Shown here: in pieces, positions 1 through 64,000 of the stretch | Position numbering within the stretch: position 1 is the stretch's first letter | How the letters are laid out: each line of letters starts with the position of its first letter | Origin: a virus | Lineage: Duplodnaviria > Caudoviricetes | IMG/VR virus record: IMGVR_UViG_3300021399_003927 | Span: 1 to 64,000 of that record | Reading direction: 5' to 3' (one strand) | Length of the DNA: 64,000 nucleotides | Notes under the pieces: generated by a model | Seen by the model: only the letters and a program-made list of their open reading frames with translations | Told to the model about the DNA's origin: nothing | The model's database searches: none | Translations under genes and position numbers: made by a program

Positions 1-439
1 GCTTCTGCTCATCATCTTTTCCATTAAAGTAGTTCGGATTTAGCCACTTGATAATTGCAAGGATGCCTCCTTCAATGTCTTTATGTTCGCACCAATCGAA
101 ATAATTTTTCTTTGACCGCAATTCATCTAAAAACTTTGGCATCCAATCAGGAACAAGCTTTTGCTCACCTTGCTTTTCAAGCCATGCAACAATGTCATTT
201 CTGTTTATGCCTAAAAGGTAAGGACTATTCATTGCTGGGCCATAGAAATTGAAAGTGTCAATAAGTTTTTCTCGTATTTTCTCACCCTCGCTTTCCTCAT
301 TCTCTTTGAGTTCAGGAAAGACAGCTTCAAAACTATCTTTTCCGATTAACCCAACATTTATACTATTAACTATGTTTCTTGCTTTTGTTATAGCCTCGTC
401 ATAGCGTTTGGCTTTTTCTTCAATTGATAGTTCTTTCAT
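1..439 (-). CDS. Partial phage protein (runs off window start), FPEL / IxWLEKQGEQK family, paralogue of 3617..4435
   Basis: Manual translation from ATG at 439: MKELSIEEKAKRYDEAI...FPEL...IVAWLEKQGEQK, open to position 1. Confidence 0.75.
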   Translation of the reverse strand, partial: MKELSIEEKAKRYDEAITKARNIVNSINVGLIGKDSFEAVFPELKENEESEGEKIREKLIDTFNFYGPAMNSPYLLGINRNDIVAWLEKQGEQKLVPDWMPKFLDELRSKKNYFDWCEHKDIEGGILAIIKWLNPNYFNGKDDEQK

Positions 440-3400
440 TACTCTTTTACCTTTCTTAATTCTAATTCTTGTTCGAGTTCACTTGTAGTATAGTCTTCTA
501 ATCTCTTGATACGCACTTGTCTTACAACTTCATTCATAATAGCATCATCTATCAAACCTAAAATTGTCTGGTTATGAATATTATTATGTACTCTATCTTC
601 TTGTTCTATAGCCCAATTCAAAACTTCTTTGGCAGTAAGTAACTGCCCTACATCATAAGGGCAAGCATTCTTTTCGTAGTCCATATTTATTCTACTGTTA
701 CATAAATCTTATTATCAGCAGTATCTAACAACCAAGGTGTAATATACTTAATAGCCTCTTCCCTTGTTAAAGCAGATTTATCAATTTTCCACTTTTTTAT
801 TAACGGACTAAACAGCCCAACATCAAAATATATATCATATACCTCTGGTTCAGTTCCCTCTTCGTATGGCCCTCTTGCAAATCTTCTTGTAATTTTAATA
901 TTAGTCATAATCACAACATTTATTACTTTAATGCTTACAGTATTGCATTACACTATACCAAACTTCTTCTTTAAGTGCTATTTCGTCAGAACCATCATAC
1001 TTCCAATGATAAGACTCGTAGGAGTTTCTTTCTACTTTTTTGGAAAACATTCCGCAAGATTTACATTTTATTTCTGCCCAAAATGGTATAACAATAGAAT
1101 CACCACCACCTTTATGAAAGTTCATTTCTAAATCGCCTCCACAAACAGGACATTTTGCCAAAGCGATTTCTTTATTTAATTTTTCCTCACGTTCAGCATA
1201 TTGTAGCTGACGTTTAAGTAGTTCTTTATTAAGCATAATCACAAAAGTTTTAAAAATTAGGACAATTATGGCAATACATTAAATTTCCTTCGTGAGGACA
1301 GTTATCACAAGTATAAACTGTTTCAATCTTTTTAGGCTTAATATCTAGATTATCAAATTGACTGTTATTCATAATCACAACATTTTAAGTTCATGCAACT
1401 TTTCTATCATAGCCACACAAGCATCAACAGGATTGTCTTTTGTAATATCTGGTAAATCATTATTAACACGATAGGCTATTTCATCATACCTTATTGCAAA
1501 TTCATTTTCACTAATATCAATTGTTAAAACATTATAATGTTTAATTCGTTTAGGGATTACACCAAGCAATGCAGCAAGACTCCAACATGGGTAAAATATT
1601 CGTTTATCATCAAAATCAATATATTTACCTCTTACTTCTGGTGTATTTCTATATTCCCATTCTTTAGGATTAGTTATGCTTCGATGTCCTATAAAATACA
1701 TATCTGCACTTTCAATCGGCAGAATCTCAGCCAACTTGCGGCTTTGTTCTATATCTGTATAACTTTTAATTGTTGCCATAGTTATTTTTCAACTTTCTTT
1801 ATTACTTTCCCTTCATAAGTAATTTCGATACCATACCAGCCACCCTCGTAATAACTTAATGAAGCATCTAGTTTATCTGTATCAATTGTAATCGTTGCCA
1901 TAGTTATTTAAATTAAATTTTCAAGACAATACTTTATTGCCACTTCACATGCTTGTTCATACTTCCATTCTCCAGGGTAATTATAATCCTTATAGATTCT
2001 CCATAAATCTAAAGAAGAAATTTCTGGTTGATATTTCCCAGGTTTCCAAATCTGAAAACTATATAATTGATTTCCTTTATCCCAATTTAATTCTATATGG
2101 ATATTATGTTCAATTCTTAGCCACTTCATTGCCATTTGAAGGGTGATAGATGGTTGTGTATAGCCTTCTTTATCAAAGGTGGTATGAACTTCTTCATCAA
2201 ACCCTTTTTCTCTAAGAAGCCTATATACCTCTTGTGAACAGTAATCTTCAGTAATTGTTGGCATAGTTATTGTTATTTTATATTATACATTCCTTCAGGT
2301 GCTTCCAATGCAAGACCTTTCTCAATTAAATTGCGAATATCAAAGTGATGAGCAACAAGCCAATCTAATCTTTTGACATCAGAAATCATGCCTAGTTTTT
2401 TCAATAACTCCCATAATTCTTTCTTCTCTTCCTCAGTCATACTTGACATTGGACGAAGATACGGCTTAATTTCCTCTCCATAATAGCAACCACTAATTGT
2501 TATGTAAAAACTAGCATTATTGTTTCTTTCATTGAATTCATCAGAACAATCTTCTGGATATAATACACCAATACATTGATGTTGCTTGTCTAATTTTAAA
2601 TCTTTATCACCTGTGTTTATAACAATACCATAAGGCAATCTTGCGCTCAAATCCTTTAAAAGGAGTTCTTTATCTTCTAGTGTCATAATTCTCCTGCTTC
2701 TTCTAAAATATCTACCTCACTTGCATGTAACCTATACACCCTCATCTTTCTAAGAGTTTCTTGCCTTCTTTTTTCTCTCTCTTCTTGTGTCATAGCTTAT
2801 TCTCCTTTCTGCTCTAATCCAAGTAAATAAAAGTGTTTACCAATAGCATATTCCCAATTAAGAGGTTCTTCTTCTGTATTTTTTGTTTTGGAAGATGGCA
2901 ATGCGAAAATTGCATCCATTTCTTTTGCAAACCTTTGGAAGTCCAAGTCCACCTCTTTCACTTCAAGGGTGTCGAGTTTGCCTTTCAGTGCATATAAAGC
3001 ACCATTATTACCATCACGATAAGCACAATCATACTCTTCGTGGTGTCTACCTTTATCTAAAAGGTTCTCTATCTCCGCCACTACAGCGGATTTTGGTATG
3101 TATTGTGTCATAACTTACTTTTTAGTATAACAATCAAAAGGACATTTCAAACAAGGATATGGAACCTTTTCATCCATTATAGTATCTATTAAACCATATT
3201 TTTTATCCAATATTTCACAATGAGAAATAATTCTATCTAATGGCATTGGAAAGTCTTTCCAGTAATGTTTACAAGTCTTACATAAATCATTGTTCTTATT
3301 CTCTTTTTCCATACCATTACTCTCCTTTCATTGCTTTAATAAACTTATCAATAATTCCATCTATTATCTCGATACGATTCAGTCTGCCTTGGAACGCAAG

Positions 3401-3613
3401 ATTGTCTAACATGTCTTTTTTAATATAATCCGCAGTCTTCTTAATAAAGGCATCCTTGCGGATATATTCAGGGTCATGCTCACTAAGACTTTCTTCCGAC
3501 CAAGTTATTTCCCATGTTTTTGTTGCTTCATGGAAATCCTTATCTTTGGTTTCTACAACCTCTTGTGGTGTCATATTGAGGTTGAGGTAGATTTTTTCTG
3601 GTAGATTCTTCAT
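439..3613 (-). other. Run of small tightly packed hypothetical early genes (439-684, 687-914, 928-1242 with two CxxC pairs, 1375-1779, 1908-2264, 2273-2686, 2797-3111, 3115-3312, 3317-3613)
   Basis: Abutting minus-strand ORFs with short spacers; no function recognisable. Confidence 0.7.
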
Positions 3614-3616
3614 AAC

Positions 3617-4435
3617 TTATAATTTCTTTAATTGTTCTTCCAGCCTATTCAGTTCGTTATTAACAGTGCCAAGGTCAAAGCCTTTTTCGGATAATATATC
3701 AGCATATACTTCTTTACAGGTTTTTATCTGCTCTTCGGTTGGCTTCCACTGCTTCTGATGTCTAAGAGATTTGAGCCAATTATCGACTTGTTCTACAAAT
3801 TTTTCTTCTTCAGGAAAACCACAAGCAGAAGCTCTCATTGCACAAATACATTTTCTATATATTTCTTCATCCTCTTCACTCCACTTATTTTTAGGTTGGG
3901 GTTTGAGGGATTTGAGCCAATCTATCTCTCTACTATAGTCCTTATTAGCATTGCGAAGACAAGCCTTTATGTTGACAAACATTTTTATATCCTCTTCACT
4001 CCATTCTTGTTTTGGATGTACTCTGTCTTTGATGGAATGCAGCCAATTTTCATATTTTTCTATTTTTTTCCCACTTTCATTACTATACTCTAATGCTAAA
4101 CATATCCCTTCTACAATAATATTATCCACTTCACTCCACTCTACAAATTTCTGTTCACCTTGTTTTTCTTTTAGATAACAATTTTCTTTTACTAATCTAC
4201 CTATTTCAACATAAGTTTTTTGCAATTCTGTGGTAAGATTACCTTGCTTTTCAAGCCAAGCAATCCAATCTTTATGATACGTTCCAGTCTTAATATAAGC
4301 AATAATTTCTTTCTTTATCCTCACATCCTCAATCTCTGCAAGTTCAGGGAATAGACTTTCTAGCACATAACGCTGGTCTGCATTTGCATCTTTGTAGAGC
4401 CTTTTGGCTTCTTCCAATTTTTTTTCTTGTTTCAT
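3617..4435 (-). CDS. Phage protein with repeated WSEED..WL.SL modules
   Basis: Internal repeats WSEVD/WSEED/WSEED/WKPTEEQ; start MKQEKK chosen just downstream of the promoter at 4452-4487. Confidence 0.75.
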   Translation of the reverse strand: MKQEKKLEEAKRLYKDANADQRYVLESLFPELAEIEDVRIKKEIIAYIKTGTYHKDWIAWLEKQGNLTTELQKTYVEIGRLVKENCYLKEKQGEQKFVEWSEVDNIIVEGICLALEYSNESGKKIEKYENWLHSIKDRVHPKQEWSEEDIKMFVNIKACLRNANKDYSREIDWLKSLKPQPKNKWSEEDEEIYRKCICAMRASACGFPEEEKFVEQVDNWLKSLRHQKQWKPTEEQIKTCKEVYADILSEKGFDLGTVNNELNRLEEQLKKL

Positions 4436-4536
4436 AACATCAATATTTTTTTGCAAATATACGAAAAAAAATTGATATAACAAAGCATTATACCAATTTT
4501 TAACATTTTTTACTCTTTCAAGTGCTTCTGTGTAAT

Positions 4537-4953
4537 TTAAAGTTTAATTACCATTGTCGGAAACATGCAGTATTCTCCTGTTTTAGCCCTGTCAAGTAGG
4601 ATAAATCCCTCTGACTGATAGAACTCAACGAGTTGACGGTCTGAGAGGTTTCCCCAAGATGCTCTTGAGACGCATAAGGTTATTATGCAGTTATGGTGCA
4701 TTTCCTTAACGTGTTGGAGCATTTTTCTTCCGTAGCCACGTCCTTGCAGCAGCTTATTTGTTCCAAAGGAGTGAAAATATAGCATTTTTGTTGGAATGTT
4801 ATTTCCATATATTTCCTTGGCCATTTTAGTTATCCACCCAAGACTGTATGCTCCGATTGGGCTGACCGTTGCTTCTGTTACGAATGGTATTCCGTCTTCT
4901 ATTATGTTGTAGCAAACAGAACCATTCTTGTAATGTGTTTCTTCAAACTTCAT
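4537..4953 (-). CDS. GNAT-family acetyltransferase
   Basis: Acetyl-CoA motif QGRGYGRKML and C-terminal LVEFYQSEGF. Confidence 0.75.
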   Translation of the reverse strand: MKFEETHYKNGSVCYNIIEDGIPFVTEATVSPIGAYSLGWITKMAKEIYGNNIPTKMLYFHSFGTNKLLQGRGYGRKMLQHVKEMHHNCIITLCVSRASWGNLSDRQLVEFYQSEGFILLDRAKTGEYCMFPTMVIKL

Positions 4954-5461
4954 AATTTTCTAACAGATTACTTTTATTATTGTTGTGCTTATTAAGTGTA
5001 TTTGTTACCATATTAAGCACACCTTGGGTGGCCTTATATGCTGTGTCTATGAGGTTCAGAACTTCCTTGAACTTCGTCTCATTTGACTTATGGTGTCCGA
5101 AAAGAATGTCCTTTGAATTTGATATAACTGCCCTAAAAGGTCTCATGAGTGATGGGAACATTATAAGGTATGGCTTGCAGAATGTAATGAACTCCTTAAT
5201 TTCATTATCTTTCCCATTCTTTGACCTTTTCTTGCGTGGCCAATAGTCTATGATGATGTCAAAGTCATTTTCAACCATTAGGTCTCTCTTGTCAATTGAA
5301 TCTAGGTAGTCAATGACTTGTGATTCAATGGGCGTCCTAGGAAGCTTAACCCCATTGAACATATGTTCTGGGATTTCCTCAAACCTTGGATGTTCGATTT
5401 CAAGAGTCTTATATCTGACCTTTCTATCGCTTAACACCTTGAATGTGATTTCCGTTTTCAT
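4943..5461 (-). CDS. Hypothetical protein
   Basis: ORF starting MKTEITF directly below the promoter at 5479. Confidence 0.65.
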   Translation of the reverse strand: MKTEITFKVLSDRKVRYKTLEIEHPRFEEIPEHMFNGVKLPRTPIESQVIDYLDSIDKRDLMVENDFDIIIDYWPRKKRSKNGKDNEIKEFITFCKPYLIMFPSLMRPFRAVISNSKDILFGHHKSNETKFKEVLNLIDTAYKATQGVLNMVTNTLNKHNNNKSNLLENYEV

Positions 5462-5512
5462 GTTTTTTGCTATTTTTTTGCAAATATACGACAAATAGTT
5501 TAAATAACCAAA

Positions 5513-5521
5513 TATTTATTA
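5513..5521 (+). promoter_or_regulatory. Putative late promoter TATTTATTA
   Basis: Same motif precedes all four plus-strand genes (5513, 8260, 9577, 10832). Confidence 0.5.
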
Positions 5522-5538
5522 CTAAATAAAAGTTAATT

Positions 5539-8181
5539 ATGATGGAATATATTATAGATGGGGGTGGCGGTGAGTATGGTTTTTCATATGGCGTAACCGC
5601 TTCATGTTCAAACACTGCTGTGACTTGGACTGCAACTCAAACATCTGCCAATTGGTTCACTTGGACTGCTAGCAATGGTATGTTGAGAGTTTCTTGTGAA
5701 GAAGCCCAAGGCGAAGCTGATAAGAGCATTACTTTAACCCCAAGTGTTAATGGCAATAGTTGTAGCAGTAAGATTATTAGGATTACTCAAAGGGGTATAT
5801 CTCCTTGCACATGTGACAACTTTAGTTACTTGGGTATTGCTGCGTTCTTTGAAGTAAGCGGTGCTACTAGAGGAACTGTTGTAGGTCACTACACGTTTGA
5901 TGATGATGAATGTCCAGCAAGTTCAATTTCGTTCAATAGTGTGACATATATATTTGATGAAACCATCCAAGACTACATAGTGGCTCCTGACCAATATGAT
6001 ATTTCATTGGGTGCTTCAGATGGTGATATTACTTTGCTTACCGATATTGGCGAGAATGAGGATACTCATGTAAGAAAATTCGTTATTAGTGTTAGCTATG
6101 GAAATGAAACTTGTGGTAGCGGTTATGAATTGATTCAAGACGGTGCTGAAGAGCAGTGCGATTGCACAACAGCTTTGGACTACTATCTTACATCATTGGT
6201 GAGAACATTCCCATACATCGGAAATACTGAAGAAATCATTGCTAGTGCTGTGACAACTTGTGGTGAGATTGTTGCTATGGCAAACTGTAGCGGTTTCTTT
6301 ACTGACCCAAGTTATCCAGTGGCTGTAAAGAATGGTAATACAATTTTGTTCAAGGCACAAGTTGCTGATGACCCTACTAGTGGGGGTGTGAGTTCTTGTG
6401 GCGTTACCTTCCAATTCAAGGGTGGTGGTGTAACTGGTGAGACTGCAATCCAATGTTCTAGACAAATGGTTTTACAGAGATATGATTATTTTTGCAGATG
6501 TGATAAAATGACTATTAATGAGGCGTTTGATAGATGGATGGATTCTCATTATTATCATGAGTATTTGTTTAGAGACGGATATTATTATAAAGAAAATACA
6601 TGTTACATTGGAACATTTAGTTTTGCGTTTTCAAGTGATGGTGGAACCTCTTCTAAAAAAAAATATGAATGTTTTAACGTTGAAATAACAGATGTTAAAG
6701 TAGATGGTGTTTCTATTCCTTTTGTGAACACATATCCTGAAAGCGGTGCTGGACTGTGTGTATCCACTAGTAAATCAATGTGGAGAGATGGAGACTTATA
6801 TTTTTTAAGTGAAAAATACGTTGATATATATAATACTTCTGATTATTTTTGCTCATTAGATAAAAGACAGGAATATGTAAGTGTTGACGTATATGGATAT
6901 ATAGTTGCCGATGGCAAATGGATTAGAAATGGAAACGAGTATTATTTCGAGGGTGGTACTAAATGTGAAGAGGATGTTCTTCATCTTAGATATTATAGGA
7001 ATTTAGGATATACAAGTTGTACACAAGTTCAATCAAATATAGTAGTAAGTACGCCTGGTGCTTATGACGATTATGAAAAAGTTAATGGTGTAACTTCCAA
7101 GATTGAATATAATTTAGCTAACGGAGATATTATTACTTTAGATGGTGATTTTGGGTGTTCATGTGGAAACAGTGCTGAATTACAAATAGTAGATAATGGT
7201 GGTTTCTTAGTGTCTGATTATGAAGAAGGCGGTATAGGAAAATTGCGTATATACGATGGCAAGATTGACGCATCTATAAGTGCTACAAACACCTCTAATT
7301 CTACTAGAACTGCAACTTTAAAACTTGTATATCCAACTGAAACAACGAATTGTGAAAAACTTTTCTATGTTATACAAGATTATTTCCATAGTGAAGATTG
7401 TATAGATTGTTTTAATTGGTCTAATAGTCATCATATAAGTGACAGATACAGCCCAGATTATCCTTATTCTAAGATTGGAGAGACAGCTTATATTACTCTT
7501 TATTATAAGTGGCCTTATCCAGATTGTGTTGGTCATTTCAATTTTGGTACGCCTACTGCTGTAACTCTTTCACATTGTGATGATGGCAGTAATTGCGAGT
7601 GGATTGATAGTAGTTCTATAGCTTTTAGTAGCAAGACTTCAAGTGACGGATTAACTTTTAAAATTGAAATTTCTGTTAACATTGATACATATTATTCATC
7701 TAGTTCAGCTGACAGTAGAGCTGGATACTTTGAAATAGCAATGAGTGATGACAGTGATTTGGCTAGTTGTTTTCCAGAAAGAACTGCATATTTCTACCAA
7801 TATGCTACTGCTCCAACAGCATGTACATGTGGTAGCCTCTCATCTGTTGGGCGCATAAGTAATGCATATATGAATTCCAACGGAGAATTCCAAAGCATTG
7901 GAACAGATAATAATTTAGTAAATATCGGAGAATTCTCTGTTAGTAATGTTAGTTGTATGGATATAATAGTATCATCTAACCAAAGTCAGTATTTAAGTGG
8001 CTTAACTTATTCAAGGTATTCTCAGTCAATTACTGTTGACAGATATTACATTAAAGCGATAGTTTTACCAAACAATACTGGACAGCCTTATAACTTTACA
8101 ATTGATATTAACATTAAGCTAACAACTGATGGGTCTTCATGTGGTGGACAAAATCTAAGTTATAGTGTGCTACCTACATAA
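5539..8181 (+). CDS. Cys-rich beta-repeat (BACON/Ig-like) protein, probably virion-associated
   Basis: 880 aa, Ser/Thr/Gly/Cys rich, ~100-aa modules ending in xQxxxxCxC; N-terminus similar to 8295..9494. Confidence 0.55.
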   Translation: MMEYIIDGGGGEYGFSYGVTASCSNTAVTWTATQTSANWFTWTASNGMLRVSCEEAQGEADKSITLTPSVNGNSCSSKIIRITQRGISPCTCDNFSYLGIAAFFEVSGATRGTVVGHYTFDDDECPASSISFNSVTYIFDETIQDYIVAPDQYDISLGASDGDITLLTDIGENEDTHVRKFVISVSYGNETCGSGYELIQDGAEEQCDCTTALDYYLTSLVRTFPYIGNTEEIIASAVTTCGEIVAMANCSGFFTDPSYPVAVKNGNTILFKAQVADDPTSGGVSSCGVTFQFKGGGVTGETAIQCSRQMVLQRYDYFCRCDKMTINEAFDRWMDSHYYHEYLFRDGYYYKENTCYIGTFSFAFSSDGGTSSKKKYECFNVEITDVKVDGVSIPFVNTYPESGAGLCVSTSKSMWRDGDLYFLSEKYVDIYNTSDYFCSLDKRQEYVSVDVYGYIVADGKWIRNGNEYYFEGGTKCEEDVLHLRYYRNLGYTSCTQVQSNIVVSTPGAYDDYEKVNGVTSKIEYNLANGDIITLDGDFGCSCGNSAELQIVDNGGFLVSDYEEGGIGKLRIYDGKIDASISATNTSNSTRTATLKLVYPTETTNCEKLFYVIQDYFHSEDCIDCFNWSNSHHISDRYSPDYPYSKIGETAYITLYYKWPYPDCVGHFNFGTPTAVTLSHCDDGSNCEWIDSSSIAFSSKTSSDGLTFKIEISVNIDTYYSSSSADSRAGYFEIAMSDDSDLASCFPERTAYFYQYATAPTACTCGSLSSVGRISNAYMNSNGEFQSIGTDNNLVNIGEFSVSNVSCMDIIVSSNQSQYLSGLTYSRYSQSITVDRYYIKAIVLPNNTGQPYNFTIDINIKLTTDGSSCGGQNLSYSVLPT

Positions 8182-8195
8182 TAAGTTTACAACAA

Positions 8196-8226
8196 AGGAG
8201 CAATCAGAAATGGTTGCTCTTTTTTT
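8196..8226 (+). terminator. Intrinsic terminator
   Basis: GAGCAATC-agaaat-GGTTGCTC followed by T-run. Confidence 0.8.
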
Positions 8227-8294
8227 GTTTATATGTTGCAACAGTTAGGTTTATCCGAATATTTATTAATAATAAAAGTTAAATATAATAAGAT

Positions 8295-9494
8295 ATGAAG
8301 CAATATTACATAAGTAGAACTGGAGGAGAGATACGTTTTTCCTATACTCCTTCTAGCACGGTAAGTTGGACTGTTATTTCTGAAACTCCTACTAGTGGAT
8401 GGTTTACCACTGGAGCAACTAGTGGTGTGCTTTCAATTCGTTGTGGGGAAGCTGTTGGAACTGACAGCAGAAGCATAGAGTTGAGATACACTGTAAATGG
8501 TGTGCAATGTAACAGTATTAAAATAATTCAGAATGGTGCTAACGTTCCTTGTTCTTGTTCCAACATGCCTTTAACTTGGTCTGTTGACACAAGCACTTTC
8601 AGCAGTCTTCCTAGTGAAGGTACTACATTCTACGCAACGTATGACAATTCACAATGTACCAATGGTAATGTATCATTTGAGAAAAAATACAATAAAAGTT
8701 GGTGGACAATTGATGACAGTGTTGACGGTAGAGTTACTGTTACAATCAATGATGTTGGTACTAGAAGCGGTGATGAGTTATTTGACAATATCATCTATAA
8801 GATAAATGGTGGGGAACCAGCTTGTGAGGACACCCAATTCAGACAGAGGAGCTGGTGTAGTCACTTAACAGCATTTGGTTCATCATTATCGACTAATATT
8901 CCTCAAAGTGGAATGACTAGTGGAACTCAAATTGGTACTTGGTCTCTTGATTCTAGTACATATAACAATAAATTGACCGTTTCATCACCAACTTTGCAAG
9001 TGACCTATACAAATGGCAGTATTAAACTGAATCAAGCAATTCCAGCTAACACTGCTAATACAACGATTAGTTACGTCATAAACGCATATATGACAGGAGG
9101 TACAACTCCTTGTAGTAGTTTTACGCTTGTTCAAGACAGTCTCACTTGTTCATGTGCTGACTTGATGATAACATCTGACATAAGTGGTAACATATCTGCT
9201 GAAAATGGACTAGCTGCTGACACACAGATTGGACATTATGACTATTTTGGAGATAGTGAATGTCTGAACGAAATAATAATCACTTCATCTACTCTTGATG
9301 TATATGTTGACAGCAGTAGGAAAATTAAATTAAGAACTGCAATACCAGCTAATGGTGAAACTACAGCTAAGACGTTTACAGTTAATGCTTATCTAGGAAG
9401 CACTGCAACCACAGCATGTGGTAGCTTCACACTTACTCAAGATGCATTACCAGATTGCGGATGTGATGATTTAGTAATAGCAAAACAAACTTAA
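8295..9494 (+). CDS. Cys-rich beta-repeat protein, paralogue of 5539..8181
   Basis: Y.I...GGE..FSY start; duplicated module (TQIG...IKL..AIPAN...C.SFTL.QD...C.C). Confidence 0.6.
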   Translation: MKQYYISRTGGEIRFSYTPSSTVSWTVISETPTSGWFTTGATSGVLSIRCGEAVGTDSRSIELRYTVNGVQCNSIKIIQNGANVPCSCSNMPLTWSVDTSTFSSLPSEGTTFYATYDNSQCTNGNVSFEKKYNKSWWTIDDSVDGRVTVTINDVGTRSGDELFDNIIYKINGGEPACEDTQFRQRSWCSHLTAFGSSLSTNIPQSGMTSGTQIGTWSLDSSTYNNKLTVSSPTLQVTYTNGSIKLNQAIPANTANTTISYVINAYMTGGTTPCSSFTLVQDSLTCSCADLMITSDISGNISAENGLAADTQIGHYDYFGDSECLNEIIITSSTLDVYVDSSRKIKLRTAIPANGETTAKTFTVNAYLGSTATTACGSFTLTQDALPDCGCDDLVIAKQT

Positions 9495-9510
9495 TATAAG
9501 ATTTAAACTA

Positions 9511-9544
9511 AAAGGGTAAGTATTTTTATTTACCCTTTTTTTTT
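9511..9544 (+). terminator. Intrinsic terminator
   Basis: AAAGGGTAAG...TTTACCCTTT plus T-run. Confidence 0.75.
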
Positions 9545-9605
9545 ATTCATATGGGTAAATACTTGAAGCAAAAAACTATTTATAAATAATAATGTTTATT
9601 GGGTA

Positions 9606-10778
9606 ATGAAAAAGGTACACATATTAGAAAAGCAAATATTAGAGAGTCAAATGGTTTTAGATTATTCGCCACGTGCAGGTACTGACGACCCTTGTTTCTA
9701 TGACAAAAAAAGTGATACTTGGTATGAAGCAAGTTGGAATGGAGACTACGGTTTTCCATTCGGATACTGGCCAGTTGATTATGGCGGTTATGAAATGATG
9801 TTTTGTGTGGGTGATGCTTGGACAACTCATGCCAACGCATGTGGTAAGGCTGCTGAAAGGTATTTCATCAACACAAAAAGAGAGGGGATTCAAGAAGATG
9901 CTTATAACCTTGAAGAAAAACTGTCTGAACTTGTGTCTGACATGAGGGCATATGGGTATACCTACAACGAAGAGACTGACACTTATGTTTCTGAAGATGG
10001 CAGCGATGAGTTTTGCCTTGATGACAAAATAAATGAGATTGAGGATGGCATATACAACATTGGCTATGAGTACATAAGGGAACTTGTTGAGTATGCCATT
10101 GAGCACTTGGAGCATCATAGTGCATCTGAGATTGAGGAGCATGAACTAGCGAATTATAGCAATGGTTATGACTTTACCACTAAAGAAGGTATTAACGAGG
10201 CTATGGAAGATATTGGAAGTAATTTCTATACATATTTCGAGAGTGGCTACGGTGAAGGTAGAATATGGCCTAGAAATGGTATGATTGGTTTCTATCCTAC
10301 GGAGCAGCCAGACCCAGATACATTGGAAGGTATATTAAGGGATTTAAGTCAAAATGATGACATAGGTGTGACTTATGAGCAACTCCTTGATTTCTTTATC
10401 ATATTTGAAGACGGAGACAACAATTGGGAGACCACTGGTTGTACTGTCCTTGATTATATGAATGGTAATTATGGTATTGATTATGATGACGATGAGTATG
10501 ACAACGATAAAGAGGAAGCTGAAAGTGAAATGCAATATGCAAGACCAGAAAAGACTGTATTTATTCCTCACCTAGCTAACCAACAGCAAAAGAGAGAATA
10601 TTTCCAAGACTTTAGGAACACTAGGGATAAGGCTGTATATACACCTCGTGAGCGTGCCGCTGGTAATCTTGCCGCTTATCATGCAATGCGTTATCCTTAT
10701 GGTGAAAATATAGATAGAAGAATAAATAAAATAATAAAAGAAGAAATAAATAAATTAAGGGAACAATATACTTGTTGA
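9606..10778 (+). CDS. Acidic hypothetical protein, possibly virion/late
   Basis: 390 aa Asp/Glu-rich, C-terminal INKIIKEEINKL helix; own putative late motif and terminator. Confidence 0.6.
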   Translation: MKKVHILEKQILESQMVLDYSPRAGTDDPCFYDKKSDTWYEASWNGDYGFPFGYWPVDYGGYEMMFCVGDAWTTHANACGKAAERYFINTKREGIQEDAYNLEEKLSELVSDMRAYGYTYNEETDTYVSEDGSDEFCLDDKINEIEDGIYNIGYEYIRELVEYAIEHLEHHSASEIEEHELANYSNGYDFTTKEGINEAMEDIGSNFYTYFESGYGEGRIWPRNGMIGFYPTEQPDPDTLEGILRDLSQNDDIGVTYEQLLDFFIIFEDGDNNWETTGCTVLDYMNGNYGIDYDDDEYDNDKEEAESEMQYARPEKTVFIPHLANQQQKREYFQDFRNTRDKAVYTPRERAAGNLAAYHAMRYPYGENIDRRINKIIKEEINKLREQYTC

Positions 10779-10780
10779 TA

Positions 10781-10818
10781 CAAAATGAGGAATTGTAATA
10801 CGCAGTTCCTCATTTTTT
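10781..10818 (+). terminator. Intrinsic terminator
   Basis: AAAATGAGGAATTG...CAGTTCCTCATTTT. Confidence 0.8.
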
Positions 10819-10884
10819 ATTTCCCTACAGATATTTATTACTATATAAGAATAATAACTTTAAAACTAAAGTAATATAACAATT

Positions 10885-11697
10885 ATGAGTTTGTTTCTAA
10901 AACTATTCAACACCACGGCAGAGTATAATGCTTACACTGCTGATACAAGTAATTTCATACTGCCTAATGTGTCTTTGATAGAAGAAAATATGGGTGTGTG
11001 TTATAATCCAATACAACTTGAAACAAAGGTTGTAGCAAAGTTCAATGTAACTGATACAAGCAATCCAACACAAATTATAAGTCAGCATGCAGGTTCACCA
11101 TTCAGTGAGATTGAGATTGATGGTGTTGAACAACCAAGTGTGACTAGTACATATACATTTGGTACTCTTGGTGAACATACGGTTAAGTATACATTAACAG
11201 ACCCAACAAGTATTTATGATAATGCTTTCTGGGATTGTAGCGGTCTTACAAGTATAAACATACCTGATAGTGTTGCAACTATTGGCAATAGTGCTTTCAG
11301 TAATTGTAGTGCCCTTACAAGTTGTACCATAGGTAGTGGCGTTATAAGTATTGGTGATTGGGCTTTATATGGTTGTAGTGGCTTAACAAATATAGACATC
11401 CCAAGTGGTGTTACAAGTATTGGTATGGGTGCTTTCCAACAATGTAGTGGTCTTACAAGTATAAACATCCCAAGTGGTGTTACAAGTATTGGTAATCAAG
11501 CTTTCTATATTTGTACTAGTTTAACAAGCATAGTATCTAATGCTATGACAGCACCTACAATACAAAATAGTACATTCCGTGGTGTGAAGACAGGTGGTAC
11601 ATTAACAGTGCCAAGTGGTAGCAGTGGTTATGACACTTGGATGCAGAATGCCAACTACTATTTGGGATTGTATAATTGGACTAAGGTAGAACAATAA
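10885..11697 (+). CDS. BspA-type leucine-rich repeat (LRR_5) protein
   Basis: Tandem 23-aa repeats C.GLTSINIP.GVTSIG..AF. Confidence 0.9.
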   Translation: MSLFLKLFNTTAEYNAYTADTSNFILPNVSLIEENMGVCYNPIQLETKVVAKFNVTDTSNPTQIISQHAGSPFSEIEIDGVEQPSVTSTYTFGTLGEHTVKYTLTDPTSIYDNAFWDCSGLTSINIPDSVATIGNSAFSNCSALTSCTIGSGVISIGDWALYGCSGLTNIDIPSGVTSIGMGAFQQCSGLTSINIPSGVTSIGNQAFYICTSLTSIVSNAMTAPTIQNSTFRGVKTGGTLTVPSGSSGYDTWMQNANYYLGLYNWTKVEQ

Positions 11698-11755
11698 AAC
11701 ATAACAAAGAGAACAATCAGCGTTGCCGAAGTTTTTATTCTTTCGGCAGCATAAA

Positions 11756-11785
11756 AAAGAGCGAGAACTACTTCTCGCTCTTTAT
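11756..11785. terminator. Bidirectional terminator between convergent transcription units
   Basis: AAAAGAGCGAGAA-ctac-TTCTCGCTCTTTT. Confidence 0.85.
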
Positions 11786-11962
11786 TTTCTTTAAAATCTT
11801 CAAAGCATTTTTATTCCGCTTTTTTATGCACCCTTAATTATTGGCCTAGCAATTTCTTGCCTTTTCTTACTTTTCTTGCCGTGTTTCTTCTCATACCATT
11901 TGAAGGTCTTATACATGACCTCAATGGCTGTAACTGTTGCGCTTGCCACAGTGACAAGTGTA

Positions 11963-12627
11963 TTAACTTTTTTTAGTAATCCCATATTTTTCCTTATTTA
12001 ATTTGTTATGTAATTTATATACGTTATTAACTGCCTCCATGAAATCATTCCAGCCTTGCAGTTCTTGGTCATTAATCTTTATGCCCAAGACAATCTTTTT
12101 GGAAACAATGTCCTTTGAATTCAGTCTTGTGGTCAAGACATTAAACGTAACGTGATGGTATGGTACACTGATGTAAGTGTATTCAATCCTACCATTCTCA
12201 CGCTTCGCTGTGAATCCAAAGAACTTGTTCCTCTCAAGAACTTTCCTTACTGCATCGAAATGTATTAATCCTTTACTCATTTAGGCATTTTTTCTAATAA
12301 TATAGTCATTGCATACTGACTCGTTTGGCTTATGTCAACGTCTCCATTAGGCTTCTTAACCTCTAAGGGCTTTAGCAAGGCTCTGATGGAGTCAAACAAT
12401 GAGGATGGATAGCCTTTAAGCATCATCTTACAAATGACGTTATCCTCAACGATAGGAGCTTCTTCTAGGTGTTCTTGTGGCATACCGTCAGCCGCAATTT
12501 CAAGTAGTTTCTTCCTAGTCTCTGTTGTGAGGCTTATCTTAGCAAGTTCATTTCTAAGATTTTTCAGCATTTCATCCTTTTTGGATGGTGGACCTCCTGC
12601 TCTTACTTTTGTTTCGATGTCGGTCAT
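11963..12627 (-). other. Two hypothetical genes (11963-12280, 12277-12627)
   Basis: Overlapping stop/start, translationally coupled. Confidence 0.65.
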
Positions 12628-13175
12628 TTGATGAATGGAGTTAATGCGGTTTTAACGATGTTACCATTTACATTAGGATACTTGTCCTTAACCTTTGGCA
12701 TAATCTGACCCATGTCTCTCATGGAAACAGCATAGTCAGAAGGTTTCTCAGCCAAGAACTCCTTAATGATTTCCTTAGTGTAGTCCACAATCTCTTCCTC
12801 TGTAGGCTGTTTTGGCGTGAACTCATTGATAACGTCAAGTTCTGCCTTTTCGTGGTCATACAAATCATTTCTACCTACTTTCTTATAGGCATCCATTGAT
12901 TCCTCATGCTTTGACTTGAGACGTAGCATAACTTTGACCTCACCATCTTTTGAAAGTTTGTACTCCCTATTGTCGTTCTCTCTGATAAGTTCGGCCTTAA
13001 TAATCTTAAGAGCTTCAAGTCTTTCCTTAAGGCTAGCCTCTTCAAAAAGCTCCTCTGGTATTTTATCCTCGTTCTTAATCTTTGAGTATGGCACTAATTT
13101 TGCGCAAGTGTCGTTTACTGCAAGGTCAATGCTTCTAAGTATTGACTCATTGTATGTCTCTGTATTTGTATTCAT
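12624..13175 (-). CDS. YqeY/GatB-C domain protein
   Basis: ESMDAYKKVGRNDL..HEKAELDVINEF.PKQ.TEEEI and MRDMGQIM signatures. Confidence 0.85.
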   Translation of the reverse strand: MNTNTETYNESILRSIDLAVNDTCAKLVPYSKIKNEDKIPEELFEEASLKERLEALKIIKAELIRENDNREYKLSKDGEVKVMLRLKSKHEESMDAYKKVGRNDLYDHEKAELDVINEFTPKQPTEEEIVDYTKEIIKEFLAEKPSDYAVSMRDMGQIMPKVKDKYPNVNGNIVKTALTPFIK

Positions 13176-13608
13176 TTTCTATTTTATGTTTTAAAAATAA
13201 TTTTACAAGTCTATCATCATTATATTTTCCAGCTTTGTAAATAGAATTTACTAAATTTTGTTTGAATTTATCTTTTCTGACTTCTTTTACGAATTTGATT
13301 TCATCGAAATGTTCCAACAAATAGAATTTCCATAATTGACAATTAATTTTATGTTCATTATGTTCATCATTGTTGGCCTCCATTGATTCAACCAACTCAT
13401 CTTTTGGTATAACAAAAAAATATAAGAATAATAATATATTTTCAAAAAACCATTTGTTGTTCAAGTCCTCATTGAACTTCAAGTAGTTATAAAGCGTAAA
13501 TGATATGTCGCACTTGTATAACAGCTTTTCTTTCTTTAAAAACCCAACAAACAATTTTAGAATCCATTGGTTTTCTGCTACACATTCATTTTTAGTTAGG
13601 GAAAACAT
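13147..13608 (-). CDS. Hypothetical protein (F..FLK...L motif family)
   Basis: ORF in operon context. Confidence 0.6.
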   Translation of the reverse strand: MFSLTKNECVAENQWILKLFVGFLKKEKLLYKCDISFTLYNYLKFNEDLNNKWFFENILLFLYFFVIPKDELVESMEANNDEHNEHKINCQLWKFYLLEHFDEIKFVKEVRKDKFKQNLVNSIYKAGKYNDDRLVKLFLKHKIENEYKYRDIQ

Positions 13609-14422
13609 CTTTAAACGGTTTTAAGTTTCCTTGTGGATTGTGTGTACCATTGGTTGAAGAAACGTCAATTATAGCAAAATGAATCACCTTAAATGCACCC
13701 TTATACCTCTTTGATTCAAGAACATCGTGGAACAGCTTTGCCATCTGTTCTGGAGGTGTGCAATATGCCCCACAACCGAATGCACTCAGCACAAGAGAGT
13801 CATGTCCATTCTCCAATGCAATGTCAAATATCTGTCTGATTTTATTCTTGATGGTATCAACAGCCCAAGGAACAATCTTGCCATTGTCAAGAGGCGGTTT
13901 TTTGACCGCAGGAACGCTTACAACGCTCACGGTGAATACATTGTCCAACCTCTTATAATTAACGTCCTCACCACCTCTAAAAACGGTCACAGAGGGTGTG
14001 TAGATGCCTCCAAAGTTATACTCCAAAGGATAACGCTCTTCTCTCTGCTTCACGCCATAGTTCAAACCTATTGGATGGAACTGATAGAGCGATTTGAAGA
14101 GGTCTGTCCTACGGAATAGGTTTTCCTCTTGTGCTCTAGAGCCACGAGTAACACCACCACCAGGAGTTGAGAACGAAGCCATATTCAACACACAAGGGTT
14201 CAATCCCATTTGGATGAACTTCTCAGCCTCATACAAGCAGTCGTTATTGACCACTTTTATCTCCGTTTCATATCGTGGGATGTTGTCGTAATCAACTAGT
14301 GCTTTTTTGCCATAGAACTTAGTTCCCTCTACCATAGCGGTTTCAGTTGTGAATGGGTTGCGCCTCACGATGTCTACAGTCTCCTCGTATATTTTTATTC
14401 TCTCTTCTTTATTCATGTTCAA
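13592..14422 (-). CDS. TIGR02452/DUF2263-type macrodomain, bacterial PARG-like ADP-ribose hydrolase
   Basis: VLNMAS..TPGGGV..GSRAQEENLFRRT and LVLSAFGCGAY motifs. Confidence 0.9.
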   Translation of the reverse strand: MNMNKEERIKIYEETVDIVRRNPFTTETAMVEGTKFYGKKALVDYDNIPRYETEIKVVNNDCLYEAEKFIQMGLNPCVLNMASFSTPGGGVTRGSRAQEENLFRRTDLFKSLYQFHPIGLNYGVKQREERYPLEYNFGGIYTPSVTVFRGGEDVNYKRLDNVFTVSVVSVPAVKKPPLDNGKIVPWAVDTIKNKIRQIFDIALENGHDSLVLSAFGCGAYCTPPEQMAKLFHDVLESKRYKGAFKVIHFAIIDVSSTNGTHNPQGNLKPFKDVFPN

Positions 14423-14670
14423 GTCTGAATTTATAGTCTAGAATCATTGATTCATTTTTAGTTATCTGCTGACGGTATTCGGCAGCTTTTTCTTTTGCTT
14501 TGCTTTTCCCAATTCGTTCTAACAGAGCAATGTTAGCCTTTTCCAATTGGTTGATTGCTTCAAGTAATACACTTTTTTTTGCCATATTCTTTAAATTAAA
14601 GTCATTTTTGCAAATATATGAAAAAAATTCGTAATACCCAAAATTTTTGATAGATATTACGAACTTTTAA

Positions 14671-15777
14671 CTAAAAATTTTCAAGTTGTTTGTTCAGCAA
14701 ATCAAATTTGCTGCTAATTCCAACTAGTTCTTCATTTATGTTTGGCAGTTGATGTTCTATGACGTCTTTCATATTTACCACAGCAGACAAAAGCGTTTGG
14801 TTTTCCTTAAACAACTGTGTGTTGTCTTCCAACAGCTTTTTGACATCTATTTGTTCATATCTTCTTTGCCCATCTTTGTGTGAAGAATTCCAAGCTTTGA
14901 CATTATCCAACTCTTGTTTTAGGATATATCCTATTTCAAGCAAAAGTTGTCTGTCATTCCTTGTAGACGTTGCGCTAAGCCGTGCCAAATTTTCTATGCA
15001 CTTGTTCAAATCTTCTTCATTTATCATATTGACTAGATTTATACACTCCACTTTTAATTAGCCTTTCCCTTTCCAATATGAAATAACTCATCTGTTCAGA
15101 GGTTATGCCGCTAATCCACTCCATACAATAGTGTTTATACCGATTTGGTATTCTGTCGGTAAAACGCCATATAAGATATTCCTCCAAATATTTTCCCATA
15201 GTTAATCCCAATACTCATCATCGTAAGCACCATGTGAGCCGTAACCATTATAGCCACTACCATAGCCATTGTTATAGCCTCCGTTATAGGAATATGTGTT
15301 CTTTGATATTACGAAATCCTTAAGAAGCTCTTTGTGTTCTTCACACATGGGTTTAATTACATCACCATTATATTCTAGTTTTGGTATAATAATTTTATGT
15401 ACAACTTCTCCTGTTTCAACATCTACTAGTGCCAAGAGGTCTTGATTCCACGTATATCCGTATTCTAAGAGTTTTTCAATGGCAACTTGTTTTTCGGCCT
15501 CAGTACATATTTTCCAAAAATAGTCTTCTTCGTAAGTGTCTAAAGTTTTTTCACAAGGTTTGCCATTCTTTGCAACTTCTAGCACTGGACGAGAACTCCA
15601 ACCAACACCGTTTTCGTTTTCACAGTATTTGCTAGGGTCATAAAATGCCGCAACTGAAAGCTTCTTTGTATACTGATAGGATGGCATCAAATCAACTCCT
15701 TCAAATATGGCAAATGAGTTTGGCTTATTCTCATATTTAAGGAAATCACCCTTTTCAAATTTTCTTTTAATCTCCAT
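14671..15777 (-). other. Three hypothetical genes (14671-15051 coiled coil, 15017-15211, 15202-15777)
   Basis: Overlapping minus-strand ORFs. Confidence 0.6.
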
Positions 15778-16393
15778 CTTTGTATAAGTTGTTTTTATTT
15801 ATAATTTCTAACACTTTTTCGTTCACATATGGGATAGGATTCATGTGTCTACCTATCATGTTTCTTACCATCGTTGACGAGGCATCCATGCGTTGAGTCT
15901 TGATGCTCCAAAACTCCTTGTCAGTAAGACTATCCCTAGAGGAAAGATGCTTTTTAAACGGAATTTTATTGCTGTCCATTTCAGTTCCGTCATTCCTTTT
16001 CACTTCAATGTATGACAGCTTGTTCCTTATATGCGAATCAAAGTTTTTCCACTGAGGAATCCTTTCTATCGTGTCAGTTCCACCTATAAGGTATAGTTCA
16101 TCGTTGGGATATGCCTCACGAATTTTTTCTATAACCTTATAAGAGTACGTAGGAGGCTCAATGTCTTTCTCCAAGTCGCATACCTCACACCTACCATTAA
16201 AACCGCTTACAGAGGCTTTTATCATGGCACAGCGCAATTCCATAGGTGCTGGTTCATGACTCTTCCAAGGGTTGTGTTTTGCCACAACGAATAACACCTT
16301 GTCGCACAATCCACTGTTCAGCACACATGCGGCAATGTTTACATGACCAATATGTATTGGGTCAAATGAACCAAGGAGCAATCCTACTTTCAT
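15767..16393 (-). CDS. nadD: Nicotinate/nicotinamide mononucleotide adenylyltransferase
   Basis: GSFDPIHIGH (HIGH motif), HNPWK, LIGGTD, SSTMVR. Confidence 0.92.
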   Translation of the reverse strand: MKVGLLLGSFDPIHIGHVNIAACVLNSGLCDKVLFVVAKHNPWKSHEPAPMELRCAMIKASVSGFNGRCEVCDLEKDIEPPTYSYKVIEKIREAYPNDELYLIGGTDTIERIPQWKNFDSHIRNKLSYIEVKRNDGTEMDSNKIPFKKHLSSRDSLTDKEFWSIKTQRMDASSTMVRNMIGRHMNPIPYVNEKVLEIINKNNLYKDGD

Positions 16394-18243
16394 AATGTTT
16401 TTTTGTTTTAATGTTATAAAATTCTTCTCCCACTGTACTGCCAAGACTGAAAATCAAAAGCAAAGGCCACGCCATAACCCCAAGTTTAACTAACTCATCT
16501 TCGTATTTGTAGATATAATTAGATACTTCTATTGAAACCACGTCTTCGTCATTGTATTTACTAATCCATTGCCTTATGCTTTTCTTCATCAATATTCCAA
16601 CAAGGAAATATACTCCAAAAAATATAAAAAGTGGAACACCATAGACCAACATAATATATAATACTGTTTTCATTTTTTGCAAATGTATGGAAAAAAAATT
16701 AAATAGCCAAAATATTTTTATTTTTTTAACCAAAAAATTCTTTTTGGTCTTCTACCCACACTGAATGGACTAAATTTGTTTGCTTTTTATCCAAAGGTAA
16801 CTTTAGAGATTCGTTGACATAGGAGTTGATTATGTCCAAGACTTCCTTATCACTGTTATACGGCCCAATCCAAACATGTTCTGACCATTCACAGTGATGA
16901 ACGTATAATTCCCCATTTTTGGCTTTTCTAGAAACGAAAGCAGTTCTTTCAATGGGTCTGCGATACCAAGGAAGCTTTTTTATTTTTTCCTCTAACGATT
17001 CACTCTTAACTGATTTGTGCTTTTTCGCAACAAAAGATGCTATGTCATTCATAATTTTAACAATAATGGCTAGCTTTTCAACATTGCTAGCCATTTTTAT
17101 TGTGTTTAGTCGTTAGTCTTTTTCTACTAGCTTTAACAAATTCTCAGCGTATTCCTCAAGAATCAACGGATAATACATCATGTAGAACTCACGGATTTCT
17201 TCGATTGTATAATCCTTTTTCATCTGTCTGAAAATGCACTTTGCTTCCAAAATGATAACCTTTTGAACGTGCATGTCAGGAACTTTGCCATCACACCAAT
17301 CTTCTGCCATTTTATTGAAGATACTTACATATCCCAAGAACTCGGCAAAGATAATGAACAAAGGAGCATCTACGATGATAATTGCGTTTTCACCGTTTGA
17401 ATGCTTCGTCTTAATTTCGACTTTTGTTTCTGTTTTTGTTTCTGTACTCATATGAAAAAATGTTATTTAGTTACCAACTGTCAATGTCTGTTATGTCTTT
17501 CTTCTTTCCACAATACGGACATATTATTTCAATGGCAGTACCAATTCCTAACGGTGTCAGCACATATTTAAATGGTGCATATTGAGGAATGATGTCATTA
17601 TTTTTATTAGGCCTGCATCTTTTATGCCATTTTTTGAAAGATTCAGCTTTTTTTTCTTCGACCTCATTTAACTCAAATTTTATCATAGATAATAACACTC
17701 TGGATACAAGGATTCTGTTTCAATCCTATTATTTTCCTTGACCTCATTTACGTTATTGGCCACAATTGTGGATGCTGTGAAAAACACATCAGTTTGATTT
17801 TGATTCATTTGATACTATTGTTTAGATACACTTATTTTAAAATTTCGTTTACATTTTGGTAATATCTGCTTATACTCTTGTCCATAAGTATTGTGTGTAG
17901 TTACGTAGCTTTGCGCGTATGGAGTATAAGTTTGTTCGTCATACGACCAATTGTTCTGTTTGGGTGCATAGCTATTTTTTGGTGGAGCAGTTCTACTATG
18001 GTGTTTAGTTTCGTAACCATAACTATAATCCGTGTACTCTGGAAAAAACCATGACACTTCATCAGGGTCTATTCCATTTCTCCTCAGAAATTCCCTATCA
18101 TCTTCATCAAAGAATGAAAATAATCCCCAAATTAAAATGATTATAGGAAAAAAGATGTAAACGTAACTAGAATATACAATCATATGAAATATACCAATGA
18201 TTGCAGTAAACATCATTATTCCTCTGAAACTATTATATAGCAT
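16362..18243 (-). other. Hypothetical genes including two membrane proteins (16362-16673, 17815-18243), a CPYC protein (17471-17686) and a 41-aa ORF (17683-17808)
   Basis: Hydrophobic segments; coupled ORFs; small ORF translated manually. Confidence 0.6.
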
Positions 18244-18310
18244 ATTTTATCTTTTTGTGCAAAAATACGACTTTTTTTTCAATTATCGAAACTTTACACA
18301 TTAAAAAAGG

Positions 18311-18568
18311 TTAAAATTTTTTCTTTTTAACAAGAAACCTAGCAAAAACACTCGTGTTATACATGGTTCTTTCCTTCTGTTCAGCGTCACCGATTCTTCT
18401 GTATGTGGCTTTGTCTCCTTCTTTTGTGAGGATTAACAAATCCCTACGTTCCAAAGTAATGATTGGTGGAACATGGTACACGGTGTTAGGAAGGATTTCA
18501 GACCAAGGAACTACGCTTTTAAGTTTTTGAAGCTGCGGTTTTAATTCTTGAAGTGAATGTTTAGCCAT
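18311..18568 (-). CDS. Small protein homologous to the C-terminal domain of 18574..19416
   Basis: WSEILPNTVYHVPPIITLERR vs WDDIKEGDVYVIPKILTQARK. Confidence 0.65.
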   Translation of the reverse strand: MAKHSLQELKPQLQKLKSVVPWSEILPNTVYHVPPIITLERRDLLILTKEGDKATYRRIGDAEQKERTMYNTSVFARFLVKKKKF

Positions 18569-18573
18569 GATAT

Positions 18574-19416
18574 TTAGTATTTATGTATGTTAGTAATAAA
18601 AACCATTTCAATGTCACTAGGATAGACGGAAGTGCAGCATTTTGACTCTTCGCCAAACTCGTTTATTTCTGAGCACCTTAACATGGTATCTGTTTTCATA
18701 ACAATCCTAACCACTTTCCTAGCTTGAGTCAGTATCTTAGGTATCACATATACATCACCTTCCTTAATGTCATCCCAAGAAAGATGTGGTGGCATTTTCT
18801 TAAGCCTCTCCTTTTTTTCGTAGTAAGTTAAGGGCTTTGTTTGTGTTGTTTGTGTTGGGTTATAGTTGTACTCATCATCATCATAATCATCGTCTTCATT
18901 AGATGGATGGTTATTAACTTGAGTTGTGGTAGGAGTCAAACGTTTTGTTATTTCATTTTCATCTACCATAGTAGAATCACTAGCAACTGGTTTAAGCACT
19001 TGTTTACTAATCCCATTCTTTTTAGGACACCAATCTGGAGTATCAATCTGTAGCATCTGTCCAGTCTTGTATTTAATAACTCTCGGTCTAGTGTAGTCAC
19101 CATAATCAATAGTTACTCTACCACAACAAGCGTTAAACACAAGTCTACCATCACCTATAAAGTTTTTAATTAGGTCTTGACATTTATTGCATGTTTCTTT
19201 TGGTGTTATCATTTTTTTATCTTCTTTAAAATCTTTGTATTCACAATCCTCACATTGGTATCCTGTAAAACACTTTACAAGCTGTCCACATTGACTAGAC
19301 ATCGGTTTTGACTTCGGCTGTATGTCATCAATATCTACGTCAAAAATACAAGTGGTGCATTGGTCACATGTCTTACCGTGACAAGGGTGTTCTTGGTTCT
19401 CAATTACATAAGCCAT
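18574..19416 (-). CDS. Cys-rich (Zn-binding?) hypothetical protein
   Basis: Multiple CxxC motifs, acidic linker, C-terminal domain shared with the neighbour. Confidence 0.65.
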   Translation of the reverse strand: MAYVIENQEHPCHGKTCDQCTTCIFDVDIDDIQPKSKPMSSQCGQLVKCFTGYQCEDCEYKDFKEDKKMITPKETCNKCQDLIKNFIGDGRLVFNACCGRVTIDYGDYTRPRVIKYKTGQMLQIDTPDWCPKKNGISKQVLKPVASDSTMVDENEITKRLTPTTTQVNNHPSNEDDDYDDDEYNYNPTQTTQTKPLTYYEKKERLKKMPPHLSWDDIKEGDVYVIPKILTQARKVVRIVMKTDTMLRCSEINEFGEESKCCTSVYPSDIEMVFITNIHKY

Positions 19417-19428
19417 ATTTATTTTAAA

Positions 19429-20193
19429 TTAGAATGGACTGTTATAATCATCTTCATCGTCATAATACAAAGGGTTAGGAATAGTATACATTTCTTCAAA
19501 TGTAGGAGCACTTATCCATTCACGGTTTTCTACTCTTTCAACCTTTGGTGGCTCAAACATTAGCTTCTTTCTTTTAAGGAACTCAAAGAACTTCTTGTTT
19601 CTTCCCAATTCCTCTGGTCTGAATCCTCTACCCTCATCAGATGTTAAGAACTCCATCTGTGCTTGCATCATTTTTTTTGCATCCTCAGGTAAATCCTCCT
19701 CGGTAGTGTCAACGAACCCATCGCCAAACAGTTGTTCGCAAGTTATGTCAAATGCCTCTTTTCCCATCTTACCCAACAATGAGAAATCTAGAACACAACC
19801 TTCCACACAATAATGCAACAAATTGTTTATGTGCTGCAAGACACACATTTGAAGCTTTTTGGAGTCTTCTAAAGGTATGGTAATACCATTGTTATGGTCA
19901 ACCACCTCTAACATTTTGTTAAGCAGTTCCTTAAGGCTCTTTGTGCAGTTAAATGGGTTTGATTCCCTTTTAAGGAAAGAATATGTCATTCTTCCACTTA
20001 TATCAGATTCTTCATCTACTGACGGAAGATTTGCAAAAAACGGATAGAATGCTGAATAACGTATAGTTAAGTTACCATGTCCGTTACCCACGTTGGAACG
20101 GAATATATGATATACCTTATTTCTTTTCAACGTTCTAGTTAAGTTCTTATATATCATCAATACTAGGTCTGATTCGTTTACACTCTTTTTCAT
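19429..20193 (-). CDS. Hypothetical protein
   Basis: 254-aa ORF under the promoter at 20196. Confidence 0.65.
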   Translation of the reverse strand: MKKSVNESDLVLMIYKNLTRTLKRNKVYHIFRSNVGNGHGNLTIRYSAFYPFFANLPSVDEESDISGRMTYSFLKRESNPFNCTKSLKELLNKMLEVVDHNNGITIPLEDSKKLQMCVLQHINNLLHYCVEGCVLDFSLLGKMGKEAFDITCEQLFGDGFVDTTEEDLPEDAKKMMQAQMEFLTSDEGRGFRPEELGRNKKFFEFLKRKKLMFEPPKVERVENREWISAPTFEEMYTIPNPLYYDDEDDYNSPF

Positions 20194-20238
20194 AATGCAA
20201 ATATATAGGTTTTTTAGTTAATTTCAAAATATATGGTG

Positions 20239-20424
20239 TTAATTAATCTTAAATACTTCCATATTATCATAGTTTTTACACTGTGGACAATATAAGTATG
20301 GACGCATATTGTTCTGTGGAAGCGTTACCATCAACGTCTTCCAAGGTACAAACATGTGCCCACACTTCTTACATTGTAAGACATATTTCTGTTCTATTTT
20401 ATCGAAATCTTCTATCGTCATCAT
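20239..20424 (-). CDS. Zn-ribbon protein
   Basis: CKKC...CPQC. Confidence 0.6.
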   Translation of the reverse strand: MMTIEDFDKIEQKYVLQCKKCGHMFVPWKTLMVTLPQNNMRPYLYCPQCKNYDNMEVFKIN

Positions 20425-21101
20425 ATTTCAAAATATTGTGGTTTAAATACCATTTTATAGTCTTCATCCAATAATGAGACATTATATACTTTGGTGTTTC
20501 CAAACATTTCTTCCTCTCGATTTGAGGTGTGTAAATGTCCGTGTAGATTCATTAGAGGCTGTGCCTTTTCTATGAACGTTGCAAGAGATTTATTTCCTAT
20601 GTGCGAACCATCTGCCCACCAACAATCTTTCTGTAGAATGATGTCACTAACGCCATATGGAGCATCGTGAGAGAGTATAATATCTATCTTACCAATAGCT
20701 TTTAGATGCCTTTCATACTTTTCGTCTTGTTCCTCATAAGACGGCATAAAAGCCCACCTTCCAAATGGCTTACATAAAGGAGTGCCATATATCACTTTGC
20801 CTTGATACTCAAATATTTCGCAATCAAGATACGTTATCTTGTCTTGACCTTGAAGAAGAAGCCTAACTCTATCTGGATGTCTTTCAAACCAATGGTCATG
20901 ATTTCCAGCCACAAATACTACCTTTTCACAAGGCAGACTGTTACACCAAGGAATGAATACAGTTTGAAACCATTTCTCACAAGGAGTAGAATAACTTTGT
21001 ATATTCAATGGAACAATATCTCCAGCAATCAATACAATGTCGCATGGTTCAACTTTAAAATCTAAATTGCCATGCATGTCTGAGAATGCACATATTTTCA
21101 T
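20421..21101 (-). CDS. Calcineurin-like metallophosphoesterase (intact active site)
   Basis: SDMHG, AGD, GNHD, SHDAP, HGHLH. Confidence 0.92.
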   Translation of the reverse strand: MKICAFSDMHGNLDFKVEPCDIVLIAGDIVPLNIQSYSTPCEKWFQTVFIPWCNSLPCEKVVFVAGNHDHWFERHPDRVRLLLQGQDKITYLDCEIFEYQGKVIYGTPLCKPFGRWAFMPSYEEQDEKYERHLKAIGKIDIILSHDAPYGVSDIILQKDCWWADGSHIGNKSLATFIEKAQPLMNLHGHLHTSNREEEMFGNTKVYNVSLLDEDYKMVFKPQYFEI

Positions 21102-21188
21102 AACTTCAATATTAACTTTTGGCAAAGATATATAAAATAATTGTAAAAACCAAATAAAATAAGGAGTAATCATAGTTATGACCACTCC

Positions 21189-22379
21189 TTACTTCTTAAT
21201 TTCCCTAATAAACACCTTATCATTACTGTCAATGTCTATGATAATATTTGAAGGTATCTCTAAGTTTACGTCACAATCTACGAAGAGGATGAACGGATTC
21301 CATGCTCTGCTTGTAAGGTAAAGCCAACGTCTTCCATCATTTAAGGCAATACACCTAACCTTAAAACAACCAAACATATAGAGCAGTGTGATTAATACCC
21401 TAGTCAACCAATCACATTCGCTCATGTAGACAAGTTTTATGGTTGTGAATATGTTCTTTATTTTTAATCCTCCCATAGCTTCATTCTGTGTTCCTCAAAT
21501 AGTGAGATTAGGTCTCCCAAGAGTATGAATCTCTCAAGAGTCTTTTGTCTCGCCTCTGGATTACTTTGCTGTCTTGCTTGCTCGTGGAAGCACTGCTCAT
21601 GCTGCACGTTAAGAGCCTTGATAATTTCATCAACTTGCTCCTTTGCAAGATTTACCTTAATTTCTTTTACCTCCATAATAAACAATATTTTTAAAAAATG
21701 GCAACAAGCATGATTACAATGAATCCCACAAGGACAGCAGTACCAATGGACAACTCACTTGGGTCATAGTCTTGAGCAGAGTTGTCAAAGTTTCCAGCAG
21801 TATGACAAACATCATTGTTCTCATCACACAACTTGAAATAGCTTCCAATTGGATGATTCTCATGCTCCTTATTGGAGTTGTCAGTGAGATACTTAGCCAT
21901 TGCGTCAATCTCAGCCTCATTCTCCTTATAGTTCTTATACTTTGAAGAGGTCAGCGTGGCCAATACATGATAGAAATTGAACATGTTGTTGGTCTTTTCA
22001 GCCTTTTCAACAATCTTCTCCTCATTCTTGAGGGAATACGCAATGATTGCCACAATCAAGGCAATCACTCCAATAATAATGTACGGTGTCATGTGTTTGT
22101 TACCTTTTTAATCTTAGCGATTGAGTTGTTATACTTTGTTGTTACAATTTTTGTTGCAAGTGCTGCGGCATCTTCTGGATTAAGGAACACTGCATATCCC
22201 CATCCAATATCGATGTTTCCGTGCTCGTTAAGGTGCAATGCGGAAGCGTCCTTATCAACCTTTCCGTTAAAGAAGGGTTTGCTTTTTACTGTTTCTTTGC
22301 TGATGCTACCGCTCTTTGATACGACATACACGGTGAATTCTTCTTCCCCTTCAACGTCTTTAAAAGTCAGTTTTGCCAT
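21189..22379 (-). other. Four small hypothetical genes (21189-21476, 21464-21685, 21691-22092 with two TM helices, 22089-22379)
   Basis: Coupled ORFs. Confidence 0.6.
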
Positions 22380-22572
22380 ACTTATTTGTTTTTACAATAA
22401 TCGCACATGTCTTCAAAATGATGAAAGCCGACAGTTTGTACCTGTACTGACAGCAACTTCTTTACTACTTGCTCGGTCTAACATTTAACCTCTACGTCCT
22501 TCATCGTTGCAAATATACGAAAAAAAATTGGAATAACAAAATGAAATTCCAATTTTTAACTATTTTTTATGT

Positions 22573-22734
22573 TTATTTAATAATCTCTTGACTAAATAGT
22601 TTCTGTTTCCTAAACACTCTCTTACTGTTCTTATTTCTACTACCAAAGTTCTCTGTCAGTGCATGACAATTAGGACATAATAGCTGTAAGTTATCCTCAG
22701 AGTTGTTAAAAGATAAAAATGTCAATAGAACCAT
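22573..22734 (-). pseudogene. C-terminal remnant of an HNH endonuclease
   Basis: Manual translation ...NNSEDNLQLLCPNCHALTENFGSRN...; the N-terminal CxxC/HH half is missing. Confidence 0.75.
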
Positions 22735-22750
22735 AAAAAAAATATATTAG

Positions 22751-22833
22751 AGACGAGGGTGGGATTCGAACCCACGTGCTTTTCAGCCAAAGCTTTTGCA
22801 GAGCTAGGTAATTGACCACTCTACCACCTCGTC
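22751..22833 (-). tRNA. tRNA-Cys(GCA) with a long variable arm; CCA not encoded
   Basis: GACGAGG/CCTCGTC acceptor, CT-GCA-AA loop, GCT-GAAA-AGC variable hairpin, GTGGG-TTCGAAT-CCCAC, U73. Confidence 0.85.
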
Positions 22834-22907
22834 AAGTAAAGCCTAGTCTATTTTCACAAACCAACTAGGCATTAGATAAATATAAAAATTAAAATAGAAA
22901 TAAAATT

Positions 22908-23588
22908 TTAATTTTCATTTCCATCAGGTTCTTTACGGACAAATCGTCCGTTTGGTGCGCGATGCAGCTTCGTCTTTTCCACGTTCTGCTGAATCTTGCG
23001 CATAAGTTTACTAGAAATGTGAGTTATTGGTTCTTCGGCAGCTTTCTCTTCTGCCTCAGTATTCGTTTCGGCCTTTTTTGCAGGCTTTTTTCTCACCACT
23101 TTTTTAGGTTTTTCAGTTGGTGTTGCCTCTTCCTTGGCTGTGTCAATCAGAACCACCTTCGGAATGGTAATTGTAGCCGTTTTCAACGCTTCGTTGGTCT
23201 TGAGAGAAATCTTCTCCAAGTCACAGTTGCTAGGAATCACTACAACAGTTTTGTTACTTCTAGAACTAGTCTCGTCCTCATAAGTCACTTCCACCTTCAA
23301 CTTATTGCCCTCAACCTCATAAGAGAGCTTTTCACCAATCCTTTCGTCAAAAGGAACTGTCACCGAAAAATCGGTAAGACTGTCTTTAACGTGCTTCATA
23401 AGTTCATTAAAGTCATTCAAGAGTTCGTTGCTTTTACTGAGTAAAGCATCCCTACGTTCCTTGAGGTAGTCAATCTGAGCACCCCAATCAAAAGAATTTA
23501 CGACTTCGTTGAAATTCTCTACCAAGCTCTTGGCTTGATTTGCCCCATTGTCAATAAGACTGAGGAATCTTTCTTTAAAATTTTTCAT
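22908..23588 (-). CDS. Small heat-shock (alpha-crystallin-like) domain protein with a basic tail
   Basis: LSYEVEGNKLKVEV...VVIP.NCDLEKI.......ATITIPK pattern; tail HRAPNGRFVRK. Confidence 0.55.
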   Translation of the reverse strand: MKNFKERFLSLIDNGANQAKSLVENFNEVVNSFDWGAQIDYLKERRDALLSKSNELLNDFNELMKHVKDSLTDFSVTVPFDERIGEKLSYEVEGNKLKVEVTYEDETSSRSNKTVVVIPSNCDLEKISLKTNEALKTATITIPKVVLIDTAKEEATPTEKPKKVVRKKPAKKAETNTEAEEKAAEEPITHISSKLMRKIQQNVEKTKLHRAPNGRFVRKEPDGNEN

Positions 23589-23769
23589 ATTTATTTTAAT
23601 AAAATTATTCCAATCAAAACTAATGTTATAATAAATAGTACTAACTGTAAAAAATCTAATGCCCTATAAATTTTTAAAGGCATATAATTACTTCCCTTAT
23701 CATTCATATGCTGCAAATATATAAATAATTTTTTAAATAACCAAATATATAGTTATATTTTAACAAAAA

Positions 23770-24456
23770 TTATTCCAATTTCTTCCACATATCCTCTGGA
23801 TATGAACTATGCAGCTTATTCAACCACCACTTTGTCTTCGTCTTACACATTGGCAGTCTCTGACCACTCATAAGCGTTGACCTCTTAATTACCACACCTT
23901 CCTTAATATTAGGATATTGACAGCCCTCTTCCGTCCAATCATTGTTGTTGATGGAGTTGATGAAGTCCATGTTAAGTTTGCCAATGTATATCACCTCTGG
24001 AGTTTCAATCCTATCATCCTCACAGAAGATGTCAATGAATGTGTTAGGCTCAATATAGCCCTTTTTCTTCAAAAACACGTCAATCAATGCAAGGTGCATT
24101 TCATCACCCTCTTGGTGGAATCCACAAAAGCTGTGTTCACCGTACCATTCAAAGAACAGTGTAATTTCTTCAATGCCGTTGAAGATGCCTTTCTTTCTAG
24201 AGTTATTAACAATGATTTCCCTCAAAACATTTTCATAGTTCTTTTTAAAGAACCTTACAGCATCACCAAACCCCTCTGTGTTTTCATCCACTAGAGTTTG
24301 ACGAGAGCCAAACAATGTAAACTGTTGCTTAGTTGCACCCTTGGGAGTATATTTCACCCTAAAATTTTGGCCATCAAGCTTGTTGAACGCCACTACTTGT
24401 TCACCATGTAGTGTTTTGTCATCCCTAAAATTTGGTATGCTTAGGTATTCTTTCAT
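23770..24456 (-). CDS. ATP-dependent RNA-ligase-like nucleotidyltransferase
   Basis: Motif I KLDGQN, FFEWYG, LIDVF, EGVVIK, KTKT. Confidence 0.8.
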   Translation of the reverse strand: MKEYLSIPNFRDDKTLHGEQVVAFNKLDGQNFRVKYTPKGATKQQFTLFGSRQTLVDENTEGFGDAVRFFKKNYENVLREIIVNNSRKKGIFNGIEEITLFFEWYGEHSFCGFHQEGDEMHLALIDVFLKKKGYIEPNTFIDIFCEDDRIETPEVIYIGKLNMDFINSINNNDWTEEGCQYPNIKEGVVIKRSTLMSGQRLPMCKTKTKWWLNKLHSSYPEDMWKKLE

Positions 24457-26336
24457 AAATCCCAACAACTTTTTTTATGTAATACTTTAAGCTTTTGAAG
24501 CCAATATGTTTCTATACGCTGTTTTTTATAACGATTAAAACAATTCCTTATAAGTTCAAATTGATTTTCGCCTATTTGCCATGTCGTTCCAATCGTGCAA
24601 GAATAGTACATTTTATCACCAGTTTTAATATAAGGCTTCAATTCAATATGAAACAATGGATTAGGAGCATGACTAATTAGAGTTAAATATAATTCTTTGG
24701 CTTTTTCTTCTATCACAAACTCAAACTCTTCAAAATGAGTTTCCATTTCGTTGTCTATGCATGTTTTGTTAGCTCCGTCATCTATAAGATAGTTACTGTC
24801 TTCGCAGTAATATACCCTACCAACATGAAAATTACCAGAAGAAGAATATATTTGCCTAGGAATTTGTTTATAACAATAATCGCAATCGCCCAAATAGCCA
24901 CCAAACATTTTTTGAGTGCCATATTCATAGCTTATGGTATAATAGAACACATTTTGGTCAAATGGCAGTTCCTTTGTTAACATGTAATACTTACCTTTTT
25001 CTATCATAGAAATATTGTCCTTTAATTGCTTTCAATAGTTTACAGTCTCTTAACACAGCTATTTTGATTTCTCTGAGTAAAATCTTAGCAGCATCAGTTA
25101 GTTCATTGCGACTTATGTCAATGTAAACACATCCATCAGTGGTCATAACTGTGCACCCAATTTTAAATTTCACTTTGCCATTTTTTCTATTTATATGGTC
25201 TGGTTTTATGTCCAAGTGCCTAACACATTTAAGTTTATAAATTGGTTTAAACATCTTGTCATCAAAAGCCACATCTACTTCTTTAAAATAATTCTCATCC
25301 TTTTCTGAAAGCTTATAATACAAGCCATAGTCATTTCTCAAGCAACCACATGTTACTGGACCGTATATCTTATCTTTAGTAAAGTAGAAATAACTGTCCT
25401 CAGTATGGAACTCACGGCCTTCAAAGTATATTGTGCTTCTTCTCCTAATTCTATTGTTTCCAAATGCAGATGCAATGAAATCATTCACCTCTTCTGTAGT
25501 TGGCTTACCCATACATACGTAATATTTCCCATCTTCAAACATATCTTAATAAAATATTTCTTCGTCTTGTACAAAATATGCTGTCTTTTTTTCTACGTCA
25601 ATTTTCAGATATTTTGAAATGTAATGTCTACCTTCTTTAATAGATGCTACCAATGAATCATATTCATAACCACCACTTTTAGATGGTAAATATAGTTTAT
25701 CCCTTTTATTTGGATACATTACCCAAATAAAATAGGCAAAATATTCATACATGCTTATACCACTAAAAGCTTTGTTTAAATTCAGTTTTCGAAACTGAGT
25801 GGTAATATAACCAGTGAAACATGTTTCACCAAATATATCTATTGGGTTTTCAAAATCTGGAACAAATATCTCACCTCTTATATCTTTATGAAAATATAGG
25901 TATTTATTCCAATATGGCAGTAGTCTAGTAAGTTTCAAAAACTTATATGCCATTTTAAGGTTATCTTTGTTCTTAATCAGCATTTTGTATATTCCAATTT
26001 TATTGTTTTCTTATCCTTATCTATTACACAAAGCCTATCATCATTGAAATAGTTATTTGTGAAAACAATACTAGCTCCATACTCTTCTTGGTAAAACACA
26101 AACAACCATTTTTGAAAGGCGAAGTATAAACTTACTTTGAAATTTATATTCTTTTCATGTATAAACCAAAAGGTTATTGATGAACAACCAAAATCATCAA
26201 TAATATTTGAAGAATCAAATGGAATTGTTCGATATTTAGTATTTCTTTGATACTCCAAAAATTCATAATAGAATCCTATTTGTTTAAAGAATCTGCATAG
26301 TAGTTTATATCCGTATGAAAATGTTTTAGCAGCCAT
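24453..26336 (-). other. Four hypothetical genes forming two probable paralogue pairs (24453-25007/24991-25542; 25546-25983/25977-26336)
   Basis: Shared GKYY...Y.....L..D.G in the first pair; Y.F(L/F)K...FG....T in the second. Confidence 0.6.
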
Positions 26337-26757
26337 AAGCCCTTACTTTCCTCCATGTATATTTCCCAAAAGAATCTTCCAAGTATAGTTCTGGAAATAT
26401 ATAGCCCCTAATTACAAATGATATTGTTTGTCCGTTTCTTGTGAATTTTATGGTGTTACCATAGTATGAATAGGTGAATGTCTGTGTGTACCAGTTAACG
26501 TCTCTTGCTTGAGCCATTGTTATGTCGCACGTCCTTTCACTTAGGAACTCTATTTCCTTGAACTCAACGCTGCCAACAATGCAGCCGTATTCACACTGCC
26601 ATGTACCCAAAAGCTTTTCAGCACAGAAATAATCATACTTCTGATGGTAATGTGGTATTCCATAATCATCAAACCCATCTTCATCATGCCCATAGGGGCA
26701 ATATTCACAAGATATGAATGATAGTGATAGTATGGTAAATAAAATTATCTTTCTCAT
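26326..26757 (-). CDS. Lipoprotein, lipocalin-like beta-barrel
   Basis: Lipobox FISC; LLGTW...F...TC...FTY pattern. Confidence 0.65.
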   Translation of the reverse strand: MRKIILFTILSLSFISCEYCPYGHDEDGFDDYGIPHYHQKYDYFCAEKLLGTWQCEYGCIVGSVEFKEIEFLSERTCDITMAQARDVNWYTQTFTYSYYGNTIKFTRNGQTISFVIRGYIFPELYLEDSFGKYTWRKVRAYGC

Positions 26758-26960
26758 GTTCGTTTAATCTTATTTATGTCTAGATTTACGATACTAGCGT
26801 TGAGCATTTCCTCATTGCCTTTCACATTTGTAATCTTTCCATCCCTAATAATGACTATTGTGCACTGTCCATTCCCATGTAATGAATATAGATACCACTG
26901 TCTGTTCGGTTTCCAATCGTCAATATAGGTCACTACATCGCCAACTTGTAGGTTATCCAT
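26754..26960 (-). CDS. Small SH3/KOW-like hypothetical protein
   Basis: LQVGDVV start. Confidence 0.5.
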   Translation of the reverse strand: MDNLQVGDVVTYIDDWKPNRQWYLYSLHGNGQCTIVIIRDGKITNVKGNEEMLNASIVNLDINKIKRT

Positions 26961-27456
26961 TTTCCTTCAACAGCTTTTCCCTAACCTCATCTAATGCTTT
27001 CCCAAGTAGGTTTAAACCGTTCCAATTGGACTTGTCATCAAGTGCTTCTGTCTCTCCGCATTTGATGCCATAAATTCCATCGATGGGTGAAGCCTCCACA
27101 AAGTGCTTACCCTTTAGCTCATCATTGAGCAAGTTAGCCTTAAGCTCTTCGTTGTTCTTGAACTTGTGATAACAAGCATCAACCATGACTTGATAACGCT
27201 TTTCATCCCAAACTTTATCGTCATAGTTCTTTACCATGCGCCCAAACGTCTTGGCTTTCTTTGGATTCTTGCCCTCAAGTAGTATCTTAAGTGCCATTTC
27301 TTCGTCACCGAATGTCTTGGCTTTGATGTACATGAAATACTGTTCAGAGTTATAGAATGTATAATTATTACCGTCAATCTTTACATTGAAAAGACATGGA
27401 AACCAGTTTGATGGCCATTCTCCCCAAAAAAATACATGTTTATCTGTTACTCTCAT
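26953..27456 (-). CDS. NADAR (YbiA-like) family protein
   Basis: SNWF, SEQYFM..KA..FGD, K..GR.V, VEASP.D.I.G, G.NLLG..L..VR. Confidence 0.92.
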   Translation of the reverse strand: MRVTDKHVFFWGEWPSNWFPCLFNVKIDGNNYTFYNSEQYFMYIKAKTFGDEEMALKILLEGKNPKKAKTFGRMVKNYDDKVWDEKRYQVMVDACYHKFKNNEELKANLLNDELKGKHFVEASPIDGIYGIKCGETEALDDKSNWNGLNLLGKALDEVREKLLKENG

Positions 27457-28310
27457 AATAATATGTTTTTTAAATCTAATGGTGGATTTTTATCTATTAA
27501 TTCCTTGGTTTTCAAATTGTATACGTACCTATTGGCTTCTTTCAATTCTATGCCCAACATTAGCATGTTTTCTGCCGTTGGTTTGTCTAATATCCAATCT
27601 CCGTTGTCAACTATGAAAAGAGTGTCATCTATTTTAAGCTTTAAACCAAAAATTGAATGTACAAGACAAAATTTATACCTAATTGACATTAGAGGGTCGA
27701 AAGAAGCATTTTCATCTGTTTTGACGAATGTTGGATAAATCAATATCCAACTATCAGAGCCTCCTTCATGCTGCTGCCATTTTGATTTTAGTTTGCATAA
27801 TTTATTTGATGGTAGGTTTAACATTTTTCAATTTTAATTTTTAAATACTTCCTATTTATGCTTAAATGGTTAGCCCTCATTACGTTTTTTCAATTTGCTG
27901 ACAAATTCAATGTTTGGGTCATCATATTTTTTAGAACACGCCAAAACCATATTTGTTAATAAAATTAATATCTTCTCCTCTTGTTAATAAACGTTTGCGG
28001 TTTAAAACAGTTTTGTTGCCTTTAAGTATGGAGGCCATTTTAATATAATCTTCCATCGTTGGCTTTAATATTCTAGTTTTTATATCGCATCCACAAGATT
28101 CGTTTATACACCACCCTTTGGTGCTTAAATTCATAAAAAAATAACAATTTATCTCATGCCAACCTCGTCCATACCTATTTAGTGTACAAGACTTGAAAAC
28201 GCCAACTATTTCTATGTCTAAGAGAGTTCTATTATTAAAAGCTATTTTAAATAAATCACCTTTTTTAAAATTAGCAATTATATCTTTATTTTTATCTTCT
28301 AATTCTTTCA
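27453..28310 (-). other. Two hypothetical genes (27453-27824; ~27931-28310)
   Basis: Both end with a similar L....(Y/V)..N.K...L segment. Confidence 0.55.
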
Positions 28311-28390
28311 TTTTACTATCTGCAATTATATTTGCAAATATATGAAAAAAACGTGAGATAAACAAATATCCCACGTTAATTTATGTTAAG

Positions 28391-29665
28391 CTATGCTGCT
28401 TTTTCGATTAGCTTTTTCAGCTCCTCGTAATACTGAGGCAACTGAGACATGAACCTACGCACAACGTTCTCCTTGCCAGTGTGCTTTCCAACGTCTTGTG
28501 ACAGCTTACAAGTGTCGTTATAGAACGGCCATTTTTCATTCTCCTTGATGGCAACCAACTTGATTACGATGTTAAGAGGCTCTACAGTGTCTGCAATGCC
28601 ACTCCAATCGTTTGTAAAGTGTGTTCCGATGCCATAGCTAGGCAAACACACATTCTTGGCCACATTCTGAATTTGAATGGCAGAGTCAACGCTTAATGCA
28701 TTACTGAAAATGACTTGCTTACTCTTTGGGTCGATGTTGAATTCCCTGTACATCTGTACAATCTTGCCCAACTCCTTATAGTTGTCACCACTGTCAATTC
28801 TCATGCCCTTATACTGATTTGCATAAGCCTCTGTGATGTTCAGACGGAAGATGTCAAAGCCATAGGAATCGTAGAGGTAAACACCAAGTGCGCCCTTGTA
28901 CGCCTTATTCCATGCTTCCATAGCAAGCTTGTTGGCGTTAGTTGGGCCTCCGTAGAGTCCTGCAATTCCGCACACAAACTCATGCGCCATAGTTCCGATG
29001 GGCACAAGGTCATACTTCATGGCAAGGTATGGGTTGCTAGTACCAACGAACTTACCTCCAGTAAGAGCAGCCCAATTTCGTGAGTTATAGCAGTCCTTAA
29101 ATGCCCTTACAGCAACCTCTTGGGTTTCAAACGAACTACGTCTGCGTGTGCCAAAGTCAGAGAAGACACATCCTGCTTCAAGAAGACGCTGTGCTTTCTG
29201 ATATGACTTCTTATAATATGCTTCATAGTCAAAAGCTATGTTCTGATTGGTCATAATATAGAATAGCTCTGAAATGATTGCAAGAACCTTCACCTCAAGC
29301 AGAATGGTTTCGTACCAAGGGCCTTCAAATTTCACATGGAGCAATCCGTTAGCGTCTTGATATGCCGTTACATATTTCGCATTGTAGCGGAATCCACGAA
29401 GGAAATTATAGAACCATGAAGGAATGAAATAGCAACGTTTCTTAAGGAACTCTATTTCCTCTTCTGTAATCACTATGCCTTCAAGCATTTTAATCTGACG
29501 GTTTAACTCGTCAGCAAAACCTTTAGGATAGACGCGCTTGGCACGGTCTACGAATTCATACATTACCCAAGCAGTTGGGAAATTGACGATAACTGCAAGA
29601 CACATTGTAAGCTTGTACAAGTCATCGTCAAGAAAATGGTTAATAATTCTTTTAATGTTGTTCAT
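28391..29665 (-). CDS. pncB: Nicotinate phosphoribosyltransferase
   Basis: LDDDLYKLTM, DFGTRRR, GTSN, GTMAHE, RIDSGD, GIGT, VIKL, KLS. Confidence 0.95.
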   Translation of the reverse strand: MNNIKRIINHFLDDDLYKLTMCLAVIVNFPTAWVMYEFVDRAKRVYPKGFADELNRQIKMLEGIVITEEEIEFLKKRCYFIPSWFYNFLRGFRYNAKYVTAYQDANGLLHVKFEGPWYETILLEVKVLAIISELFYIMTNQNIAFDYEAYYKKSYQKAQRLLEAGCVFSDFGTRRRSSFETQEVAVRAFKDCYNSRNWAALTGGKFVGTSNPYLAMKYDLVPIGTMAHEFVCGIAGLYGGPTNANKLAMEAWNKAYKGALGVYLYDSYGFDIFRLNITEAYANQYKGMRIDSGDNYKELGKIVQMYREFNIDPKSKQVIFSNALSVDSAIQIQNVAKNVCLPSYGIGTHFTNDWSGIADTVEPLNIVIKLVAIKENEKWPFYNDTCKLSQDVGKHTGKENVVRRFMSQLPQYYEELKKLIEKAA

Positions 29666-31066
29666 TTTTCTTTTTTATTTGATAAACGTCCAAATGTTTG
29701 TTATTTTTCGGATTATGCCTTTTCAGTTTAAGGTAGGGATAGCCTATAAGCAGTTTTCTACCCATTCTGTCTTGAATTGCGCATAAAATTTCACATCCAG
29801 GACCTTCATGAATGGCGATACCCACTATTCTCCATATTTTAGGTCTGTGGTCATGCCCATCATGCAACCCACCATAAAATGTATTTTTTTTTTGGTTATA
29901 ATCACAATGGTAATTACCATAAAAAAAATAGTTGTCATTAAATCCATCATTAGGCTTACCCCACATCTGCATCATAGCGTTGGAATAAGTGGGATATACC
30001 CCACCGTAATCTTTAATTTCTACAATGTCGTTTAATGTCAACTTTAATGTTGTTTCCTTTGTAGTACCATTATTGAAATGTAATGTTGCTTCCATATGAA
30101 TTAATAGTCGTAGTCATAGATGTAGTCATACGTTCTTCTAGGAGACGAATACTTGTTATCTTTCGTCATATCGCCAAAATAATAGCATGACTCACAACAC
30201 CCAGCCATCATTGTAATGATTAGGATGAGCCTAATAAACCATCTGAAAAAATCTCTCATTGTCTATGCGTTTTTTTAATTTAATACTCACTTTGGACACA
30301 GACATTTGATATTGTGTTTTTACTTCGTCTTATAAGTTTGATGTGGTCTTTCATATAATCTCTCAAGCCAACTACTATGTATTGATTAATCCTATTTTTC
30401 AGCAAAATAAGTGCTTCAAAAGGATAGATTGCTTTGACACGAATTATTTTCCATTCTTGTTTAACGATGTTGGGTGATGGATATTCTGTGTCAACATAGT
30501 AAGGAATATTTGAATCAACCCCAAAAAAAGTTTTACTAGCATGGAATTGATAACACACTCCGTTAGTAGTAAGTGTCACAATATCACCAATATTCGGAAC
30601 ACAATCGATGTCTGTGTATATACCTAAAAGATTTCTAATGTGTATTACCATTTGGTAGTTTCGGAACTCTAGGAGTGTTGTTCTTGGGGTTATGCTTCAC
30701 TATTGCAAGCCCATTAACACCAACCAATATACTTCTTTTTAATTCGTCAATAAGTTGGCACATTATCACGTGACCATTTTCGTGCATAATCATTCCAGCA
30801 ATGCGCCATTTCTTATTTGTCCAATATCCTTCAGGTGGTATTTCACCAATTGTAACTAAGTAGCCTCCAGCGTAATAACGGTTTTCAAAATCACTTCTAC
30901 CCATTAATCCATTGGGGTATTGTTCTTCTGTCCTAGAAAAACCATGCCATCTTTTGCCCCATAAAGCTTCCATAGCATTTGAATAGGTTGTATATAAGTG
31001 TCCGTAATTTACGCACTTAACTATGTCGTTTATATTGAACCCACTGTCATTAATAACCGTTTTCAT
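29652..31066 (-). other. Three tandem paralogous hypothetical genes (29652-30095, 30280-30651, 30635-31066)
   Basis: Shared DIV....G..Y.TYSNAM..(L/M)WG, W.I.G...HE, HNPKNN. Confidence 0.7.
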
Positions 31067-31068
31067 AG

Positions 31069-32016
31069 TTACTTTGCCTCAACGTTGGTATAATACCAAT
31101 TTTCGAACTCTGCAAATTCCTCGTCAGAAAACTCTTTCCTTACACGGTCAAATTCGATGTAATCGCAATACTTAACCTTTACGATTACCCTATTACCATT
31201 GCCACTGCAAAGAGGAATAATTGGACGTGCCACAATACCCTCTTCAATCATGGTTGGGTCAGCAGCCTTATCGTACTGAGTCGTAAAACCACTACGAACT
31301 TTGCGCTCAATTTCCTCAAGTGTCATTACGCCTAGGAATGGAACAGTCTCAAGTCCAAGACCCTTACAGAGAGAGTCACGAACATCCTTTGGAGTCCACC
31401 AACCTTGCTGCTGAATGTCAAACACCAAGAACCCATTGCCATTCTGAATATAACGAGAGCCACACTTCTGAATACCAGTGCCGAAATACTCGCCATAGAT
31501 ATAGATGGGAACTTCCTCAAGCTCCACACCATACAATCCCTCTGAGGTGATAGTGTCTTTCTTATCGAATTTTGCTTCCAATTTTGCCACTTTGGTTTGT
31601 TCGTCATAAGTATCAAAGGAAGCGTGTACATCATAGAACTGAACCTTGTTGGTGTCCTTGTTCTTTACAGGGACAAACCTAGCAGTCTCTTTTGGGAACA
31701 TGGCCTTTAACTGAGGCTTGATACGCTCACCAATGGCTTGCAGCATTTCAAACTGACCGTGCATAGAATCAGCCTTATCCGTTTTACCACCAACACGAAT
31801 CTCACTAGTTGATGGGAAGTATGCAATCTTGGAGTTAGTGCCGTCAATTTTGGAATATGCCTCCCAAGGACAATTGAACAAATACTTAGCCTCTACATTG
31901 GAGAAGTTACCAATGATGATTTTGTTCTTGAACTTAAGCCAATCCTTGTTAGGACACTCCTTGCCATCGAAAATGTACCTTTTATATAGGGTATCTATTT
32001 TAGTATATGTATTCAT
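31069..32016 (-). CDS. Rnl2-like RNA ligase
   Basis: KIDGTN, IYGEYFG, FLVFDI, EEGIVAR, VKVK. Confidence 0.85.
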   Translation of the reverse strand: MNTYTKIDTLYKRYIFDGKECPNKDWLKFKNKIIIGNFSNVEAKYLFNCPWEAYSKIDGTNSKIAYFPSTSEIRVGGKTDKADSMHGQFEMLQAIGERIKPQLKAMFPKETARFVPVKNKDTNKVQFYDVHASFDTYDEQTKVAKLEAKFDKKDTITSEGLYGVELEEVPIYIYGEYFGTGIQKCGSRYIQNGNGFLVFDIQQQGWWTPKDVRDSLCKGLGLETVPFLGVMTLEEIERKVRSGFTTQYDKAADPTMIEEGIVARPIIPLCSGNGNRVIVKVKYCDYIEFDRVRKEFSDEEFAEFENWYYTNVEAK

Positions 32017-32085
32017 ATTTTCTAATTTTTTTTTGCAAATATACGATAAACTTACGAAATAGCCAAATATGAAATGTTAAAAATG

Positions 32086-32828
32086 CTAAATAGAGGTTTT
32101 ATACTCTGCATAAGATATGAACATTCCCAAAACTATTGCCACAAGCAAAAGTGCTTTTATTGGAAGAATTAATGTTAAATAGCAAAAGAAAATCATCAGT
32201 CCAACAGTTGTTGTTATTACACCCCCAACCATTTTGTAGTGAACATCAGTATGCTTTGTTACAATTTCATTAGGATGATTCTTAAAATAGTCTTCGATGA
32301 ATATGTCTTCCAACGATTCTTTTGTCACTAGTTCTTTTACATACTTATTTTTTTTTGTCGGCAAACAATGAATAAGTTTTAACCCTTCCATGAACTCAGT
32401 AGGAAGTTTTGTTGTTGAAAATTTGACTTTATTCGTCCGTATTATGTAATTATTCCTTACTAGGAAAGAAAGATTATCCTCATGATAGTATTCGTCAAGA
32501 CTTTTATATGAAAGCATAAAACTTCCAAACAACTTTCTTTTTTTAAGAGACCCAAAAAAAGAAATGAAATGTTTTAAATATGGACTAGAATGAACTCTTT
32601 TTTTCATTTATAAAAAAGGTTGTTAAATGGTTTTATAACACGTTTCCAATTAAACAATCTGTTAATGAAGCCTTCACTTTTCAAATCATCAAACAACTCT
32701 TTTGCTTCGTTGAACTTTTGCTTGTATATGCTTGTTTGATTTTTCTCTTCAATTAAAGAAGATTCCAAGGACTTAACTTTATCCTTAAGTCCTTGGTACT
32801 CTTCCATTGGAATTTCTATACGAGCCAT
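32086..32828 (-). other. Membrane-anchored hypothetical (32086-32607) and coiled-coil hypothetical (32604-32828)
   Basis: C-terminal TM helices; heptad pattern. Confidence 0.6.
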
Positions 32829-33391
32829 ACTCTTTCTGAATTTTCAATAAAATTAGTAAAGTTATTTGCTGTGTCTTCGGCTATAGCTGGGCTATATTCC
32901 TTCATCACTGCGAAATTGACATCAGGTATCGCTTTAACGCCATCTTTCACTGAGTCTGCCACGCAATAGTCATATGCAAGACCGCACACATTAATGACTT
33001 GCGGTTTAATATAGTTGCAAATGTTTACGATGAGGTCGTGAGACTTTTCGTTCTTAAACACAGAATATTCCTCATGCTCTTCATTAAGACCCTTGGTGAC
33101 TATAACATAGTCAGCCTTAATTTCGTTGAGAGCGTCAAGAATCGGCTGATAAATAGCTGCCCCATGAGAGTGCTGAACACAGTGCATTGGCCACATGCCG
33201 CCATTATCCTTAAACGAACAATGTGTAGTAGGATGCCAATCAGCAGTTAGAATGATTTTTTCGTAATCCTTTCCGTGACCTCTGATAAAGTCAGCCAAGT
33301 TATTCATTGCTCTCTCTGCATCATTTACTGGGAGCGTTCCGTTGATGAAATCGTACTGTGCATCAACTATAAGTAAAATCTTTCCGTTCAT
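32816..33391 (-). CDS. pncA: Nicotinamidase (isochorismatase family)
   Basis: LLIVDAQYDF, ADWHP, WPMHCVQ...GA, GLAYDYCV. Confidence 0.93.
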   Translation of the reverse strand: MNGKILLIVDAQYDFINGTLPVNDAERAMNNLADFIRGHGKDYEKIILTADWHPTTHCSFKDNGGMWPMHCVQHSHGAAIYQPILDALNEIKADYVIVTKGLNEEHEEYSVFKNEKSHDLIVNICNYIKPQVINVCGLAYDYCVADSVKDGVKAIPDVNFAVMKEYSPAIAEDTANNFTNFIENSERVWLV

Positions 33392-33666
33392 ATTATTATT
33401 TGTTTTATTTTTCTTATAAATCAATAGAGTCTTCGGTTATGTCATAGGTGACACAACTGTTATGATACTTTTTCACAAATAGGTCGGTGCAATGACCGTC
33501 TTCCTTTTTAGTACCCTTAAATGGGCATTTCTTACATAATGTTCCCATGATTTATTCCTTTTTTGCAAATATATAAAAAATATATTAAATATAAAAATAT
33601 ATTAGTATATAATTTATATTATTTAATATAATTTAATATTATATATTAATTAATTAAGAGTCCAAC

Positions 33667-35076
33667 TCAAGTTGTTAGACTCTTAATTTTATTCTCTACG
33701 ACCTCAAAGCATTCATCTTTCGTAATGTTTGGGTTTTCGAAATAGGCATCTTTGACTGCCTCAAGCAGAACTCCAATTATCGGCCCACCTTTTAATTTAA
33801 ATTCTGCCATAATGTCTTTTCCATTTATAGGCAGTTTGATGTTGGCCATCTTATCAATGTCCTCAAGCTCTTCTATTCTGTTAAGAAGGTCGTACACTTG
33901 TCGTTTTTTCTTGCCGTATGTGGAATGTAGGTTATTGGCGTTCATTAGGTCAACCACTGTTCCGATGTCGTTTCCGCATAGATTCATGAACTTTCTGATT
34001 TTCTTATCTGGAGGTACTACACCATCCGCATAGATTTTGAAAATCCTATGATATTCTATAGCAGTTTGTACACTTTTAATGATGTAGTTTGGAAACTTCA
34101 TCATCTTCAAGTCTGTTGCTGCCACTTCTGCACTAAACTTGTCAGGACTAACTGTTCTCATTCTATCAGTAACAATCTTACCAACGTCATGGAATAACGC
34201 TGCCAATCTGCTTTCAAGGTATGGCTGCGTTTCGTCCAACACATTCATTGTATGGTCAAATGTTGTCACCATTGGGTTTTTAGACTCATACGCAAAGTTA
34301 GTGTCGTATATATCTGGCATTACCTTGTTCAGCACGCCACAGTAATACATTTTCCTTATGCCAACGCTAGGTTTGCTGCATGACAGAATTTTTGAAATTT
34401 CATCACTGATTCGTTCTTGTGATACGATTTCCAACCTATTTACGTTTTTAATCATACCAAGCCATGTGTCCTTATCAATACCCCATCCTAGACGAGTTGA
34501 GAAACGAATGACACGCAATATGCGCAATGGGTCATCGTTAAAAATGATGTCTGGGTCACTTGGTGTTCTAATGACTTGGTTGCACAAGTCATCCAAACCT
34601 TTTTTGTTGAAATCAAAAATCTGTTCTGTGCTGATGTTGTAGTAAAGAGCATTAATTGTCAAATCCCTTCTTGCAGCATCTTCTTCAATTGTTCCAAACG
34701 CAGTATCAGGATTTCTGCTCTCTTTTCTATATTGCTCCTTACGAGTCTGCACACATTCTATTTCAATGTCCTTTAGGTCTTCATCCTTGTACAATTGGAA
34801 CTTGGCTGTACCATAGTTCTCAAATACCACTGGGTTTGTATTGGCCGCATAGCACTGATTACGGATGGCCATAAAGTTAGCAAACAGTATCCCACCGTTG
34901 TGGATTTCTACAACAATATCAATGTCTTTGACTTTTTGTCCTAACAGCAAATCCCTTATACATCCACCAACGTAATACACCTTTCCTTCAAAATGCGTAC
35001 CTTTGATACATTGCTGAATAAGGTTTGTTAACTTTATTATTCTCTCGTCAGCATTCTTAAATAATACTTCGTTCAT
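33667..35076 (-). CDS. cca: tRNA nucleotidyltransferase (CCA-adding/poly(A) polymerase family) with HD domain
   Basis: VGGCIRDLLLG...KDIDI, EDAARRDLTINA, DDPLRILR.IRF, LFHDVGK. Confidence 0.9.
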   Translation of the reverse strand: MNEVLFKNADERIIKLTNLIQQCIKGTHFEGKVYYVGGCIRDLLLGQKVKDIDIVVEIHNGGILFANFMAIRNQCYAANTNPVVFENYGTAKFQLYKDEDLKDIEIECVQTRKEQYRKESRNPDTAFGTIEEDAARRDLTINALYYNISTEQIFDFNKKGLDDLCNQVIRTPSDPDIIFNDDPLRILRVIRFSTRLGWGIDKDTWLGMIKNVNRLEIVSQERISDEISKILSCSKPSVGIRKMYYCGVLNKVMPDIYDTNFAYESKNPMVTTFDHTMNVLDETQPYLESRLAALFHDVGKIVTDRMRTVSPDKFSAEVAATDLKMMKFPNYIIKSVQTAIEYHRIFKIYADGVVPPDKKIRKFMNLCGNDIGTVVDLMNANNLHSTYGKKKRQVYDLLNRIEELEDIDKMANIKLPINGKDIMAEFKLKGGPIIGVLLEAVKDAYFENPNITKDECFEVVENKIKSLTT

Positions 35077-35309
35077 TGGTAAGTATTTACAAATTCTTCT
35101 ATAACTTTCTGAATCCATTTTCTATTCATGTCCGCCCAATACCGAAAACCTTCATTAGTTTTGTTCCAAGGAATTGAGGCCACTGTAAAAAATGGCTTAT
35201 TAGGGGCTTGTCCAAACTTTCTTAAATAATAACAGTATTTCACGTAACACCCATTCTCTTTTAAGAACTTTGAAAGTTTGGGGCTAATCTGTTTTTCGCT
35301 TTCCATCAA
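35073..35309 (-). CDS. Small hypothetical protein
   Basis: FLK...WNKT.EG..YW pattern; coupled ORF. Confidence 0.6.
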   Translation of the reverse strand: MMESEKQISPKLSKFLKENGCYVKYCYYLRKFGQAPNKPFFTVASIPWNKTNEGFRYWADMNRKWIQKVIEEFVNTYQ

Positions 35310-36262
35310 TTTACAAACTCTAAAGGATATAAAAATCTTGACAATTCATGGTCATAGTAAAAAACTAGGTCAGAATCGTTTATTTTCATCCCATTGAGTA
35401 GTTTATACACTTGAGGGTAATAAGTGGCAGGAACGCAATGTAAACTGCGTCTACGCCCATTTAGATAATCTTCTTTAATATACGCCACAACCTTTGAGTT
35501 GGATGTATGACGTTTGAACTCCTTATGAGTGAGTTTAAACTTGTTCACTCTGAACATAAAGCCGTCATACTCCTTATCTGCGACTTTAACTCTCTCAAAT
35601 TCTTCCTCAGTTCCATTAAATTTGAGAATAATCTCATCTGTTTTAATGGAAAATAAGGTGAACTTGTCTCTAAGGTCATCGGCAAGCAGCCTAGCAAATT
35701 CATTGCTAATTCTTTTTTCAATTGCAGCAGTCCTTTTACCGTTCAGCTTACCGAATGTCTCTTGCCTAAGTTGCTTGGCCTTTTGGAAATATTCGATGTC
35801 AGTAAATTTGCTTATGAATTCCTCATAAGTTCTAGCATCCTTTACGATTGCTGGATTAGCATACCTCAATGCTTGGAAATTGGCCTTAATCATGTCGTAT
35901 GATATGAAAAAGCATCCGCTTTGCTCTTGAGTATAAAGTTCACGAGAACCTACGATAGGAGCATAGTCTTTAAGGACGTTCTTATCAGCGTTAAACTCCT
36001 TATAGGCTTCTGAGTTTTCAATATATGCCAATACATCTTTCACCACTTTGTTGCGATACTCTAGGAAACTGTTAGGGCTACCGTTGAACTTCTCTTCAAT
36101 TAGATTTAATAGAGAGTTATATTTGGTCAAAGCCCCACGGTCATCTTCAAGGAGTTTCAGAATATCCTCAAAGTATGGCGACTGTACCACTGGAATGGGC
36201 AGACTGAAATCACTTACAAAGCGGCTTCTGAGTTGTTTGATTTCTAATGATGTTTCTACCAT
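35306..36262 (-). CDS. Minimal divergent family-B DNA polymerase-like protein (palm/fingers only)
   Basis: Motif-A-like ISYDMIKANF, RQETFGKL helix, motif-C-like SIKTDEII; no exonuclease domain. Confidence 0.55.
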   Translation of the reverse strand: MVETSLEIKQLRSRFVSDFSLPIPVVQSPYFEDILKLLEDDRGALTKYNSLLNLIEEKFNGSPNSFLEYRNKVVKDVLAYIENSEAYKEFNADKNVLKDYAPIVGSRELYTQEQSGCFFISYDMIKANFQALRYANPAIVKDARTYEEFISKFTDIEYFQKAKQLRQETFGKLNGKRTAAIEKRISNEFARLLADDLRDKFTLFSIKTDEIILKFNGTEEEFERVKVADKEYDGFMFRVNKFKLTHKEFKRHTSNSKVVAYIKEDYLNGRRRSLHCVPATYYPQVYKLLNGMKINDSDLVFYYDHELSRFLYPLEFVN

Positions 36263-36332
36263 AATATATTTTTTTGCAAATATATGAAAAAAACGTGAGA
36301 TACCAAAATATCCCACGTTAAAGTTTATTAAA

Positions 36333-37103
36333 TCAGCCATTATTGATTGAACATTCAAATATTGTGACTAACGCATTTGGGTCTAGGTTCTTTATAAACC
36401 TATCATAAAACGTACTAACCCATTCAGTTTCATCGCCATTAAATGAATCTACGTCAACCCACCCATCTTTGTCAACAAAGGCATAGTTCCAATAAGAGGT
36501 GCTGTAGTTTACATACTCTTCTTCTGATTTGAATTTACGGAAATATGCTTCTTTGTCTTTCATGGCGTTATAGATGGCCTCTTCTTCCGTATTTGAAGGT
36601 GTTTTACCTTCCATAACCATTTCCCAAGCAGCTTCATAGACGCTTGTGTTTGTTCGTGTCATTGATTCCCAATCCACTTCACTTACATGAGCGGAGTAGG
36701 CTTCCATGCCATTTTTCAATAGCAATGGCATAGAGAAATTCCTTCCCACCCTACAAGTGTTGAAATGTGCATTAGGATTTTCGGTTGATAATGCATTTCC
36801 ATCCTCATCGTAATACATTCCATCTGTAAGTTGTCTGTAATACTCGAATGAGGTTTGCTTTTTAAGCTCTTCTAAGCGCGTTTTAAGCGTTTCTTGTGTG
36901 GTTGGTGGTATTCCTATCTTGTCAGCTTCATCAAGCAGTTTCTCAAGCGTTTTAATAGATGCTTGCTGATACTTCTTAGCATCAAGATATTTGTATTTGA
37001 CATATGGTTCGACTTCATAGTCTGCGCCATATTTCTCCATCATTTTCTGCGGCTCTTCTCCTACGGCCATTACAGAAAAAAATCTACTATTCGTCTGCGC
37101 CAT
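36333..37103 (-). CDS. Conserved phage hypothetical protein
   Basis: STENPNA.F, YAFV..DGW, LVTIFEC motifs. Confidence 0.7.
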   Translation of the reverse strand: MAQTNSRFFSVMAVGEEPQKMMEKYGADYEVEPYVKYKYLDAKKYQQASIKTLEKLLDEADKIGIPPTTQETLKTRLEELKKQTSFEYYRQLTDGMYYDEDGNALSTENPNAHFNTCRVGRNFSMPLLLKNGMEAYSAHVSEVDWESMTRTNTSVYEAAWEMVMEGKTPSNTEEEAIYNAMKDKEAYFRKFKSEEEYVNYSTSYWNYAFVDKDGWVDVDSFNGDETEWVSTFYDRFIKNLDPNALVTIFECSINNG

Positions 37104-37106
37104 AAA

Positions 37107-38558
37107 TTATCTGTTTGGATGGTTTAGTTCGCCTATATAGTGCGGCATTTCAAAATGTATTTGGCCACCCCTAACTGGTTCATATTCAATACGAGGTTCT
37201 TGAATGTCAACAGCAGCTGTTGCTGCGTCTGCTGCGAATATTTGGTTTAATACCCCACGGTTTTCTTCTCTTCGTGCTACGGCTGCATCCTCTACTTCTT
37301 CACCGTGCAGCAGTGTGTTAATGTAATCCCTAGCCGTTTGTTGGTCAATTCTGCCACCAAATATATCATTAAGGGAATCATCATCGTCATTTGCCACAGC
37401 AACAGCATCTACTCCTTCCATAGGTTCGCCACCTTCTACTTCTTCATCACCTATAAGCTCACCGTTCTCTACATCGTCCTCTTCAACGTCAAAGGCATTT
37501 GGCATTTCACTTCCTATGCTTTCAATTTTTTTAATAAGCTCATCCATCACTTCTTTATTGTAGGAAATTTTGGTTGAAGAATCAAAATTTACTCCAAAAT
37601 TAGCAGACACGCAATCATTGAAAGAATACGTTTCTTGTTTGCCTAGAGATTGAAACAGAATATCATTTACGATATTGTTGTGATTTGCCTTATATTTTGT
37701 GTAAAACCAAGTATATGGTTTTTTGTTTTTGCTAATAATCTTTTCATACACCTTATCCATGAGCCTTCTTTCATTAAGAATGTCCTCAAGGAGTGACTTG
37801 TCTTTCAACGCCCAAGAACTCTTATTGAAGGAGTTCGTGCCAGGAAATGCAAACGATGGACATGTGCTAGACACTATACAAGCGATGTCATAGTCTTCTA
37901 ATATACTGTCAATAGCCTTTTCATTGTAAACAAAGTTTTCATCTTCCCAATACAGTTTCCTACCGATTCTTTCTTGCTGCGCCTTTTTCCATTCCCTATC
38001 CAATGAAATGCTTCCACCCAAACAGAGGCAGTTGAATGATTTAAACTTAACTATTGAATAATCAGGTACTGTCTTCACATTTGACAGATTGATTTCTTCA
38101 TTGTTGAACAAACTAGGGTTGTCGCTGTTTCCTCTGACAAACAGCACATGGCAGTTATTGTCACTTAAAACTGTATTGAAATTGTTAAACTTAGAAATGT
38201 AGAAAGATGTGTCTTTGCTACCCAATCCACAATTTCCGCATACGATTACAATAGTGTCATTTAAGAAACTACGCACACTTGGCCTCATCTTTTTACGCCA
38301 TGCCCTAGAACTGTCAAATGTAGGAGCTTGCAAACCCAAAGGATTGGCAAAAGGATTGGCAACTTGTTCTCTAAGTCTTTCCTCTTCTTTCCTTTTAAGT
38401 CTCTCTTGTCTTTCAGCTTCTTTTGGATGAATTTCTTTTGATACGTTCTGTGTATGAGGCAGTCTTATTATAACGTTTTCGATGAATTTGTCAAGACCAT
38501 TTTCTATACTGCCATAAAGCACACACTTATTAATCGGTTCGTAATCATAAATTTTCAT
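37107..38558 (-). CDS. Metallophosphoesterase-fold protein with a degenerate active site and acidic tail
   Basis: YGSIEN, CGNCG, RGNSDNP, GGSISLDR, VSSTCP, WFYTKYK at the expected GDxHG, GD, GNHD, TH and GHxH positions. Confidence 0.7.
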   Translation of the reverse strand: MKIYDYEPINKCVLYGSIENGLDKFIENVIIRLPHTQNVSKEIHPKEAERQERLKRKEEERLREQVANPFANPLGLQAPTFDSSRAWRKKMRPSVRSFLNDTIVIVCGNCGLGSKDTSFYISKFNNFNTVLSDNNCHVLFVRGNSDNPSLFNNEEINLSNVKTVPDYSIVKFKSFNCLCLGGSISLDREWKKAQQERIGRKLYWEDENFVYNEKAIDSILEDYDIACIVSSTCPSFAFPGTNSFNKSSWALKDKSLLEDILNERRLMDKVYEKIISKNKKPYTWFYTKYKANHNNIVNDILFQSLGKQETYSFNDCVSANFGVNFDSSTKISYNKEVMDELIKKIESIGSEMPNAFDVEEDDVENGELIGDEEVEGGEPMEGVDAVAVANDDDDSLNDIFGGRIDQQTARDYINTLLHGEEVEDAAVARREENRGVLNQIFAADAATAAVDIQEPRIEYEPVRGGQIHFEMPHYIGELNHPNR

Positions 38559-38646
38559 ACTTGTTAGGTTTTTTAAAAATTCGACATAATATTTCTTTTT
38601 GCAAAGATATGTTTTTTTTTCTTAATTTCCAAAATTTGAACAATAA

Positions 38647-38683
38647 AAAATGAGTGATACTTTCAAAATCGCACCACTCATTT
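38647..38683 (-). terminator. Intrinsic terminator
   Basis: AAATGAGTG...CACTCATTT with an A-run on the plus strand. Confidence 0.65.
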
Positions 38684-38700
38684 CTGTATGTGTATGTAGT

Positions 38701-40743
38701 TTACATTGCCCTAGTAAGCTCGTATTCCAATGAGTCCTCCGTCTCAACCTCAACGTTGTCATTGAAGATGGCTTCGTTAGGCTTGATGTACTCCTTAAGG
38801 TCTATCTTACAAGACTTTGCGAGTTTCTTGTCCTCCTCCCTAACCTTAAGGTCAGGTCTCTGACCAATAATCTTCAATGCCTCAAGGTTGTTATTCACGA
38901 TGCACTGTCCAAGTGCAGCACAACCAAAGTCATTAACGTTGTTGACGTTGACGTTCTTCTTTGCTGCAAGAATTTTCACAACCCACAATTGGCTTGGGAA
39001 TTCACATGCCACGTTAATGGCCGTATCGTGATTAAGGTCAAGCGTATTGAAGTCGAATGTCTTGCTAGAAAGAATTGACTTAATCATGGTAGTAAGCAGT
39101 TTGTTGTCCTCCTTAGAAGTGACAATCTCATCACTGCCATGCAGATAAAGAAGTGACTCAAGAAGTGTCTCACCAAAGCCGTCTTCAATCTTAGAGTTGA
39201 ACTTAGGATGGTTCACAATAACATCGAAGAGCTTATACATCTTGTTGTTGATGGCAGAGAACACAGGAACTCTTGTGTTAAATTCATAGTTAACGTCAAT
39301 GTTGTTGCCCTCTTTATTGATAAGCTCAATTGCACCAAGCTCATCGTTCTCGTCAATCAGCTTGTGGAGCAAGATGGATGGGTCAATGGCCTCACGGTTC
39401 AGATATGCGTCACTTGAAATGCCAATCTTTGACAGATAGCCTTGCTTGGTCAAATCTGTTCCGAATGTTTCATTTGCACGAACCAAAGATAGTGTACCAT
39501 ATTGGTCTTTGCGGTACTGCATTGCAATCATGGACATGTCATCGTTGTAGTTGAGGTTGAAGTCCATGAAGAGATACAACTTATTATTGGTGTCCACAGA
39601 GAAGTTTCCACTCTTGATGAAACTGTGACCCACAAGCTTATCAAATCCATTCTTGTTAAGGATATTGATAATCAAACGACCATCGCCCTCGTATGCAATT
39701 GCATAGTTTGACGGTTCTTTCTTCACCATTTCAAGAATGGATGCAATAGTCCAAGTGAAACCAATGTTCCTAGGCAGACGCATGAACTTGCTAGCCTTAA
39801 CACCAATATTTGCAAGAAGCTTATGGATGTTAAGAGTTTCATTACCTTGCTTGAAATCACTTAGCATGTCTCTGTTGTCGCAAGTCTGAGCAATGATAAT
39901 TCCACTACCACCCTCAACTGTGAATCCAACGTGTGCGAAACAGTCAGTTTCCTTACGGCTGAAATCAAACAAGAAGTATTGGTCACGCTTGCCATCGTAA
40001 CGTGTCACATAATCTGAGAAGAAATGTGACTCACGAGTAATACACCACTGTGTACGGCCACTACCACAAAGCTTGTGGCTAGAATCGAATGACGGAACGC
40101 GAATAATAACAACAGACCCTTCGTTGTACACGATTTCGCAATCGCTAGCATTATGCTCAAGGTAACAAAGCATGTCTTCCTTATCCCATTCATATGTCTC
40201 TTCAAGACAGCTATTGATTGCCGCTAGCAAAGAGTCAGCAGTTTTCAGTGCAGAGCAAGTGCTATAGAACTTGTTCTTGCGACCCATAGGCTTTTTATTG
40301 AAGAGTTTGAACACATTGTACCATTTCTTAATCGTGGCATCGCTGTAAGCTTCAAGAGCCGTATATTCCTTATCAAGGAGTGCCTTGGTAAGAATCTTCC
40401 TTTGGTCAGTGTTAAAGTGCGAAATGATGTTCTTGATTAATGCCAATCTGTCAAGTCCTTCCATTTCCTTTTTCAACTGAGCAATACCTGATTTATTAGA
40501 GTAGGACACAATGTTCTTTTTCGCAAGCTTACTGATGAGGTTCTGATTTTCAGCAATCCAATCGTGAATCTGCTGTAAATCCTCAAAAGTTAATGACTGT
40601 GAGAAAATCATCTTAACAGCCCAATTCTGATAGTTGGTCTGCCCATCGAACATTTCTACTACGCTAATAAACAATTTGTTAGTCTCTGGATTGATTTGAT
40701 ACTTATCAATCAAGGGCTGCATCTGTTTTTTGTTGTAAGTCAT
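38701..40743 (-). CDS. WCI-motif (PcfJ-like?) domain protein with C-terminal ankyrin-like repeats
   Basis: LCGSGRTQWCITR..FF..Y...QYFLFDFS; VN.VNDFGCAAL..CI.NNNLE.LKII. Confidence 0.65.
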   Translation of the reverse strand: MTYNKKQMQPLIDKYQINPETNKLFISVVEMFDGQTNYQNWAVKMIFSQSLTFEDLQQIHDWIAENQNLISKLAKKNIVSYSNKSGIAQLKKEMEGLDRLALIKNIISHFNTDQRKILTKALLDKEYTALEAYSDATIKKWYNVFKLFNKKPMGRKNKFYSTCSALKTADSLLAAINSCLEETYEWDKEDMLCYLEHNASDCEIVYNEGSVVIIRVPSFDSSHKLCGSGRTQWCITRESHFFSDYVTRYDGKRDQYFLFDFSRKETDCFAHVGFTVEGGSGIIIAQTCDNRDMLSDFKQGNETLNIHKLLANIGVKASKFMRLPRNIGFTWTIASILEMVKKEPSNYAIAYEGDGRLIINILNKNGFDKLVGHSFIKSGNFSVDTNNKLYLFMDFNLNYNDDMSMIAMQYRKDQYGTLSLVRANETFGTDLTKQGYLSKIGISSDAYLNREAIDPSILLHKLIDENDELGAIELINKEGNNIDVNYEFNTRVPVFSAINNKMYKLFDVIVNHPKFNSKIEDGFGETLLESLLYLHGSDEIVTSKEDNKLLTTMIKSILSSKTFDFNTLDLNHDTAINVACEFPSQLWVVKILAAKKNVNVNNVNDFGCAALGQCIVNNNLEALKIIGQRPDLKVREEDKKLAKSCKIDLKEYIKPNEAIFNDNVEVETEDSLEYELTRAM

Positions 40744-40828
40744 TGATTATTTAATTTATATTATTCAACTTTTTTGTGCAAATATATAGTTAATTTTCAA
40801 AAATGCAAAGTTTTTCGTGTTAACAAAT

Positions 40829-41056
40829 CTAAAAACATGAAAAATATATTGTCCAAGCTATTATAATGACCATCATCATAATGAAGGAATATATTGCACT
40901 ACTCTTTGTTTCGTCTTCACTAAATGCAATTACTCTTACTGCTTTGCTGAATTTATCGTTTATGAAAAACACTGTAAATGCAATTGCAATAAATAAAACT
41001 AAAGCTTTTATCATTTTATGCCTAATATTATGTGGTGTGCCGTTAAGACACACCAC
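40829..41056 (-). CDS. Small two-TM membrane protein
   Basis: Two hydrophobic segments; likely start MIKALV. Confidence 0.55.
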   Translation of the reverse strand: MVCLNGTPHNIRHKMIKALVLFIAIAFTVFFINDKFSKAVRVIAFSEDETKSSAIYSFIMMMVIIIAWTIYFSCF

Positions 41057-41064
41057 TTATTATT

Positions 41065-43599
41065 TTAATCGTCACCCCTACGCAAATTATAAGGATTCAC
41101 ACCAACAGCAACTAAGTCATTTAACATGGTGGTAGTTACTGTAGCAACGGTAGACCACGTAGTGCGGTTTGACTTAGCAAACTTTTCACTGTCTTTGATT
41201 TGCTCATACAAATCGTTACACAGCTTCTTAGCCCATTCATGCTTATTTGAAATGTTTTTAGTAATTTCCTTAAGTTCCTCATCACCGTACATGACAGAAT
41301 ACCTAATAAAATGGGTAGTTGCATCGTTTCTCTGATTGAAATCAAGCCTGTTAATCATTGCAAGCAAGAATTCTTTAATCACATCGCCAACCAAACTAGA
41401 AGAAAATATGTTCGTGATAACCCTTCCGTAATGTCTAGAATACACTACAGTTGTTTTTTCGTTGGAAACCTCTTTCTCTAACAACATTTTCATTAGTATG
41501 TAGTTTCCCACATAAACAGTAAAGTTTCTGTCTGCTATTGAACGATTATAGAATGCTTCAATGTCTTCTTTCGAAGGTTTCTTAAAGTTGTTGTTCTCAA
41601 ACACCCTTTTGCCATAGTTTTTCATGTTGTTGAACACCATTTTGAACAATTCACTAACATAAGCCTCATCCAAGAATTGTGAAAGTATGTAGCCGTTGTC
41701 ATAGAATATGTCCAAGTAATCAAATGAAAGATAATCATTAACGGACATCTTAATCAAATGATACAAATGGTCATTGTCTATGTAGTTGTTCAACACAATT
41801 TCCATGACATTTTTGTCTTTTTCTAGACAATCTTTAATCATAGGTGTATTGAAATTTAAAAATGCATTCTTGAACTTCCTAGTATTATCATCAGTTCTTC
41901 TGATAATGTCATAAGGCACGCCAAATTCAATAAGCTTTGCATCGAAATTGTTTGAAATAGGTGTAGAGGTCTCATTATACATTGCATTGCAATAATCTTC
42001 ATCAGACCCACCATCGTATATAATAGCAAACTGGAGCTTGTTTGGGTCGTACTGACTCATTGAAAAGTCAATGAAAATGATGTGCTGTTCACCCCAATCG
42101 TCAGAAGAAACATTGTCCATGTAGGCATCACCAAAGAAATACTTGATGTTCTCATCAGTGACAGATAAGACAAGTTTGTCACCATCTGACTTGATAATGT
42201 CTACATTTTCAGCATTGACACATTCATATAGATAATCCATAAGTGCTTCCCTATCCCACTTGTAAAGCGGCTTGTCATAATGGGCAACCAAAGTAATATC
42301 TATATTGCAGTCTTGCATTATCTTATAGATGTTCTTACTAGTGTCAAATCTTGAAAGATAAGACGTGATATACTGCATGGCATTGTTGTCACTAACCATG
42401 AGGTTGTTGTTAACAAAGTCATGGGCTGACGTAATACCTTTATTATATGTGGTAGTGAATCCAACAATAGATAATTTTTCATCCTCAAGCTTTGAGAAGT
42501 CAAATATCATATACTGCGTTGTCTTGCCATGATGGTTTTCAATGTAGTTGTTCCAATATGATTTGTTCTTGGAAATACACCAGTTGGTTGTCTTACCCAA
42601 CTGCTTAATCGTCTCATAGTCAGCCACTTTCACAAGAACGACATTATCACTCTCGTATATGGTTTCATACTTAATACCCTCAACGTTCCTAATGAAGTCC
42701 ATAAATGAATCTTTGTTCCATTCAAAATGAACGCTAGTTATGTGGCGCATTTGCCTCATAAGCTCTTGGAAGTCTTCAATGGTAGAAACCTTTTTGATGA
42801 AGTTAATACGCTTGGTATCAGACAGCTTTGAGAACCTAGCAAGGGTCTTATTGTCAGTTTCAGACAATTCATTAGTCTTTAACAGCTTTTTCTGTGCGGT
42901 GTTGAAAGAGTTAATGGCATCGTTGATGCGCTTTCCGTTCCTAAGTTCAGAAAGCTCCTCCAACAGTTTGGCAATGGCATCAGGAGTTGTGTATGCCGTA
43001 ATACTACCTTTGCTAAGATTTTTGGACAACTGATTGTAATATTCGTTCCAAGTCAGTATGTTCTGGATTGTCCTCATTGAAACGCCATGCTGATAATGGA
43101 GATTAACTGCCCACTGGAAAAAGTTCTTAGAACCATCTGTGTAGATGTAAAGCCTTTTGATTCTTACGTCTTTAGTATTGAAGCCAATCTTATTACTGAG
43201 CGTTTTAATCATCTTGGCATTTTCTTTCAAAAATGCTTCGTAATCCTTGTCAAACGTTTTAGGCAATAAATATATTTCGTTGAAAAATATATTATATTCC
43301 GTAAAATTGTCATGGTCATGTCTAGGTCTGACTTCAAGTATTCTTGAATGCTCAATATCCTTTAGCTCCTTTTTCAGTTCTTTGCTATAACTAGTAATTG
43401 AGGTAAACCCATAGTTGTTTTGGTTATAATAACTGTTGAAGATAAACATACGTTCACCCATAAGGGGATTATCCTTTTCAGTTTTTACAACCTCACAAAT
43501 ATCATAGCCATGCTCGTTGCAACGGACTAATATTTTTTGGAGAGAGGTATCAGCTACCCTCCAAAGATGTCTGATACCTCTAATATTTGTTCCTATCAT
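41065..43599 (-). CDS. Large WCI-motif protein, paralogue of 38701..40743 (start revised to MIGTNIR)
   Basis: LGKTTNWCISK..YW..Y...QYMIFDFS..E...VGFT; FNTAQKKL vs FNTDQRKI. Confidence 0.7.
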   Translation of the reverse strand: MIGTNIRGIRHLWRVADTSLQKILVRCNEHGYDICEVVKTEKDNPLMGERMFIFNSYYNQNNYGFTSITSYSKELKKELKDIEHSRILEVRPRHDHDNFTEYNIFFNEIYLLPKTFDKDYEAFLKENAKMIKTLSNKIGFNTKDVRIKRLYIYTDGSKNFFQWAVNLHYQHGVSMRTIQNILTWNEYYNQLSKNLSKGSITAYTTPDAIAKLLEELSELRNGKRINDAINSFNTAQKKLLKTNELSETDNKTLARFSKLSDTKRINFIKKVSTIEDFQELMRQMRHITSVHFEWNKDSFMDFIRNVEGIKYETIYESDNVVLVKVADYETIKQLGKTTNWCISKNKSYWNNYIENHHGKTTQYMIFDFSKLEDEKLSIVGFTTTYNKGITSAHDFVNNNLMVSDNNAMQYITSYLSRFDTSKNIYKIMQDCNIDITLVAHYDKPLYKWDREALMDYLYECVNAENVDIIKSDGDKLVLSVTDENIKYFFGDAYMDNVSSDDWGEQHIIFIDFSMSQYDPNKLQFAIIYDGGSDEDYCNAMYNETSTPISNNFDAKLIEFGVPYDIIRRTDDNTRKFKNAFLNFNTPMIKDCLEKDKNVMEIVLNNYIDNDHLYHLIKMSVNDYLSFDYLDIFYDNGYILSQFLDEAYVSELFKMVFNNMKNYGKRVFENNNFKKPSKEDIEAFYNRSIADRNFTVYVGNYILMKMLLEKEVSNEKTTVVYSRHYGRVITNIFSSSLVGDVIKEFLLAMINRLDFNQRNDATTHFIRYSVMYGDEELKEITKNISNKHEWAKKLCNDLYEQIKDSEKFAKSNRTTWSTVATVTTTMLNDLVAVGVNPYNLRRGDD

Positions 43600-43609
43600 A
43601 TCGTAACTG

Positions 43610-45136
43610 TTAGAATTTAATTTCGTTATTGAATTTTTCGCTGATAGCAGCTTCAAATACATCGAACAAAACGTGATTCTGCACGCACAAGTCCTTAACG
43701 GCCTCAAGCACCTCTTCCTTAATCGAGTTGATGTGACCCTCGTAGCGGTTGACGATATACTTAACCGTTTCAAACTTGATTTCGTCCTCTTTCTTAGTGG
43801 TGTGCGTTGTGGTAGTATTGGTGTTCGTGTGCGTTGAACCACCACCATAACCAAAGTAGTTCTTACGAGCGTTGTCACCAAGGCTCTCAAGCTTTGTGAT
43901 GTCATCAACGTCAACACGCTTGTATGTACCATCGTCATTACGCACGTATGTGCCATTGTTACGGCTAGTCCAAGTGTTGCCGCCATGCTTCAAGTAATGC
44001 CTTGTGCAACCAATTGATTCGATAAGGTCAACACCCATACCACATGCTTGGTCCATGTCTTCAATGATGCAGTACTCATTTTCAGAGTGAGCATAATAGC
44101 CACCGTTACCAAAGTTCATGCAGATGACTTCGACTTTCTCACGAATGTTCTTAACGTCCGTGTAAGGCTCTGAGAAGAAACAACCTTTGGTAAGACCCCA
44201 ACGGTCACACACTTCTTTCATGTGCTTCTCGTAGAACTCATAGCTGAACAGTTTAGTACCGCTACAAGCCCATGCAGCGCGATAAAGGTCTGGAGAGTCA
44301 TATCCAATAACATAACCTACATCATTGAACCACTCTTTCCAAAGTTCGTCACTACCATGACATCCTGACTCCTCATCCAAGAAGAAGCAAGCCTTAAGTT
44401 TGTCAAGGTGATTAAACAACGAAAGACAGATACATACACCGCCCTTGTCATCAGCGCCAATACCAATTGAAGAGCCACCGTTTGCATCAACGCTAATCTT
44501 ATGCGAACCATCCTTGGTGCGCTCGGTCTTGAGGTCAAGAGGAACGCCTGCATAGATGTATGGGTCATGCTTGGTCTGAACAGTGTCAAGGTGTGACGTT
44601 ACGCAAGGATAGTATTCACCTTCTGCAAGTTTACCCTTTGTCAGATACACATTACCAAAGTCATCAAACTCATATTTGATGCCGTTCTTTCTAGCCCACA
44701 AGATGATAAATACGACCATTCTGTACTCCAACTTACTGTGAGTAGGAACAGACATACAATCGTACACGAAATCCTTGTCAAGATACAAGAGCTTCATGTC
44801 ATCGTCACGAGGGTTCAAAGGAACTGTAACAGCCTCAGTAGGCTCGGCAGATGTAGGAGGTATTTCAACAGCATCGTCTTCTGTATAATCCTCTACAGTG
44901 GTTTGCGCATTAGTTTCTGCACTATTTTCCACGTTGTTCTCTTTGATTGACTCATTGGTGTTGTCGTTGGCAACATTAGCGTTAGCAACATTAGCGTTTT
45001 CTGCGCTAGTATTCTCTACGTTTTTGTTAGAGTCAGTCTTTGGTTTTTCAACCTCTGCTGATGGCGTCTTAACCACCTCAGTAGGTGTGTTGGCAACAAC
45101 ATTGCCATTCTCATTTAAAATATTTGAGTCAGTCAT
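43610..45136 (-). CDS. M20/M28-family Zn peptidase/amidohydrolase with a low-complexity N-terminus
   Basis: SHLDTV, GADDKGG, DEESGCHGS, YYAHSENE. Confidence 0.85.
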   Translation of the reverse strand: MTDSNILNENGNVVANTPTEVVKTPSAEVEKPKTDSNKNVENTSAENANVANANVANDNTNESIKENNVENSAETNAQTTVEDYTEDDAVEIPPTSAEPTEAVTVPLNPRDDDMKLLYLDKDFVYDCMSVPTHSKLEYRMVVFIILWARKNGIKYEFDDFGNVYLTKGKLAEGEYYPCVTSHLDTVQTKHDPYIYAGVPLDLKTERTKDGSHKISVDANGGSSIGIGADDKGGVCICLSLFNHLDKLKACFFLDEESGCHGSDELWKEWFNDVGYVIGYDSPDLYRAAWACSGTKLFSYEFYEKHMKEVCDRWGLTKGCFFSEPYTDVKNIREKVEVICMNFGNGGYYAHSENEYCIIEDMDQACGMGVDLIESIGCTRHYLKHGGNTWTSRNNGTYVRNDDGTYKRVDVDDITKLESLGDNARKNYFGYGGGSTHTNTNTTTTHTTKKEDEIKFETVKYIVNRYEGHINSIKEEVLEAVKDLCVQNHVLFDVFEAAISEKFNNEIKF

Positions 45137-45227
45137 TTCGATTATTGATTTAATTAGTTTTTGCAAAGATATGAAATTTTAATCGGTTAAACAAATAATT
45201 GGTATAAACTTTAACATTAATTAACTA

Positions 45228-45828
45228 TTACTCCACTATTGCACATGCTACCAACGGTGAAACATTGCTTTTAGGGGCAATCTGTATTCTTATTTCGTTT
45301 CTTTTACCTATAGTAACATCTTTCTCATTACAGCCTTGCGTGGTGACATTCATACCAATTTTATAACCCAAAGACTTAATTAAACTTGTCCTTAGTTCAA
45401 TGTTCTTAACATGGTCAACAAAATAGTTGATGTCACGAATATCAATTGCATGGTCTTTTTTAGTTTTAGCCATTATTCAAAATTGAGTTTAGCAAGATTT
45501 TCTTGTCTTTAGGCGATAGCTTAAACCATTTGCTTGCGAAATGAGACAACCCAAACTTCTGTTTTATTCGTGTTTTGTCAATATTCGCTAAAGCGTCATA
45601 AGTCCTAATCAATTCTCCTTTGATTAATATGTTCCTCTGTTGTTTCGTGAGGTTAGAAAAATTGTTAGACCAATCGGTACTAGGTAAGTTGTGTTTAACG
45701 AAAATATGCTTGTATTTTAGACTAGAACGCACTTTTTCACTTGGCGTTTTCCTATTCCATCTTTCGCTAGCCTTGTTTGTGATGCTGCGAGTTGATAAAA
45801 TGTTTTCAATATTTTCATTCTCTGCCAT
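45228..45828 (-). other. Two hypothetical genes (45228-45473, 45466-45828)
   Basis: Coupled ORFs; the second has repeated W..L(T/S)...(K/R) helices. Confidence 0.6.
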
Positions 45829-46353
45829 TTAAATCTTCTTTTTAAGAACTTCAAAATAGAATGATTTCTCCACACCCTCCCATGAACTCACTTGAGCCAT
45901 AGACTTATAATATGAATACCAATCATCCTTTGTGTACTCAGGAAAAAACACATCCCCATCGCTCTCGTCTTTAACGATGGTCAGCCTCATTTCATCAACA
46001 AGGTTCTGTTCCATAAACTGACGATAAATGCTCTCTCCACCTATGACAAACAATTCTTTATCATAGAAAAAAGCCTCACACAGTTGTACCACGTCATTTA
46101 CAGAATGAGTAATGAATACATTCTCATACTCTAGACTTACACCAAACTCTTCATCTGACGTAAGAATGACATTAATTCTATCCTTTAACGGTTCTCCATT
46201 GGGCAAACTTTCATAGGTCTTACGACCCATGATAACAACATTACCAACTGTCATACGCTTGAAGTTAGCAAGGTCATTACCAATGTGGAAAAGAAGCTTG
46301 CCATCCTTCCCCAATGCCCTTTTTTGGTTAATACATGCGATAATTTTAAACAT
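45829..46353 (-). CDS. folA: Dihydrofolate reductase
   Basis: DLANFKRMT, VIMGRKTYESLP..PL.DR.N.ILT, FVIGGESIY, GDVFFP. Confidence 0.95.
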   Translation of the reverse strand: MFKIIACINQKRALGKDGKLLFHIGNDLANFKRMTVGNVVIMGRKTYESLPNGEPLKDRINVILTSDEEFGVSLEYENVFITHSVNDVVQLCEAFFYDKELFVIGGESIYRQFMEQNLVDEMRLTIVKDESDGDVFFPEYTKDDWYSYYKSMAQVSSWEGVEKSFYFEVLKKKI

Positions 46354-46443
46354 ACTGTTGAAATTTAGTTTTTACTTTGTGCAAAGGTATATAAAAAAAT
46401 TGAGAAATCAAAAAATGATTCCCCAATTTTATATTAAAAAATG

Positions 46444-46740
46444 TTAAAGCGGAACTAATGCTTCCATTAAACTTTTCATAAAGCATGTATTAACCACTTT
46501 TTCTAGTAGATAGTCCTTTATAGTTTCCATTGTAGGATATTTGGCACAAAGACAATCTGGTTTATCACCAATCCACGCAACTTCGGTAAAGTAATGGTGT
46601 ACACCCTCTTCCCCATATTTGAACAACTCTTCATCATCACCGTATCTGTTATAGTATACGGCAACTTTTCCACGATTATAACAATATTTCTTAAGAAGCT
46701 TATCTATGTCTTCGTTTGATAAGTTAATTTTAATTTCCAT
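46444..46740 (-). CDS. Hypothetical protein
   Basis: ORF, likely start MEIKIN. Confidence 0.55.
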   Translation of the reverse strand: MEIKINLSNEDIDKLLKKYCYNRGKVAVYYNRYGDDEELFKYGEEGVHHYFTEVAWIGDKPDCLCAKYPTMETIKDYLLEKVVNTCFMKSLMEALVPL

Positions 46741-47500
46741 CTTTCCAATAGCAATATAAACATTTATTTTCACATCTGTGAGGTTTCACTTTCAATAGTT
46801 CAGATTTATTAGCTGGACAGCCACAACTCTTCCTTTGTTCAGCACTGCCAACCAACGTAATCTCATTTTTAAGCCCTAAGATGTCAATGTCAAGCTGAGA
46901 CACACATGGGATTTCCGTAAATCCTGGTTCTCCACATGCTTCAACTTGGCTATATCCGCATTCTTCTGCGCAATACTTGATAGCTGTCATCCATTTATTC
47001 CTATCTTCCATTGGCGCATGGAAACTACCGTCATATAAAATAGGTATATTTTCTTCTTTAAAACGCTCTTGGACGTGTTTATAGTTGTCCAAGAAGGAAA
47101 TCCTCACCCTACGTATTCCAAAGCCTCTAAAAGCCCTTAAAACGCGCATAGCAGTCTCTACGCCTTTCTGTGTGGGAACAATTGGGTCAACCCTTAACAC
47201 AACGTGGGAAATAGGAAATCCACCTTCAATCAGTTTAACAAACTTATCATGCGTCTCTTCAACTGACGGAACAAACGGTTCAATGCGACTGTGACCCATT
47301 CCAGTGCATGTTAGATGCAATATTACCTTGTCTTGATGCTCTATGAGTTTTTCAATTAACTTATCAGTTAACCTTTTGGTAATAATTATGTTACCTTTAT
47401 AAAGTCTGTCAAAGGCATCTAGGTTATAAGAAATTTCACCACTTTCAGTAGTTCCTATCCTATTTTCTGTGTCTAAAACTAATTTTTTTGTCGAAGCCAT
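46730..47500 (-). CDS. DUF1848-like Fe-S/radical-SAM-related protein
   Basis: IIITK, LRVDPIV, ISFLD.Y, QRKSCGC...C.NKCLYCY. Confidence 0.75.
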   Translation of the reverse strand: MASTKKLVLDTENRIGTTESGEISYNLDAFDRLYKGNIIITKRLTDKLIEKLIEHQDKVILHLTCTGMGHSRIEPFVPSVEETHDKFVKLIEGGFPISHVVLRVDPIVPTQKGVETAMRVLRAFRGFGIRRVRISFLDNYKHVQERFKEENIPILYDGSFHAPMEDRNKWMTAIKYCAEECGYSQVEACGEPGFTEIPCVSQLDIDILGLKNEITLVGSAEQRKSCGCPANKSELLKVKPHRCENKCLYCYWKDGN

Positions 47501-48104
47501 GTGATTCTATGTGTTCATCGTTTGTTCTACCATCTACAATTTCTTTATCTCTTAGAGAAGAAATATATTCGTATAAATTATTCCACATTTCTTTTGCATC
47601 AATGAATTTAGGAATATATGTGTTTTTCAGTATAGGGTTTTCAACAATATTTATTGGGTTTTTACTAATAGAAACCTCACCTCTATATCTAGTGTATATA
47701 ACATCAGTGCAAATAGATAGAGGGCAATTGCTTAATTTGTGCTTTTTATCAATTTTCTTTTTTTCTATTAATTGCGGCTCTAATATCAAATTATCATTAT
47801 CATCAAGATACCTCTCAACTTTAAAAAAATAATGATAATATCCACTTTCCACTAGAAAATAAAAAAATCTACCTTCCATGACTGGTACTTTAATTCCGTA
47901 TCCTTTAACTAGTCTACGTTTTATATCATATGTTTTATCTTTTTCTTTTTTGAAAATGTTATCAAGGCCGTGGCCAATATAATAATTATTCAAATCAATT
48001 GGGTATGACTTCCTTCTGTCATAAACCACTAATTCATCAATTCCGTAATAATTCTGGAGATAATCATAATAGTCTTTCTCCCCATGTTTACATATTATTT
48101 TCAT
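47460..48104 (-). CDS. Conserved phage hypothetical protein
   Basis: KDYYDYL..YGID...VYDRR; NPIL; I..HGFD.K.SFR. Confidence 0.7.
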   Translation of the reverse strand: MKIICKHGEKDYYDYLQNYYGIDELVVYDRRKSYPIDLNNYYIGHGLDNIFKKEKDKTYDIKRRLVKGYGIKVPVMEGRFFYFLVESGYYHYFFKVERYLDDNDNLILEPQLIEKKKIDKKHKLSNCPLSICTDVIYTRYRGEVSISKNPINIVENPILKNTYIPKFIDAKEMWNNLYEYISSLRDKEIVDGRTNDEHIESHGFDKKISFRHRK

Positions 48105-48205
48105 AATAACAATTATATTTTTAAACGTTAAACGCTAGATGATAGATGTTTTAAGCACCCACCGTCTAGCGTTATTTAAAGTTTTTAATAATCTCTTGTT
48201 AGGGA

Positions 48206-48391
48206 TTATTCAGCAACAACCACTGTATCAGCAGCAGTCTCAACAAGTGAATCAGCTACAACAACAGTCGTATCTGCACCTGCTACTGCTAGACTGTCAG
48301 TTTCGTTTGCTGTAGTTTCGCCATTCTTGCTGTTGCAAGATGCGAAAGTCATGGCCATCATTGCCATGAATAAAAATGCAATCTTTTTCAT
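48206..48391 (-). CDS. Small Bacteroidota-type lipoprotein
   Basis: MKK-hydrophobic-FASC lipobox, DS/DT-rich tail. Confidence 0.8.
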   Translation of the reverse strand: MKKIAFLFMAMMAMTFASCNSKNGETTANETDSLAVAGADTTVVVADSLVETAADTVVVAE

Positions 48392-48475
48392 TTTTTTTTT
48401 TAATTTTGTTTGTTTTATAATTGTTATCTTTTTTCGAGTGCAAAGATATAATAAATATTTCTAATTTCCAAATTT

Positions 48476-48949
48476 TTATGAACTTTTTTTCAAAAAACTA
48501 CTATAATAATGTTTTTTATTTGAATATTCTGCTGTAGAAATCTTCCAATTATGAGGATGGTCTGAAAACTTTAACAGCCCTCTTAAACGGCATTTAGCAT
48601 CGTAATAATCATATACCTCATTATACAAATTGGCATGGGTAACTTGGTATTTTCCCCATCGTAGGGCAAGGAAATAGAAAAAATCATATCCTTGTGCGGA
48701 TGCTGACCAACGGACTGCTTTATTGATGGTGTCTACATGCTCGCCTTCTTCGAATTTCTCTAGAATATCATATTTTTCACAAGTTGCAACGTTATGCACT
48801 TCAAGAAAATTGACTAACGCATCAAATAACTGGAGCAGTTGTTTTTTCTTTTCTCCTTTATAGTATGCAGACATAGACATTCGTTTGCGAATTCTTTGTA
48901 TTCGGCTTTCTTCCATTTCAACTTTACATTTTGTAACTTTAAATTTCAT
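48476..48949 (-). CDS. Hypothetical protein
   Basis: ORF with a W..S.QG..F motif also seen in 35073..35309. Confidence 0.55.
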   Translation of the reverse strand: MKFKVTKCKVEMEESRIQRIRKRMSMSAYYKGEKKKQLLQLFDALVNFLEVHNVATCEKYDILEKFEEGEHVDTINKAVRWSASAQGYDFFYFLALRWGKYQVTHANLYNEVYDYYDAKCRLRGLLKFSDHPHNWKISTAEYSNKKHYYSSFLKKSS

Positions 48950-48957
48950 TGGTTAAA

Positions 48958-49545
48958 TTAATTTAAGTTAGAAAAATAAAGGTAAATTTCATTAATGCGA
49001 GTCTTATGATTAAACGCCCATTCATAATTGTCAATGTCATTCACTTTAACCCATTTAATTTCCCCAACTTCTTTACCCTCGTTGTTTTTCTTGGAAAACT
49101 CAAAATCAGTCGTAACCTTGTCTGTAATCCAAACACCAAACCTAAACGTAACATTCTGTCTGTTGGCGGTAACTGGGTCATCCTCATAGTTGATGAACGT
49201 AAGTTGGGATGGGTCAAGTTTAACACCTGTTTCCTCAAAGCACTCACGAACCGCACATTCCTTTGTGGTTTCGTAAAAGTCAAGATAGCCACAAGGACAA
49301 TTCCATATGCCTCTGAAATCAGCAGCCTCTTCACCGCGTTCAGATGCTAGCACGCACCAATCACCATCAGCATCTTTACAGAATACGAAAATGGCTGTTG
49401 CCATAGAACGGCTAAACCAACCAATAAATGCTTGATTCAGAACTTCTCTGATATTTTCCTCTGGAATCGGAAACCCAATGTGGGATTTAACCAATTCGAT
49501 TGTTTTTTCCATGTCCAAACAAGGACGATTTGTCATCTTTTCCAT
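48958..49545 (-). CDS. Nudix hydrolase (ADP-ribose pyrophosphatase-like)
   Basis: WNCPCGYLD..ET..ECAVRECFEETGV Nudix box, WAFNH. Confidence 0.88.
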   Translation of the reverse strand: MEKMTNRPCLDMEKTIELVKSHIGFPIPEENIREVLNQAFIGWFSRSMATAIFVFCKDADGDWCVLASERGEEAADFRGIWNCPCGYLDFYETTKECAVRECFEETGVKLDPSQLTFINYEDDPVTANRQNVTFRFGVWITDKVTTDFEFSKKNNEGKEVGEIKWVKVNDIDNYEWAFNHKTRINEIYLYFSNLN

Positions 49546-50006
49546 ATATTTTTAAAACGTTTTTCGTAACTTTTGTTATACCAAGGCTGTTCTACTCTCT
49601 CATGTGGTACTCTATACTTTTTTGACGAATTTGCCCTATTAATTTTCCTAGATAAGCTTAGAGATAACACATTCACCTTATTCATACTCTCATATTCGGC
49701 AAACACAGTTCTCCAAGTAACATTAGAAAAACGATAGCCGTGAATAAGAGCAGGCTGTTTAAAACCGTTTAAATAATTGAATATTTCAAATTTTAAATAA
49801 TTATCATCACAAGAATTTTGTATTTTTTCTAAAATGTATGATTCTTTACACAAATTCAACTTACCATCGTTGTAAACATTTCCAAATCCCCAATATTTTT
49901 TAATATACCAAGAAATAGCACCGATGTCATTCATCCATGAACCATATAACTTCTTTTTAATTAGAAATCTAATCCAATTCTTGTATGCTGTTCCACATTT
50001 TTCCAT
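49533..50006 (-). CDS. Hypothetical protein
   Basis: W.RFLIKKKLY N-terminal motif family. Confidence 0.6.
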   Translation of the reverse strand: MEKCGTAYKNWIRFLIKKKLYGSWMNDIGAISWYIKKYWGFGNVYNDGKLNLCKESYILEKIQNSCDDNYLKFEIFNYLNGFKQPALIHGYRFSNVTWRTVFAEYESMNKVNVLSLSLSRKINRANSSKKYRVPHERVEQPWYNKSYEKRFKNIWKR

Positions 50007-50080
50007 TTACGTCATATGTTTTATGCAAATATATGAAAAAAAATTCAAATAACCAAAAAACACAAGTTAAAAAAAATGTA

Positions 50081-50108
50081 AAAGTTGGGGAATTACCCCC
50101 AACTTTTT
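50081..50108 (-). terminator. Intrinsic terminator
   Basis: AAAAGTTGGGG-aattac-CCCCAACTTTT. Confidence 0.8.
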
Positions 50109-50111
50109 AAA

Positions 50112-50495
50112 TTACTTATTAATCTTATCCAAATCAAATCCCCTATTTTGAAGGGTTAAGTTAAGTAGAATCAAATACTTATGGTACTGCTCTTTATTAA
50201 GGACATAGCCCATAAACTTGATGTTCTTCTGAACAGTGCTTGAAACTACCTTGTTACGAGACTCCTCAGTTTCCATAGAGGAAGCGAAGAACATGTCTCT
50301 TTCAAACTCACGTATGATGTTCTCAGTTATTTCCATCTGGTCACCTGACATATCCAACACACATGCCAATCTGCGATGGTTAATATTAAACTCATACTTC
50401 TCAATGTTGTCAACCTTAGTTGCGTTGCTGTCATCAGCAAATGAATAAACGCTCATACTGAGCATCATCACCAAAATTAAAATAAACTTCTTCAT
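50112..50495 (-). CDS. Secreted helical protein of a Bacteroidales/Prevotella conserved family
   Basis: Sec signal peptide; Y.FNIN.RRLA..L....DQ and Y.L...QY.KYL.LLN.TL.NRG pattern recalled from host proteins. Confidence 0.7.
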   Translation of the reverse strand: MKKFILILVMMLSMSVYSFADDSNATKVDNIEKYEFNINHRRLACVLDMSGDQMEITENIIREFERDMFFASSMETEESRNKVVSSTVQKNIKFMGYVLNKEQYHKYLILLNLTLQNRGFDLDKINK

Positions 50496-51026
50496 AATAA
50501 ATTTCCCTTTTTTTTACACTTACTTTTTAATTATGGAATGTATCGGTACACTTACTTTCTAAACTAAAAACCGATTACATCCCACTGCACTTACTCAATT
50601 TTTCGGCTAGGGTATTAATCCCAAGCTGTTGTCATGCACTTTTAGATTCCTTCATAATAATTTCCCTTTAAATTTAATTTAAGACATAGATGTAAACAAT
50701 ACCATTTCAAGCACCCTAGCCTTGCCAATTAGGTTGTCACAACCTATACCCCATTATTTACTTACTTCAAATAATATATATTATTGTTTTATAAATTATT
50801 AAACATTTCAAAGAGCCATTTTGCTTAAATATCAATTATCTTGACATACGTCAAAACGAACTGTGCACGTACACACCCTTAAAATTTAACATTGCAAAGA
50901 TATAAAAAATAGTTCAAATAGCCAAAATAAATGATTCAAAAGTATCAAATATAACATCAATCTTGATATAAATCATATATACAGTACCATAGCATTAAAA
51001 CAAAAATAGTACTTAATTCTGCGAAA

Positions 51027-51068
51027 AATAAAATGAGGAACTACATACAATAGTTCCTCATTTTATTT
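51027..51068 (-). terminator. Intrinsic terminator
   Basis: AAATAAAATGAGGAACTA...TAGTTCCTCATTTTATTT. Confidence 0.85.
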
Positions 51069-51081
51069 ATTAGTTTAAACA

Positions 51082-52803
51082 CTATTTTATAGTGTGTTCA
51101 TGTTCTGTTCCCTCTTGGTAATCATTAATTACTGTGGTGACAGTAATTTCATTTGTCTTAGGTACTTTAGGGTCATCTTCATCTGTTTCTGTTGGGTCAA
51201 TCACTCCATTTCCCTTCCCCTTAATATTGATTATGTAGGTATAGAATTTACCTTCTACCCATTTTACTTCTGAACTAGGTATAAACACTCTGTTATCATA
51301 CTTTGTTACTCCCTTATAAGTATAGCTAAATTTAACTGTATAGCCAACATTTTCAACAGAGTTAGCCGTATATGGGAATGTATACCATGTTGTAGGGGAA
51401 GCTACGCGGTCAGTATAAACATATCCGTTAGGCTTTGTAAATGTCAAGGTTGATTCATTATTGATTTCAGACATTGTAATTCCATCCAATCCTATGGTTG
51501 CAGTAATCTTTGAAGGATATGAAGCTAACACAGCGTCAGTTCCGTCACCAATCTCTGATGTTGCTGGTAGAATTACAATACCTTCCTTGCCAGTTGGTGG
51601 AATTGCTGGTTGATATTCAGTTCCTCCTGTAATAGTAGTAACTGTTAAGGTCATTTGTGTGTTATTTACTAACCAAGCACTCCATCCCTTTTCACTATCA
51701 GTATTATTGATTCTTACGACTCTCCATCCTTCATTATATGCTTTTTGAAAGGTAGTTTTAAGATTATTATCAGCATTTGTCCAGAAAGCATCATTACCAG
51801 ATGCAAAATCAGAAGCAGAAGTGGTAGAAGCTAATTTAATAAAATATACATTTCTTTTAACATTAGTAGTATTATCAGGACTATATTTCCAATCAGTATT
51901 AATAATATTACCATCAGCATCATAATATTCAAACTGAGCATTTACTACATTAGCAATTGCTTGAAGATAACCACCATATGTTGCATTACTACTACCAAAA
52001 AAATTATTAGCTTGTGTCGATGTTAAATTTGCATCAACTGCATATGGCCAACCAACAATATTGCCAGCAACTAGCTCATCAATTACTTTGGATGTACGAG
52101 TCTCTGTGGTCATTGTTCCTGGTGTCGCTGGTACCTCTGGACTACCTTCTGTATAAGGCGTAAAGTCTACAATTTGAGTGTTTGGGTCATCTGATGTGAA
52201 CTTAAGATAAATCTTAACATTTGCATGTTTAAAATTCAAGGTTGCCCCTTCCCCATATTTTGTTTGGGGAACAGTAGTTGCTGCATATAATAACTCTCTG
52301 TCTTCTGCATATGTTCCATTTTGCGCACCAGCTTGTGCAGCTTCATCATCTGTTGTGAAACCCATTGCTTCAACGGTTAATTCACTAGAAGCCTCATCAA
52401 AAGTCTTAGTGGCATCTTGTGGTATAACACCTATAAAATTGTATTCATCAACATCGTTGTCAAAATACTTAAGATTTTCAGTGTAACCCCAAACATTCCC
52501 AGCAAATGTTCCGTGATAATAATCATTGTCTTTACCCATCACAACTGAGTCTTTTGCCCATGCGTATAATGCAAAATCGGTATAAGTTCCACCGTCAATT
52601 GCAGCTCGTGTAATTGCTCCGCTTTGTCCGTTAACATATCCTCCAATGACATACTGCCCATTACCATTCACTTGGTATGGCTGCCAGTAGCTCCAAAATA
52701 AAGGTTGAGGATAGATGACCGTATTATTGTCTATGTCACAACTAGAAAAGAAAGGTAATGACATAAACAAAAAAACTAAAGAATAAAAACAATTTTTTTT
52801 CAT
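51082..52803 (-). CDS. Fimbrillin-like (type V pilin) lipoprotein
   Basis: Lipobox FSSC, TRA processing-site-like motif, LNFKHA..KI, W..GK.YTY.INI. Confidence 0.7.
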   Translation of the reverse strand: MKKNCFYSLVFLFMSLPFFSSCDIDNNTVIYPQPLFWSYWQPYQVNGNGQYVIGGYVNGQSGAITRAAIDGGTYTDFALYAWAKDSVVMGKDNDYYHGTFAGNVWGYTENLKYFDNDVDEYNFIGVIPQDATKTFDEASSELTVEAMGFTTDDEAAQAGAQNGTYAEDRELLYAATTVPQTKYGEGATLNFKHANVKIYLKFTSDDPNTQIVDFTPYTEGSPEVPATPGTMTTETRTSKVIDELVAGNIVGWPYAVDANLTSTQANNFFGSSNATYGGYLQAIANVVNAQFEYYDADGNIINTDWKYSPDNTTNVKRNVYFIKLASTTSASDFASGNDAFWTNADNNLKTTFQKAYNEGWRVVRINNTDSEKGWSAWLVNNTQMTLTVTTITGGTEYQPAIPPTGKEGIVILPATSEIGDGTDAVLASYPSKITATIGLDGITMSEINNESTLTFTKPNGYVYTDRVASPTTWYTFPYTANSVENVGYTVKFSYTYKGVTKYDNRVFIPSSEVKWVEGKFYTYIINIKGKGNGVIDPTETDEDDPKVPKTNEITVTTVINDYQEGTEHEHTIK

Positions 52804-52847
52804 TTTGTGTCTAGATTTAATTTAAATGTTATTTGTAAAAAAAAAAC

Positions 52848-52944
52848 AAGGAACAATAATGGTCGGATTCGAACCGACATAAGATTGATTTGCAGTCAAT
52901 TGAGTATACCATTCCTCCACAGAGTAACTTGCTGTATGTTCCTT
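52848..52944 (-). ncRNA. ACAGCAA-type (skipping-rope-like) RNA enclosing tRNA-Cys D, anticodon and T arms
   Basis: AAGGAACA-TACAGCAA...TGTTCCTT closing stem; internal ATTGA-CTGCAAA-TCAAT and GTCGG-TTCGAAT-CCGAC; no acceptor stem. Confidence 0.6.
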
Positions 52945-52946
52945 TG

Positions 52947-53018
52947 TAGCGAGAGAGAGAATCGAACTCTCACCTAGTGAATATGAGTCACTTGTTCTAG
53001 CCGTTAGACTATCTCGCT
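52947..53018 (-). tRNA. tRNA-Met(CAT); CCA not encoded
   Basis: AGCGAGA/TCTCGCT, AGTGA-CTCATAT-TCACT, GAGAG-TTCGATT-CTCTC. Confidence 0.85.
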
Positions 53019-53093
53019 ATGAATTTATTAAATTCTTCTTCTACAAATTTTGGATTATACCTACCCATATCTTTGATGATATATGGAGTGTAC

Positions 53094-53678
53094 TTATCTT
53101 TTGTCTATGAAGTTGAGCATTATAAACCCACCTTCACTTTGATGCTTTTTTATAAAATAAGAGTTTTTCTTTTTCGAAAGAAATGGAAAGATTCGATAAA
53201 TCCAAGAATTTTGGCATCCATTTATGATTTTAGGCATACCATTTACCTTTTCATACTCAAATTGGTATAGCTTCTTTCCATCGAACCTTCTGTAACCACC
53301 AATGTACATTACATTTGGATATACCGTTTCTATTATACGGCAGAAATCAGAAAACTTATACTCTACTCCGCTAGTCTTTTTGTTTAATGATTCCTTTTCT
53401 GTTTCATCCAAAGTGATAAGAACAGTCACATCACCCATTTTATCGAAAAAATCCAAGACCTCATAGAAAGAGAATATCTTATACTGAAATATTCCATTCC
53501 TAATTATGATTCTGTTAAACTCATTTGTATATACTCTAATATCAAAGAGTCTTACGCCATAATTGATGTATTGTTTTTCATATGATATTGTTTGGCATCG
53601 TCCAAACCATTTGACAAACTTAGACCACCACGAAGATGGTCTAAGATATGTCAGAGAATTATTAGAACCTATTAACAT
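53094..53678 (-). CDS. PI-PLC X-domain-like phosphodiesterase with catalytic histidines apparently lost
   Basis: IGSNNSLTY, RCQ..S..KQY..GVRLFDIRV, IIRNG (family pattern GSHNS ... HG). Confidence 0.7.
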   Translation of the reverse strand: MLIGSNNSLTYLRPSSWWSKFVKWFGRCQTISYEKQYINYGVRLFDIRVYTNEFNRIIIRNGIFQYKIFSFYEVLDFFDKMGDVTVLITLDETEKESLNKKTSGVEYKFSDFCRIIETVYPNVMYIGGYRRFDGKKLYQFEYEKVNGMPKIINGCQNSWIYRIFPFLSKKKNSYFIKKHQSEGGFIMLNFIDKR

Positions 53679-53743
53679 CTTATTTACATTTACTATATAT
53701 TATTTCCCTATATATAATAAATATATGAATGCTAACTAATTGT

Positions 53744-55021
53744 TCAATACCAATTTACACTAGTGTCTTGTACGTAGTTGACAAAATCAGGATATATGTC
53801 TCTGATGTCATCCCTTTCATTGCACCACACAAACGTTGGGTCAACTGCAATCTTTGATGCTGGACTGCCAACTTCTGCTTTCAAAGGTACTAACGTGTTC
53901 TGCTTCATTACTGCAATGGTAATATCCCAAGGAGCAACGATGTGGTCGATTTCAAACGTTACTGGTTCCAAACCATTTACACAATTAGCACCATTAGTGT
54001 TAATCATCGTGCCAACAGTGATACCTAATGTTGGGTTTGCTTCTGCAAACAACTCATGTACCTCTCTACCATCAACGTATAGTGGAATAGTACCACCAGC
54101 TGCTAGAATGGTTACTGTAGTTGTGTTAGAACCTTCTGTATATGAAGCATCAAATACTACGTCATTAAAGTCGAAATCTGAGCCGCCATATGCGCTCAAG
54201 TCTTCACAGATGATACGAACAGTATATCTCTCTGGAGGAGTTACACCCTTTCCAGGAACAATCTTGACAATCCAATCGTTATAGATGTAGTCTCTGTCAA
54301 CTTGCTCGTTCTTATTCTGTCCATTAGCTTCAAAATCAAAACCTACATAGTAATTGCCGTTGATTTTTTCCATACGGAAATTGTAGAATACATGGCCATT
54401 GTCCTCAGAAGACTTGAAACCGAATTTGTGGGAGTCGGTGTTCACCATAAGCATTTTACCATCCCATGCGCCACAATTACCATTGTTGAAGTTATTGATG
54501 TGGTCATCGTAAGACTCTCCAATCACAACCTCTTCCTCGTAAGGCCACCAACGTACAACATTGACGTGCTTGTTGGTCACTGTACAAAGCCAATCCATAT
54601 GTTCTGAACCAGTAACTGTTTGATTATCGTGGTTCTTATAGGTAGCTACGCCTTTGTATACTTGCTGAACGAAGAAACAATCCCAATCAACTAAAGAGGT
54701 ATAAGAAGCCTCACCCTTCTTGTTGAAAACTGCTAACACAGCTTCTCTTTCGGCATCAGTAATGGCCGTAGGTACAACATAACCATTTTTTTCCCATTCG
54801 TTTCCTTTAGGGTCTGCTGCACGAGTAGTCATCCAAAATGATGAAGGTAACGTCCTAGAGCCAAATCCCCAATCTTGGTTCTCTGCTGGCTCACCAAAAA
54901 CTTGCTTGAACACTGCATTATAACTATTCTGGACTGCGTCTTCGTAAGACGTTGTAAATACGTCCTTTTCACAAGCAGTGAACGCTATTAATGCTAGTAA
55001 ACTTAAAATAATTTTCTTCAT
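53744..55021 (-). CDS. Prevotella-type outer-membrane lipoprotein with a DUF4842/LruC-like C-terminus
   Basis: Lipobox FTAC; DQ/NQDWGF, YNDWIVKI, RIICEDL...SDFDFNDVVFD. Confidence 0.75.
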   Translation of the reverse strand: MKKIILSLLALIAFTACEKDVFTTSYEDAVQNSYNAVFKQVFGEPAENQDWGFGSRTLPSSFWMTTRAADPKGNEWEKNGYVVPTAITDAEREAVLAVFNKKGEASYTSLVDWDCFFVQQVYKGVATYKNHDNQTVTGSEHMDWLCTVTNKHVNVVRWWPYEEEVVIGESYDDHINNFNNGNCGAWDGKMLMVNTDSHKFGFKSSEDNGHVFYNFRMEKINGNYYVGFDFEANGQNKNEQVDRDYIYNDWIVKIVPGKGVTPPERYTVRIICEDLSAYGGSDFDFNDVVFDASYTEGSNTTTVTILAAGGTIPLYVDGREVHELFAEANPTLGITVGTMINTNGANCVNGLEPVTFEIDHIVAPWDITIAVMKQNTLVPLKAEVGSPASKIAVDPTFVWCNERDDIRDIYPDFVNYVQDTSVNWY

Positions 55022-55045
55022 TTTTATTATAACTTTTTTTTATTT

Positions 55046-55297
55046 TCAACCAAACATACTCATAGGGTCTTCATTAACCTTAACAAGCTCAATAGACAAT
55101 TGGAATCGTGGATTTTCATCCTTTTCCTTATACTCTTCTGGATGCTCTTCCATCTGTTTCACTTGCTCTTCAAGCTTTTTAATAGCCTCCTTGAGCATTG
55201 CAACTTTGTCAGTTCCAGGATAGTTTAAACCAAACCTAAACTCTTTTCCTTCCATAAGCAGCATTTTTGCTTGTAACATTTTTGTAAACTTATCCAT
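55046..55297 (-). CDS. Small hypothetical protein (start revised to MDKFTK)
   Basis: The upstream extension in the ORF track overlaps a tRNA-like element. Confidence 0.6.
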   Translation of the reverse strand: MDKFTKMLQAKMLLMEGKEFRFGLNYPGTDKVAMLKEAIKKLEEQVKQMEEHPEEYKEKDENPRFQLSIELVKVNEDPMSMFG

Positions 55298-55313
55298 AAC
55301 CTTAAATAATTTG

Positions 55314-55375
55314 TCAGTGGCGTTGGACTCGAACCAACCATGCTCTAGAATCATCGCACCAAAAATTTACCACTG
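55314..55375 (-). ncRNA. 62-nt D-armless tRNA-like RNA with a possible TT-CTA-GA loop
   Basis: CAGTGGT/GCCACTG acceptor, GTTGG-TTCGAGT-CCAAC T arm, A73 then CAA. Confidence 0.6.
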
Positions 55376-55382
55376 TTTTGTT

Positions 55383-55490
55383 AAAAAATGGCTGCTAAGT
55401 TAGCTACTCCTAGCAGCCATAAAGCCCATCATATCCCAATCTCCCTCACGTGCTAGGTAGGTGATATGATATAGTCACGAAAGTTTCCTT
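55383..55490 (-). ncRNA. Putative ~105-nt small RNA ending in a strong terminator
   Basis: ATCATATC/GATATGAT stem, ATGGCTGCTAG...TTAGCAGCCAT-TTTTTT, TATTTATA motif just upstream. Confidence 0.45.
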
Positions 55491-55873
55491 TAGTATAAAT
55501 ATAAATAATAATTGATAAATATAATCTATTTTTTCAGAGTTATTTTATTAAATAGATTCATAATTAACTTCCGTAACTTTTTAAGACTTTTTGTTGTATT
55601 CTAATCCGTATTTAAAGAACTTCTCACATAGTATCATCACTTGGTTCTGTGACATAAATGATGGCTCACCTAGTAATTCGATTCTCATCTTCTTACGGAA
55701 AAATTCTAGTGCTTCCTTATCCATCATTGTATTCTTTTTAAATAAGTTATTTTCAATAAGTCATTCTATCTAGGAACTCGTCATCATCTTCTTCTTTTGC
55801 AATTATTCCCATGTCGAAAATGCAACGTTTCCTTTTACCACTTGCTTCACACTTCCCATATAACCGACATTTT

Positions 55874-56409
55874 TCATTGCAAGGTATCATGGTTTAATTC
55901 TTTTAAAGTGTTATTGGTTAAATCTTTACTTTCTTTTCTGAGGGTTTTAATCTTTTTGTGCGCATCATATTGGTCACATCTGTACGTCCACTTTGTAGCC
56001 GTTTTTTTGTACTGTTTGACCTTTGATGATGGGTCAGAATCAAGTTCTTTCCAATTTTTCGCATCCCTATACCCTCTAGGGGCATTTTCATCTTTAACTA
56101 TCCAATAGTACAAGTTTTTGTTAATGCGAGACACATATTTTGTGTGTGACTTCCACATTCTGAACGCTTTGCCTCTTTTTGTCATAAATATAAATAGTTT
56201 GTAAAGATTGTTTATTCGCTAAACTAATACCGAAATGTTACCAAATGTTCAGTACCATCGTCTAATTTAACACCCCCATCATTAATGGGTCTTCCATTCC
56301 TTATCCATTCCTCATATGTAAATGGCCTCCAATATTCAAAAAATATATCACCATTTGCCCACATATTGAACCCATATACATTGTAATCGTCTTCGTATGG
56401 CCTATTCAT
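55874..56409 (-). other. Two small hypothetical genes (55874-56185, 56224-56409)
   Basis: Minus-strand ORFs. Confidence 0.55.
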
Positions 56410-56425
56410 ATCTTTATATTTTAAG

Positions 56426-56497
56426 TACCCCTAGATGGAATCGAACCATCATCTTAGGTTTAGGAAACCCACGCTCTATCCGTTGAGCTATAGGGGC
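56426..56497 (-). tRNA. tRNA-Arg(CCT); CCA not encoded
   Basis: GCCCCTA/TAGGGGT, TGGGT-TTCCTAA-ACCTA, GATGG-TTCGATT-CCATC. Confidence 0.92.
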
Positions 56498-56556
56498 ATT
56501 TGAAAACAATTAAGACTTACCAACCATTCTCCAAATTGATAAGCCTTAAAAGTTAT

Positions 56557-57111
56557 TTAGTGTCTGCCAAGTCTGAATCTACGATTCATAATTACGCTTG
56601 GGTCAGTTTCCTCTACCACTGGCGGAGTCTTCCAAGGCTCGTCACTCTCCGTCTTACGGACGAAGCGTCCATTAACGTCACGTCTTACAAGCTCTGGAGC
56701 ACGCGGTGCTTCACGAGGAGCTTCAAAGCGAGAACAATCTCTACGAACCTCTGGTCTACCACACTGAGACTGTCTTGGCTGCACGCAGCCATTAAGCAGT
56801 TCAGTAACTACACAGAGCAATACTGCTGATGCAATCGGAAGCTCTGGAGTACTGTCAATCAAGTAGACCTCACCACTCCTTACATCGAAAGCAAGGACAG
56901 CGTGTACGCCATTCTGTGCATCACGGCTGATTGCACGTGCCTCTTCGCTACTGAGCTTATACTCGCGGTCAGCGTTAGGCGTGGTGGCGCACTCTACATG
57001 ATTCTCAGAGAGGTGGTAGATTACAAGACGCAGATTTGACTTGTCGCTACACTGTGACAGAATTTCAGCCATAGGGCTGTTGTCAGAATGAAGTTTAATG
57101 TAATTCCACAT
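56557..57111 (-). CDS. Hypothetical protein with an RRDVNGRFVRK tail motif
   Basis: GC-richer ORF; tail motif shared with 22908..23588. Confidence 0.7.
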   Translation of the reverse strand: MWNYIKLHSDNSPMAEILSQCSDKSNLRLVIYHLSENHVECATTPNADREYKLSSEEARAISRDAQNGVHAVLAFDVRSGEVYLIDSTPELPIASAVLLCVVTELLNGCVQPRQSQCGRPEVRRDCSRFEAPREAPRAPELVRRDVNGRFVRKTESDEPWKTPPVVEETDPSVIMNRRFRLGRH

Positions 57112-57151
57112 AAATTTCTCTTGTTAGCTAATTAATACTCGTTTGTTAAAA

Positions 57152-57187
57152 AAAAAATAGGTGGGTAGCTTGGTGGCCACCCACCTT
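57152..57187 (-). terminator. Intrinsic terminator
   Basis: AGGTGGGT.GC...GC.ACCCACCT with an A-run on the plus strand. Confidence 0.75.
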
Positions 57188-57206
57188 TAAAAGAGAGATA
57201 CAACGA

Positions 57207-57551
57207 TTACTCTGCGCTAGCAGTCTCCTCATCGTCACCGAAGAACTCGTCAAAGGTTGACTGAGCAATCTTGAGTTCAACGTTCAGCTCGTAGAGACGA
57301 GTCTTAGCGCTCTGCAAGTCAGCAGCCCACTTGGTTGGATTCCAACCCTTCACGCCAGGACGGAGTGAATCAGTGGTGTCTGGAGCGAAGTCGGTCAGAC
57401 CCTGAATCTGCATTTCCACGTTGGTCTTCTCAATCTTGAGCTTGTGGATGATTTCCTCTTGGGCAATCTTTGCCTGAGTGTTAATCTGTGAAGCACGTGC
57501 TGCAAGAGCCTTAGAGTCATTCTGACTCATCATCTGTAAAAACTTTCCCAT
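57207..57551 (-). CDS. Helical hypothetical protein, probably highly expressed early
   Basis: Two tandem promoters upstream; host-like codon usage. Confidence 0.75.
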   Translation of the reverse strand: MGKFLQMMSQNDSKALAARASQINTQAKIAQEEIIHKLKIEKTNVEMQIQGLTDFAPDTTDSLRPGVKGWNPTKWAADLQSAKTRLYELNVELKIAQSTFDEFFGDDEETASAE

Positions 57552-57618
57552 TGTTGTTTAGTTTTAAAAGGTTTATAAAATGTGAACTATAAATAATTGT
57601 TTTACAACTTGTTGTTGT

Positions 57619-57775
57619 CTTTTTTACAATGCAAAGATATATTTTTTTTTCGTAATTTCCAAATTTTTTGGGATTAATTTTTCAAAAAATTTACCTTTGT
57701 TTTTTGATGTTGTTTTCATCGTTTCTTTTTAACAATGCAAAGATATATCTTTTTTTCGTAATTTCCAAATTTTTC
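57619..57775 (-). repeat. Tandem duplicated promoter unit
   Basis: ACAATGCAAAGATATAT.TTTTTTTCGTAATTTCCAAATTTTT at ~57626 and ~57732. Confidence 0.85.
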
Positions 57776-57779
57776 AGTG

Positions 57780-58766
57780 TTAATGCTTGTTAAAAGTTTT
57801 GAAAGCCTCATCTGCAAGCTGTGATACTAGGTCTATCTGAGCAGTTGCTAACGCACTTCTGAACATTCTAGGGCTAATGCGCCTTTTAGAGCCTTTCTTG
57901 CCCTTTCTAGAGGCTATTACCTTGTCTACAAGCTCTTTGGAGGGTTTCAACTGTTCTTTCTCTGACGAATAACCAACGTGGGTAAACCCAAGGAAAGAAC
58001 CGCTTTTTTCAATCTTACAAAGCTCAACATGGTTTTCGCCATATTTAAACTCTCCAGTGCGAACTTTAATCTGCTTGATGTACCTAATGGTTGGGTCTTT
58101 AATGCTTGCGCCAATTGCAAACATGGCATCAAAGAAATTGGTCAGCTTTTTACTACCACTAAGACTGTTCTGTGTTAAAGGAGTTCCCAAGTTACGCTTT
58201 GGAGTATGGGAAAGCACAAGAATGCTTATACCATATTTTTTCTTCAATGTACAAAGGTTTTTCATGAGCTTTCCAGCAGTGGTTGCAGTGTCTTTCATGT
58301 TCACCAACCAACTAAGGTTGTCAACAATGATTACCTTTGAGTTGTATTTGTTAATGTTGGCCTCAATACCGCCAATAATAACCTCATCAAAACTTTGCTT
58401 GGAGGCATCACAATAATCTCTTACCTTATCACTATCAAGCTCAACACGAATGAACTTGTCATTGAACTTGAAGGTACTTTTATTCTTTTCGTCAGTATAG
58501 CGGAGTTCAAACTGCTTCTTGCTCAACTCAAAGTCATAATACAAAACAGTTTCATCCTTGCCCAACTTATCAGCAATCATATTGCTCATTTGAACAGCAA
58601 GAATACTCTTACCGACATTAGCATCAGCAAAAAGGCAACATACCTCATTCTCAATCCAAAACTCTTTCCAAAGCTTCTTCGGATTCCTCTGCACTTTTGC
58701 GGCCTCTATTGTTTCGTTGGCCGTCATTGCGCTAAAGATGTCTGTTAAATTTGGTTTGTTTGCCAT
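57780..58766 (-). CDS. RecA-fold AAA_25-type ATPase
   Basis: Walker A ADANVGKS, YYDFE, Walker B IIVDNL, LSHTPK, LSGSK. Confidence 0.85.
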   Translation of the reverse strand: MANKPNLTDIFSAMTANETIEAAKVQRNPKKLWKEFWIENEVCCLFADANVGKSILAVQMSNMIADKLGKDETVLYYDFELSKKQFELRYTDEKNKSTFKFNDKFIRVELDSDKVRDYCDASKQSFDEVIIGGIEANINKYNSKVIIVDNLSWLVNMKDTATTAGKLMKNLCTLKKKYGISILVLSHTPKRNLGTPLTQNSLSGSKKLTNFFDAMFAIGASIKDPTIRYIKQIKVRTGEFKYGENHVELCKIEKSGSFLGFTHVGYSSEKEQLKPSKELVDKVIASRKGKKGSKRRISPRMFRSALATAQIDLVSQLADEAFKTFNKH

Positions 58767-58801
58767 ATATAAAAATTAAATTGATTTCTAACTTTATTAT
58801 T

Positions 58802-59191
58802 TCATGAATGAAAAAATGATAAAGCTTTATCATTTTTTATTTCCATATTTTTTTCTTCCATATTTCCAGAAATAGTAAAATATCTTTTGACTACATCTAT
58901 ATCTGATAAGGATGGACGAGTGAAACACTCAGTTTTTCCATTATAATATAATATATCCATATTACCAAATTTAGAATGTATTTCTTGTAAGTATTTAATT
59001 AAACTTTCAAGGTCAAAACTTGCGCCATAATTAGTCGTTCTCACCTTTTTCCTCGTATCACGTAATTCATTATAACAAATATTATTTACTAAAAGTGGGG
59101 AAAATGTTTTTTTTCTTTCATTGGCTTCACCAATGGTGATTTTTTCTTTTTTAACCCCATCTATTATAATACTTACAACTTTTTTATCCAT
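58802..59191 (-). CDS. Hypothetical protein
   Basis: 129-aa ORF. Confidence 0.6.
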   Translation of the reverse strand: MDKKVVSIIIDGVKKEKITIGEANERKKTFSPLLVNNICYNELRDTRKKVRTTNYGASFDLESLIKYLQEIHSKFGNMDILYYNGKTECFTRPSLSDIDVVKRYFTISGNMEEKNMEIKNDKALSFFHS

Positions 59192-59220
59192 ATTACTATA
59201 TCCATATTAGTAAATGTTTG

Positions 59221-59292
59221 TACCCCCTCAAGGAATCGAACCTTGTTCTCCAGCGTCACGCTATTGTTGTCCTACCATTAGACGAAGGGGGT
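59221..59292 (-). tRNA. Glu-like tRNA body with a remodelled, non-canonical anticodon arm (pseudo-tRNA/decoy)
   Basis: ACCCCCT/AGGGGGT, GTC-TAATGGTAG-GAC, CAAGG-TTCGATT-CCTTG; positions 27-31 do not pair with 39-43. Confidence 0.7.
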
Positions 59293-59484
59293 ATAGCGGT
59301 GGATTGATTTTGCTAGCGTTGCTCATTCCACCTAAAGGCAACAGTTGTACTCAACCAACGAGACGGTTTATAGACACCCACATGACTCGAAATCCGACAA
59401 CCCAGTCAGTTGCTTGAGGGCAACCACTCTACAACCTTATGCGTCATACCATTACGCAATAGAAAAGGGAAGGCTGTATACCCT
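59293..59484 (-). ncRNA. Structured RNA with a tRNA-like D arm, several hairpins and an H-type pseudoknot
   Basis: GCGT-AATGGTATG-ACGC; GTTGC/GCAAC; TGACT/AGTCA; GTTGC..GGTGGA..GCAAC..TCCACC. Confidence 0.45.
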
Positions 59485-59580
59485 TAGTTCGTTATTTTAC
59501 TTGATACATCATTACTGTACCTCCACCGACAACTACGTCAATGTTAGCACCTTCATATTCTTTTATTTTAAAAATTAAAA

Positions 59581-59895
59581 TCAATAGAAACTGCTTATCT
59601 TTACCTCAAGAGAAGACACAGTATCTGCTGTAGCGGCCTCTTTCTCTACGATGTTGATTTCTGCATAACCACAGTCACCACCTTGAATGAAGATGCTACC
59701 ATCCTTTTTATGTTTAACATTCCTATTCTCCCACTTTCTGCGCTCGTCATCATTGCGGAAAGCGTAGTCATCAAGAATCTTCTCGTAAACTTTTTCCACT
59801 ACAGCTTTTGCTGTTTCTTTACTGTCGCAAGGGATGACTTCAGTTTTTACTGCGTGGTCATCACTGTCGAAAAACATTGTTTCTACTACTACCAT
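59581..59895 (-). CDS. Hypothetical protein
   Basis: ORF under the promoter at 59934. Confidence 0.65.
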   Translation of the reverse strand: MVVVETMFFDSDDHAVKTEVIPCDSKETAKAVVEKVYEKILDDYAFRNDDERRKWENRNVKHKKDGSIFIQGGDCGYAEINIVEKEAATADTVSSLEVKISSFY

Positions 59896-59993
59896 TGTTT
59901 TTTAAAGTTAATAATGTTGTTGTTAAATTTCGGTGCAAATATATGAAAAATAAATGGAATAACCAAATATTTTAGCATTTATTATGCATTTTG

Positions 59994-60068
59994 TAGCAGA
60001 GAGAGGACTCGAACCTCTGACCTCCCCATTATGCGTGGGGTGAGCTGACCCAACTGCTCTACTCTGCA
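59994..60068 (-). tRNA. Initiator-like tRNA-Met(CAT) with an atypical anticodon arm
   Basis: U1:U72 mismatch, A11-U24, CCCCA-CGCATAA-TGGGG (G33), AGAGG-TTCGAGT-CCTCT. Confidence 0.8.
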
Positions 60069-60164
60069 AAACTAAGTATACCTAGAACACCTTTCAACAT
60101 TGATGAACTTCATAACAGTAACGGCCTATTACCGTTATGCTCTATCAACATCTAATCAATGTTG

Positions 60165-60861
60165 TGGGCCTAGAGGGGCTTGAACCCACGACCTTCAGAT
60201 TCATGCTACACTATGTTACCATAGTCAAACAAAGCTTGTAAAACCATTACGACTGCTCTTGGGTCAGCACTTTACGCATCTTACGCTATTTCAGAAGCCT
60301 TCTGAGATTTTACAAATTGCTTTCTATACCCCTCTGTACCTTAGAGTCGTTGACCAGTATAGAAACTTTGTTTGTTGTAGTCTGGAATACATCTTTACCA
60401 TATTGAAATTCTTGCAAGATTATGTTAGGGCTGAAACCTTTTGAGGTAAGACGTATCTATCTCATATATAGCAGTTTCTACACTCTGCTTTAACATAAAT
60501 TTCAACTTAGGTATCTCCTATATACTCTCTACACATTTATGAATGTAGCATACTTAATCATTAACTTTTCTGAAGCGTATTTTCATTCTCATTAGAGATT
60601 TTTTCGCCTCTACATTCAATTTAGCACGGTATAATCCTTACACATTATTGGTTAGTGTTGTGTTAGTTCGCCTCAAGGTAGCACGGATAAATCCGTGTCG
60701 TTCTTCAGGCTACCACTCGTAGGTTTAATGACTAACTCCATTAAAAGGACTTCCACCGTTTTAGGGAGATTCTACATAGGGATTTCTCGCCTATGCACAC
60801 AATTGTGAAACGCTTTTCACATCTATGAGTCTGCTGCTCTAACCAACTGAGCTATAGGCCC
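60165..60861 (-). tRNA. tRNA-Ile2(CAT) interrupted by a group I intron; exons 60825-60861 and 60165-60201
   Basis: Joined exons give GGGCCTA-TA-GCTC-AGTTGGTTA-GAGC-A-GCAGA-CTCAT^AA-TCTGA-AGGTC-GTGGG-TTCAAGC-CCCTC-TAGGCCC-A. Confidence 0.92.
60202..60824 (-). mobile_element. Group I intron (IC3/Azoarcus-like), 623 nt, no homing endonuclease ORF
   Basis: 5' exon ends in U, intron ends in G; IGS GTG; P3 ATCTCC/GGAGAT; P7 GAGTATA/TGTATTC; CCTAAG...TATGG receptor in P8; GAAA loop on P2. Confidence 0.9.
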
Positions 60862-60866
60862 AAATT

Positions 60867-61002
60867 GCCAAAGGAACTTTCAAGTTAATTCTATCATGTA
60901 TGCTGCGCCTTACGCCTAGACTCTGACGCATTAATTAAATAAGATAAGTACTCCTTCCGTAACAAATCACATACATGAATCCTATGTTAGACTCTCTTTG
61001 GC
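60867..61002 (-). ncRNA. Rod-shaped RNA with a central bubble (6S-like architecture)
   Basis: GCCAAAG/CTTTGGC closing stem, ~17x20-nt bubble, TCATGTATG/CATACATGA inner stem. Confidence 0.4.
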
Positions 61003-61222
61003 TATATGGTTTATTCAATAATAATAATAGTCTTCGTCATAAAACTCGTCTTCGTAGTCTTCATCACCATTTTCTATGATGTCCATTACGTCCTCTTCGG
61101 AGATTCCCAACTCATCGGCTATGTCTTCTACTGTATAGCCGTCTTCAATCATGTTGTAAATTTCTTCTTCCATAATAATTTTTTTGCAAATATATGATTT
61201 TTATTTTTAATAACCAAATATT

Positions 61223-61477
61223 TTAAGATTTTTTAATGTTATACAACCAATAATAAATTAAAACAATTATCCCACCAAACAAAAACACGATACCATAAGA
61301 CATAGCCATACAAGCATACACATAAGCAACATCAAGCAAATTCATAAGGCTTTTGGTGAACATTTCCTTAGTTGGCATGCCACTCACATTACTAGGCACT
61401 ATGTTATCTTTGAATATAAGAAAACTAGTTAAACAGAATAATGCGATGAACAATATGATTTTGAATTTATTTTTCAT
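61223..61477 (-). CDS. Small membrane protein
   Basis: Two hydrophobic segments. Confidence 0.6.
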   Translation of the reverse strand: MKNKFKIILFIALFCLTSFLIFKDNIVPSNVSGMPTKEMFTKSLMNLLDVAYVYACMAMSYGIVFLFGGIIVLIYYWLYNIKKS

Positions 61478-61479
61478 AT

Positions 61480-61854
61480 TTAATAATTTTGTTTACTAGG
61501 TATAACACCTCTGACTCCTCCCCTTGGGTTTTCAACATCACCCTCATATCTAGGAATTATATGTATATGGCAATGATGAATGGTTTGTCCAGCAACCTCT
61601 CCACAGTTAATACCGATATTATAACCTTGGGGATGGTATCTTTCGTCTAATATTTTTTTGACATTCTCTATTGCATAATGCAATGACTCCTTTTGAGAAT
61701 CTGATAAATCAAAATATGTTTCAACGTGTTCCTTTGGTATAATAAGTGTATGACCTTTAGATACTGGATATTCATCTAATACAGCTTTCCATACAGTTCT
61801 GTCGAACAACACATTCTCTTCCTTTTGATTTTCACAAAAAACACACTTATCCAT
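61480..61854 (-). CDS. HIT-family nucleotide hydrolase
   Basis: CVFC, YPVSKGHTLIIPK.H, AGQTIHHCHIHIIPR. Confidence 0.93.
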   Translation of the reverse strand: MDKCVFCENQKEENVLFDRTVWKAVLDEYPVSKGHTLIIPKEHVETYFDLSDSQKESLHYAIENVKKILDERYHPQGYNIGINCGEVAGQTIHHCHIHIIPRYEGDVENPRGGVRGVIPSKQNY

Positions 61855-62329
61855 TGTCTCTGATATGTTCCACTGCGCTCGTAAGGGCTACAGCAATTGC
61901 CTTTTCAATATTATTGCTTCTAGAAGAATCAGCTTCAATCTTTACATACTTGAAAGTGACTCTTCCATTTATTTTCTTGCACACACAAATCCATATTGTA
62001 CTATTTTCACTGTCCTTATGGATAAATGCGTCACCAATAACACTAATACATACATCTACGTTAAACATGTAAGATGCATATAATGCAGTTTTCATGGCCA
62101 CTTGAGAACTGTATAAACCATTCGCCTCTATAACATCTTCACCTATTCTCATCAACGTTTTAAGGGCATCGTCATTGAAATAGTTAAGAGTACCCTTATA
62201 AATTGTTGGAACGGCACATACGCTTCCTATGGTTGCTCCAAGCAGTCCACAAGTACAATTCTCAACTGTTGCTATCGTTAGACCTCTGTTGAGGATTTCT
62301 AAGGCTAATTCTTTTAACTCTTTATTCAT
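61847..62329 (-). CDS. CinA C-terminal / PncC (NMN deamidase)-like protein, degenerate
   Basis: TIATVENCTCGLLG (cf. AESCTGG), G.YSSQVA..MA-like segment, SVIGDA (cf. TGIAGP). Confidence 0.75.
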   Translation of the reverse strand: MNKELKELALEILNRGLTIATVENCTCGLLGATIGSVCAVPTIYKGTLNYFNDDALKTLMRIGEDVIEANGLYSSQVAMKTALYASYMFNVDVCISVIGDAFIHKDSENSTIWICVCKKINGRVTFKYVKIEADSSRSNNIEKAIAVALTSAVEHIRDNG

Positions 62330-62678
62330 TGAAATAAACGTTTTTGTCAATATTAAGTTCTCTAAACACGTCCATGATTTTTTTGTTGATGTCTTGTTTC
62401 TGCTTTTTCAGTTTGGTTATGATGTTCTTTAAAGCTTCTTCCTTGTTAAGGAAATATACATCATCTACAGATGATTTTTTCAAATCATAAATAATGAAAT
62501 GGCAACTATCACCCCACCAATCATGCGTTTGCCTACCTAGCTTATCCATGAAAAGGCAAAGTAATCGTCCTTGGCCTTCATCAATAGGCTTAATTCTTTT
62601 GGTTTCAACCTTATTTCCTTTTATCACGTATACTGGATAAATCTCTCCAATAGTTAAATCTTTAAATGTAAGTGTCAT
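62322..62678 (-). CDS. Hypothetical protein
   Basis: LTFKDL start shared with 22089..22379; FLNKEEA motif. Confidence 0.6.
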   Translation of the reverse strand: MTLTFKDLTIGEIYPVYVIKGNKVETKRIKPIDEGQGRLLCLFMDKLGRQTHDWWGDSCHFIIYDLKKSSVDDVYFLNKEEALKNIITKLKKQKQDINKKIMDVFRELNIDKNVYFNE

Positions 62679-62896
62679 TTCATATACTTTTTATTAAATT
62701 TTTTGCAAATATATGAAAAAAAATTGAGAAAGACAACCATCTTCCTCAACTTTAACAATCTTTAATTTTACATTTGTTCTGTGCTCTGTTTATCTTGTTG
62801 TAAAAGTTAATCCTTTTCAACTTATCAGTAGACTTATTGGCTGTAGCCAAATAAGAATTCTTAGCTTTTTTCTTTTTATTTAAACTAGTCATATTG

Positions 62897-63076
62897 GGAG
62901 TCTGGAGGGAATCGAACCCACATTATGTTTAAACCGACACACTAAATGCGCTTCCCTACTTGTGTTTCACCACGTTTTCGGTGCATCCGCAAAAATACAA
63001 GACCTTAATTCAGATTCTCTATCGGTAATAGCCACTGCATTTGCTACCGCATTGTCCATTTTATGCTACAGACTCC
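62897..63076 (-). ncRNA. 180-nt tRNA-like RNA: His-type 8-bp acceptor, 10-nt anticodon loop, ~100-nt variable-arm domain
   Basis: GGAGTCTG/CAGACTCC, GCAT/ATGC D stem, GTAGC/GCTAT, ACCGATA/TGTCGGT, GTGGG-TTCGATT-CCCTC. Confidence 0.75.
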
Positions 63077-63085
63077 ATATATTAA

Positions 63086-63565
63086 TTACACATTGTAATC
63101 CGTGAATCTTACTTCTGATTTGTTATATATTTTTGAACTTGATTTATTATATTCATCCTCGTTAACAATTCTACCAAGTAAAGCAAAATATAAAGGATGG
63201 CAAGTAAATTCAGAACCATTGTCATCGAATTTTATTGTAACTTCTTCTGACCACATCTGGTTTCTGTTAATCTCCACTAAATGTTTCTCGTTTGAACATA
63301 CAAGACTGAAACGGCCTCTAGATACTATCTCCCCTAATCTATAGTGTTTGTTGACAAAACACTCTCGATATATCATTGGATTTGTCATATTACTGTTGTA
63401 ATACTTGGTGTCCATTACAAACACTCTGTCTCCAATATTGAAGAAACATTTATATGGAGTTCCATATTTTTCATACGAATTGTGGGAAGGCCATAATACC
63501 ACCATTCCGTCAACTCTTCCTACTTCACAAGTTTCAACCCTTATGAATTTTTTTTGTTTGTTCAT
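63086..63565 (-). CDS. Hypothetical protein (SH3-like FNIGDRV)
   Basis: 159-aa ORF. Confidence 0.6.
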   Translation of the reverse strand: MNKQKKFIRVETCEVGRVDGMVVLWPSHNSYEKYGTPYKCFFNIGDRVFVMDTKYYNSNMTNPMIYRECFVNKHYRLGEIVSRGRFSLVCSNEKHLVEINRNQMWSEEVTIKFDDNGSEFTCHPLYFALLGRIVNEDEYNKSSSKIYNKSEVRFTDYNV

Positions 63566-63593
63566 TTTGTTTGTTTCTTTTTTTTAGTATTAA

Positions 63594-63752
63594 AAATAGG
63601 TTTGCTTGTACCAACCTTAAAGGTATCCTCTTATCCATCAAGGAACTAGGGCAAGGGGTCAATCCTCGCACAGCATTACTGCTTGCCTACCATTTCTTAC
63701 GTGGTTTGCGCTTGTCTAACTATTTCAGCACCCAATATGGGTGCGCCAAGCC
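63594..63752 (-). ncRNA. GC-rich multi-hairpin RNA downstream of a tRNA
   Basis: GCACCCA/TGGGTGC, ACCA/TGGT, AGCA-GTAA-TGCT, GCGAGG/CCTTGC, TACC/GGTA; possible GCTTG/CAAGC closure. Confidence 0.45.
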
Positions 63753-63756
63753 GTAG

Positions 63757-63832
63757 TTGGGAATTCTGGGCTCGAACCAAAACATCCTAGTGAATCAGAC
63801 TAGGCGCATTAACCATTTTTTGCTAATCCCCA
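63757..63832 (-). tRNA. Atypical tRNA, nominally Ile(GAT), with a Gln-like acceptor and 6-bp anticodon stem
   Basis: TGGGGAT/ATTCCCA, CCTAGT-CTGATTC-ACTAGG, TTTGG-TTCGAGC-CCAGA. Confidence 0.7.
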
Positions 63833-63924
63833 ATGGGGCAGACAACCTTATTACTACCATCCTCACATTTAGTCACCCCCCAAACATGAGTTTTATGTCA
63901 ATCTGACAAAGGAAAATGGATGCG

Positions 63925-64000
63925 TGAGCGTAGTGGGATTCGAACCCACGTAGCTTATTGCCATAATAGTTTTAGAGACTATCCTAATAGACCACTCTAG
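63925..64000 (-). tRNA. Amber suppressor tRNA (anticodon CTA), long variable arm; 5' end beyond the window
   Basis: CTAG/TTAG D stem, ATAGT-CTCTAAA-ACTAT, TGGC-AATAA-GCTA variable arm, GTGGG-TTCGAAT-CCCAC, A73. Confidence 0.88.

What the first reader, a model, noticed from the sequence alone, without database searches (positions are those of the whole stretch)
52848..64000. Arsenal of remodelled tRNA-like RNAs: T arm kept, decoding or acceptor parts rebuilt
Seen: within 11 kb at least six elements keep a good T arm (GTTCGA) but alter another arm in a different way each time. These are acceptor replaced (52848), D arm deleted (55314), anticodon arm refolded (59221), G33 and changed stem (59994), 10-nt loop plus a ~100-nt domain (62897), and an extended anticodon stem (63757). 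Several other structured RNAs lie between them. Random decay should not preserve acceptor and T stems so consistently. Known: phage tRNAs can counter tRNA-cleaving defences. Inference: a possibly undescribed system using tRNA scaffolds, matured by RNase P and the phage CCA enzyme, as stable decoys or cargo carriers.
Basis: partly seen in the sequence, partly recalled or inferred. Interest (0 to 1): 0.85.

Follow-up and report, generated by a model that had tools for sequence, protein, structure and literature searches.

The report
Megaphage island of remodelled tRNA-like RNAs
The stretch is the start of a large RNA-gene island in a giant rumen phage, where ordinary tRNAs sit beside several conserved tRNA-shaped RNAs that can no longer decode, plus a tRNA split by a self-splicing-type intron, and what these RNAs do is untested.

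Summary
Nine T-arm motifs lie on the minus strand of 52.8-64.0 kb; 0.47 are expected for the whole window. Each of the six elements has the defect described.

The region opens a ~40-kb RNA-gene island in a 129-kb megaphage fragment. The island gives 39 tRNA-model hits plus tmRNA, GOLLD-like and YrlA-like hits. The fragment has Bacteroidota-type promoters, a CCA-adding enzyme and RtcB.

Nine syntenic relatives and five metagenome contigs show that four of the six elements are conserved with compensatory changes, so they are not decay. 55314 has one weak analogue and 63757 has none.

The six are not one system:
- **52848** is a tRNA-like core locked in a conserved clamp that recurs six times in this genome.
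- **59221** is a tRNA-like handle with a hypervariable anticodon arm, fused to a conserved structured RNA.
- **59994** is an initiator-type tRNA(CAU) with a variable anticodon loop.
- **62897** is a tRNA frame with a covarying ~90-nt inserted domain, linked to the amber-suppressor tRNA.

Between them lies a tRNA-Met split by a 623-nt group-I-like intron of a phage-wide family. The decoy or cargo reading remains untested.

The parts
52837..52945 (-). Outer stem 52937-52944 pairs with 52848-52855. Invariant UACAGCAA at 52929-52936. tRNA-like core (D, anticodon, T arms) at 52860-52921. U run at 52837-52846.
   Evidence: RF00005 43.5 bits over model positions 6-65 only. The outer stem forms in 7 of 7 sequences with compensatory changes. 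In the core, 92.9% of cells pair and 6 of 14 pairs change on both sides, against 3.2 +/- 0.9 in shuffles. The anticodon triplet varies: GCA, ACA, AGA, AAA.
52946..53018 (-). Canonical tRNA(CAU), immediately upstream of the clamp.
   Evidence: ARAGORN; RF00005 62.2 bits.
55313..55375 (-). It lies directly after a terminator-like hairpin (about 55388-55420) and before an ORF start.
   Evidence: Read. No RF00005 hit. One diverged analogue at the same place in L040, with a different but complementary acceptor. Two strain variants in the acceptor keep pairing (places 55317 and 55321).
56425..56497 (-). Canonical tRNA-Arg(CCU).
   Evidence: RF00005 68.7 bits.
59293..59470 (-). Conserved structured RNA fused to the next element. 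The covarying helices span 59299-59425.
   Evidence: Present in 9 of 9 syntenic relatives. Five helices. In the 43-pair count that includes this RNA and the next element, 15 of 43 pairs change on both sides. An RNA-library contig covers 59328-59543 with 0 differences (record 22).
Acceptor, D and T arms are kept; the anticodon arm is replaced and hypervariable.
   Evidence: RF00005 41.0 bits. Acceptor pairs 234:339 and 236:337 and T-stem pairs 317:333 and 318:332 covary. The middle segment is 22-59 nt, with no common fold across 9 sequences.
59993..60068 (-).
   Evidence: RF00005 52.8 bits. CAU and a 1:72 mismatch are present in 8 of 8 homologues. The loop varies: G33 in 3 of 8, a 6-nt loop in 2-3 of 8.
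60164..60861 (-). tRNA-Met(CAU) gene split by a 623-nt group-I-like intron (60202-60824). Exons are 60825-60861 and 60164-60201.
   Evidence: ARAGORN with introns. Intron-less orthologues at L040:7013-7087 and L035:7213-7287. Family features.
60867..61002 (-). Conserved multi-helix RNA directly upstream of the split tRNA-Met.
   Evidence: Homologues in L037, L038 and L040. 5 of 37 predicted pairs change on both sides.
It has an 8-bp acceptor with G-1:C73, a D arm, a hairpin with a 10-11-nt loop, a covarying long-range helix that closes about 85 nt, and a T arm.
   Evidence: Five homologous metagenome loci, two of them identical over the stretch printed (83-96% identity). 8 of 46 predicted pairs change on both sides. 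In the long-range helix (columns 54-59 with 142-147), 5 of 6 pairs covary. No RF00005 hit.
63592..63756 (-). Conserved structured RNA that follows the suppressor tRNA in relatives. It ends in a hairpin plus U run.
   Evidence: 83% mean column identity over 8 sequences. 10 of 36 predicted pairs change on both sides. It is also next to the 62897-type element in 5 metagenome loci.
It is specific to this contig, together with 63833-63923.
   Evidence: ARAGORN; RF00005 41.0 bits. No homologue in 9 loci, 5 whole relatives, 35 further loci or 14 metagenome loci. Its D arm resembles that of 62896-63076.
63924..64000 (-). Amber-suppressor tRNA(CUA) with a long variable arm. It continues to 64009, beyond the window.
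   Evidence: ARAGORN on the whole contig. RF00005 55.4 bits for 63925-64009.
33667..35118 (-). CCA-adding enzyme gene (PolyA_pol family).
   Evidence: PF01743, 92.8 bits, open frame of 484 aa.

Best explanation
The stretch is the first 11 kb of a ~40-kb RNA-gene island of a giant phage of rumen Bacteroidota. Here tRNA genes, tRNA-derived modules and other structured RNAs are strung behind short protein-coding operons and are presumably cut out of long transcripts.

The six elements are real but heterogeneous:
1. 52848 is a tRNA-like core shut inside a conserved clamp. The clamp is a stem, an invariant UACAGCAA, a cargo, the return strand and often a U run. In 4 of 6 copies in this genome it begins within 5 nt of a tRNA 3' end.
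2. 59221 is a tRNA-shaped handle whose top half (acceptor, T arm and D arm) is conserved while its anticodon arm drifts freely. It is fused to the 3' end of a conserved structured RNA.
3. 59994 is an initiator-type tRNA that keeps CAU but varies the rest of its anticodon loop.
4. 62897 is a tRNA frame carrying a conserved ~90-nt domain in the variable-arm position. It travels with the amber-suppressor tRNA.
5. 55314 and 63757 are young or lineage-specific tRNA derivatives of uncertain function.

Inferred mechanism: the tRNA-shaped top half is retained because it is the handle that host RNase P and RNase Z and the phage CCA-adding enzyme recognise. It would define the ends of the neighbouring RNAs and stabilise them. 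Once the decoding parts are no longer needed, they are free to change or to carry inserts.

Shown here: presence, conservation, covariation and gene order. Inferred only: processing, stability and any role in defence.
For: - Island context: 39 RF00005 matches between 52.8 and 91.7 kb of a 129,491-b viral record that CheckV rates 44% complete. There is a tmRNA hit above its cut-off, and GOLLD (73.7 bits, E 2e-17) and YrlA hits below theirs.
- Bacteroidota-type promoters: 28 against 5.8 expected. In this region they stand before ORFs, not before the RNA elements.
- Coding density falls to 0.41-0.76 in the island, against 0.86-0.96 elsewhere.
- Conservation with compensatory change: 59293-59470 with 59220-59292 shows 96.6% of cells paired and 15 of 43 pairs changed on both sides, against 8.0 +/- 1.6 in shuffles (0 of 500) and at most 2 in slid controls. 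For 52848; for 59994; for 62897.
- The anticodon arm of 59221 has no common sequence or fold in 9 sequences, while its D arm is invariant.
- The pairing of a structured RNA with a tRNA or tRNA-like element recurs. Examples are 60867-61002 before tRNA-Met, 59293-59470 before 59221, suppressor tRNA before 63592-63756, and the GOLLD-like RNA beside a 124-nt tRNA-like element.
- The clamp recurs at 52936, 67733, 69158, 82787, 85582 and 91460, all on the minus strand. It also occurs in many relatives with covarying stems.
- RNA enzymes: a CCA-adding enzyme and RtcB in this contig and in 5 of 5 complete relatives.
Against: - No experiment or read-end mapping shows processing at any predicted site. 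The RNA data available were assembled contigs, which cannot show RNA ends.
- The clamp's invariant octamer has no known role. It may point to a specific protein or ribozyme activity rather than to generic processing.
- The anticodon stem of 52848 is itself kept by compensatory changes (4 of 5 pairs). That is unexpected if only the top half mattered.
- 59994 keeps CAU in 8 of 8 and may simply be a working initiator tRNA.
- 63757 and 55314 lack comparative support and may be pseudogenes.
- Folding energies of 62897 and 63757 are no better than shuffles (z -0.96 and -0.41).
Confidence: 0.5

Rival explanations
1. Anti-defence decoys or nuclease-resistant substitutes. The tRNA-shaped RNAs soak up, or escape, host enzymes that cut or modify tRNA anticodon loops. 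Their anticodon arms evolve fast because of that arms race. RtcB and the CCA enzyme repair what is cut.
For: - The fast-changing parts are the anticodon loop or arm. The triplet in 52848 varies GCA/ACA/AGA/AAA while the stem covaries. In 59994 loop positions 32, 33, 37 and 38 vary while CAU is kept in 8 of 8. The arm of 59221 is hypervariable.
- RtcB is present in this contig and in 5 of 5 complete relatives, and a CCA enzyme is present.
- Escape of phage tRNAs from anticodon nucleases through loop changes is published (PMC10264068 and PMC11464382; I saw only the search listing and the start of each abstract).
Against: - No anticodon nuclease, host or target is identified here.
- 59221 has no anticodon loop left in this phage to act as bait (5-bp stem, 3-nt loop).
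- Variation can equally mean relaxed constraint.
- With only 7-9 sequences, no test of positive selection was possible.
Confidence: 0.2
2. Decaying tRNA pseudogenes. The odd elements are leftovers of duplication, recombination and deletion in a fast-turning tRNA array and have no function of their own.
For: - 63757 (with 63833-63923) has no homologue anywhere searched.
- 55314 has one diverged analogue.
- Parts are shuffled between elements. The T arm of 62897 is identical over 18 nt to the phage's tRNA-Asn, and its D arm resembles that of 63757.
- A truncated intron-bearing tRNA-Arg remnant exists in relative G005.
Against: Excluded for 52848, 59221, 59994 and 62897 by conservation at 70-96% identity with compensatory changes in stems. 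The two strain variants inside the acceptor of 55314 both keep pairing.
Confidence: 0.15
3. Working decoders with unusual shapes. 59994 is the phage's initiator tRNA. 63757 is a tRNA-Ile. 62897 is an aminoacylated tRNA (possibly with histidine, through G-1:C73) that takes part in recoding together with the neighbouring amber suppressor.
For: - 59994 has CAU and a 1:72 mismatch in 8 of 8 homologues, and A11:U24 in this copy.
- 62897 has the same G-1:C73 arrangement and 5' context as the phage's own tRNA-His. It is linked to the suppressor tRNA in 5 metagenome loci.
- 63757 passes ARAGORN's default threshold.
- The identity rules used here are recalled from the literature, not tested.
Against: - G33 in 59994.
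- U37 and C38 in 63757, where A37 would be expected for tRNA-Ile.
- 62897 has a 10-11-nt loop whose sequence and length vary.
- The contig is well coded under the standard code, so no recoding is visible in the 129 kb held.
Confidence: 0.25

Closest known systems
Phage tRNA gene arrays with embedded stable RNAs: the tRNA islands of huge phages, and the Lak megaphages of Prevotella (PMC6784885)
   Same: Many tRNAs in one region, introns in some phage tRNAs, a suppressor tRNA, long highly expressed non-coding regions, and a Bacteroidota host signal. Passages of the Lak paper were read.
   Different: This phage clade is not Lak. Its complete relatives are 295-413 kb, against about 540 kb at 26% G+C for Lak. 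The fragment reads well under the standard code. The conserved non-decoding tRNA-like families described here are not mentioned in the passages I read. The supplements of that paper were not available.
tRNA-like 3'-end processing modules such as mascRNA downstream of MALAT1 (recalled, not searched here)
   Same: A tRNA-shaped element with acceptor, D and T arms but an unconserved anticodon arm, fused to the 3' end of a conserved structured RNA. This fits 59293-59470 followed by 59220-59292.
   Different: The known cases are eukaryotic. Cleavage by RNase P is not shown here. The partner RNA is unrelated.
YrlA, the bacterial Y RNA-like family (Rfam RF02553)
   Same: A terminal stem made from the two RNA ends encloses a tRNA-like module. 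Two clamp elements outside the window, at 82.6 and 85.5 kb, hit the model (41 and 31 bits, E 1e-7 and 7e-5). They carry the same 5' motif as 52848.
   Different: Both hits are below the gathering score of 69, and their terminal stems do not fit the model. 52848 itself gives no YrlA hit, and its tRNA-like core is in normal rather than permuted order. No Rsr/TROVE gene is found in this contig or in 5 complete relatives.
Group I introns in bacterial tRNA anticodon loops (Rfam RF00028)
   Same: - Insertion in the anticodon loop, after a U.
- A guide triplet that covaries with the last three exon bases, with a U-G pair at the splice site.
- A terminal G.
- A helix with a bulged A next to CAGACUAC that covaries with the 3' end.
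- A CCUAAG...UAUGG receptor-like motif.
- Presence or absence polymorphism among relatives.

   Different: RF00028 gives no match at E <= 10. I could not place a P3-P8 pseudoknot. The introns are 460-750 nt long without an ORF.
Theta (HDV-like) ribozymes next to phage tRNAs (PMC10879173, passages read)
   Same: Conserved RNA elements placed directly after the 3' end of phage tRNAs, often suppressor tRNAs, in gut phages of Bacteroidota. This fits 63592-63756 and the clamp elements.
   Different: No HDV-like family was hit in Rfam. I found no complement of the first seven bases that an HDV-like P1 would need. Self-cleavage is untested.

Membership tests
tRNA (RF00005) | Score at or above the family's gathering score of 29 bits over the full cloverleaf. 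| tested here: inconclusive
   Full-length hits: 59994 at 52.8 bits, 59221 at 41.0 and 63757 at 41.0. 52848 scores 43.5 bits but only over positions 6-65. 55314 and 62897 give no hit at E <= 10. So 3 of 6 match fully, 1 partly and 2 not at all.
tRNA (functional decoder) | 5-bp anticodon stem with a 7-nt loop, U33 and a purine at position 37. | tested here: not met
   Read.
- 59221 has a 3-nt loop.
- 59994 has G33.
- 62897 has a 10-nt loop.
- 63757 has a 6-bp stem and U37.
- 55314 has no recognisable arm.
- 52848 does meet this feature, but lacks a pairing acceptor.
Bacterial initiator tRNA (for 59994) | CAU anticodon, unpaired 1:72, A11:U24, and three consecutive G:C pairs at the foot of the anticodon stem. 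These rules are recalled. | tested here: inconclusive
   CAU and a 1:72 mismatch are present in 8 of 8 homologues. A11:U24 is present in the window's copy. The window's stem has C:G pairs (CCCCA/UGGGG) instead of GGG:CCC. L033, L034 and L035 have GGG:CCC.
Group I intron (RF00028), for 60202-60824 | Match to the covariance model. | tested here: not met
   No match at E <= 10 in the 12-kb search, the whole contig or the 721-nt locus.
Group I intron | P1 formed by the exon end and an internal guide, with U-G at the 5' splice site and a terminal G. | tested here: met
   By script, 19 of 22 family members fit: GAG-CUU 11, GGA-UCU 5, GUG-CAU 3. Two more fit as GGU-ACU when read by eye. The tRNA-Trp copy does not fit. 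21 of 22 end in G.
Group I intron | Conserved core with the P3-P8 pseudoknot and a P7 guanosine pocket. | tested here: inconclusive
   A P7-like helix with a bulged A covaries (columns 437:530: UA 13, CG 5, UG 4). P4-, P5- and P6-like helices were found. No P3 pairing could be placed.
YrlA (RF02553), for 52848 | Match to the model, a terminal Rsr-binding stem, and linkage to rsr. | tested here: not met
   No YrlA hit on the 141-nt locus at E <= 10. No TROVE gene in the contig or in 5 of 5 complete relatives.
HDV-like/theta ribozyme, for 63592-63756 | Nested double pseudoknot with a catalytic C, cleaving at its own 5' end. | tested here: inconclusive
   No HDV-like Rfam family was hit. The consensus fold is a row of hairpins. 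The published descriptor sits in a supplement I could not open.

The most novel reading that the evidence does not exclude
The island encodes a modular RNA system built on a clamp: GGAAnC, one base, UACAGCAA, a cargo, GnUUCC. The clamp is placed right behind tRNA 3' ends, and its cargo is often a tRNA-like or circularly permuted tRNA body.

One cargo, at 85,445-85,590, would give a fully canonical tRNA-Ile(GAU) if its two halves were joined.

In this reading the clamp is cut, either by itself or by a dedicated nuclease, and the phage RtcB joins the ends. That would yield circular or re-ordered tRNAs, or nuclease-proof tRNA mimics.

The clamp, the 59221-type handles and the 62897-type frame would then be parts of one phage toolkit. 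The toolkit would make non-standard tRNA-shaped RNAs for recoding or for defeating tRNA-targeting defences.
Probability: 0.12. Interest if true: 0.85.

Novelty: new variant of a known kind. Interest (0 to 1): 0.62.

Why it matters
Phage tRNA arrays are usually read as codon supplements or, more recently, as replacements for tRNAs cut by host defences. Here at least four different tRNA-shaped RNAs that cannot decode normally are kept by selection in a clade of 300-400-kb rumen phages, beside an RNA ligase and a CCA-adding enzyme. That makes several questions directly testable:
- Which parts of the tRNA shape does a phage need when decoding is not the point?
- What does the invariant clamp motif bind or catalyse?
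- Are the 'enigmatic' introns of megaphage tRNAs self-splicing group I relatives that standard models miss?

The families are small, conserved and abundant in rumen RNA libraries, so they suit structure probing and in vitro assays.

Tried and rejected
- **Near-identity search** of 52-64 kb against deposited phages: only 39-43-nt tRNA matches.
- **Relatives of the 159-aa ORF 63086-63565:** none.
- **Pfam and PHROG on ten ORFs** hit only four of them: HIT, CinA, an AAA/helicase-like protein, and a 680-aa protein with sub-threshold ankyrin matches.
- **DNA search for 62896-63075 and 63756-63923** in five complete relatives: nothing.
- **16-mer scan for the 59293-59470 RNA:** 57 loci, of which only 8 are real, and all 8 lie in relatives already held.
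- **17-mer scan for the intron** in 185,579 species genomes: 19 loci, and 0 of 19 extend beyond the word, so these are chance hits.
- **Folding energy** of 62897 and 63757 against shuffles: not distinctive.
- **Rfam with lax filters** on eleven short loci: no family for 55314, 62897, the intron, 60867-61002 or 63592-63756.
- **Sigma-70 promoter scan:** no enrichment, 47 against 39.8.
- **Alternative genetic codes:** the standard code already gives 0.86-0.96 coverage outside the island.
- **RNA-library contigs**:
  - Parts without cover (for example 62.4-62.8 kb) say nothing.
  - No contig was listed that joins the two tRNA-Met exons of this phage.
  - One loose end at 60824 fits an intron-less allele of a relative, not splicing.
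  - The depth of 5,300-8,500 over the intron bins sums many family members, and the libraries may hold DNA. It shows that the family is common there, not how strongly this copy is expressed.
- **HDV-like fold for 63592-63756:** rejected by eye, because no complement of its first seven bases is present.
- **Reading 62897 as a tmRNA-like tag template:** rejected, because a 16-nt deletion in L187 breaks any frame.

Full report
**What the window is.** The window is the first 64,000 b of a 129,491-b IMG/VR viral record that CheckV rates 44% complete. A 328-aa helicase-like protein (57780-58766) has relatives at 70-81% identity in nine viral contigs. Five of these contigs are complete genomes of 295-413 kb. 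All genes between 50 and 64 kb lie on the minus strand. The motif TTTG-N16-23-TAnnTTTG occurs 28 times against 5.8 expected. From memory, this is the Bacteroidota promoter type. The runs that hold the sequence are bovine and sheep gut metatranscriptomes. The tRNA model hits the contig 39 times, almost all between 52.8 and 91.7 kb. The same island holds a tmRNA, a GOLLD-like RNA (73.7 bits, below the cut-off of 150, E 2e-17) and two YrlA-like RNAs. ORF coverage drops to 0.41-0.76 in the island against 0.86-0.96 elsewhere, and the standard code fits the whole fragment. The finding therefore covers the first quarter of a ~40-kb RNA-gene island of a megaphage.

**The observation.** The T-arm motif GGTTCRANNCC occurs 11 times in the window against 0.47 expected. 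Nine of the 11 lie in the finding's range and on one strand. The details are given under the observation check. ARAGORN and Rfam also find canonical tRNAs at 52946-53018 (CAU) and 56425-56497 (Arg CCU), and an amber-suppressor tRNA(CUA) at 63924-64009 that the window end cuts.

**52848.**
- The element follows tRNA(CAU) and has homologues in six relatives.
- Its acceptor is degenerate, with 3 of 7 pairs in the window.
- A strand 5' of it (52937-52944) pairs with 52848-52855 in 7 of 7 sequences through compensatory changes, for example AAGGAACA/UGUUCCUU against AAGAAGCAU/AUGCUUCUU and AGGGAACU/AGUUCCCU. A U run follows in 6 of 7.
- In the core, 92.9% of cells pair and 6 of 14 pairs change on both sides, against 3.2 +/- 0.9 in shuffles (2 of 500). 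The slid controls give 0-1. The anticodon stem covaries at 4 of 5 pairs. Yet the triplet in the loop is GCA, ACA, AGA or AAA.
- Between the outer strand and the core lies UACAGCAA, which is invariant in all seven.
- The same design (a GGAAnC-type strand, one base, UACAGCAA, a cargo of 40-125 nt, the complementary strand) recurs at 67733, 69158, 82787, 85582 and 91460 of this contig, always on the minus strand.
- These are 6 of the 13 occurrences of the octamer on both strands. The other 7 lie outside the island or on the other strand, and lack the GGAAnC-type strand and its return strand.
- The design also occurs in many related loci with covarying stems, such as GGAUAC/GUAUCC and AGGUGC/GCACCU.
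- The loose 6-of-7 criterion (51 of 65 occurrences) is easily met by chance, so I rely only on instances that have the GGAAnC-type flank.
- Four of the six copies start within 5 nt of a predicted tRNA 3' end (coordinates).
- Two cargoes outside the window are circularly permuted tRNA-like bodies that hit YrlA below its cut-off.
- The cargo at 85445-85590 contains, in permuted order, a 7-bp acceptor, a D arm, a T arm and a canonical CUGAUAA anticodon loop.

**59221.**
- The element abuts a conserved RNA on its 5' side, and the pair is present in all nine relatives.
- On the nine-sequence alignment, 96.6% of cells pair and 15 of 43 pairs change on both sides, against 8.0 +/- 1.6 in shuffles (0 of 500) and at most 2 in slid controls.
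- The D arm is invariant. The acceptor and T stems covary.
- The segment in place of the anticodon arm is 22-59 nt long with no shared sequence or fold.
- The body resembles a tRNA-Glu. That resemblance is recalled, not tested.
- An RNA-library contig covers 59328-59543 without a difference.
- This is the pattern expected of a processing or stability handle, not of a decoder.

**59994.**
- Eight homologues keep CAU and an unpaired 1:72 (U/U or C/A).
- The loop reads CGCAUAA, UGCAUAA, UUCAUAA, CUCAUC, GGCAUG or GUACAUG, with G33 in 3 of 8.
- The stem differs between two sub-lineages.
- It is an initiator-type tRNA whose loop, apart from the anticodon, is unusually free.

**62897.**
- No homologue was found in the nine loci or in five complete relatives.
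- A pattern scan of metagenome contigs then found five loci at 83-96% identity. Two of them are identical over the stretch printed.
- In these loci the element stands next to the homologue of 63592-63756 and near a suppressor-type tRNA, without the 159-aa ORF that separates them here.
- Of 46 predicted pairs, 8 change on both sides. The helix that closes the inserted domain covaries at 5 of 6 pairs, and acceptor pair 10:176 changes G-C to A-U.
- The acceptor has eight pairs, with a G before position 1 facing C73, as in the phage's own tRNA-His gene.
- It is a conserved RNA, not a wreck. What it does is open.

**55314 and 63757.** 55314 lies between a terminator-like hairpin and an ORF start. 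L040 has a diverged analogue at the same place, with a different, complementary acceptor. Two strain variants in the stem keep pairing. 63757, together with 63833-63923, is an insertion between the suppressor tRNA and 63592-63756 that no other sequence searched carries. Its D arm resembles that of 62897. For these two, a young duplicate or a pseudogene is as likely as a function.

**The intron.**
- ARAGORN with introns allowed finds tRNA-Met(CAU) at 60164-60861 with 623 nt after the anticodon. Relatives L040 and L035 carry the same tRNA without the insert.
- Two further copies split tRNA-Arg(UCU) and a tRNA-Trp-like gene in this contig. A 17-mer from the core finds 35 viral loci. In 19 of the 36 motif occurrences in those loci (one locus holds two), ARAGORN calls a split tRNA: Arg, Leu, Met, Ser or Glu by its labels.
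- In 22 distinct members, the three bases before a conserved UGC pair with the last three exon bases, with U-G at the junction. The script finds this in 19 of 22, and two more fit by eye. 21 of 22 end in G.
- A helix next to CAGACUAC covaries with the 3' end.
- Helices like P2, P4-P6 and a CCUAAG...UAUGG motif are present. The motif name is recalled.
- Rfam's group I model finds nothing, and I could not place P3. I call the intron group-I-like. Self-splicing is inferred, not shown.
- In four RNA libraries the intron bins carry summed contig depths of 54-8,469, against mostly under 30 beside them. There are dozens of joints where variable loops are replaced by other letters. So many family members are present there. 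This does not measure expression of this copy.
- The Lak megaphage paper reports 'enigmatic introns' in phage tRNAs that Rfam could not class. Whether they are the same family I could not check, because the supplements were closed.

**Other RNAs and enzymes.** 60867-61002 and 63592-63756 are conserved and show compensatory changes. Each touches a tRNA. The phage encodes a CCA-adding enzyme and RtcB, but no Rsr.

**Verdict.** The argument against decay is borne out for four of the six elements. The single-system decoy or cargo interpretation is not shown. The best-supported reading is a phage RNA island in which the tRNA shape is reused as a handle, cap or frame for non-decoding RNAs. A defence-related arms race on the anticodon parts remains a live alternative. 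The clamp family, the 59293-59470/59221 pair and the 62897 frame match no Rfam family and, as far as my four literature searches show, are not described. Those searches did not target these motifs specifically.

Noticed in passing
G000:C1:85445-85590 (outside the window, minus strand): A clamp element whose cargo is a circularly permuted tRNA body. The order is anticodon arm (loop CUGAUAA), T arm, acceptor 3' strand, a 15-nt loop, acceptor 5' strand, D arm. Joined, the halves would make a canonical tRNA-Ile(GAU). Orthologues in relatives carry AAU or CAU in the loop. YrlA model: 31 bits.
   Followed up: partly
G000:C1:66528-66961 with 66388-66512 (outside the window): A GOLLD-like RNA (73.7 bits, gathering score 150, E 2e-17) directly beside a 124-nt tRNA-like element with about 54 extra nt. 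Both are conserved in relatives.
   Followed up: no
G000:C1:68405-68765 (outside the window): A phage tmRNA gene (54.4 bits, above the cut-off of 47).
   Followed up: no
L033:15662-15747, L041:8883-8966, L040:16263-16348 and others: In relatives, the tRNA(CAU) upstream of the clamp is 84-93 nt long with a long variable arm and a Ser/Leu/Tyr-type D arm. The window's orthologue (52946-53018) is a 73-nt tRNA. A class-II body with a CAU anticodon is unusual.
   Followed up: no
window 57632-57663 and 57738-57769; also 59936-59967 and 61187-61218: Near-identical Bacteroidota-type promoter cassettes (TTTGG...ATATCTTTG or ...ATATATTTG) are repeated before small ORFs. There are two tandem copies upstream of 57207-57551.
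   Followed up: partly
window 61480-61854 and 61847-62350: A HIT-family hydrolase and a CinA-type (nicotinamide-nucleotide amidase-like) gene lie side by side inside the RNA island.
   Followed up: no
G000:C1:102165-103388 and 96679-96891: A full RtcB RNA ligase gene and a second 76-aa RtcB C-terminal fragment.
   Followed up: no
L042 (G005:256594-257035): A degenerate intron host. The intron and the 3' exon of tRNA-Arg(UCU) are kept, but the 5' exon has lost its D arm and anticodon strand. An intact 82-nt tRNA-Arg(UCU) lies just upstream.
   Followed up: partly
window 22750-22833: A lone 84-nt tRNA-Cys(GCA) with a long variable arm lies far from the island (51.9 bits).
   Followed up: no
window 56411-57613: RNA-library contigs over the ORFs 56557-57111 and 57207-57551 have summed depths of 130-590 in run X1, well above their neighbours. 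This region ends in a strong terminator hairpin at 57159-57186.
   Followed up: no

Follow-up and report, generated by a model that had tools for sequence, protein, structure and literature searches.

In a large gut phage, a 623-nt insertion that we interpret as a self-splicing group I intron splits a tRNA(CAT) gene. The insertion appears to be one copy of a mobile family, and the phage most likely tolerates it as a selfish element and does not use it for regulation; the interrupted gene would encode a tRNA(CAU), most likely tRNA-Ile2. We assign this reading a probability of roughly 0.88. The observations that carry it are direct: the structure of the gene, its boundaries, the covarying helices, the matching of guide and exon, the distribution of the family and a circle junction in RNA. 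The window analysed here covers positions 1 to 64,000 of an IMG/VR virus record that is 129,491 nt long. When introns were allowed, ARAGORN returned a split tRNA(CAT) on the minus strand at 60164-60861, with a 623-nt intron between CTCAT and AATCT. A preliminary description of this DNA had placed an insertion of that length at CAT^AA in a phage tRNA, and both the ARAGORN call and an intron-less allele bear this out, with the minus strand as the coding strand. The tRNA(CAT) at 60165-60861 is invisible to ARAGORN without the intron option and to Rfam. The gene is composed as follows:

60825-60861 (-): tRNA(CAT) 5' exon, 37 nt, anticodon CAT at its end, U at -1 (ARAGORN)
60202-60824 (-): group I intron, 623 nt, 36.9% G+C, without ORF
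60165-60201 (-): tRNA(CAT) 3' exon, 37 nt, through discriminator A, CCA not encoded

The boundaries of the intron are fixed, and a chance resemblance of the exons to a tRNA is excluded, because an uninterrupted copy of the same tRNA exists in other phages. In three phage records (H1-H3) the two halves align directly adjoining one another to a continuous tRNA. The intron-less allele inspected directly, that of cr131_1, is identical across the exon junction. The exons differ from the cr131_1 allele at few positions, restricted to the acceptor and the T-loop, and the acceptor-stem changes are compensatory. A single U-U mismatch is present in the T stem; since the cr131_1 allele carries the same mismatch, it is a trait of this tRNA lineage. 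Among the Escherichia coli matches listed when the intron-less allele was compared, the eight best full-length ones all carry a tRNA-Ile annotation (77.6% identity), and the one inspected has the anticodon CAT. The phage tRNA also has the acceptor pairs C4-G69 and C5-G68, which we take to be TilS determinants in E. coli. On these sequence features the tRNA is probably, although not provenly, tRNA-Ile2 rather than elongator methionine tRNA, and the isoleucine identity given in the preliminary description stands to that extent.

The helices of a group I intron were all found in canonical order, with a P3-P7 pseudoknot, P4-P6, P8 and P9:

60773-60797 (-): P2, 8 bp, bulged C, 2 bp, GAAA tetraloop L2 at 60783-60786; also in RNAalifold
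60765-60770 (-): P3 5' strand ATCTCC, pairs with 60513-60518; 98.3% of cells paired; RNAalifold
60513-60518 (-): P3 3' strand GGAGAT; crosses P7, forming the P3/P7 pseudoknot
60626-60759 (-): P4-P5 domain (MFE, pair counts, RNAalifold)
60755-60759 with 60626-60630 (-): P4, invariant
60745-60750 with 60634-60639 (-): P5; J4/5 is GGAA; two pairs with compensatory change
60640-60744 (-): P5 extension, 105 nt, including a conserved ACAC...GTGT hairpin
60540-60618 (-): P6 (60610-60618 with 60540-60548) and its 61-nt extension (MFE, RNAalifold); 79 nt in all, unchanged in relatives L024, L044 and L052
60521-60529 (-): P7 5' strand G[A]GAGTATA, pairs with 60384-60391; bulged A297, G298
60384-60391 (-): P7 3' strand TGTATTCC, with J8/7 AAAGA directly before
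60397-60512 (-): P8, receptor CCTAAG at 60506-60511 and TATGG at 60398-60402; 87-nt extension 60411-60497
60206-60380 (-): P9 domain, closing helix CTAC 60377-60380 with GTAG 60206-60209
60225-60375 (-): P9 extension, 151 nt
60211-60224 (-): P9 terminal hairpin with GTAA tetraloop

Support for this fold was obtained from covariation and from folding programs. Measured against a control with slid partners, which flatters a model built, as ours was, on this intron and related copies, 97.2% of 1318 cells were paired in 20 subfamily-A sequences (31-47% with slid partners), both-sided changes occurred in 19 pairs of that set (2-6 with slid partners), and 92.0% of cells were paired in 16 sequences covering both subfamilies (36-44% with slid partners). 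For the subfamily-A set, none of 500 shuffles matched the observed values. Compensatory changes were seen in 7 of the 10 pairs of P2 and in four pairs of the P5c hairpin, and the closing helix of P9 covaries (UA in 11, CG in 6 and UG in 3 of 20 rows), in agreement with RNAalifold. P3, P4 and most of P7 and P8 are nearly invariant in subfamily A, and invariant pairs speak neither for nor against pairing. RNAalifold, which is independent of our hand model, recovered P2, P3, P4, P5, P6, P8, P9 and the L9 hairpin, while P7 is missing from its output because it cannot nest with P3. The single-sequence MFE contains 54 of the 66 core pairs and includes P2, P4, P5, P6, P7 and P8; only P9 and P3, the latter pseudoknotted with P7, are missing. 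A group II intron, an archaeal bulge-helix-bulge intron and an integrated element were each considered for the insertion and dropped in view of the group I helices, the U-1 and terminal-G ends and the intron-less allele.

Several elements of the core had been singled out in the preliminary description and could be located precisely. The variant P7 (GAGTATA/TGTATTC) occupies intron positions 298-304 and 434-440, is preceded by G296-C441 and the bulged A297, and covaries with the canonical GACTA/TAGTC form of relatives. In this copy it includes two G.U pairs, and a G.U is replaced by C-G in 7 of the 16 rows of alignment A1; G296-C441, the bulged A297 and G298-C440 are retained in 18-19 of 20 rows. 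The G298-C440 pair and the bulged A297 presumably constitute the guanosine-binding site. The 11-nt tetraloop receptor, CCTAAG (intron 314-319) with TATGG (423-427), was confirmed in P8, where it is invariant in all 36 rows of alignments A1 and A2. Large ORF-less extensions were likewise found in P5, P6, P8 and P9 (105, 61, 87 and 151 nt, respectively); these four inserts total about 400 nt, and the core without them measures about 219 nt. No homing-endonuclease or maturase ORF was detected within the 623-nt intron under translation table 11, with TAG read as Q or with TGA read as W, and the longest sense-strand stop-to-stop frame spans 59 aa, also under the two recoded readings.

The 5' end of the intron holds the guide, and its last nucleotide is a G:

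60804-60821 (-): L1 hairpin insert (intron 4-21; RNAfold MFE), absent from L032 and L043
60798-60803 (-): internal guide, GTG at 60800-60798 (intron 25-27) and ATT at 60803-60801 (guide/exon table)
60202 (-): terminal G (omega-G), directly before the 3' splice site

Two GTG triplets lie near the intron start, at nt 5-7 and nt 25-27, and the second is directly 5' of P2. A GTG guide had been proposed earlier and the proposal holds, but comparison with relatives identifies the second GTG as the guide, because relatives without the L1 hairpin (L032 and L043) keep only the GTG that adjoins P2; the first was ruled out on the same basis. Guide GTG and exon CAU give a P1 of 3 bp with a U.G pair at -1, and ATT pairs with the first three bases of the 3' exon (AAU) to give a P10 of 3 bp. 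L1 is 24 nt long, and the last three bases of its hairpin, CAC, resemble CAU and precede the site of circularisation described below.

RNA libraries from animal guts widely contain the intron RNA; depths in them are contig-based sums over relatives, and neither they nor the low cover of the flanks measure expression. One contig of an animal-gut RNA library (run X1, 273 nt, 0 mismatches) joins window positions 60751-60801 directly to 60199-60420. Read in the RNA sense, the terminal G is connected to intron nt 21, and three letters at the joint fit either side. Such a junction would be expected of a circularised group I intron; it comes from one contig of one run, and template switching by reverse transcriptase at the 3-nt repeat may also have produced it. 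This 5'-truncated circular form lends some support to the view that the excised intron persists. No ligated-exon junction was present among the 15 listed of 97 joints, which came from four runs and from contigs rather than reads.

From these features we infer that the RNA is catalytic by itself, which tertiary contacts it makes, what the extensions do and how the family moves, and a splicing pathway can be proposed. The precursor tRNA would be transcribed together with its neighbours. GUG at intron 25-27 would pair with CAU to form P1, placing the U.G wobble at the cleavage site, and the adjoining AUU would form P10. A core of about 220 nt would then fold through the P3/P7 pseudoknot, P4-P6, P8 and P9, with the GAAA loop of L2 expected to dock into the CCUAAG/UAUGG receptor of P8 and with the additional helices on P5, P6, P8 and P9, some 400 nt altogether, expected to buttress the A+U-rich core. 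The site in P7 formed by the bulged A and the G-C pair would bind free guanosine, which would attack after U-1; the terminal G would subsequently occupy the same site, and ligation of the exons would yield a normal 74-nt tRNA. The released intron would circularise by attack of its terminal G after the CAU-like CAC (nt 18-20), with loss of the first 20 nt. By changes in the guide triplet, the family would have spread among large gut phages into the anticodon loops of many tRNAs and into a primase gene.

The family, which apparently has not been described so far, was found in 46 IMG/VR loci, in two further tRNA genes of the same genome and in the primase gene of two crAss-like phages. Its members are 461-751 nt long and mostly lack an ORF. 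At least eight tRNA settings are represented, namely Ile2/Met, Arg (two positions), Leu (two positions), Ser, Lys and Tyr, and there is a Gly-like case in addition. The tRNA(CAT) genes of two other contigs (L032 and L043) share both intron site and guide with the copy described here. The most frequent host is tRNA-Leu(UAA), with 14 of the 29 tRNA-borne members analysed, 12 of them at U34|A35 with a CUU/GAG P1. Further sites are U33|U34 in Leu, U34|C35 and U36|A37 in Arg(UCU), and positions in Ser(UGA), Lys(UUU) and Tyr(GUA). ARAGORN had called one locus (L031) a 'SeC' tRNA; a suppressor tRNA(UCA) was ruled out there, the exons reading as tRNA-Leu(UAA). In IAS virus a related insert separates two primase CDS fragments and its removal preserves the frame: exon 1 covers 621-1190 (570 nt), and exon 2 begins at 1790 and continues the reading frame of the CDS whose annotation starts at 1766. 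The same primase gene is split in cr116_1, and both phages belong to the Steigviridae. The primase insertion site, GACTT|AAAAT, copies the anticodon loop of tRNA-Leu.

Comparison of guides with their exons revealed five classes (CAU/GUG, UCU/GGA, CUU/GAG, ACU/GGU and UGU/GCA). Guide and exon match in 31 of 31 members with resolved ends, giving a 3-bp P1 with U.G at -1, a count that is partly not independent of the U-1/terminal-G rule because the splice positions of four members (L013, L031, L040 and L042) were corrected from those of ARAGORN by that rule. Only one of 20 cross-class pairings is complementary. A terminal G is present in 30 of the 31 members; a P10 of 2 bp or more occurs in 30 members and one of 3 bp in 18. 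Peripheral domains vary freely, and whole domains are swapped between copies. Some copies are damaged: L042 ends in A, the P7 G is replaced by T in L035, and others are rearranged, so not every copy need be active. We tentatively propose, as a possibility that we hold to be somewhat doubtful, that these are the first group I introns in phage-encoded tRNA genes, a mostly ORF-less family undetected by Rfam, and that the family relocates by rewriting its 3-nt guide and the P10 partner, through reverse splicing into exposed U-containing anticodon loops and look-alike mRNA sites rather than by endonuclease homing. In favour of this speak the eight or more tRNA settings occupied by a single family, the primase site that copies the tRNA-Leu loop and the exchange of entire peripheral domains.

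The intron may instead have been co-opted, along the lines suggested in the preliminary description. It could gate the maturation of particular phage tRNAs through timing or through coupling to GTP or Mg2+, or shield the anticodon loop from host anticodon nucleases or premature charging until splicing, or its large domains or the stable circular RNA could serve a separate purpose. The presence of the family in three tRNA genes of a single genome is consistent with such a use, as are the interrupted tRNAs Lys(UUU), Tyr(GUA) and Arg(UCU), presumably tRNA classes attacked by known anticodon nucleases, the wide occurrence of intron RNA, including the circular form, in animal-gut RNA libraries, and a 79-nt P6 domain that is identical to the letter in the otherwise different copies L003, L024, L044 and L052. 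However, the spliced tRNA matches the intron-less allele across the junction, so the mature anticodon loop gains no protection, and close relatives of the same tRNA manage without an intron. The family also occupies a primase reading frame, where these roles cannot apply, the peripheral domains vary freely from copy to copy, and the HNH-type endonuclease ORF in one copy (L028; ORF family named by eye) and the rearranged or damaged copies are typical of selfish elements. A selfish mobile element fits better, because one family has spread over many tRNAs and a primase through guide changes, and we regard co-option as unlikely. A further possibility, that the insert is never correctly removed and the tRNA is a pseudogene, could appeal to the T-stem mismatch and to the damaged copies elsewhere. 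The mismatch is shared with the intron-less allele of cr131_1, the few exon differences from that allele are compensatory in the acceptor stem, P1 and P10 are undamaged, as is the terminal G, and the site and guide are kept in the tRNA(CAT) genes of L032 and L043; a dead gene therefore seems very improbable.

Another concern is whether a group I fold has been kept that is only partly active or that depends on a phage or host protein, such as a maturase-like cofactor. The core is A+U-rich (36.9% G+C overall), P7 contains its two G.U pairs, Rfam does not recognise the intron, and a cofactor could hide among the large window proteins, most of which belong to no known family (seven of nine ORFs gave no PHROG match). 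Against this stand the catalytic landmarks kept under selection across the family (U.G at -1, terminal G, the bulged A and G-C of P7, J4/5 and J8/7) and the large peripheral RNA domains, which are the usual alternative to protein help. The circle junction would further indicate transesterification by the terminal G in vivo, although that is compatible with a helper protein. Dependence on a cofactor is accordingly given little weight, less than co-option and more than a dead gene, and a self-splicing selfish intron remains the preferred reading.

For this copy, RF00028 gave no match at E<=10 in the window, a 1.2-kb region, a 221-nt focus or the whole 129-kb record, and five other family loci gave none either. 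A subfamily-B relative from a MAG contig gave a weak match (21 bits, E 0.004, mainly to the J8/7-P7 element, against a gathering score of 50 bits), in which the S element and P7 3' strand align to the AAGAUAUAGUC consensus of RF00028. The same whole-record search exceeded the cut-off in 2 of 14 control genomes. The insertions, roughly 400 nt in total, plausibly explain why RF00028 fails here.

The intron nevertheless has the attributes of group I: a P1 with U.G, a terminal G with P10, the order of the core helices and a P7 G-C pair beside a bulge. In the Azoarcus intron P2 is capped by a GAAA loop and P9 by a GNRA loop, and P8 contains an 11-nt receptor motif; the IC3 Azoarcus structures combine the L2 GNRA loop with the receptor in P8 and the L9 GNRA loop with a receptor in P5. 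In the phage intron the L2 GAAA loop, the P8 CCUAAG/UAUGG motif and the L9 GUAA loop are present and conserved, and no L9 receptor was identified in P5. The Azoarcus intron has the same CAU/GUG P1 and interrupts the same type of gene at the same site, after CAU at 36|37, 'Ile2.5Ug' (10.1101/2020.01.27.920355). CTCAT|AA is thus an IC3 site, Leu.3Ug, Arg.5Ug, fMet.2Ug and Ile2.5Ug all being listed as IC3 by Williams (10.1101/2020.01.27.920355), but at 623 nt the intron departs from IC3 compactness (about 200-250 nt, without large peripheral domains). A group I intron of IC3-like layout at the Azoarcus tRNA-Ile site, as first suggested, is supported by covariation, guide/exon matching and the circle junction, and the likeness to Azoarcus rests on site and layout rather than on direct sequence alignment. 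The phage intron is three times as long (623 versus 205 nt) through the P5, P6, P8 and P9 inserts and the L1 hairpin; it is also A+U-rich, phage-encoded and missed by RF00028, whereas the Azoarcus intron is bacterial. According to PMC13168695, the latter forms 5'-truncated circles through its terminal G with loss of 2-4 nt, where the phage circle would lose 20 nt.

Other known introns share some of these traits. With bacterial tRNA-Leu introns, 12 family members have in common the classical U34|A35 site 'Leu.3Ug', U-1 and the terminal G. Tetrahymena-type introns (P5abc, P2.1, P9.1/9.2) surround a conserved core of about 200 nt with non-coding stabilising helices; the same core-plus-periphery principle applies here, with extensions that are placed elsewhere, are unrelated in sequence and, unlike those of the Tetrahymena type, are exchangeable modules differing between copies. 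The introns of phage protein genes (T4 td/nrdB/sunY, Twort, SPO1, Bastillevirinae and crAss-like Delta/Zeta) are also phage-borne self-splicing group I introns, and like them the family occurs in a protein-coding gene, that for primase in IAS virus and cr116_1, and can harbour an HNH-type ORF (L028).

Guide-directed ectopic transposition of group I introns has long been proposed from laboratory experiments. If retargeting by reverse splicing is true, the genomes of large gut phages would allow this process to be read directly in a natural setting, and five guide/exon classes within one closely related family form an unusually clean natural record of retargeting. The introns are in addition large natural ribozymes with exchangeable peripheral domains, useful for structural work and for circular-RNA engineering. 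A 2014 review asserted that phage introns were absent from tRNA genes, and our full-text literature search found no report of one; the rule given there, that phage introns avoid tRNA genes, is broken many times by this family. The survey by Williams covered bacterial and archaeal assemblies only, required a match to Intron_gpI or a derived model and arrived at 21 settings (10.1101/2020.01.27.920355). Yutin et al. (PMC7886860) detected crAss-like introns through endonuclease domains in protein genes, and ORF-less tRNA introns would escape such an approach. A whole class is overlooked when introns are counted by RF00028 or by endonuclease ORFs, and annotation breaks split genes, the crAss-like primases among them, into fragments. 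Neither default ARAGORN nor Rfam sees three of the tRNAs of this genome, and because intron-split tRNAs escape both, the tRNA sets of large phages are under-counted. With introns allowed, ARAGORN made 40 tRNA calls in the 129,491-nt record, several of them spurious, and the only names returned by the PHROG scan of the nine large ORFs were tRNA nucleotidyltransferase and nicotinamide phosphoribosyltransferase.

On the minus strand of the window, a tRNA gene with anticodon CAT is interrupted by a long insert. Default ARAGORN and Rfam searches made no call at 60165-60861 and returned four or five ordinary tRNAs elsewhere in the window. With introns allowed, ARAGORN recovered a well-formed 75-base tRNA(CAT) at 60164-60861(-), in which a 623-nt intron separates CTCAT from AATCT and so follows anticodon position 36. 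When 50,697 phage records were searched by BLAST, both exon halves aligned side by side to a 70-75-nt stretch in three records; in the crAss-like phage cr131_1 this stretch is an annotated, uninterrupted tRNA, identical across the junction. Adjacent alignment to an uninterrupted tRNA in three records rules out a chance pairing of two half-matches. No frame longer than 59 codons was present on the sense strand of the insert, even with TAG or TGA read through. The ARAGORN call, the intron-less cr131_1 allele and the frame scan thus confirm the preliminary description of a 623-nt, ORF-less insertion at CAT^AA. The split tRNA is probably Ile2. The window also encodes a phage tRNA nucleotidyltransferase at 33667-35118(-) (CCA-adding enzyme; PHROG 2244, E 4e-63), which fits tRNA genes without an encoded CCA end, the split tRNA included.

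By its structure the insert is a group I intron. Its elements are listed below in intron numbering, where the window coordinate equals 60825 minus the position.

Elements of the intron fold (intron positions; window minus strand)
28-35/45-52, bulged C36, then 37-38/43-44: P2, with a GAAA loop
55-60/307-312: P3
66-70/195-199: P4
GGAA: J4/5
75-80/186-191: P5
207-215/277-285: P6
G296-C441, bulged A297, 298-304/434-440: P7
313-315/426-428 and 319-327/415-423: P8, containing CCUAAG...UAUGG
445-448/616-619: P9
601-614: terminal hairpin, with a GUAA loop
623: terminal G

P3 and P7 cross, forming the pseudoknot characteristic of group I introns. The unconstrained MFE structure of the window's copy contains 54 of the 66 model pairs, with only P3 and P9 missing, and RNAalifold, run without the manual model, returned P2, P3, P4, P5, P6, P8, P9, the inner P9 helix and the terminal hairpin. 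Across 20 sequences of subfamily A, one of the two branches of the intron family, 97.2% of cells pair versus 31-47% when the partners are slid by 1-3 columns, 19 pairs carry two-sided changes versus 2-6 when slid, and none of 500 shuffles reaches any of the five measures. The covariation support is weaker for P4, which is invariant within this subfamily, and for P3, P7 and P8, which vary little. An alignment of 16 sequences from both subfamilies gave 92.0% pairing cells versus 36-44% when slid. Of these 16 sequences, 9 have G.U and 7 have C-G as the third P7 pair, so what had been described as a variant P7 is a canonical helix with one compensated change. A fifth P9 pair was dropped because it is kept in only 3 of 20 rows, and P9 is therefore a 4-bp helix.

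Guide and exon sequences were compared in 31 members whose two ends were resolved, of which 29 interrupt tRNAs and 2 interrupt primase genes. In all 31 the triplet directly 5' of P2 is complementary to the final exon triplet, with U.G at the splice site; the proposed GTG guide of the window's copy accordingly pairs, as GUG, with exon CAU.

Exon ends and guides in the intron family
CAU with GUG: window's copy, L032 and L043
UCU with GGA: Arg, after position 36
CUU with GAG: Leu, Ser, Lys, Arg after position 34, and primase
ACU with GGU: Leu, after U33
UGU with GCA: Tyr, after U35

Wrong-class guide/exon pairings are complementary in only 1 of 20. The intron ends in G in 30 of the 31 members, the exception being L042, which ends in A. 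P10, formed by the three bases 5' of the guide and the start of the 3' exon, has at least two pairs in 30 of 31, and its bases change with the 3' exon (TTC/GAA in Ser, TAA/TTA in Lys, TTA/TAA in Leu-33). As a caveat on these counts, the ARAGORN boundaries of L013, L031, L040 and L042 were moved by the U-1/terminal-G rule. Left out of the comparison were the third copy in the window's own genome (P1 unresolved), L023 and L041 (contig ends), the truncated L014, L015, L025, L027, L038 and L046, four loci behind a complete tRNA (L044, L052, L045.1 and L054), L028 (endonuclease ORF; 3' end beyond the extract), and L034, L033 and L047-L050 (not resolved).

The preliminary description had called the intron Azoarcus-type and IC3-like, and this holds in part. 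The insertion site is Ile2.5Ug, one of the four classical settings in tRNAs, each of which is assigned to IC3 (Williams 2020, 10.1101/2020.01.27.920355). This site points towards IC3, as does the presence of a GAAA loop on P2, a receptor motif in P8 and a GNRA loop on P9, but the window's copy lacks IC3 compactness. The large extensions reported for P5, P6, P8 and P9 measure 105, 61, 87 and 151 nt, and the remaining core of about 219 nt is close to the 205 nt given for the Azoarcus intron in the available text of PMC13168695. The Rfam group I intron model RF00028 (E<=10) found no match in the window's copy, the whole record or five relatives, in a search that did exceed its cut-off for 2 of the 14 genomes used as controls; a shorter subfamily-B relative scored 21 bits (E 0.004), most of it from the J8/7-P7 element. 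An intron that works like the IC3 tRNA introns, and probably derives from IC3, is better supported than formal IC3 membership.

BLAST, and nhmmer with three conserved blocks, located two further copies in the same genome, both outside the window. The first (L004) is a 461-nt intron in a tRNA-Arg(TCT) at 79558-80093(-) of the record; it follows TCT, has guide GGA, and shares about 68% identity with the window's copy where the two can be aligned. The second (L005) lies within a tRNA at 82800-83358(-), called by ARAGORN as Trp(CCA) with an odd long arm; the best match of its 5' exon is a phage tRNA-Gly, and the tRNA body fits Gly(UCC) with C in place of U at position 33. By homology this intron ends ...GGTAAG, followed by CAAGCTGA; the 5' splice site then falls after C, with guide GAAG, and the copy would be either a non-canonical C-1 case, like Leu.3Cg of Williams, or a damaged one.

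A further match to the conserved core (window 60499-60543) lies in IAS virus, between two CDS fragments annotated 'DNA primase'. Removal of the insert keeps the frame, exon 1 being 570 nt and exon 2 starting in frame with the downstream CDS, and the cr116_1 primase is split in the same way.

Family introns in primase genes of crAss-like phages
85.2-88.3 kb, IAS virus NC_049978 (L001): primase as two CDS, with a 599-nt family intron between GACTT and AAAAT
17.8-20.2 kb, cr116_1 NC_055882 (L063): primase gene annotated as two separate CDS

Both are published Steigviridae phages whose records carry no intron annotation. Exact-pattern scans of IMG/VR gave 22 loci with the core pattern and 35 stretches, 24 of them new, with the subfamily-A P4/J motif, on contigs of 8-413 kb. 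A like scan of prokaryotes (one genome per species, 185,579 species) gave a single match, on a 42.6-kb MAG contig that carries other tRNA genes as well. In 15 of the first 22 loci ARAGORN located the element within the anticodon loop of a tRNA, and both intron ends were resolved for 12 of 25 new matches.

The available text of Hausner et al. (2014, PMC3984707) places every phage intron known at the time in a protein-coding gene, although tRNA genes are numerous in phages. The crAss-like introns in the available part of Yutin et al. (2021, PMC7886860) were found through endonuclease domains in protein genes, and the accessible portions of a 2025 Zeta-crAss paper and a 2021 jumbo-phage overview mention introns in protein genes only. 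The survey of tRNA introns was limited to bacterial and archaeal assemblies and Rfam-type models (Williams 2020, 10.1101/2020.01.27.920355). Searches of the full-text literature (mostly open-access, main texts only) brought up no paper describing a phage tRNA gene with an intron.

Among runs filed as RNA, fourteen rows, each from an animal gut or rumen metatranscriptome, contain 31-55% of the words sampled from the region. Four runs from four studies, all contigs, were mapped. Many RNA contigs include the conserved core but diverge once they reach the peripheral domains, a sign that they stem from relatives. One 273-nt contig of run X1, with 0 mismatches, joins window 60751-60801 directly to 60199-60420; in RNA sense it runs from the 3' part of the intron through the terminal G to intron nucleotide 21, an arrangement absent from the genomic DNA. 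Three letters (ATT, plus strand) occur at both places, so that the joint can be drawn between G623 and A21; it may alternatively reflect reverse-transcriptase template switching at a 3-nt repeat. Directly before the joint stands CAC, which can pair with guide GUG as exon CAU does. Such a joint is expected where the terminal G of a group I intron has attacked close to the intron's 5' end; the finding is decisive in kind and comes from a single contig of a single run. According to the available text of PMC13168695, the Azoarcus intron forms circles in like manner. The four contig runs gave 97 joints, and none of the 15 listed connects the two exons.

The intron is most simply read as a selfish element, self-splicing and tolerated by the phage, given the intron-less allele in relatives, the unrelated host genes, the HNH-type endonuclease ORF in one copy and the truncated or rearranged copies. 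Guide and P10 retargeting, together with a primase site that copies a tRNA-Leu loop (GACTT followed by AAAAT in both), suggests that movement may occur by reverse splicing. A regulatory or shielding role, as the preliminary description proposed, would be a less likely reading. The only endonuclease-bearing copy noticed is L028 (IMG/VR, tRNA-Leu(TAA)), with an ORF inserted after P7 that by eye resembles a homing endonuclease of HNH/NUMOD type.

The six truncated loci have a conserved form that keeps everything from P2 to the P7 3' strand, including a perfect P7 (GAGTAT/ATACTC), whereas the G-initial guide, P9 and the terminal-G segment are missing. Upstream, at least 5 of 6 have a conserved ...GTCAGCCCCTAACAA... 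motif (CAGCCAGCCCCTAACAA in L046), and the four inspected on the 3' side have tRNA-type T arm sequence within a few bases. This form may have arisen repeatedly by decay, or it may be a ribozyme derived from group I introns that has taken on a different task, e.g. end processing of the downstream tRNA. The four loci behind a complete tRNA have a full ribozyme with guide GGA, following an 82-nt long-arm tRNA (anticodon TCT) whose anticodon loop holds the only UCU available to the guide; in L044 and L045.1, the two inspected, the 3' half of an ordinary tRNA-Arg(TCT) follows and its 5' half is missing. This arrangement looks like a rearranged locus.

The peripheral inserts vary freely among copies, but some modules reappear entire: L024, L044 and L052, though different elsewhere, carry the 79-nt P6 domain of the window's copy letter for letter. 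P9 extensions of several members contain T-arm-like GGTTCGA(A/G)TCC motifs, e.g. L016 and L020 around the GGGTTCGAATCCC segment, and at L020 6074-6178 the Rfam tRNA model scores 29.3 bits within the intron, a putative tRNA-like or T-loop module inside the intron of a tRNA. Five of the 20 subfamily-A copies (L043, L051, L036, L053 and L045) have a conserved insert between the P3 3' strand and P8 (TGAGGGAAA...GAATG; columns 611-666 of alignment A2). Its length is about 56 nt, or 45 nt in L036, and its location makes it an additional module where the core is not usually extended.

The window covers the first 64 kb of an IMG/VR virus record of 129,491 nt, 44% complete by CheckV, for which ARAGORN with introns allowed gave 40 tRNA calls, several of them spurious. 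Five tRNAs in the record have anticodon CAT, two in unusual long forms (65290-65372 and 67577-67650), and a tRNA with anticodon CTA (amber suppressor; ARAGORN label 'Pyl') lies at 63924-64009(-). The 10-mer TATATTTGCA occurs at 16 sites in the window versus 0.56 expected, a count reached in 0 of 100 shuffles. Fifteen of the sites are on the minus strand, e.g. 59934-59943(-), 61185-61194(-) and 62704-62713(-), and those inspected lie upstream of ORFs or tRNA blocks. The 10-mer resembles TAnnTTTG, the Bacteroidota -7 promoter element, and this likeness hints at the host phylum. It also hints at a transcription unit that extends from 61194 across a small acidic ORF (61173-61015) and the split tRNA as far as the tRNA that follows.

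What the first reader, a model, noticed from the sequence alone, without database searches (positions are those of the whole stretch)
62897..63076. 180-nt tRNA scaffold with a His-type G-1:C73 acceptor carrying a ~100-nt cargo domain
Seen: an 8-bp acceptor, normal D and T arms, a 5-bp anticodon stem with a 10-nt loop (AAATGCAGTG), and a variable arm closed by ACCGATA/TGTCGGT containing nested TGCG/CGCA and CACC/GGTG helices. No group I/II core is visible, and I found no simple excision restoring a canonical tRNA. Known: G-1:C73 is the main HisRS determinant. Inference: a possibly aminoacylated ncRNA of a new class, or a protein-spliced tRNA needing the phage ligases.
Basis: partly seen in the sequence, partly recalled or inferred. 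Interest (0 to 1): 0.8.

Follow-up and report, generated by a model that had tools for sequence, protein, structure and literature searches.

The report
tRNA-shaped phage RNA carrying conserved cargo
A rumen giant-phage fragment encodes a conserved 180-nt RNA that folds like a tRNA but has an oversized anticodon-type loop and a ~94-nt structured domain in place of the variable arm, so it looks like a new tRNA-like non-coding RNA, not a broken or ordinary tRNA.

Summary
The feature is real. On the minus strand (63076..62897) there is an 8-bp acceptor, a D arm, a T arm, a 6-bp stem with a 10-nt loop, and a 94-nt insert closed by a 7-bp helix. No tRNA finder or Rfam family recognises it.

I found 10 homologues: 8 in rumen metagenome contigs and 2 divergent ones in IMG/VR. 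On 10 full-length copies, 18 of 36 modelled pairs carry compensatory changes and 98.9% of cells stay paired. The elbow pair 19:56 is swapped once. A random insertion or pseudogene is therefore excluded.

The His-type G-1:C73 is present in 8 of 10 full-length copies. The two divergent copies have A73, one with G3:U70.

The large loop varies at three positions and is 12 nt in the divergent copies, so this is not a decoding tRNA. ARAGORN's ochre-suppressor-with-intron call is non-unique and TAA is the main stop codon.

Best reading: a tRNA-scaffolded, non-decoding structured RNA derived from a class II tRNA. Its function is unknown.

The parts
62897..63076 (-). Whole tRNA-like RNA gene (180 nt, RNA positions 1-180). 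C74 follows at 62896.
   Evidence: Direct reading. Own covariance model scores it 231 bits and finds it as a single copy in the 129-kb record. 10 homologues were found.
63069..63076 (-). Acceptor 5' strand, with G-1 at 63076.
   Evidence: Pairs with 62897-62904. 4 of 8 pairs have changes on both sides across 10 copies, and the first pair is G:C in 8 and U:A in 2.
62897..62904 (-). Acceptor 3' strand ending in C73 (62897).
   Evidence: It is followed by C74 then a non-C base. In the same record 31 of 32 ARAGORN tRNAs also carry C74, and none of the 32 is followed by a C.
63049..63066 (-). D arm: 4-bp stem and a 10-nt loop containing GG.
   Evidence: 2 of 4 pairs are compensatory, with AU/UA/CG types. 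The loop base equivalent to G19 swaps with T-loop position 56 in L101.
63027..63048 (-). Hairpin A in the anticodon-arm position: 6-bp stem and 10-nt loop AAAUG-N-AG-N-N (loop 63033-63042).
   Evidence: 5 of 6 stem pairs are compensatory once L061 and L101 are included. The loop varies at RNA positions 40, 43 and 44 and is 12 nt in L061 and L101.
62933..63026 (-). Cargo domain (94 nt) in the variable-arm position, closed by P1 (63020-63026 with 62933-62939).
   Evidence: P1 has 4 of 7 pairs compensatory and 100% of cells paired.
62999..63019 (-). P2 hairpin of the cargo, with conserved loop CUGAAAUAUGG-type.
   Evidence: By direct reading, the outer pair is G-U in the close clade and C:G in L061 and L101. 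The long-range alternative proposed by RNAalifold is broken in L061.
62947..62991 (-). P3 (62988-62991 with 62947-62950) and the inner rod, with invariant purine-rich internal loops.
   Evidence: Invariant in 10 of 10, so the pairing is inferred, not tested.
62962..62973 (-). P4 hairpin (3-4 bp, loop GUGAAA or GGAA).
   Evidence: All 3 pairs are compensatory. The same changes appear in rumen run contigs, and one DNA contig deletes these 12 nt.
62957..62979 (-). Candidate bulged-G (sarcin-ricin/loop E type) module: GAA at 62977-62979 opposite AGUA at 62957-62960, flanking P4.
   Evidence: Both strands are invariant in 10 of 10. The motif consensus is recalled from memory, and no 3D test was possible.
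62922..62932 (-). 11-nt linker UUAAACAUAAU between the cargo and the T arm.
   Evidence: Identical in 9 of 10 copies, with one U>G in L029. A related UAAACAUA follows the variable arm of a 91-nt tRNA-Tyr(GUA)-like gene in the L101 phage.
62905..62921 (-). T arm (GUGGG-UUCGAUU-CCCUC).
   Evidence: Direct reading. There is a 13-nt match to the tmRNA T-loop in Rfam. The U-U mismatch becomes U:A in L061 and C:G in L101.

Best explanation
This is a genuine, selected RNA gene: a tRNA-shaped scaffold with acceptor, D arm, T arm and an intact elbow.

Its anticodon-arm position holds a short hairpin with a 10-12-nt purine-rich loop. Its variable-arm position holds a conserved ~94-nt three-way-junction domain.

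It sits in the phage's tRNA array in the same orientation. Its 3' end has the same N73-C74 form as the phage's real tRNAs.

The inferred life cycle is as follows:
- It is cut out of the array transcript by the tRNA processing machinery: RNase P at the 5' end and 3' trimming.
- It is completed by the phage CCA-adding enzyme.
- It accumulates as a stable, non-decoding RNA.
- Its active part is the cargo, whose unpaired nucleotides are the most conserved part of the molecule.
- That cargo most likely forms a binding surface for a protein or another RNA.

Its architecture points to descent from a class II (long variable arm, tyrosine-type) phage tRNA.

Shown: the gene, its fold, its conservation, its tRNA-like ends, and the loss of a normal anticodon loop. 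Inferred: processing, stability, lack of decoding, and cargo as effector. Unknown: the partner and the biological role. A role in the phage's tRNA-repair and translation-takeover toolkit is my guess.
For: Fold and selection:
- 18 of 36 pairs are compensatory, 98.9% of cells are paired, and 0 of 500 shuffles reach this. The close clade alone gives 6 compensatory pairs.
- The elbow pair is G:C in 9 copies and C:G in 1.
- Independent compensatory changes, and a clean 12-nt deletion of hairpin P4, appear in rumen run contigs.

Not a decoding tRNA:
- The loop is 10 nt, or 12 nt in L061 and L101.
- It has 3 variable positions, two of them with three states each, among copies that are 95% identical.
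- It is not called by ARAGORN default or by Rfam tRNA even at E<=10.

tRNA-type handling:
- The own model aligns ordinary tRNAs end to end with the cargo deleted.
- The 3' end is C73-C74-A, like the phage's real tRNAs: 31 of 32 carry C74 and none of the 32 is followed by a C.
- In L031 the conserved trailer RNA that elsewhere follows real tRNAs starts right after this element.
- A CCA-adding enzyme is encoded at 33667-35118.

Cargo as the functional part:
- Long unpaired stretches are invariant in 10 of 10 copies while the helices change sequence.

Origin:
- In the L101 phage, hairpin A has the same 5-bp stem as the anticodon stem of a 91-nt tRNA-Tyr(GUA)-like gene.
- That gene also has a variable arm followed by UAAACAUA.

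Expression hint:
- A 251-nt contig from a size-fractionated metatranscriptome covers RNA positions 15-171 of a divergent copy with the cargo in place.
Against: - No direct evidence of transcription, ends, CCA addition or stability. The RNA-library contig could be DNA carry-over, and contigs cannot show ends.
- The acceptor stem and N73-C74 end are kept so carefully that aminoacylation, and hence some role at the ribosome or with a synthetase, cannot be dismissed.
- The phage carries three RNA ligases, which would fit a splicing route.
- Only 11 copies from three clades are known, all from gut or rumen-type samples. Covariation events are therefore few, and P3 and the inner rod are untested.
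- The alignment used for one search was fitted to the model structure, which favours that structure.
- No partner is identified. The cargo matches no known motif library entry.
Confidence: 0.58

Rival explanations
1. An intron-containing tRNA. The ~96-nt insert is removed, by an unknown endonuclease or by self-cleavage, and the halves are joined by phage RtcB or an Rnl-type ligase. The product would be a working tRNA, for example the ochre suppressor tRNA(UUA) that ARAGORN proposes.
For: - ARAGORN with introns calls tRNA(tta) with a 96-nt intron.
- The best deletion constructs score 115.7, equal to the median of the 32 real tRNAs, 115.5.
- RtcB and two PF09414 ligases are encoded.
- In 6 of 7 full-length metagenome copies, and in the window, an amber-suppressor tRNA(CUA) lies upstream in the array, directly or one to three genes away.
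Against: - 703 of 2552 arbitrary deletions are also called tRNA, with 58 different anticodon labels, so the call is not specific.
- The proposed anticodon stem has G-U pairs and a mismatch, and lacks position 26.
- The compensatory pair 51:144 supports the cargo-closing helix, and the U>C change at 144 breaks ARAGORN's variable arm.
- TAA ends 85 of 124 minus-strand ORFs of at least 100 aa, so an ochre suppressor would read through most phage genes.
- No tRNA splicing endonuclease was found in the 129 kb held, and no known ribozyme or group I intron match.
- No joint across the cargo appeared in the 4 runs laid, and an RNA-library contig keeps the cargo.
Confidence: 0.12
2. A charged tRNA-like RNA that acts in translation itself. 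It would be aminoacylated (histidine in the close clade, other amino acids elsewhere). It would then enter the ribosome or a synthetase-dependent pathway, in the way tmRNA does, with the cargo providing the special function.
For: - The acceptor helix, N73-C74 end and elbow are all conserved.
- G-1:C73 is invariant in the 8 full-length close-clade copies. The phage's own tRNA-His(GUG) has the same G-1/C73.
- L101 has G3:U70 with A73. That this is the alanine determinant is recalled, not tested.
- The phage encodes a TyrRS and a bona fide tmRNA, which shows investment in this kind of biology.
Against: - Acceptor identity differs between the three clades, so no single amino acid can be essential.
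- There is no conserved reading frame. The short AUG frame has an in-frame UAG in L027 and loses its stop in L028 (read).
- There is no tmRNA-like match beyond 13 nt of T-loop.
- A 94-nt variable arm would probably clash with the ribosome. This is inference.
Confidence: 0.12
3. A cis-acting processing or punctuation element of the tRNA-array transcript, with no trans function of its own. The tRNA-like fold would only recruit RNase P or 3' processing to release neighbouring RNAs or the downstream small ORF.
For: - It always lies inside tRNA arrays in the same orientation.
- A conserved 46-aa basic ORF starts a few nt downstream in the window and in 2 of 8 loci.
Against: - An ordinary tRNA would serve this purpose. 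It does not explain 94 nt of cargo with invariant unpaired nucleotides across three clades.
- The neighbours differ from contig to contig.
Confidence: 0.1
4. A decayed tRNA pseudogene that suffered a random insertion.
For: Standard tRNA finders and Rfam do not recognise it. Single-sequence folding energy is unremarkable.
Against: - 10 homologues exist in different flanks.
- Every stem substitution in the close clade is compensated: 100% of 288 cells are paired.
- 18 compensatory pairs appear with the divergent copies included.
- The unpaired cargo sequence is invariant.
Confidence: 0.02

Closest known systems
Class II tRNAs (long variable arm: bacterial Tyr, Leu, Ser), and non-canonical tRNAs such as allo-tRNAs (Mukai et al., PMC5389517; listing and abstract seen only)
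   Same: - Cloverleaf order of arms, with the extra arm emerging between the anticodon arm and the T arm.
- U8/A14-type and 19:56 elbow contacts are possible.
- The N73-C74 end matches the phage's real tRNAs.
- A 91-nt tRNA-Tyr(GUA)-like gene in a related phage shares stem sequence and linker motif.
   Different: - The variable arm is 94 nt and branched, against about 10-25 nt (the latter recalled).
- An 11-nt conserved linker precedes the T stem.
- The loop is 10-12 nt with no conserved anticodon.
- It is not scored as tRNA by Rfam or ARAGORN.
tmRNA (RF00023)
   Same: A tRNA-like acceptor/T-arm module joined to a large extra structured domain. It is encoded by the same phage (68405-68765). 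One member has G3:U70.
   Different: - The extra domain leaves from the variable-arm position, not in place of the anticodon arm.
- A real D stem is kept.
- There is no conserved tag ORF.
- Only a 13-nt T-loop match.
Y RNA-like YrlA (RF02553; Chen et al. 2014, PMC4201824, listing and abstract seen only)
   Same: A bacterial or phage non-coding RNA that uses a tRNA mimic as one module of a larger RNA. The same phage has sub-threshold YrlA-like hits and a Ro60-type protein.
   Different: - By recall, YrlA's 5' and 3' ends form the Ro-binding stem and the tRNA-like part is internal. Here the ends form the acceptor.
- No Rfam match on the element.
Engineered 'tRNA scaffold' for recombinant RNA expression (Ponchon and Dardel; recalled, not read)
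   Same: The same design logic. A foreign structured RNA is embedded in a tRNA body so that the cell processes and stabilises it as a tRNA.
   Different: The engineered version is artificial and, by recall, inserts the cargo in the anticodon stem. This one is natural and uses the variable arm.
Intron-containing tRNAs (group I introns in bacterial tRNAs; bulge-helix-bulge introns in archaea)
   Same: A tRNA gene interrupted by about 100 nt.
   Different: - No group I match.
- No endonuclease found.
- The host is bacterial: the phage carries tmRNA, and there is a near-threshold Bacteroidetes FopS hit (49 bits, cut-off 56) in a relative.
- The insert is more conserved than the scaffold.

Membership tests
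tRNA (RF00005) | Score above the family threshold in a covariance model or tRNA finder | tested here: not met
   No RF00005 match at gathering or at E<=10. ARAGORN default makes no call.
tRNA (RF00005) | Acceptor, D and T arms with elbow contact | tested here: met
   Covariation in the acceptor and D stems, and a 19:56 swap. Ordinary tRNAs align to the own model with the cargo deleted.
tRNA (RF00005) | 7-nt anticodon loop with a conserved anticodon | tested here: not met
   The loop is 10 nt, or 12 nt in 2 of 10 copies. Positions 40, 43 and 44 vary among 95%-identical copies.
tRNA-His | G-1:C73 pair | tested here: inconclusive
   Present in 8 of 10 full-length copies. The other 2 have U/A73. 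A divergent RNA-library contig also has A73.
tRNA-His | GUG anticodon | tested here: not met
   GUG occurs at loop positions 42-44 in 3 of 8 close copies. The others have GGG, GUC or GAG. A normal tRNA-His(GUG) exists at 86435-86507.
tRNA-His | Charging by HisRS | not testable with these tools
   Needs a biochemical assay.
Intron-containing tRNA | A unique excision that restores a canonical tRNA | tested here: not met
   703 of 2552 deletions are called tRNA with 58 anticodon labels. The best (tta) has a weak stem.
Intron-containing tRNA | Splicing machinery or a self-splicing core | tested here: inconclusive
   Ligases are present. No PF01974 endonuclease in the 129 kb, which is 44% of the genome. 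No group I or ribozyme match.
Intron-containing tRNA | Joined RNA product | tested here: inconclusive
   No joint over the cargo in 4 runs, but only contigs were laid.
tmRNA (RF00023) | tRNA-like domain plus tag ORF and pseudoknots | tested here: not met
   Only a 13-nt T-loop match at 7.7-10.9 bits. The short frame is not conserved.
YrlA (RF02553) | Covariance-model match and a Ro-binding terminal stem | tested here: not met
   No match on the element at E<=10.
Bulged-G (sarcin-ricin/loop E) module inside the cargo | AGUA opposite GAA between two helices (consensus recalled) | tested here: inconclusive
   Both strands are present and invariant in 10 of 10 copies. The motif geometry could not be tested.

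The most novel reading that the evidence does not exclude
Phages have naturally invented the 'tRNA scaffold'. A class II (tyrosine-type) tRNA had its variable arm expanded into a conserved ~94-nt RNA device with a sarcin-ricin-like module.

The device would be made, trimmed, CCA-tailed and perhaps charged like a tRNA. It would act as an effector in the tRNA-centred conflict between giant phages and their hosts. Examples are a decoy or inhibitor for tRNA-cleaving defence nucleases, or a ribosome- or synthetase-directed factor.

Several other long tRNA-like genes in the same arrays (132-196 nt) would then be further cargo carriers.
Probability: 0.2. Interest if true: 0.85.

Novelty: new variant of a known kind. 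Interest (0 to 1): 0.62.

Why it matters
tRNA mimics fused to extra domains (tmRNA, Y RNA-like RNAs) are among the most informative non-coding RNAs known. This family adds a different architecture: a nearly complete tRNA body whose variable arm carries a large, highly conserved junction domain.

It occurs in giant rumen-phage tRNA arrays. These arrays are packed with translation and RNA-repair functions: about 39 tRNAs, tmRNA, a GOLLD-like RNA, YrlA-like RNAs, a Ro60-type protein, RtcB, two Rnl-type ligases, a CCA-adding enzyme and TyrRS.

It gives a concrete, short, well-delimited RNA for testing three things:
- how phages exploit host tRNA processing to make other RNAs;
- whether such RNAs are charged;
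- what they bind.

It also shows that tRNA finders miss a sizeable share of tRNA-shaped genes in such phages. The record has 19 unassigned T-arm motifs, and one of them proved to be the tmRNA.

Tried and rejected
Searches that found no homologue:
- Exact-pattern scans of IMG/VR with the scaffold ends found nothing, because the D stem and acceptor vary. A P2 pattern and the 21-mer that worked in metagenomes also found nothing.
- Neighbour-protein searches in IMG/VR found no relatives.
- blastn of 62600-64000 against 50,697 phage records gave no match.
- BLAST and covariance-model searches of five huge phages (LR756502, LR745206, LR756501, LR756504, LR756508) and of Lak-A1 and Lak-B4 gave only ordinary tRNA-level hits of at most 28 bits.
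- The GTDB genome scan gave one chance hit in a Saccharibacteria MAG, 7.4 bits.
- In the two-block IMG/VR scan, 47 of 49 stretches were chance. 2 of 3 were chance.

Structural ideas dropped:
- A long-range helix (RNA 64-68 with 131-135) proposed by RNAalifold was dropped because L061 breaks it.
- A loop pseudoknot, AAAUG with CAUUU, was dropped because U38>A in L061 and L101 is not compensated.
- A coding reading of the AUG in the loop was dropped: L027 has an in-frame UAG and L028 loses the stop.
- Hammerhead, twister, K-turn and T-box specifier readings were checked by eye and did not fit.

Read laying:
- Parts of the laid stretch without cover in the RNA runs, and the absence of joints, are not evidence. 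Only contigs were laid.

Tools and sources not available:
- Supplementary tables of Fremin and Bhatt 2023 (PMC10690425; abstract and passages seen) list 10,006 candidate viral RNAs and could not be opened. The family might be among them.

Literature:
- Five full-text searches gave no description of such an RNA.

Full report
**What is at the coordinates**

The feature lies on the minus strand, 63076 down to 62897. It reads as follows:
- GGAGUCUG at the 5' end, pairing with CAGACUCC at the 3' end (8 bp);
- UA;
- a D arm, GCAU-AAAAUGGACA-AUGC;
- G;
- a hairpin, GUAGC-AAAUGCAGUG-GCUAU, which is 6 bp if two G-U pairs are counted;
- a 94-nt insert closed by ACCGAUA/UGUCGGU;
- the linker UUAAACAUAAU;
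- a T arm, GUGGG-UUCGAUU-CCCUC, with one U-U mismatch.

C74 follows at 62896. ARAGORN with default settings and Rfam both miss it. A permissive Rfam scan at E<=10 finds only 13 nt of T-loop. Folding energy alone is unremarkable, with z = -0.90. The case for the structure therefore rests on comparison with homologues.

**The setting**

The window is the first 64 kb of a 129,491-bp IMG/VR virus record, estimated 44% complete. Near-identical DNA is held mainly by bovine and sheep gut runs.

RNA genes in the record:
- 39 Rfam tRNA matches, all on the minus strand;
- a tmRNA at 68405-68765;
- a sub-threshold but full-length GOLLD-like RNA at 66528-66961, 73.7 bits, E 2e-17;
- two sub-threshold YrlA-like hits.

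Protein genes in the record:
- RtcB, a Ro60-type 'RNA-binding protein' family member and TyrRS;
- a CCA-adding enzyme and NAPRTase;
- two PF09414 RNA ligases inside the window.

Other properties of the record:
- None of the 32 ARAGORN tRNAs encodes CCA. 31 of 32 end N73-C74 and then a non-C base. The element does the same.
- The phage's real tRNA-His(GUG) at 86435-86507 also has G-1 and C73.
- Coding density falls to 43-64% between 60 and 90 kb.
- 19 T-arm motifs on the minus strand belong to no called tRNA. One of them proved to be the tmRNA.

**Homologues**

My first pattern scans failed because I chose the scaffold ends, which vary.

Laying contigs of four runs gave the first signs of relatives:
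- compensatory changes at 62962:62973 and 62963:62972;
- one DNA contig lacking exactly that 12-nt hairpin;
- a 251-nt contig from a size-fractionated metatranscriptome that covers most of a divergent copy with the cargo in place and a different acceptor 3' strand, ending A73-C74.

A 21-mer from the cargo then found 8 metagenome contigs, 7 with full copies and 1 cut. Degenerate cargo patterns found two divergent IMG/VR copies: L061 at 138 bits and L101 at 117 bits with model R1.

Nothing comparable was found in:
- 50,697 phage records by blastn;
- five huge phages and two Lak phages by BLAST or covariance model;
- one genome per GTDB species by pattern.

**Structure**

In the close clade there are 8 copies with 95% mean identity. 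Every substitution in a modelled stem is compensated: 6 pairs with double changes, 100% of 288 cells paired, and 0 of 500 shuffles reach this.

With L061 and L101 added, 18 of 36 pairs have double changes and 98.9% of cells are paired. Slid controls give 36-49%. This alignment was fitted to the model, which favours it. However, the same pairs are visible in the MAFFT alignment.

Support by helix:
- Covariation supports the acceptor (4 of 8 pairs), the D stem (2 of 4), hairpin A (5 of 6), the cargo-closing helix P1 (4 of 7) and hairpin P4 (3 of 3).
- P3 and the T stem are invariant or nearly so.
- The elbow pair 19:56 is G:C in 9 copies and C:G in L101. This argues for a true L-shaped fold.
- By reading, P2 is a local hairpin. 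Its outer pair is G-U in the close clade and C:G in the divergent copies.

That sequence overlaps the covarying P4 hairpin.

The most conserved parts of the molecule are unpaired stretches of the cargo and the 11-nt linker. Two of these, GAA and AGUA on either side of P4, match my recollection of the bulged-G (sarcin-ricin/loop E) consensus. That is a lead, not a test.

**Is it a tRNA?**

The scaffold is tRNA-like, but the anticodon position is not:
- The loop is 10 nt in the close clade, of the form AAAUG-N-AG-N-N. The N positions are the most variable unpaired sites in otherwise 95%-identical copies.
- The loop is 12 nt in L061 and L101.
- An orthologous decoding tRNA would keep its anticodon.
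- The GUG that suggested histidine is present in 3 of 8 close copies.
- G-1:C73 is invariant in the close clade. Both divergent copies have U and A73 there. L101 has G3:U70, and L061 has G1-U72.

Histidine identity is therefore a feature of one clade at most.

**Is it spliced?**

I tested how specific that call is:
- Of 2552 arbitrary single deletions, 703 are called tRNA, with 58 anticodon labels.
- The tta solutions are the best at 115.7. Real tRNAs score 101.7-124.1, with a median of 115.5.
- The proposed anticodon stem is weak.
- Its variable arm is broken by the U>C change that is compensated in P1.
- TAA ends 85 of 124 minus-strand ORFs of at least 100 aa, so an ochre suppressor is implausible.
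- No splicing endonuclease domain is present in the held 129 kb.
- No ribozyme or group I match exists.
- No joint was seen in the runs laid.

Splicing is not excluded, because ligases are plentiful, but nothing positive supports it.

**Origin and context**

In the L101 phage, a 91-nt gene that ARAGORN misses has a CUGUAAA loop (anticodon GUA) on the stem ACGGU/ACCGU. It also has a short variable arm, then UAAACAUA, then the T arm. The element in the same phage has the identical 5-bp stem and the linker UUAAACAUAAU. This points to descent from a class II, tyrosine-type tRNA through growth of the variable arm and remodelling of the anticodon loop.

Neighbours:
- In 6 of 7 full-length metagenome copies, and in the window, a tRNA(CUA) lies upstream in the array. 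It is 7-8 nt away in L028 and L031 and separated by RNA2 in four loci. In the window it is separated by tRNA-Ile, RNA2 and a 159-aa ORF.
- In L032 and L101 the element lies between tRNA-Gln(UUG) and tRNA-Gln(CUG).
- A second conserved structured RNA of about 160 nt (window 63595-63757, minus strand) often lies between tRNA(CUA) and the element.
- That RNA begins within 2 nt of a tRNA-type 3' end in the window, L027, L030 and L033. It begins directly after the element in L031. The element's 3' end is therefore used like a tRNA's.

**Verdict**

The best reading (confidence about 0.6) is a non-decoding, tRNA-scaffolded structured RNA. Its variable-arm cargo is the functional part, and its tRNA body secures processing, CCA addition and stability.

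Rivals:
- a spliced tRNA (about 0.12);
- a charged tRNA-like RNA acting in translation (about 0.12);
- a cis processing element (about 0.1);
- a pseudogene (about 0.02).

I found no description of such an RNA in Rfam 15 or in five full-text searches.

Noticed in passing
window 63595-63757, minus strand: A second conserved structured RNA of about 160 nt ('RNA2') with clear compensatory changes in two hairpins. It starts within 2 nt of a tRNA-type N73-C74 end in the window, L027, L030 and L033, and directly after the element in L031. It has no Rfam match. It is well covered by contigs of two RNA libraries. Its position resembles 3'-trailer ribozymes, but it is about three times longer than theta ribozymes by my recollection of their size.
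   Followed up: partly
window 63924-64000 (runs on to 64009 of the record), minus strand: An amber-suppressor tRNA(CUA), 86 nt with a long variable arm. Relatives carry 74-78-nt tRNA(CUA) genes upstream of the element. TAG ends only 12 of 124 minus-strand ORFs, and the phage encodes a TyrRS.
   Followed up: partly
record 66528-66961 (L009 2528-2961), minus strand; outside the window: A full-length but sub-threshold GOLLD-like RNA (73.7 bits, gathering 150, E 2e-17). A 124-nt tRNA-like gene with a ~54-65-nt insert follows immediately. The same pair occurs in relative L033.
   Followed up: partly
record 68405-68765, 82642-82770, 85453-85566, 102153-103505, 108888-110561, 107273-108547; outside the window: A phage-borne tmRNA, two YrlA-like hits below threshold, RtcB, a Ro60-type RNA-binding protein family member and TyrRS. 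Together these form an RNA-repair and translation toolkit.
   Followed up: no
window 55314-55375 and 60165-60331, minus strand; also 69170-69245, 76263-76335, 82718-82799, 85144-85275, 86701-86785, 86915-86997, 87085-87178, 91112-91307 of the record: 19 T-arm motifs are not covered by any called tRNA. One of them proved to be the tmRNA. Many have a matching 7-bp acceptor and A73 but odd or missing D or anticodon arms (62-96 nt) or large inserts (132-196 nt). One (87085-87178) has a GUA anticodon loop. One (76263-76335) has a G3:U70 acceptor and a weak tmRNA-type match.
   Followed up: partly
window 62752-62892, minus strand: A 46-aa lysine-rich ORF starts 4 nt after the element's C74. It is conserved at 67-71% identity in 2 of 8 related loci, in the same position.
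   Followed up: partly
whole record, all tRNA genes: 31 of 32 ARAGORN tRNAs encode N73-C74 followed by a non-C base, and none encodes CCA. A CCA-adding enzyme is encoded at window 33667-35118.
   Followed up: partly
window 23770-24468 and 31069-32016, minus strand: Two PF09414 (Rnl-type) RNA ligase genes. NAPRTase lies at 28391-29665.
   Followed up: no
window 63086-63565, minus strand: A 159-aa ORF without Pfam or IMG/VR relatives separates RNA2 from the element here. In four relatives the two RNAs are only about 6 nt apart, so the ORF looks like an insertion into the array.
   Followed up: no
L030 7092-7141: A near-threshold match to the Bacteroidetes FopS sRNA family (49 bits, gathering 56) in a related contig. 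This hints at a Bacteroidota host.
   Followed up: no
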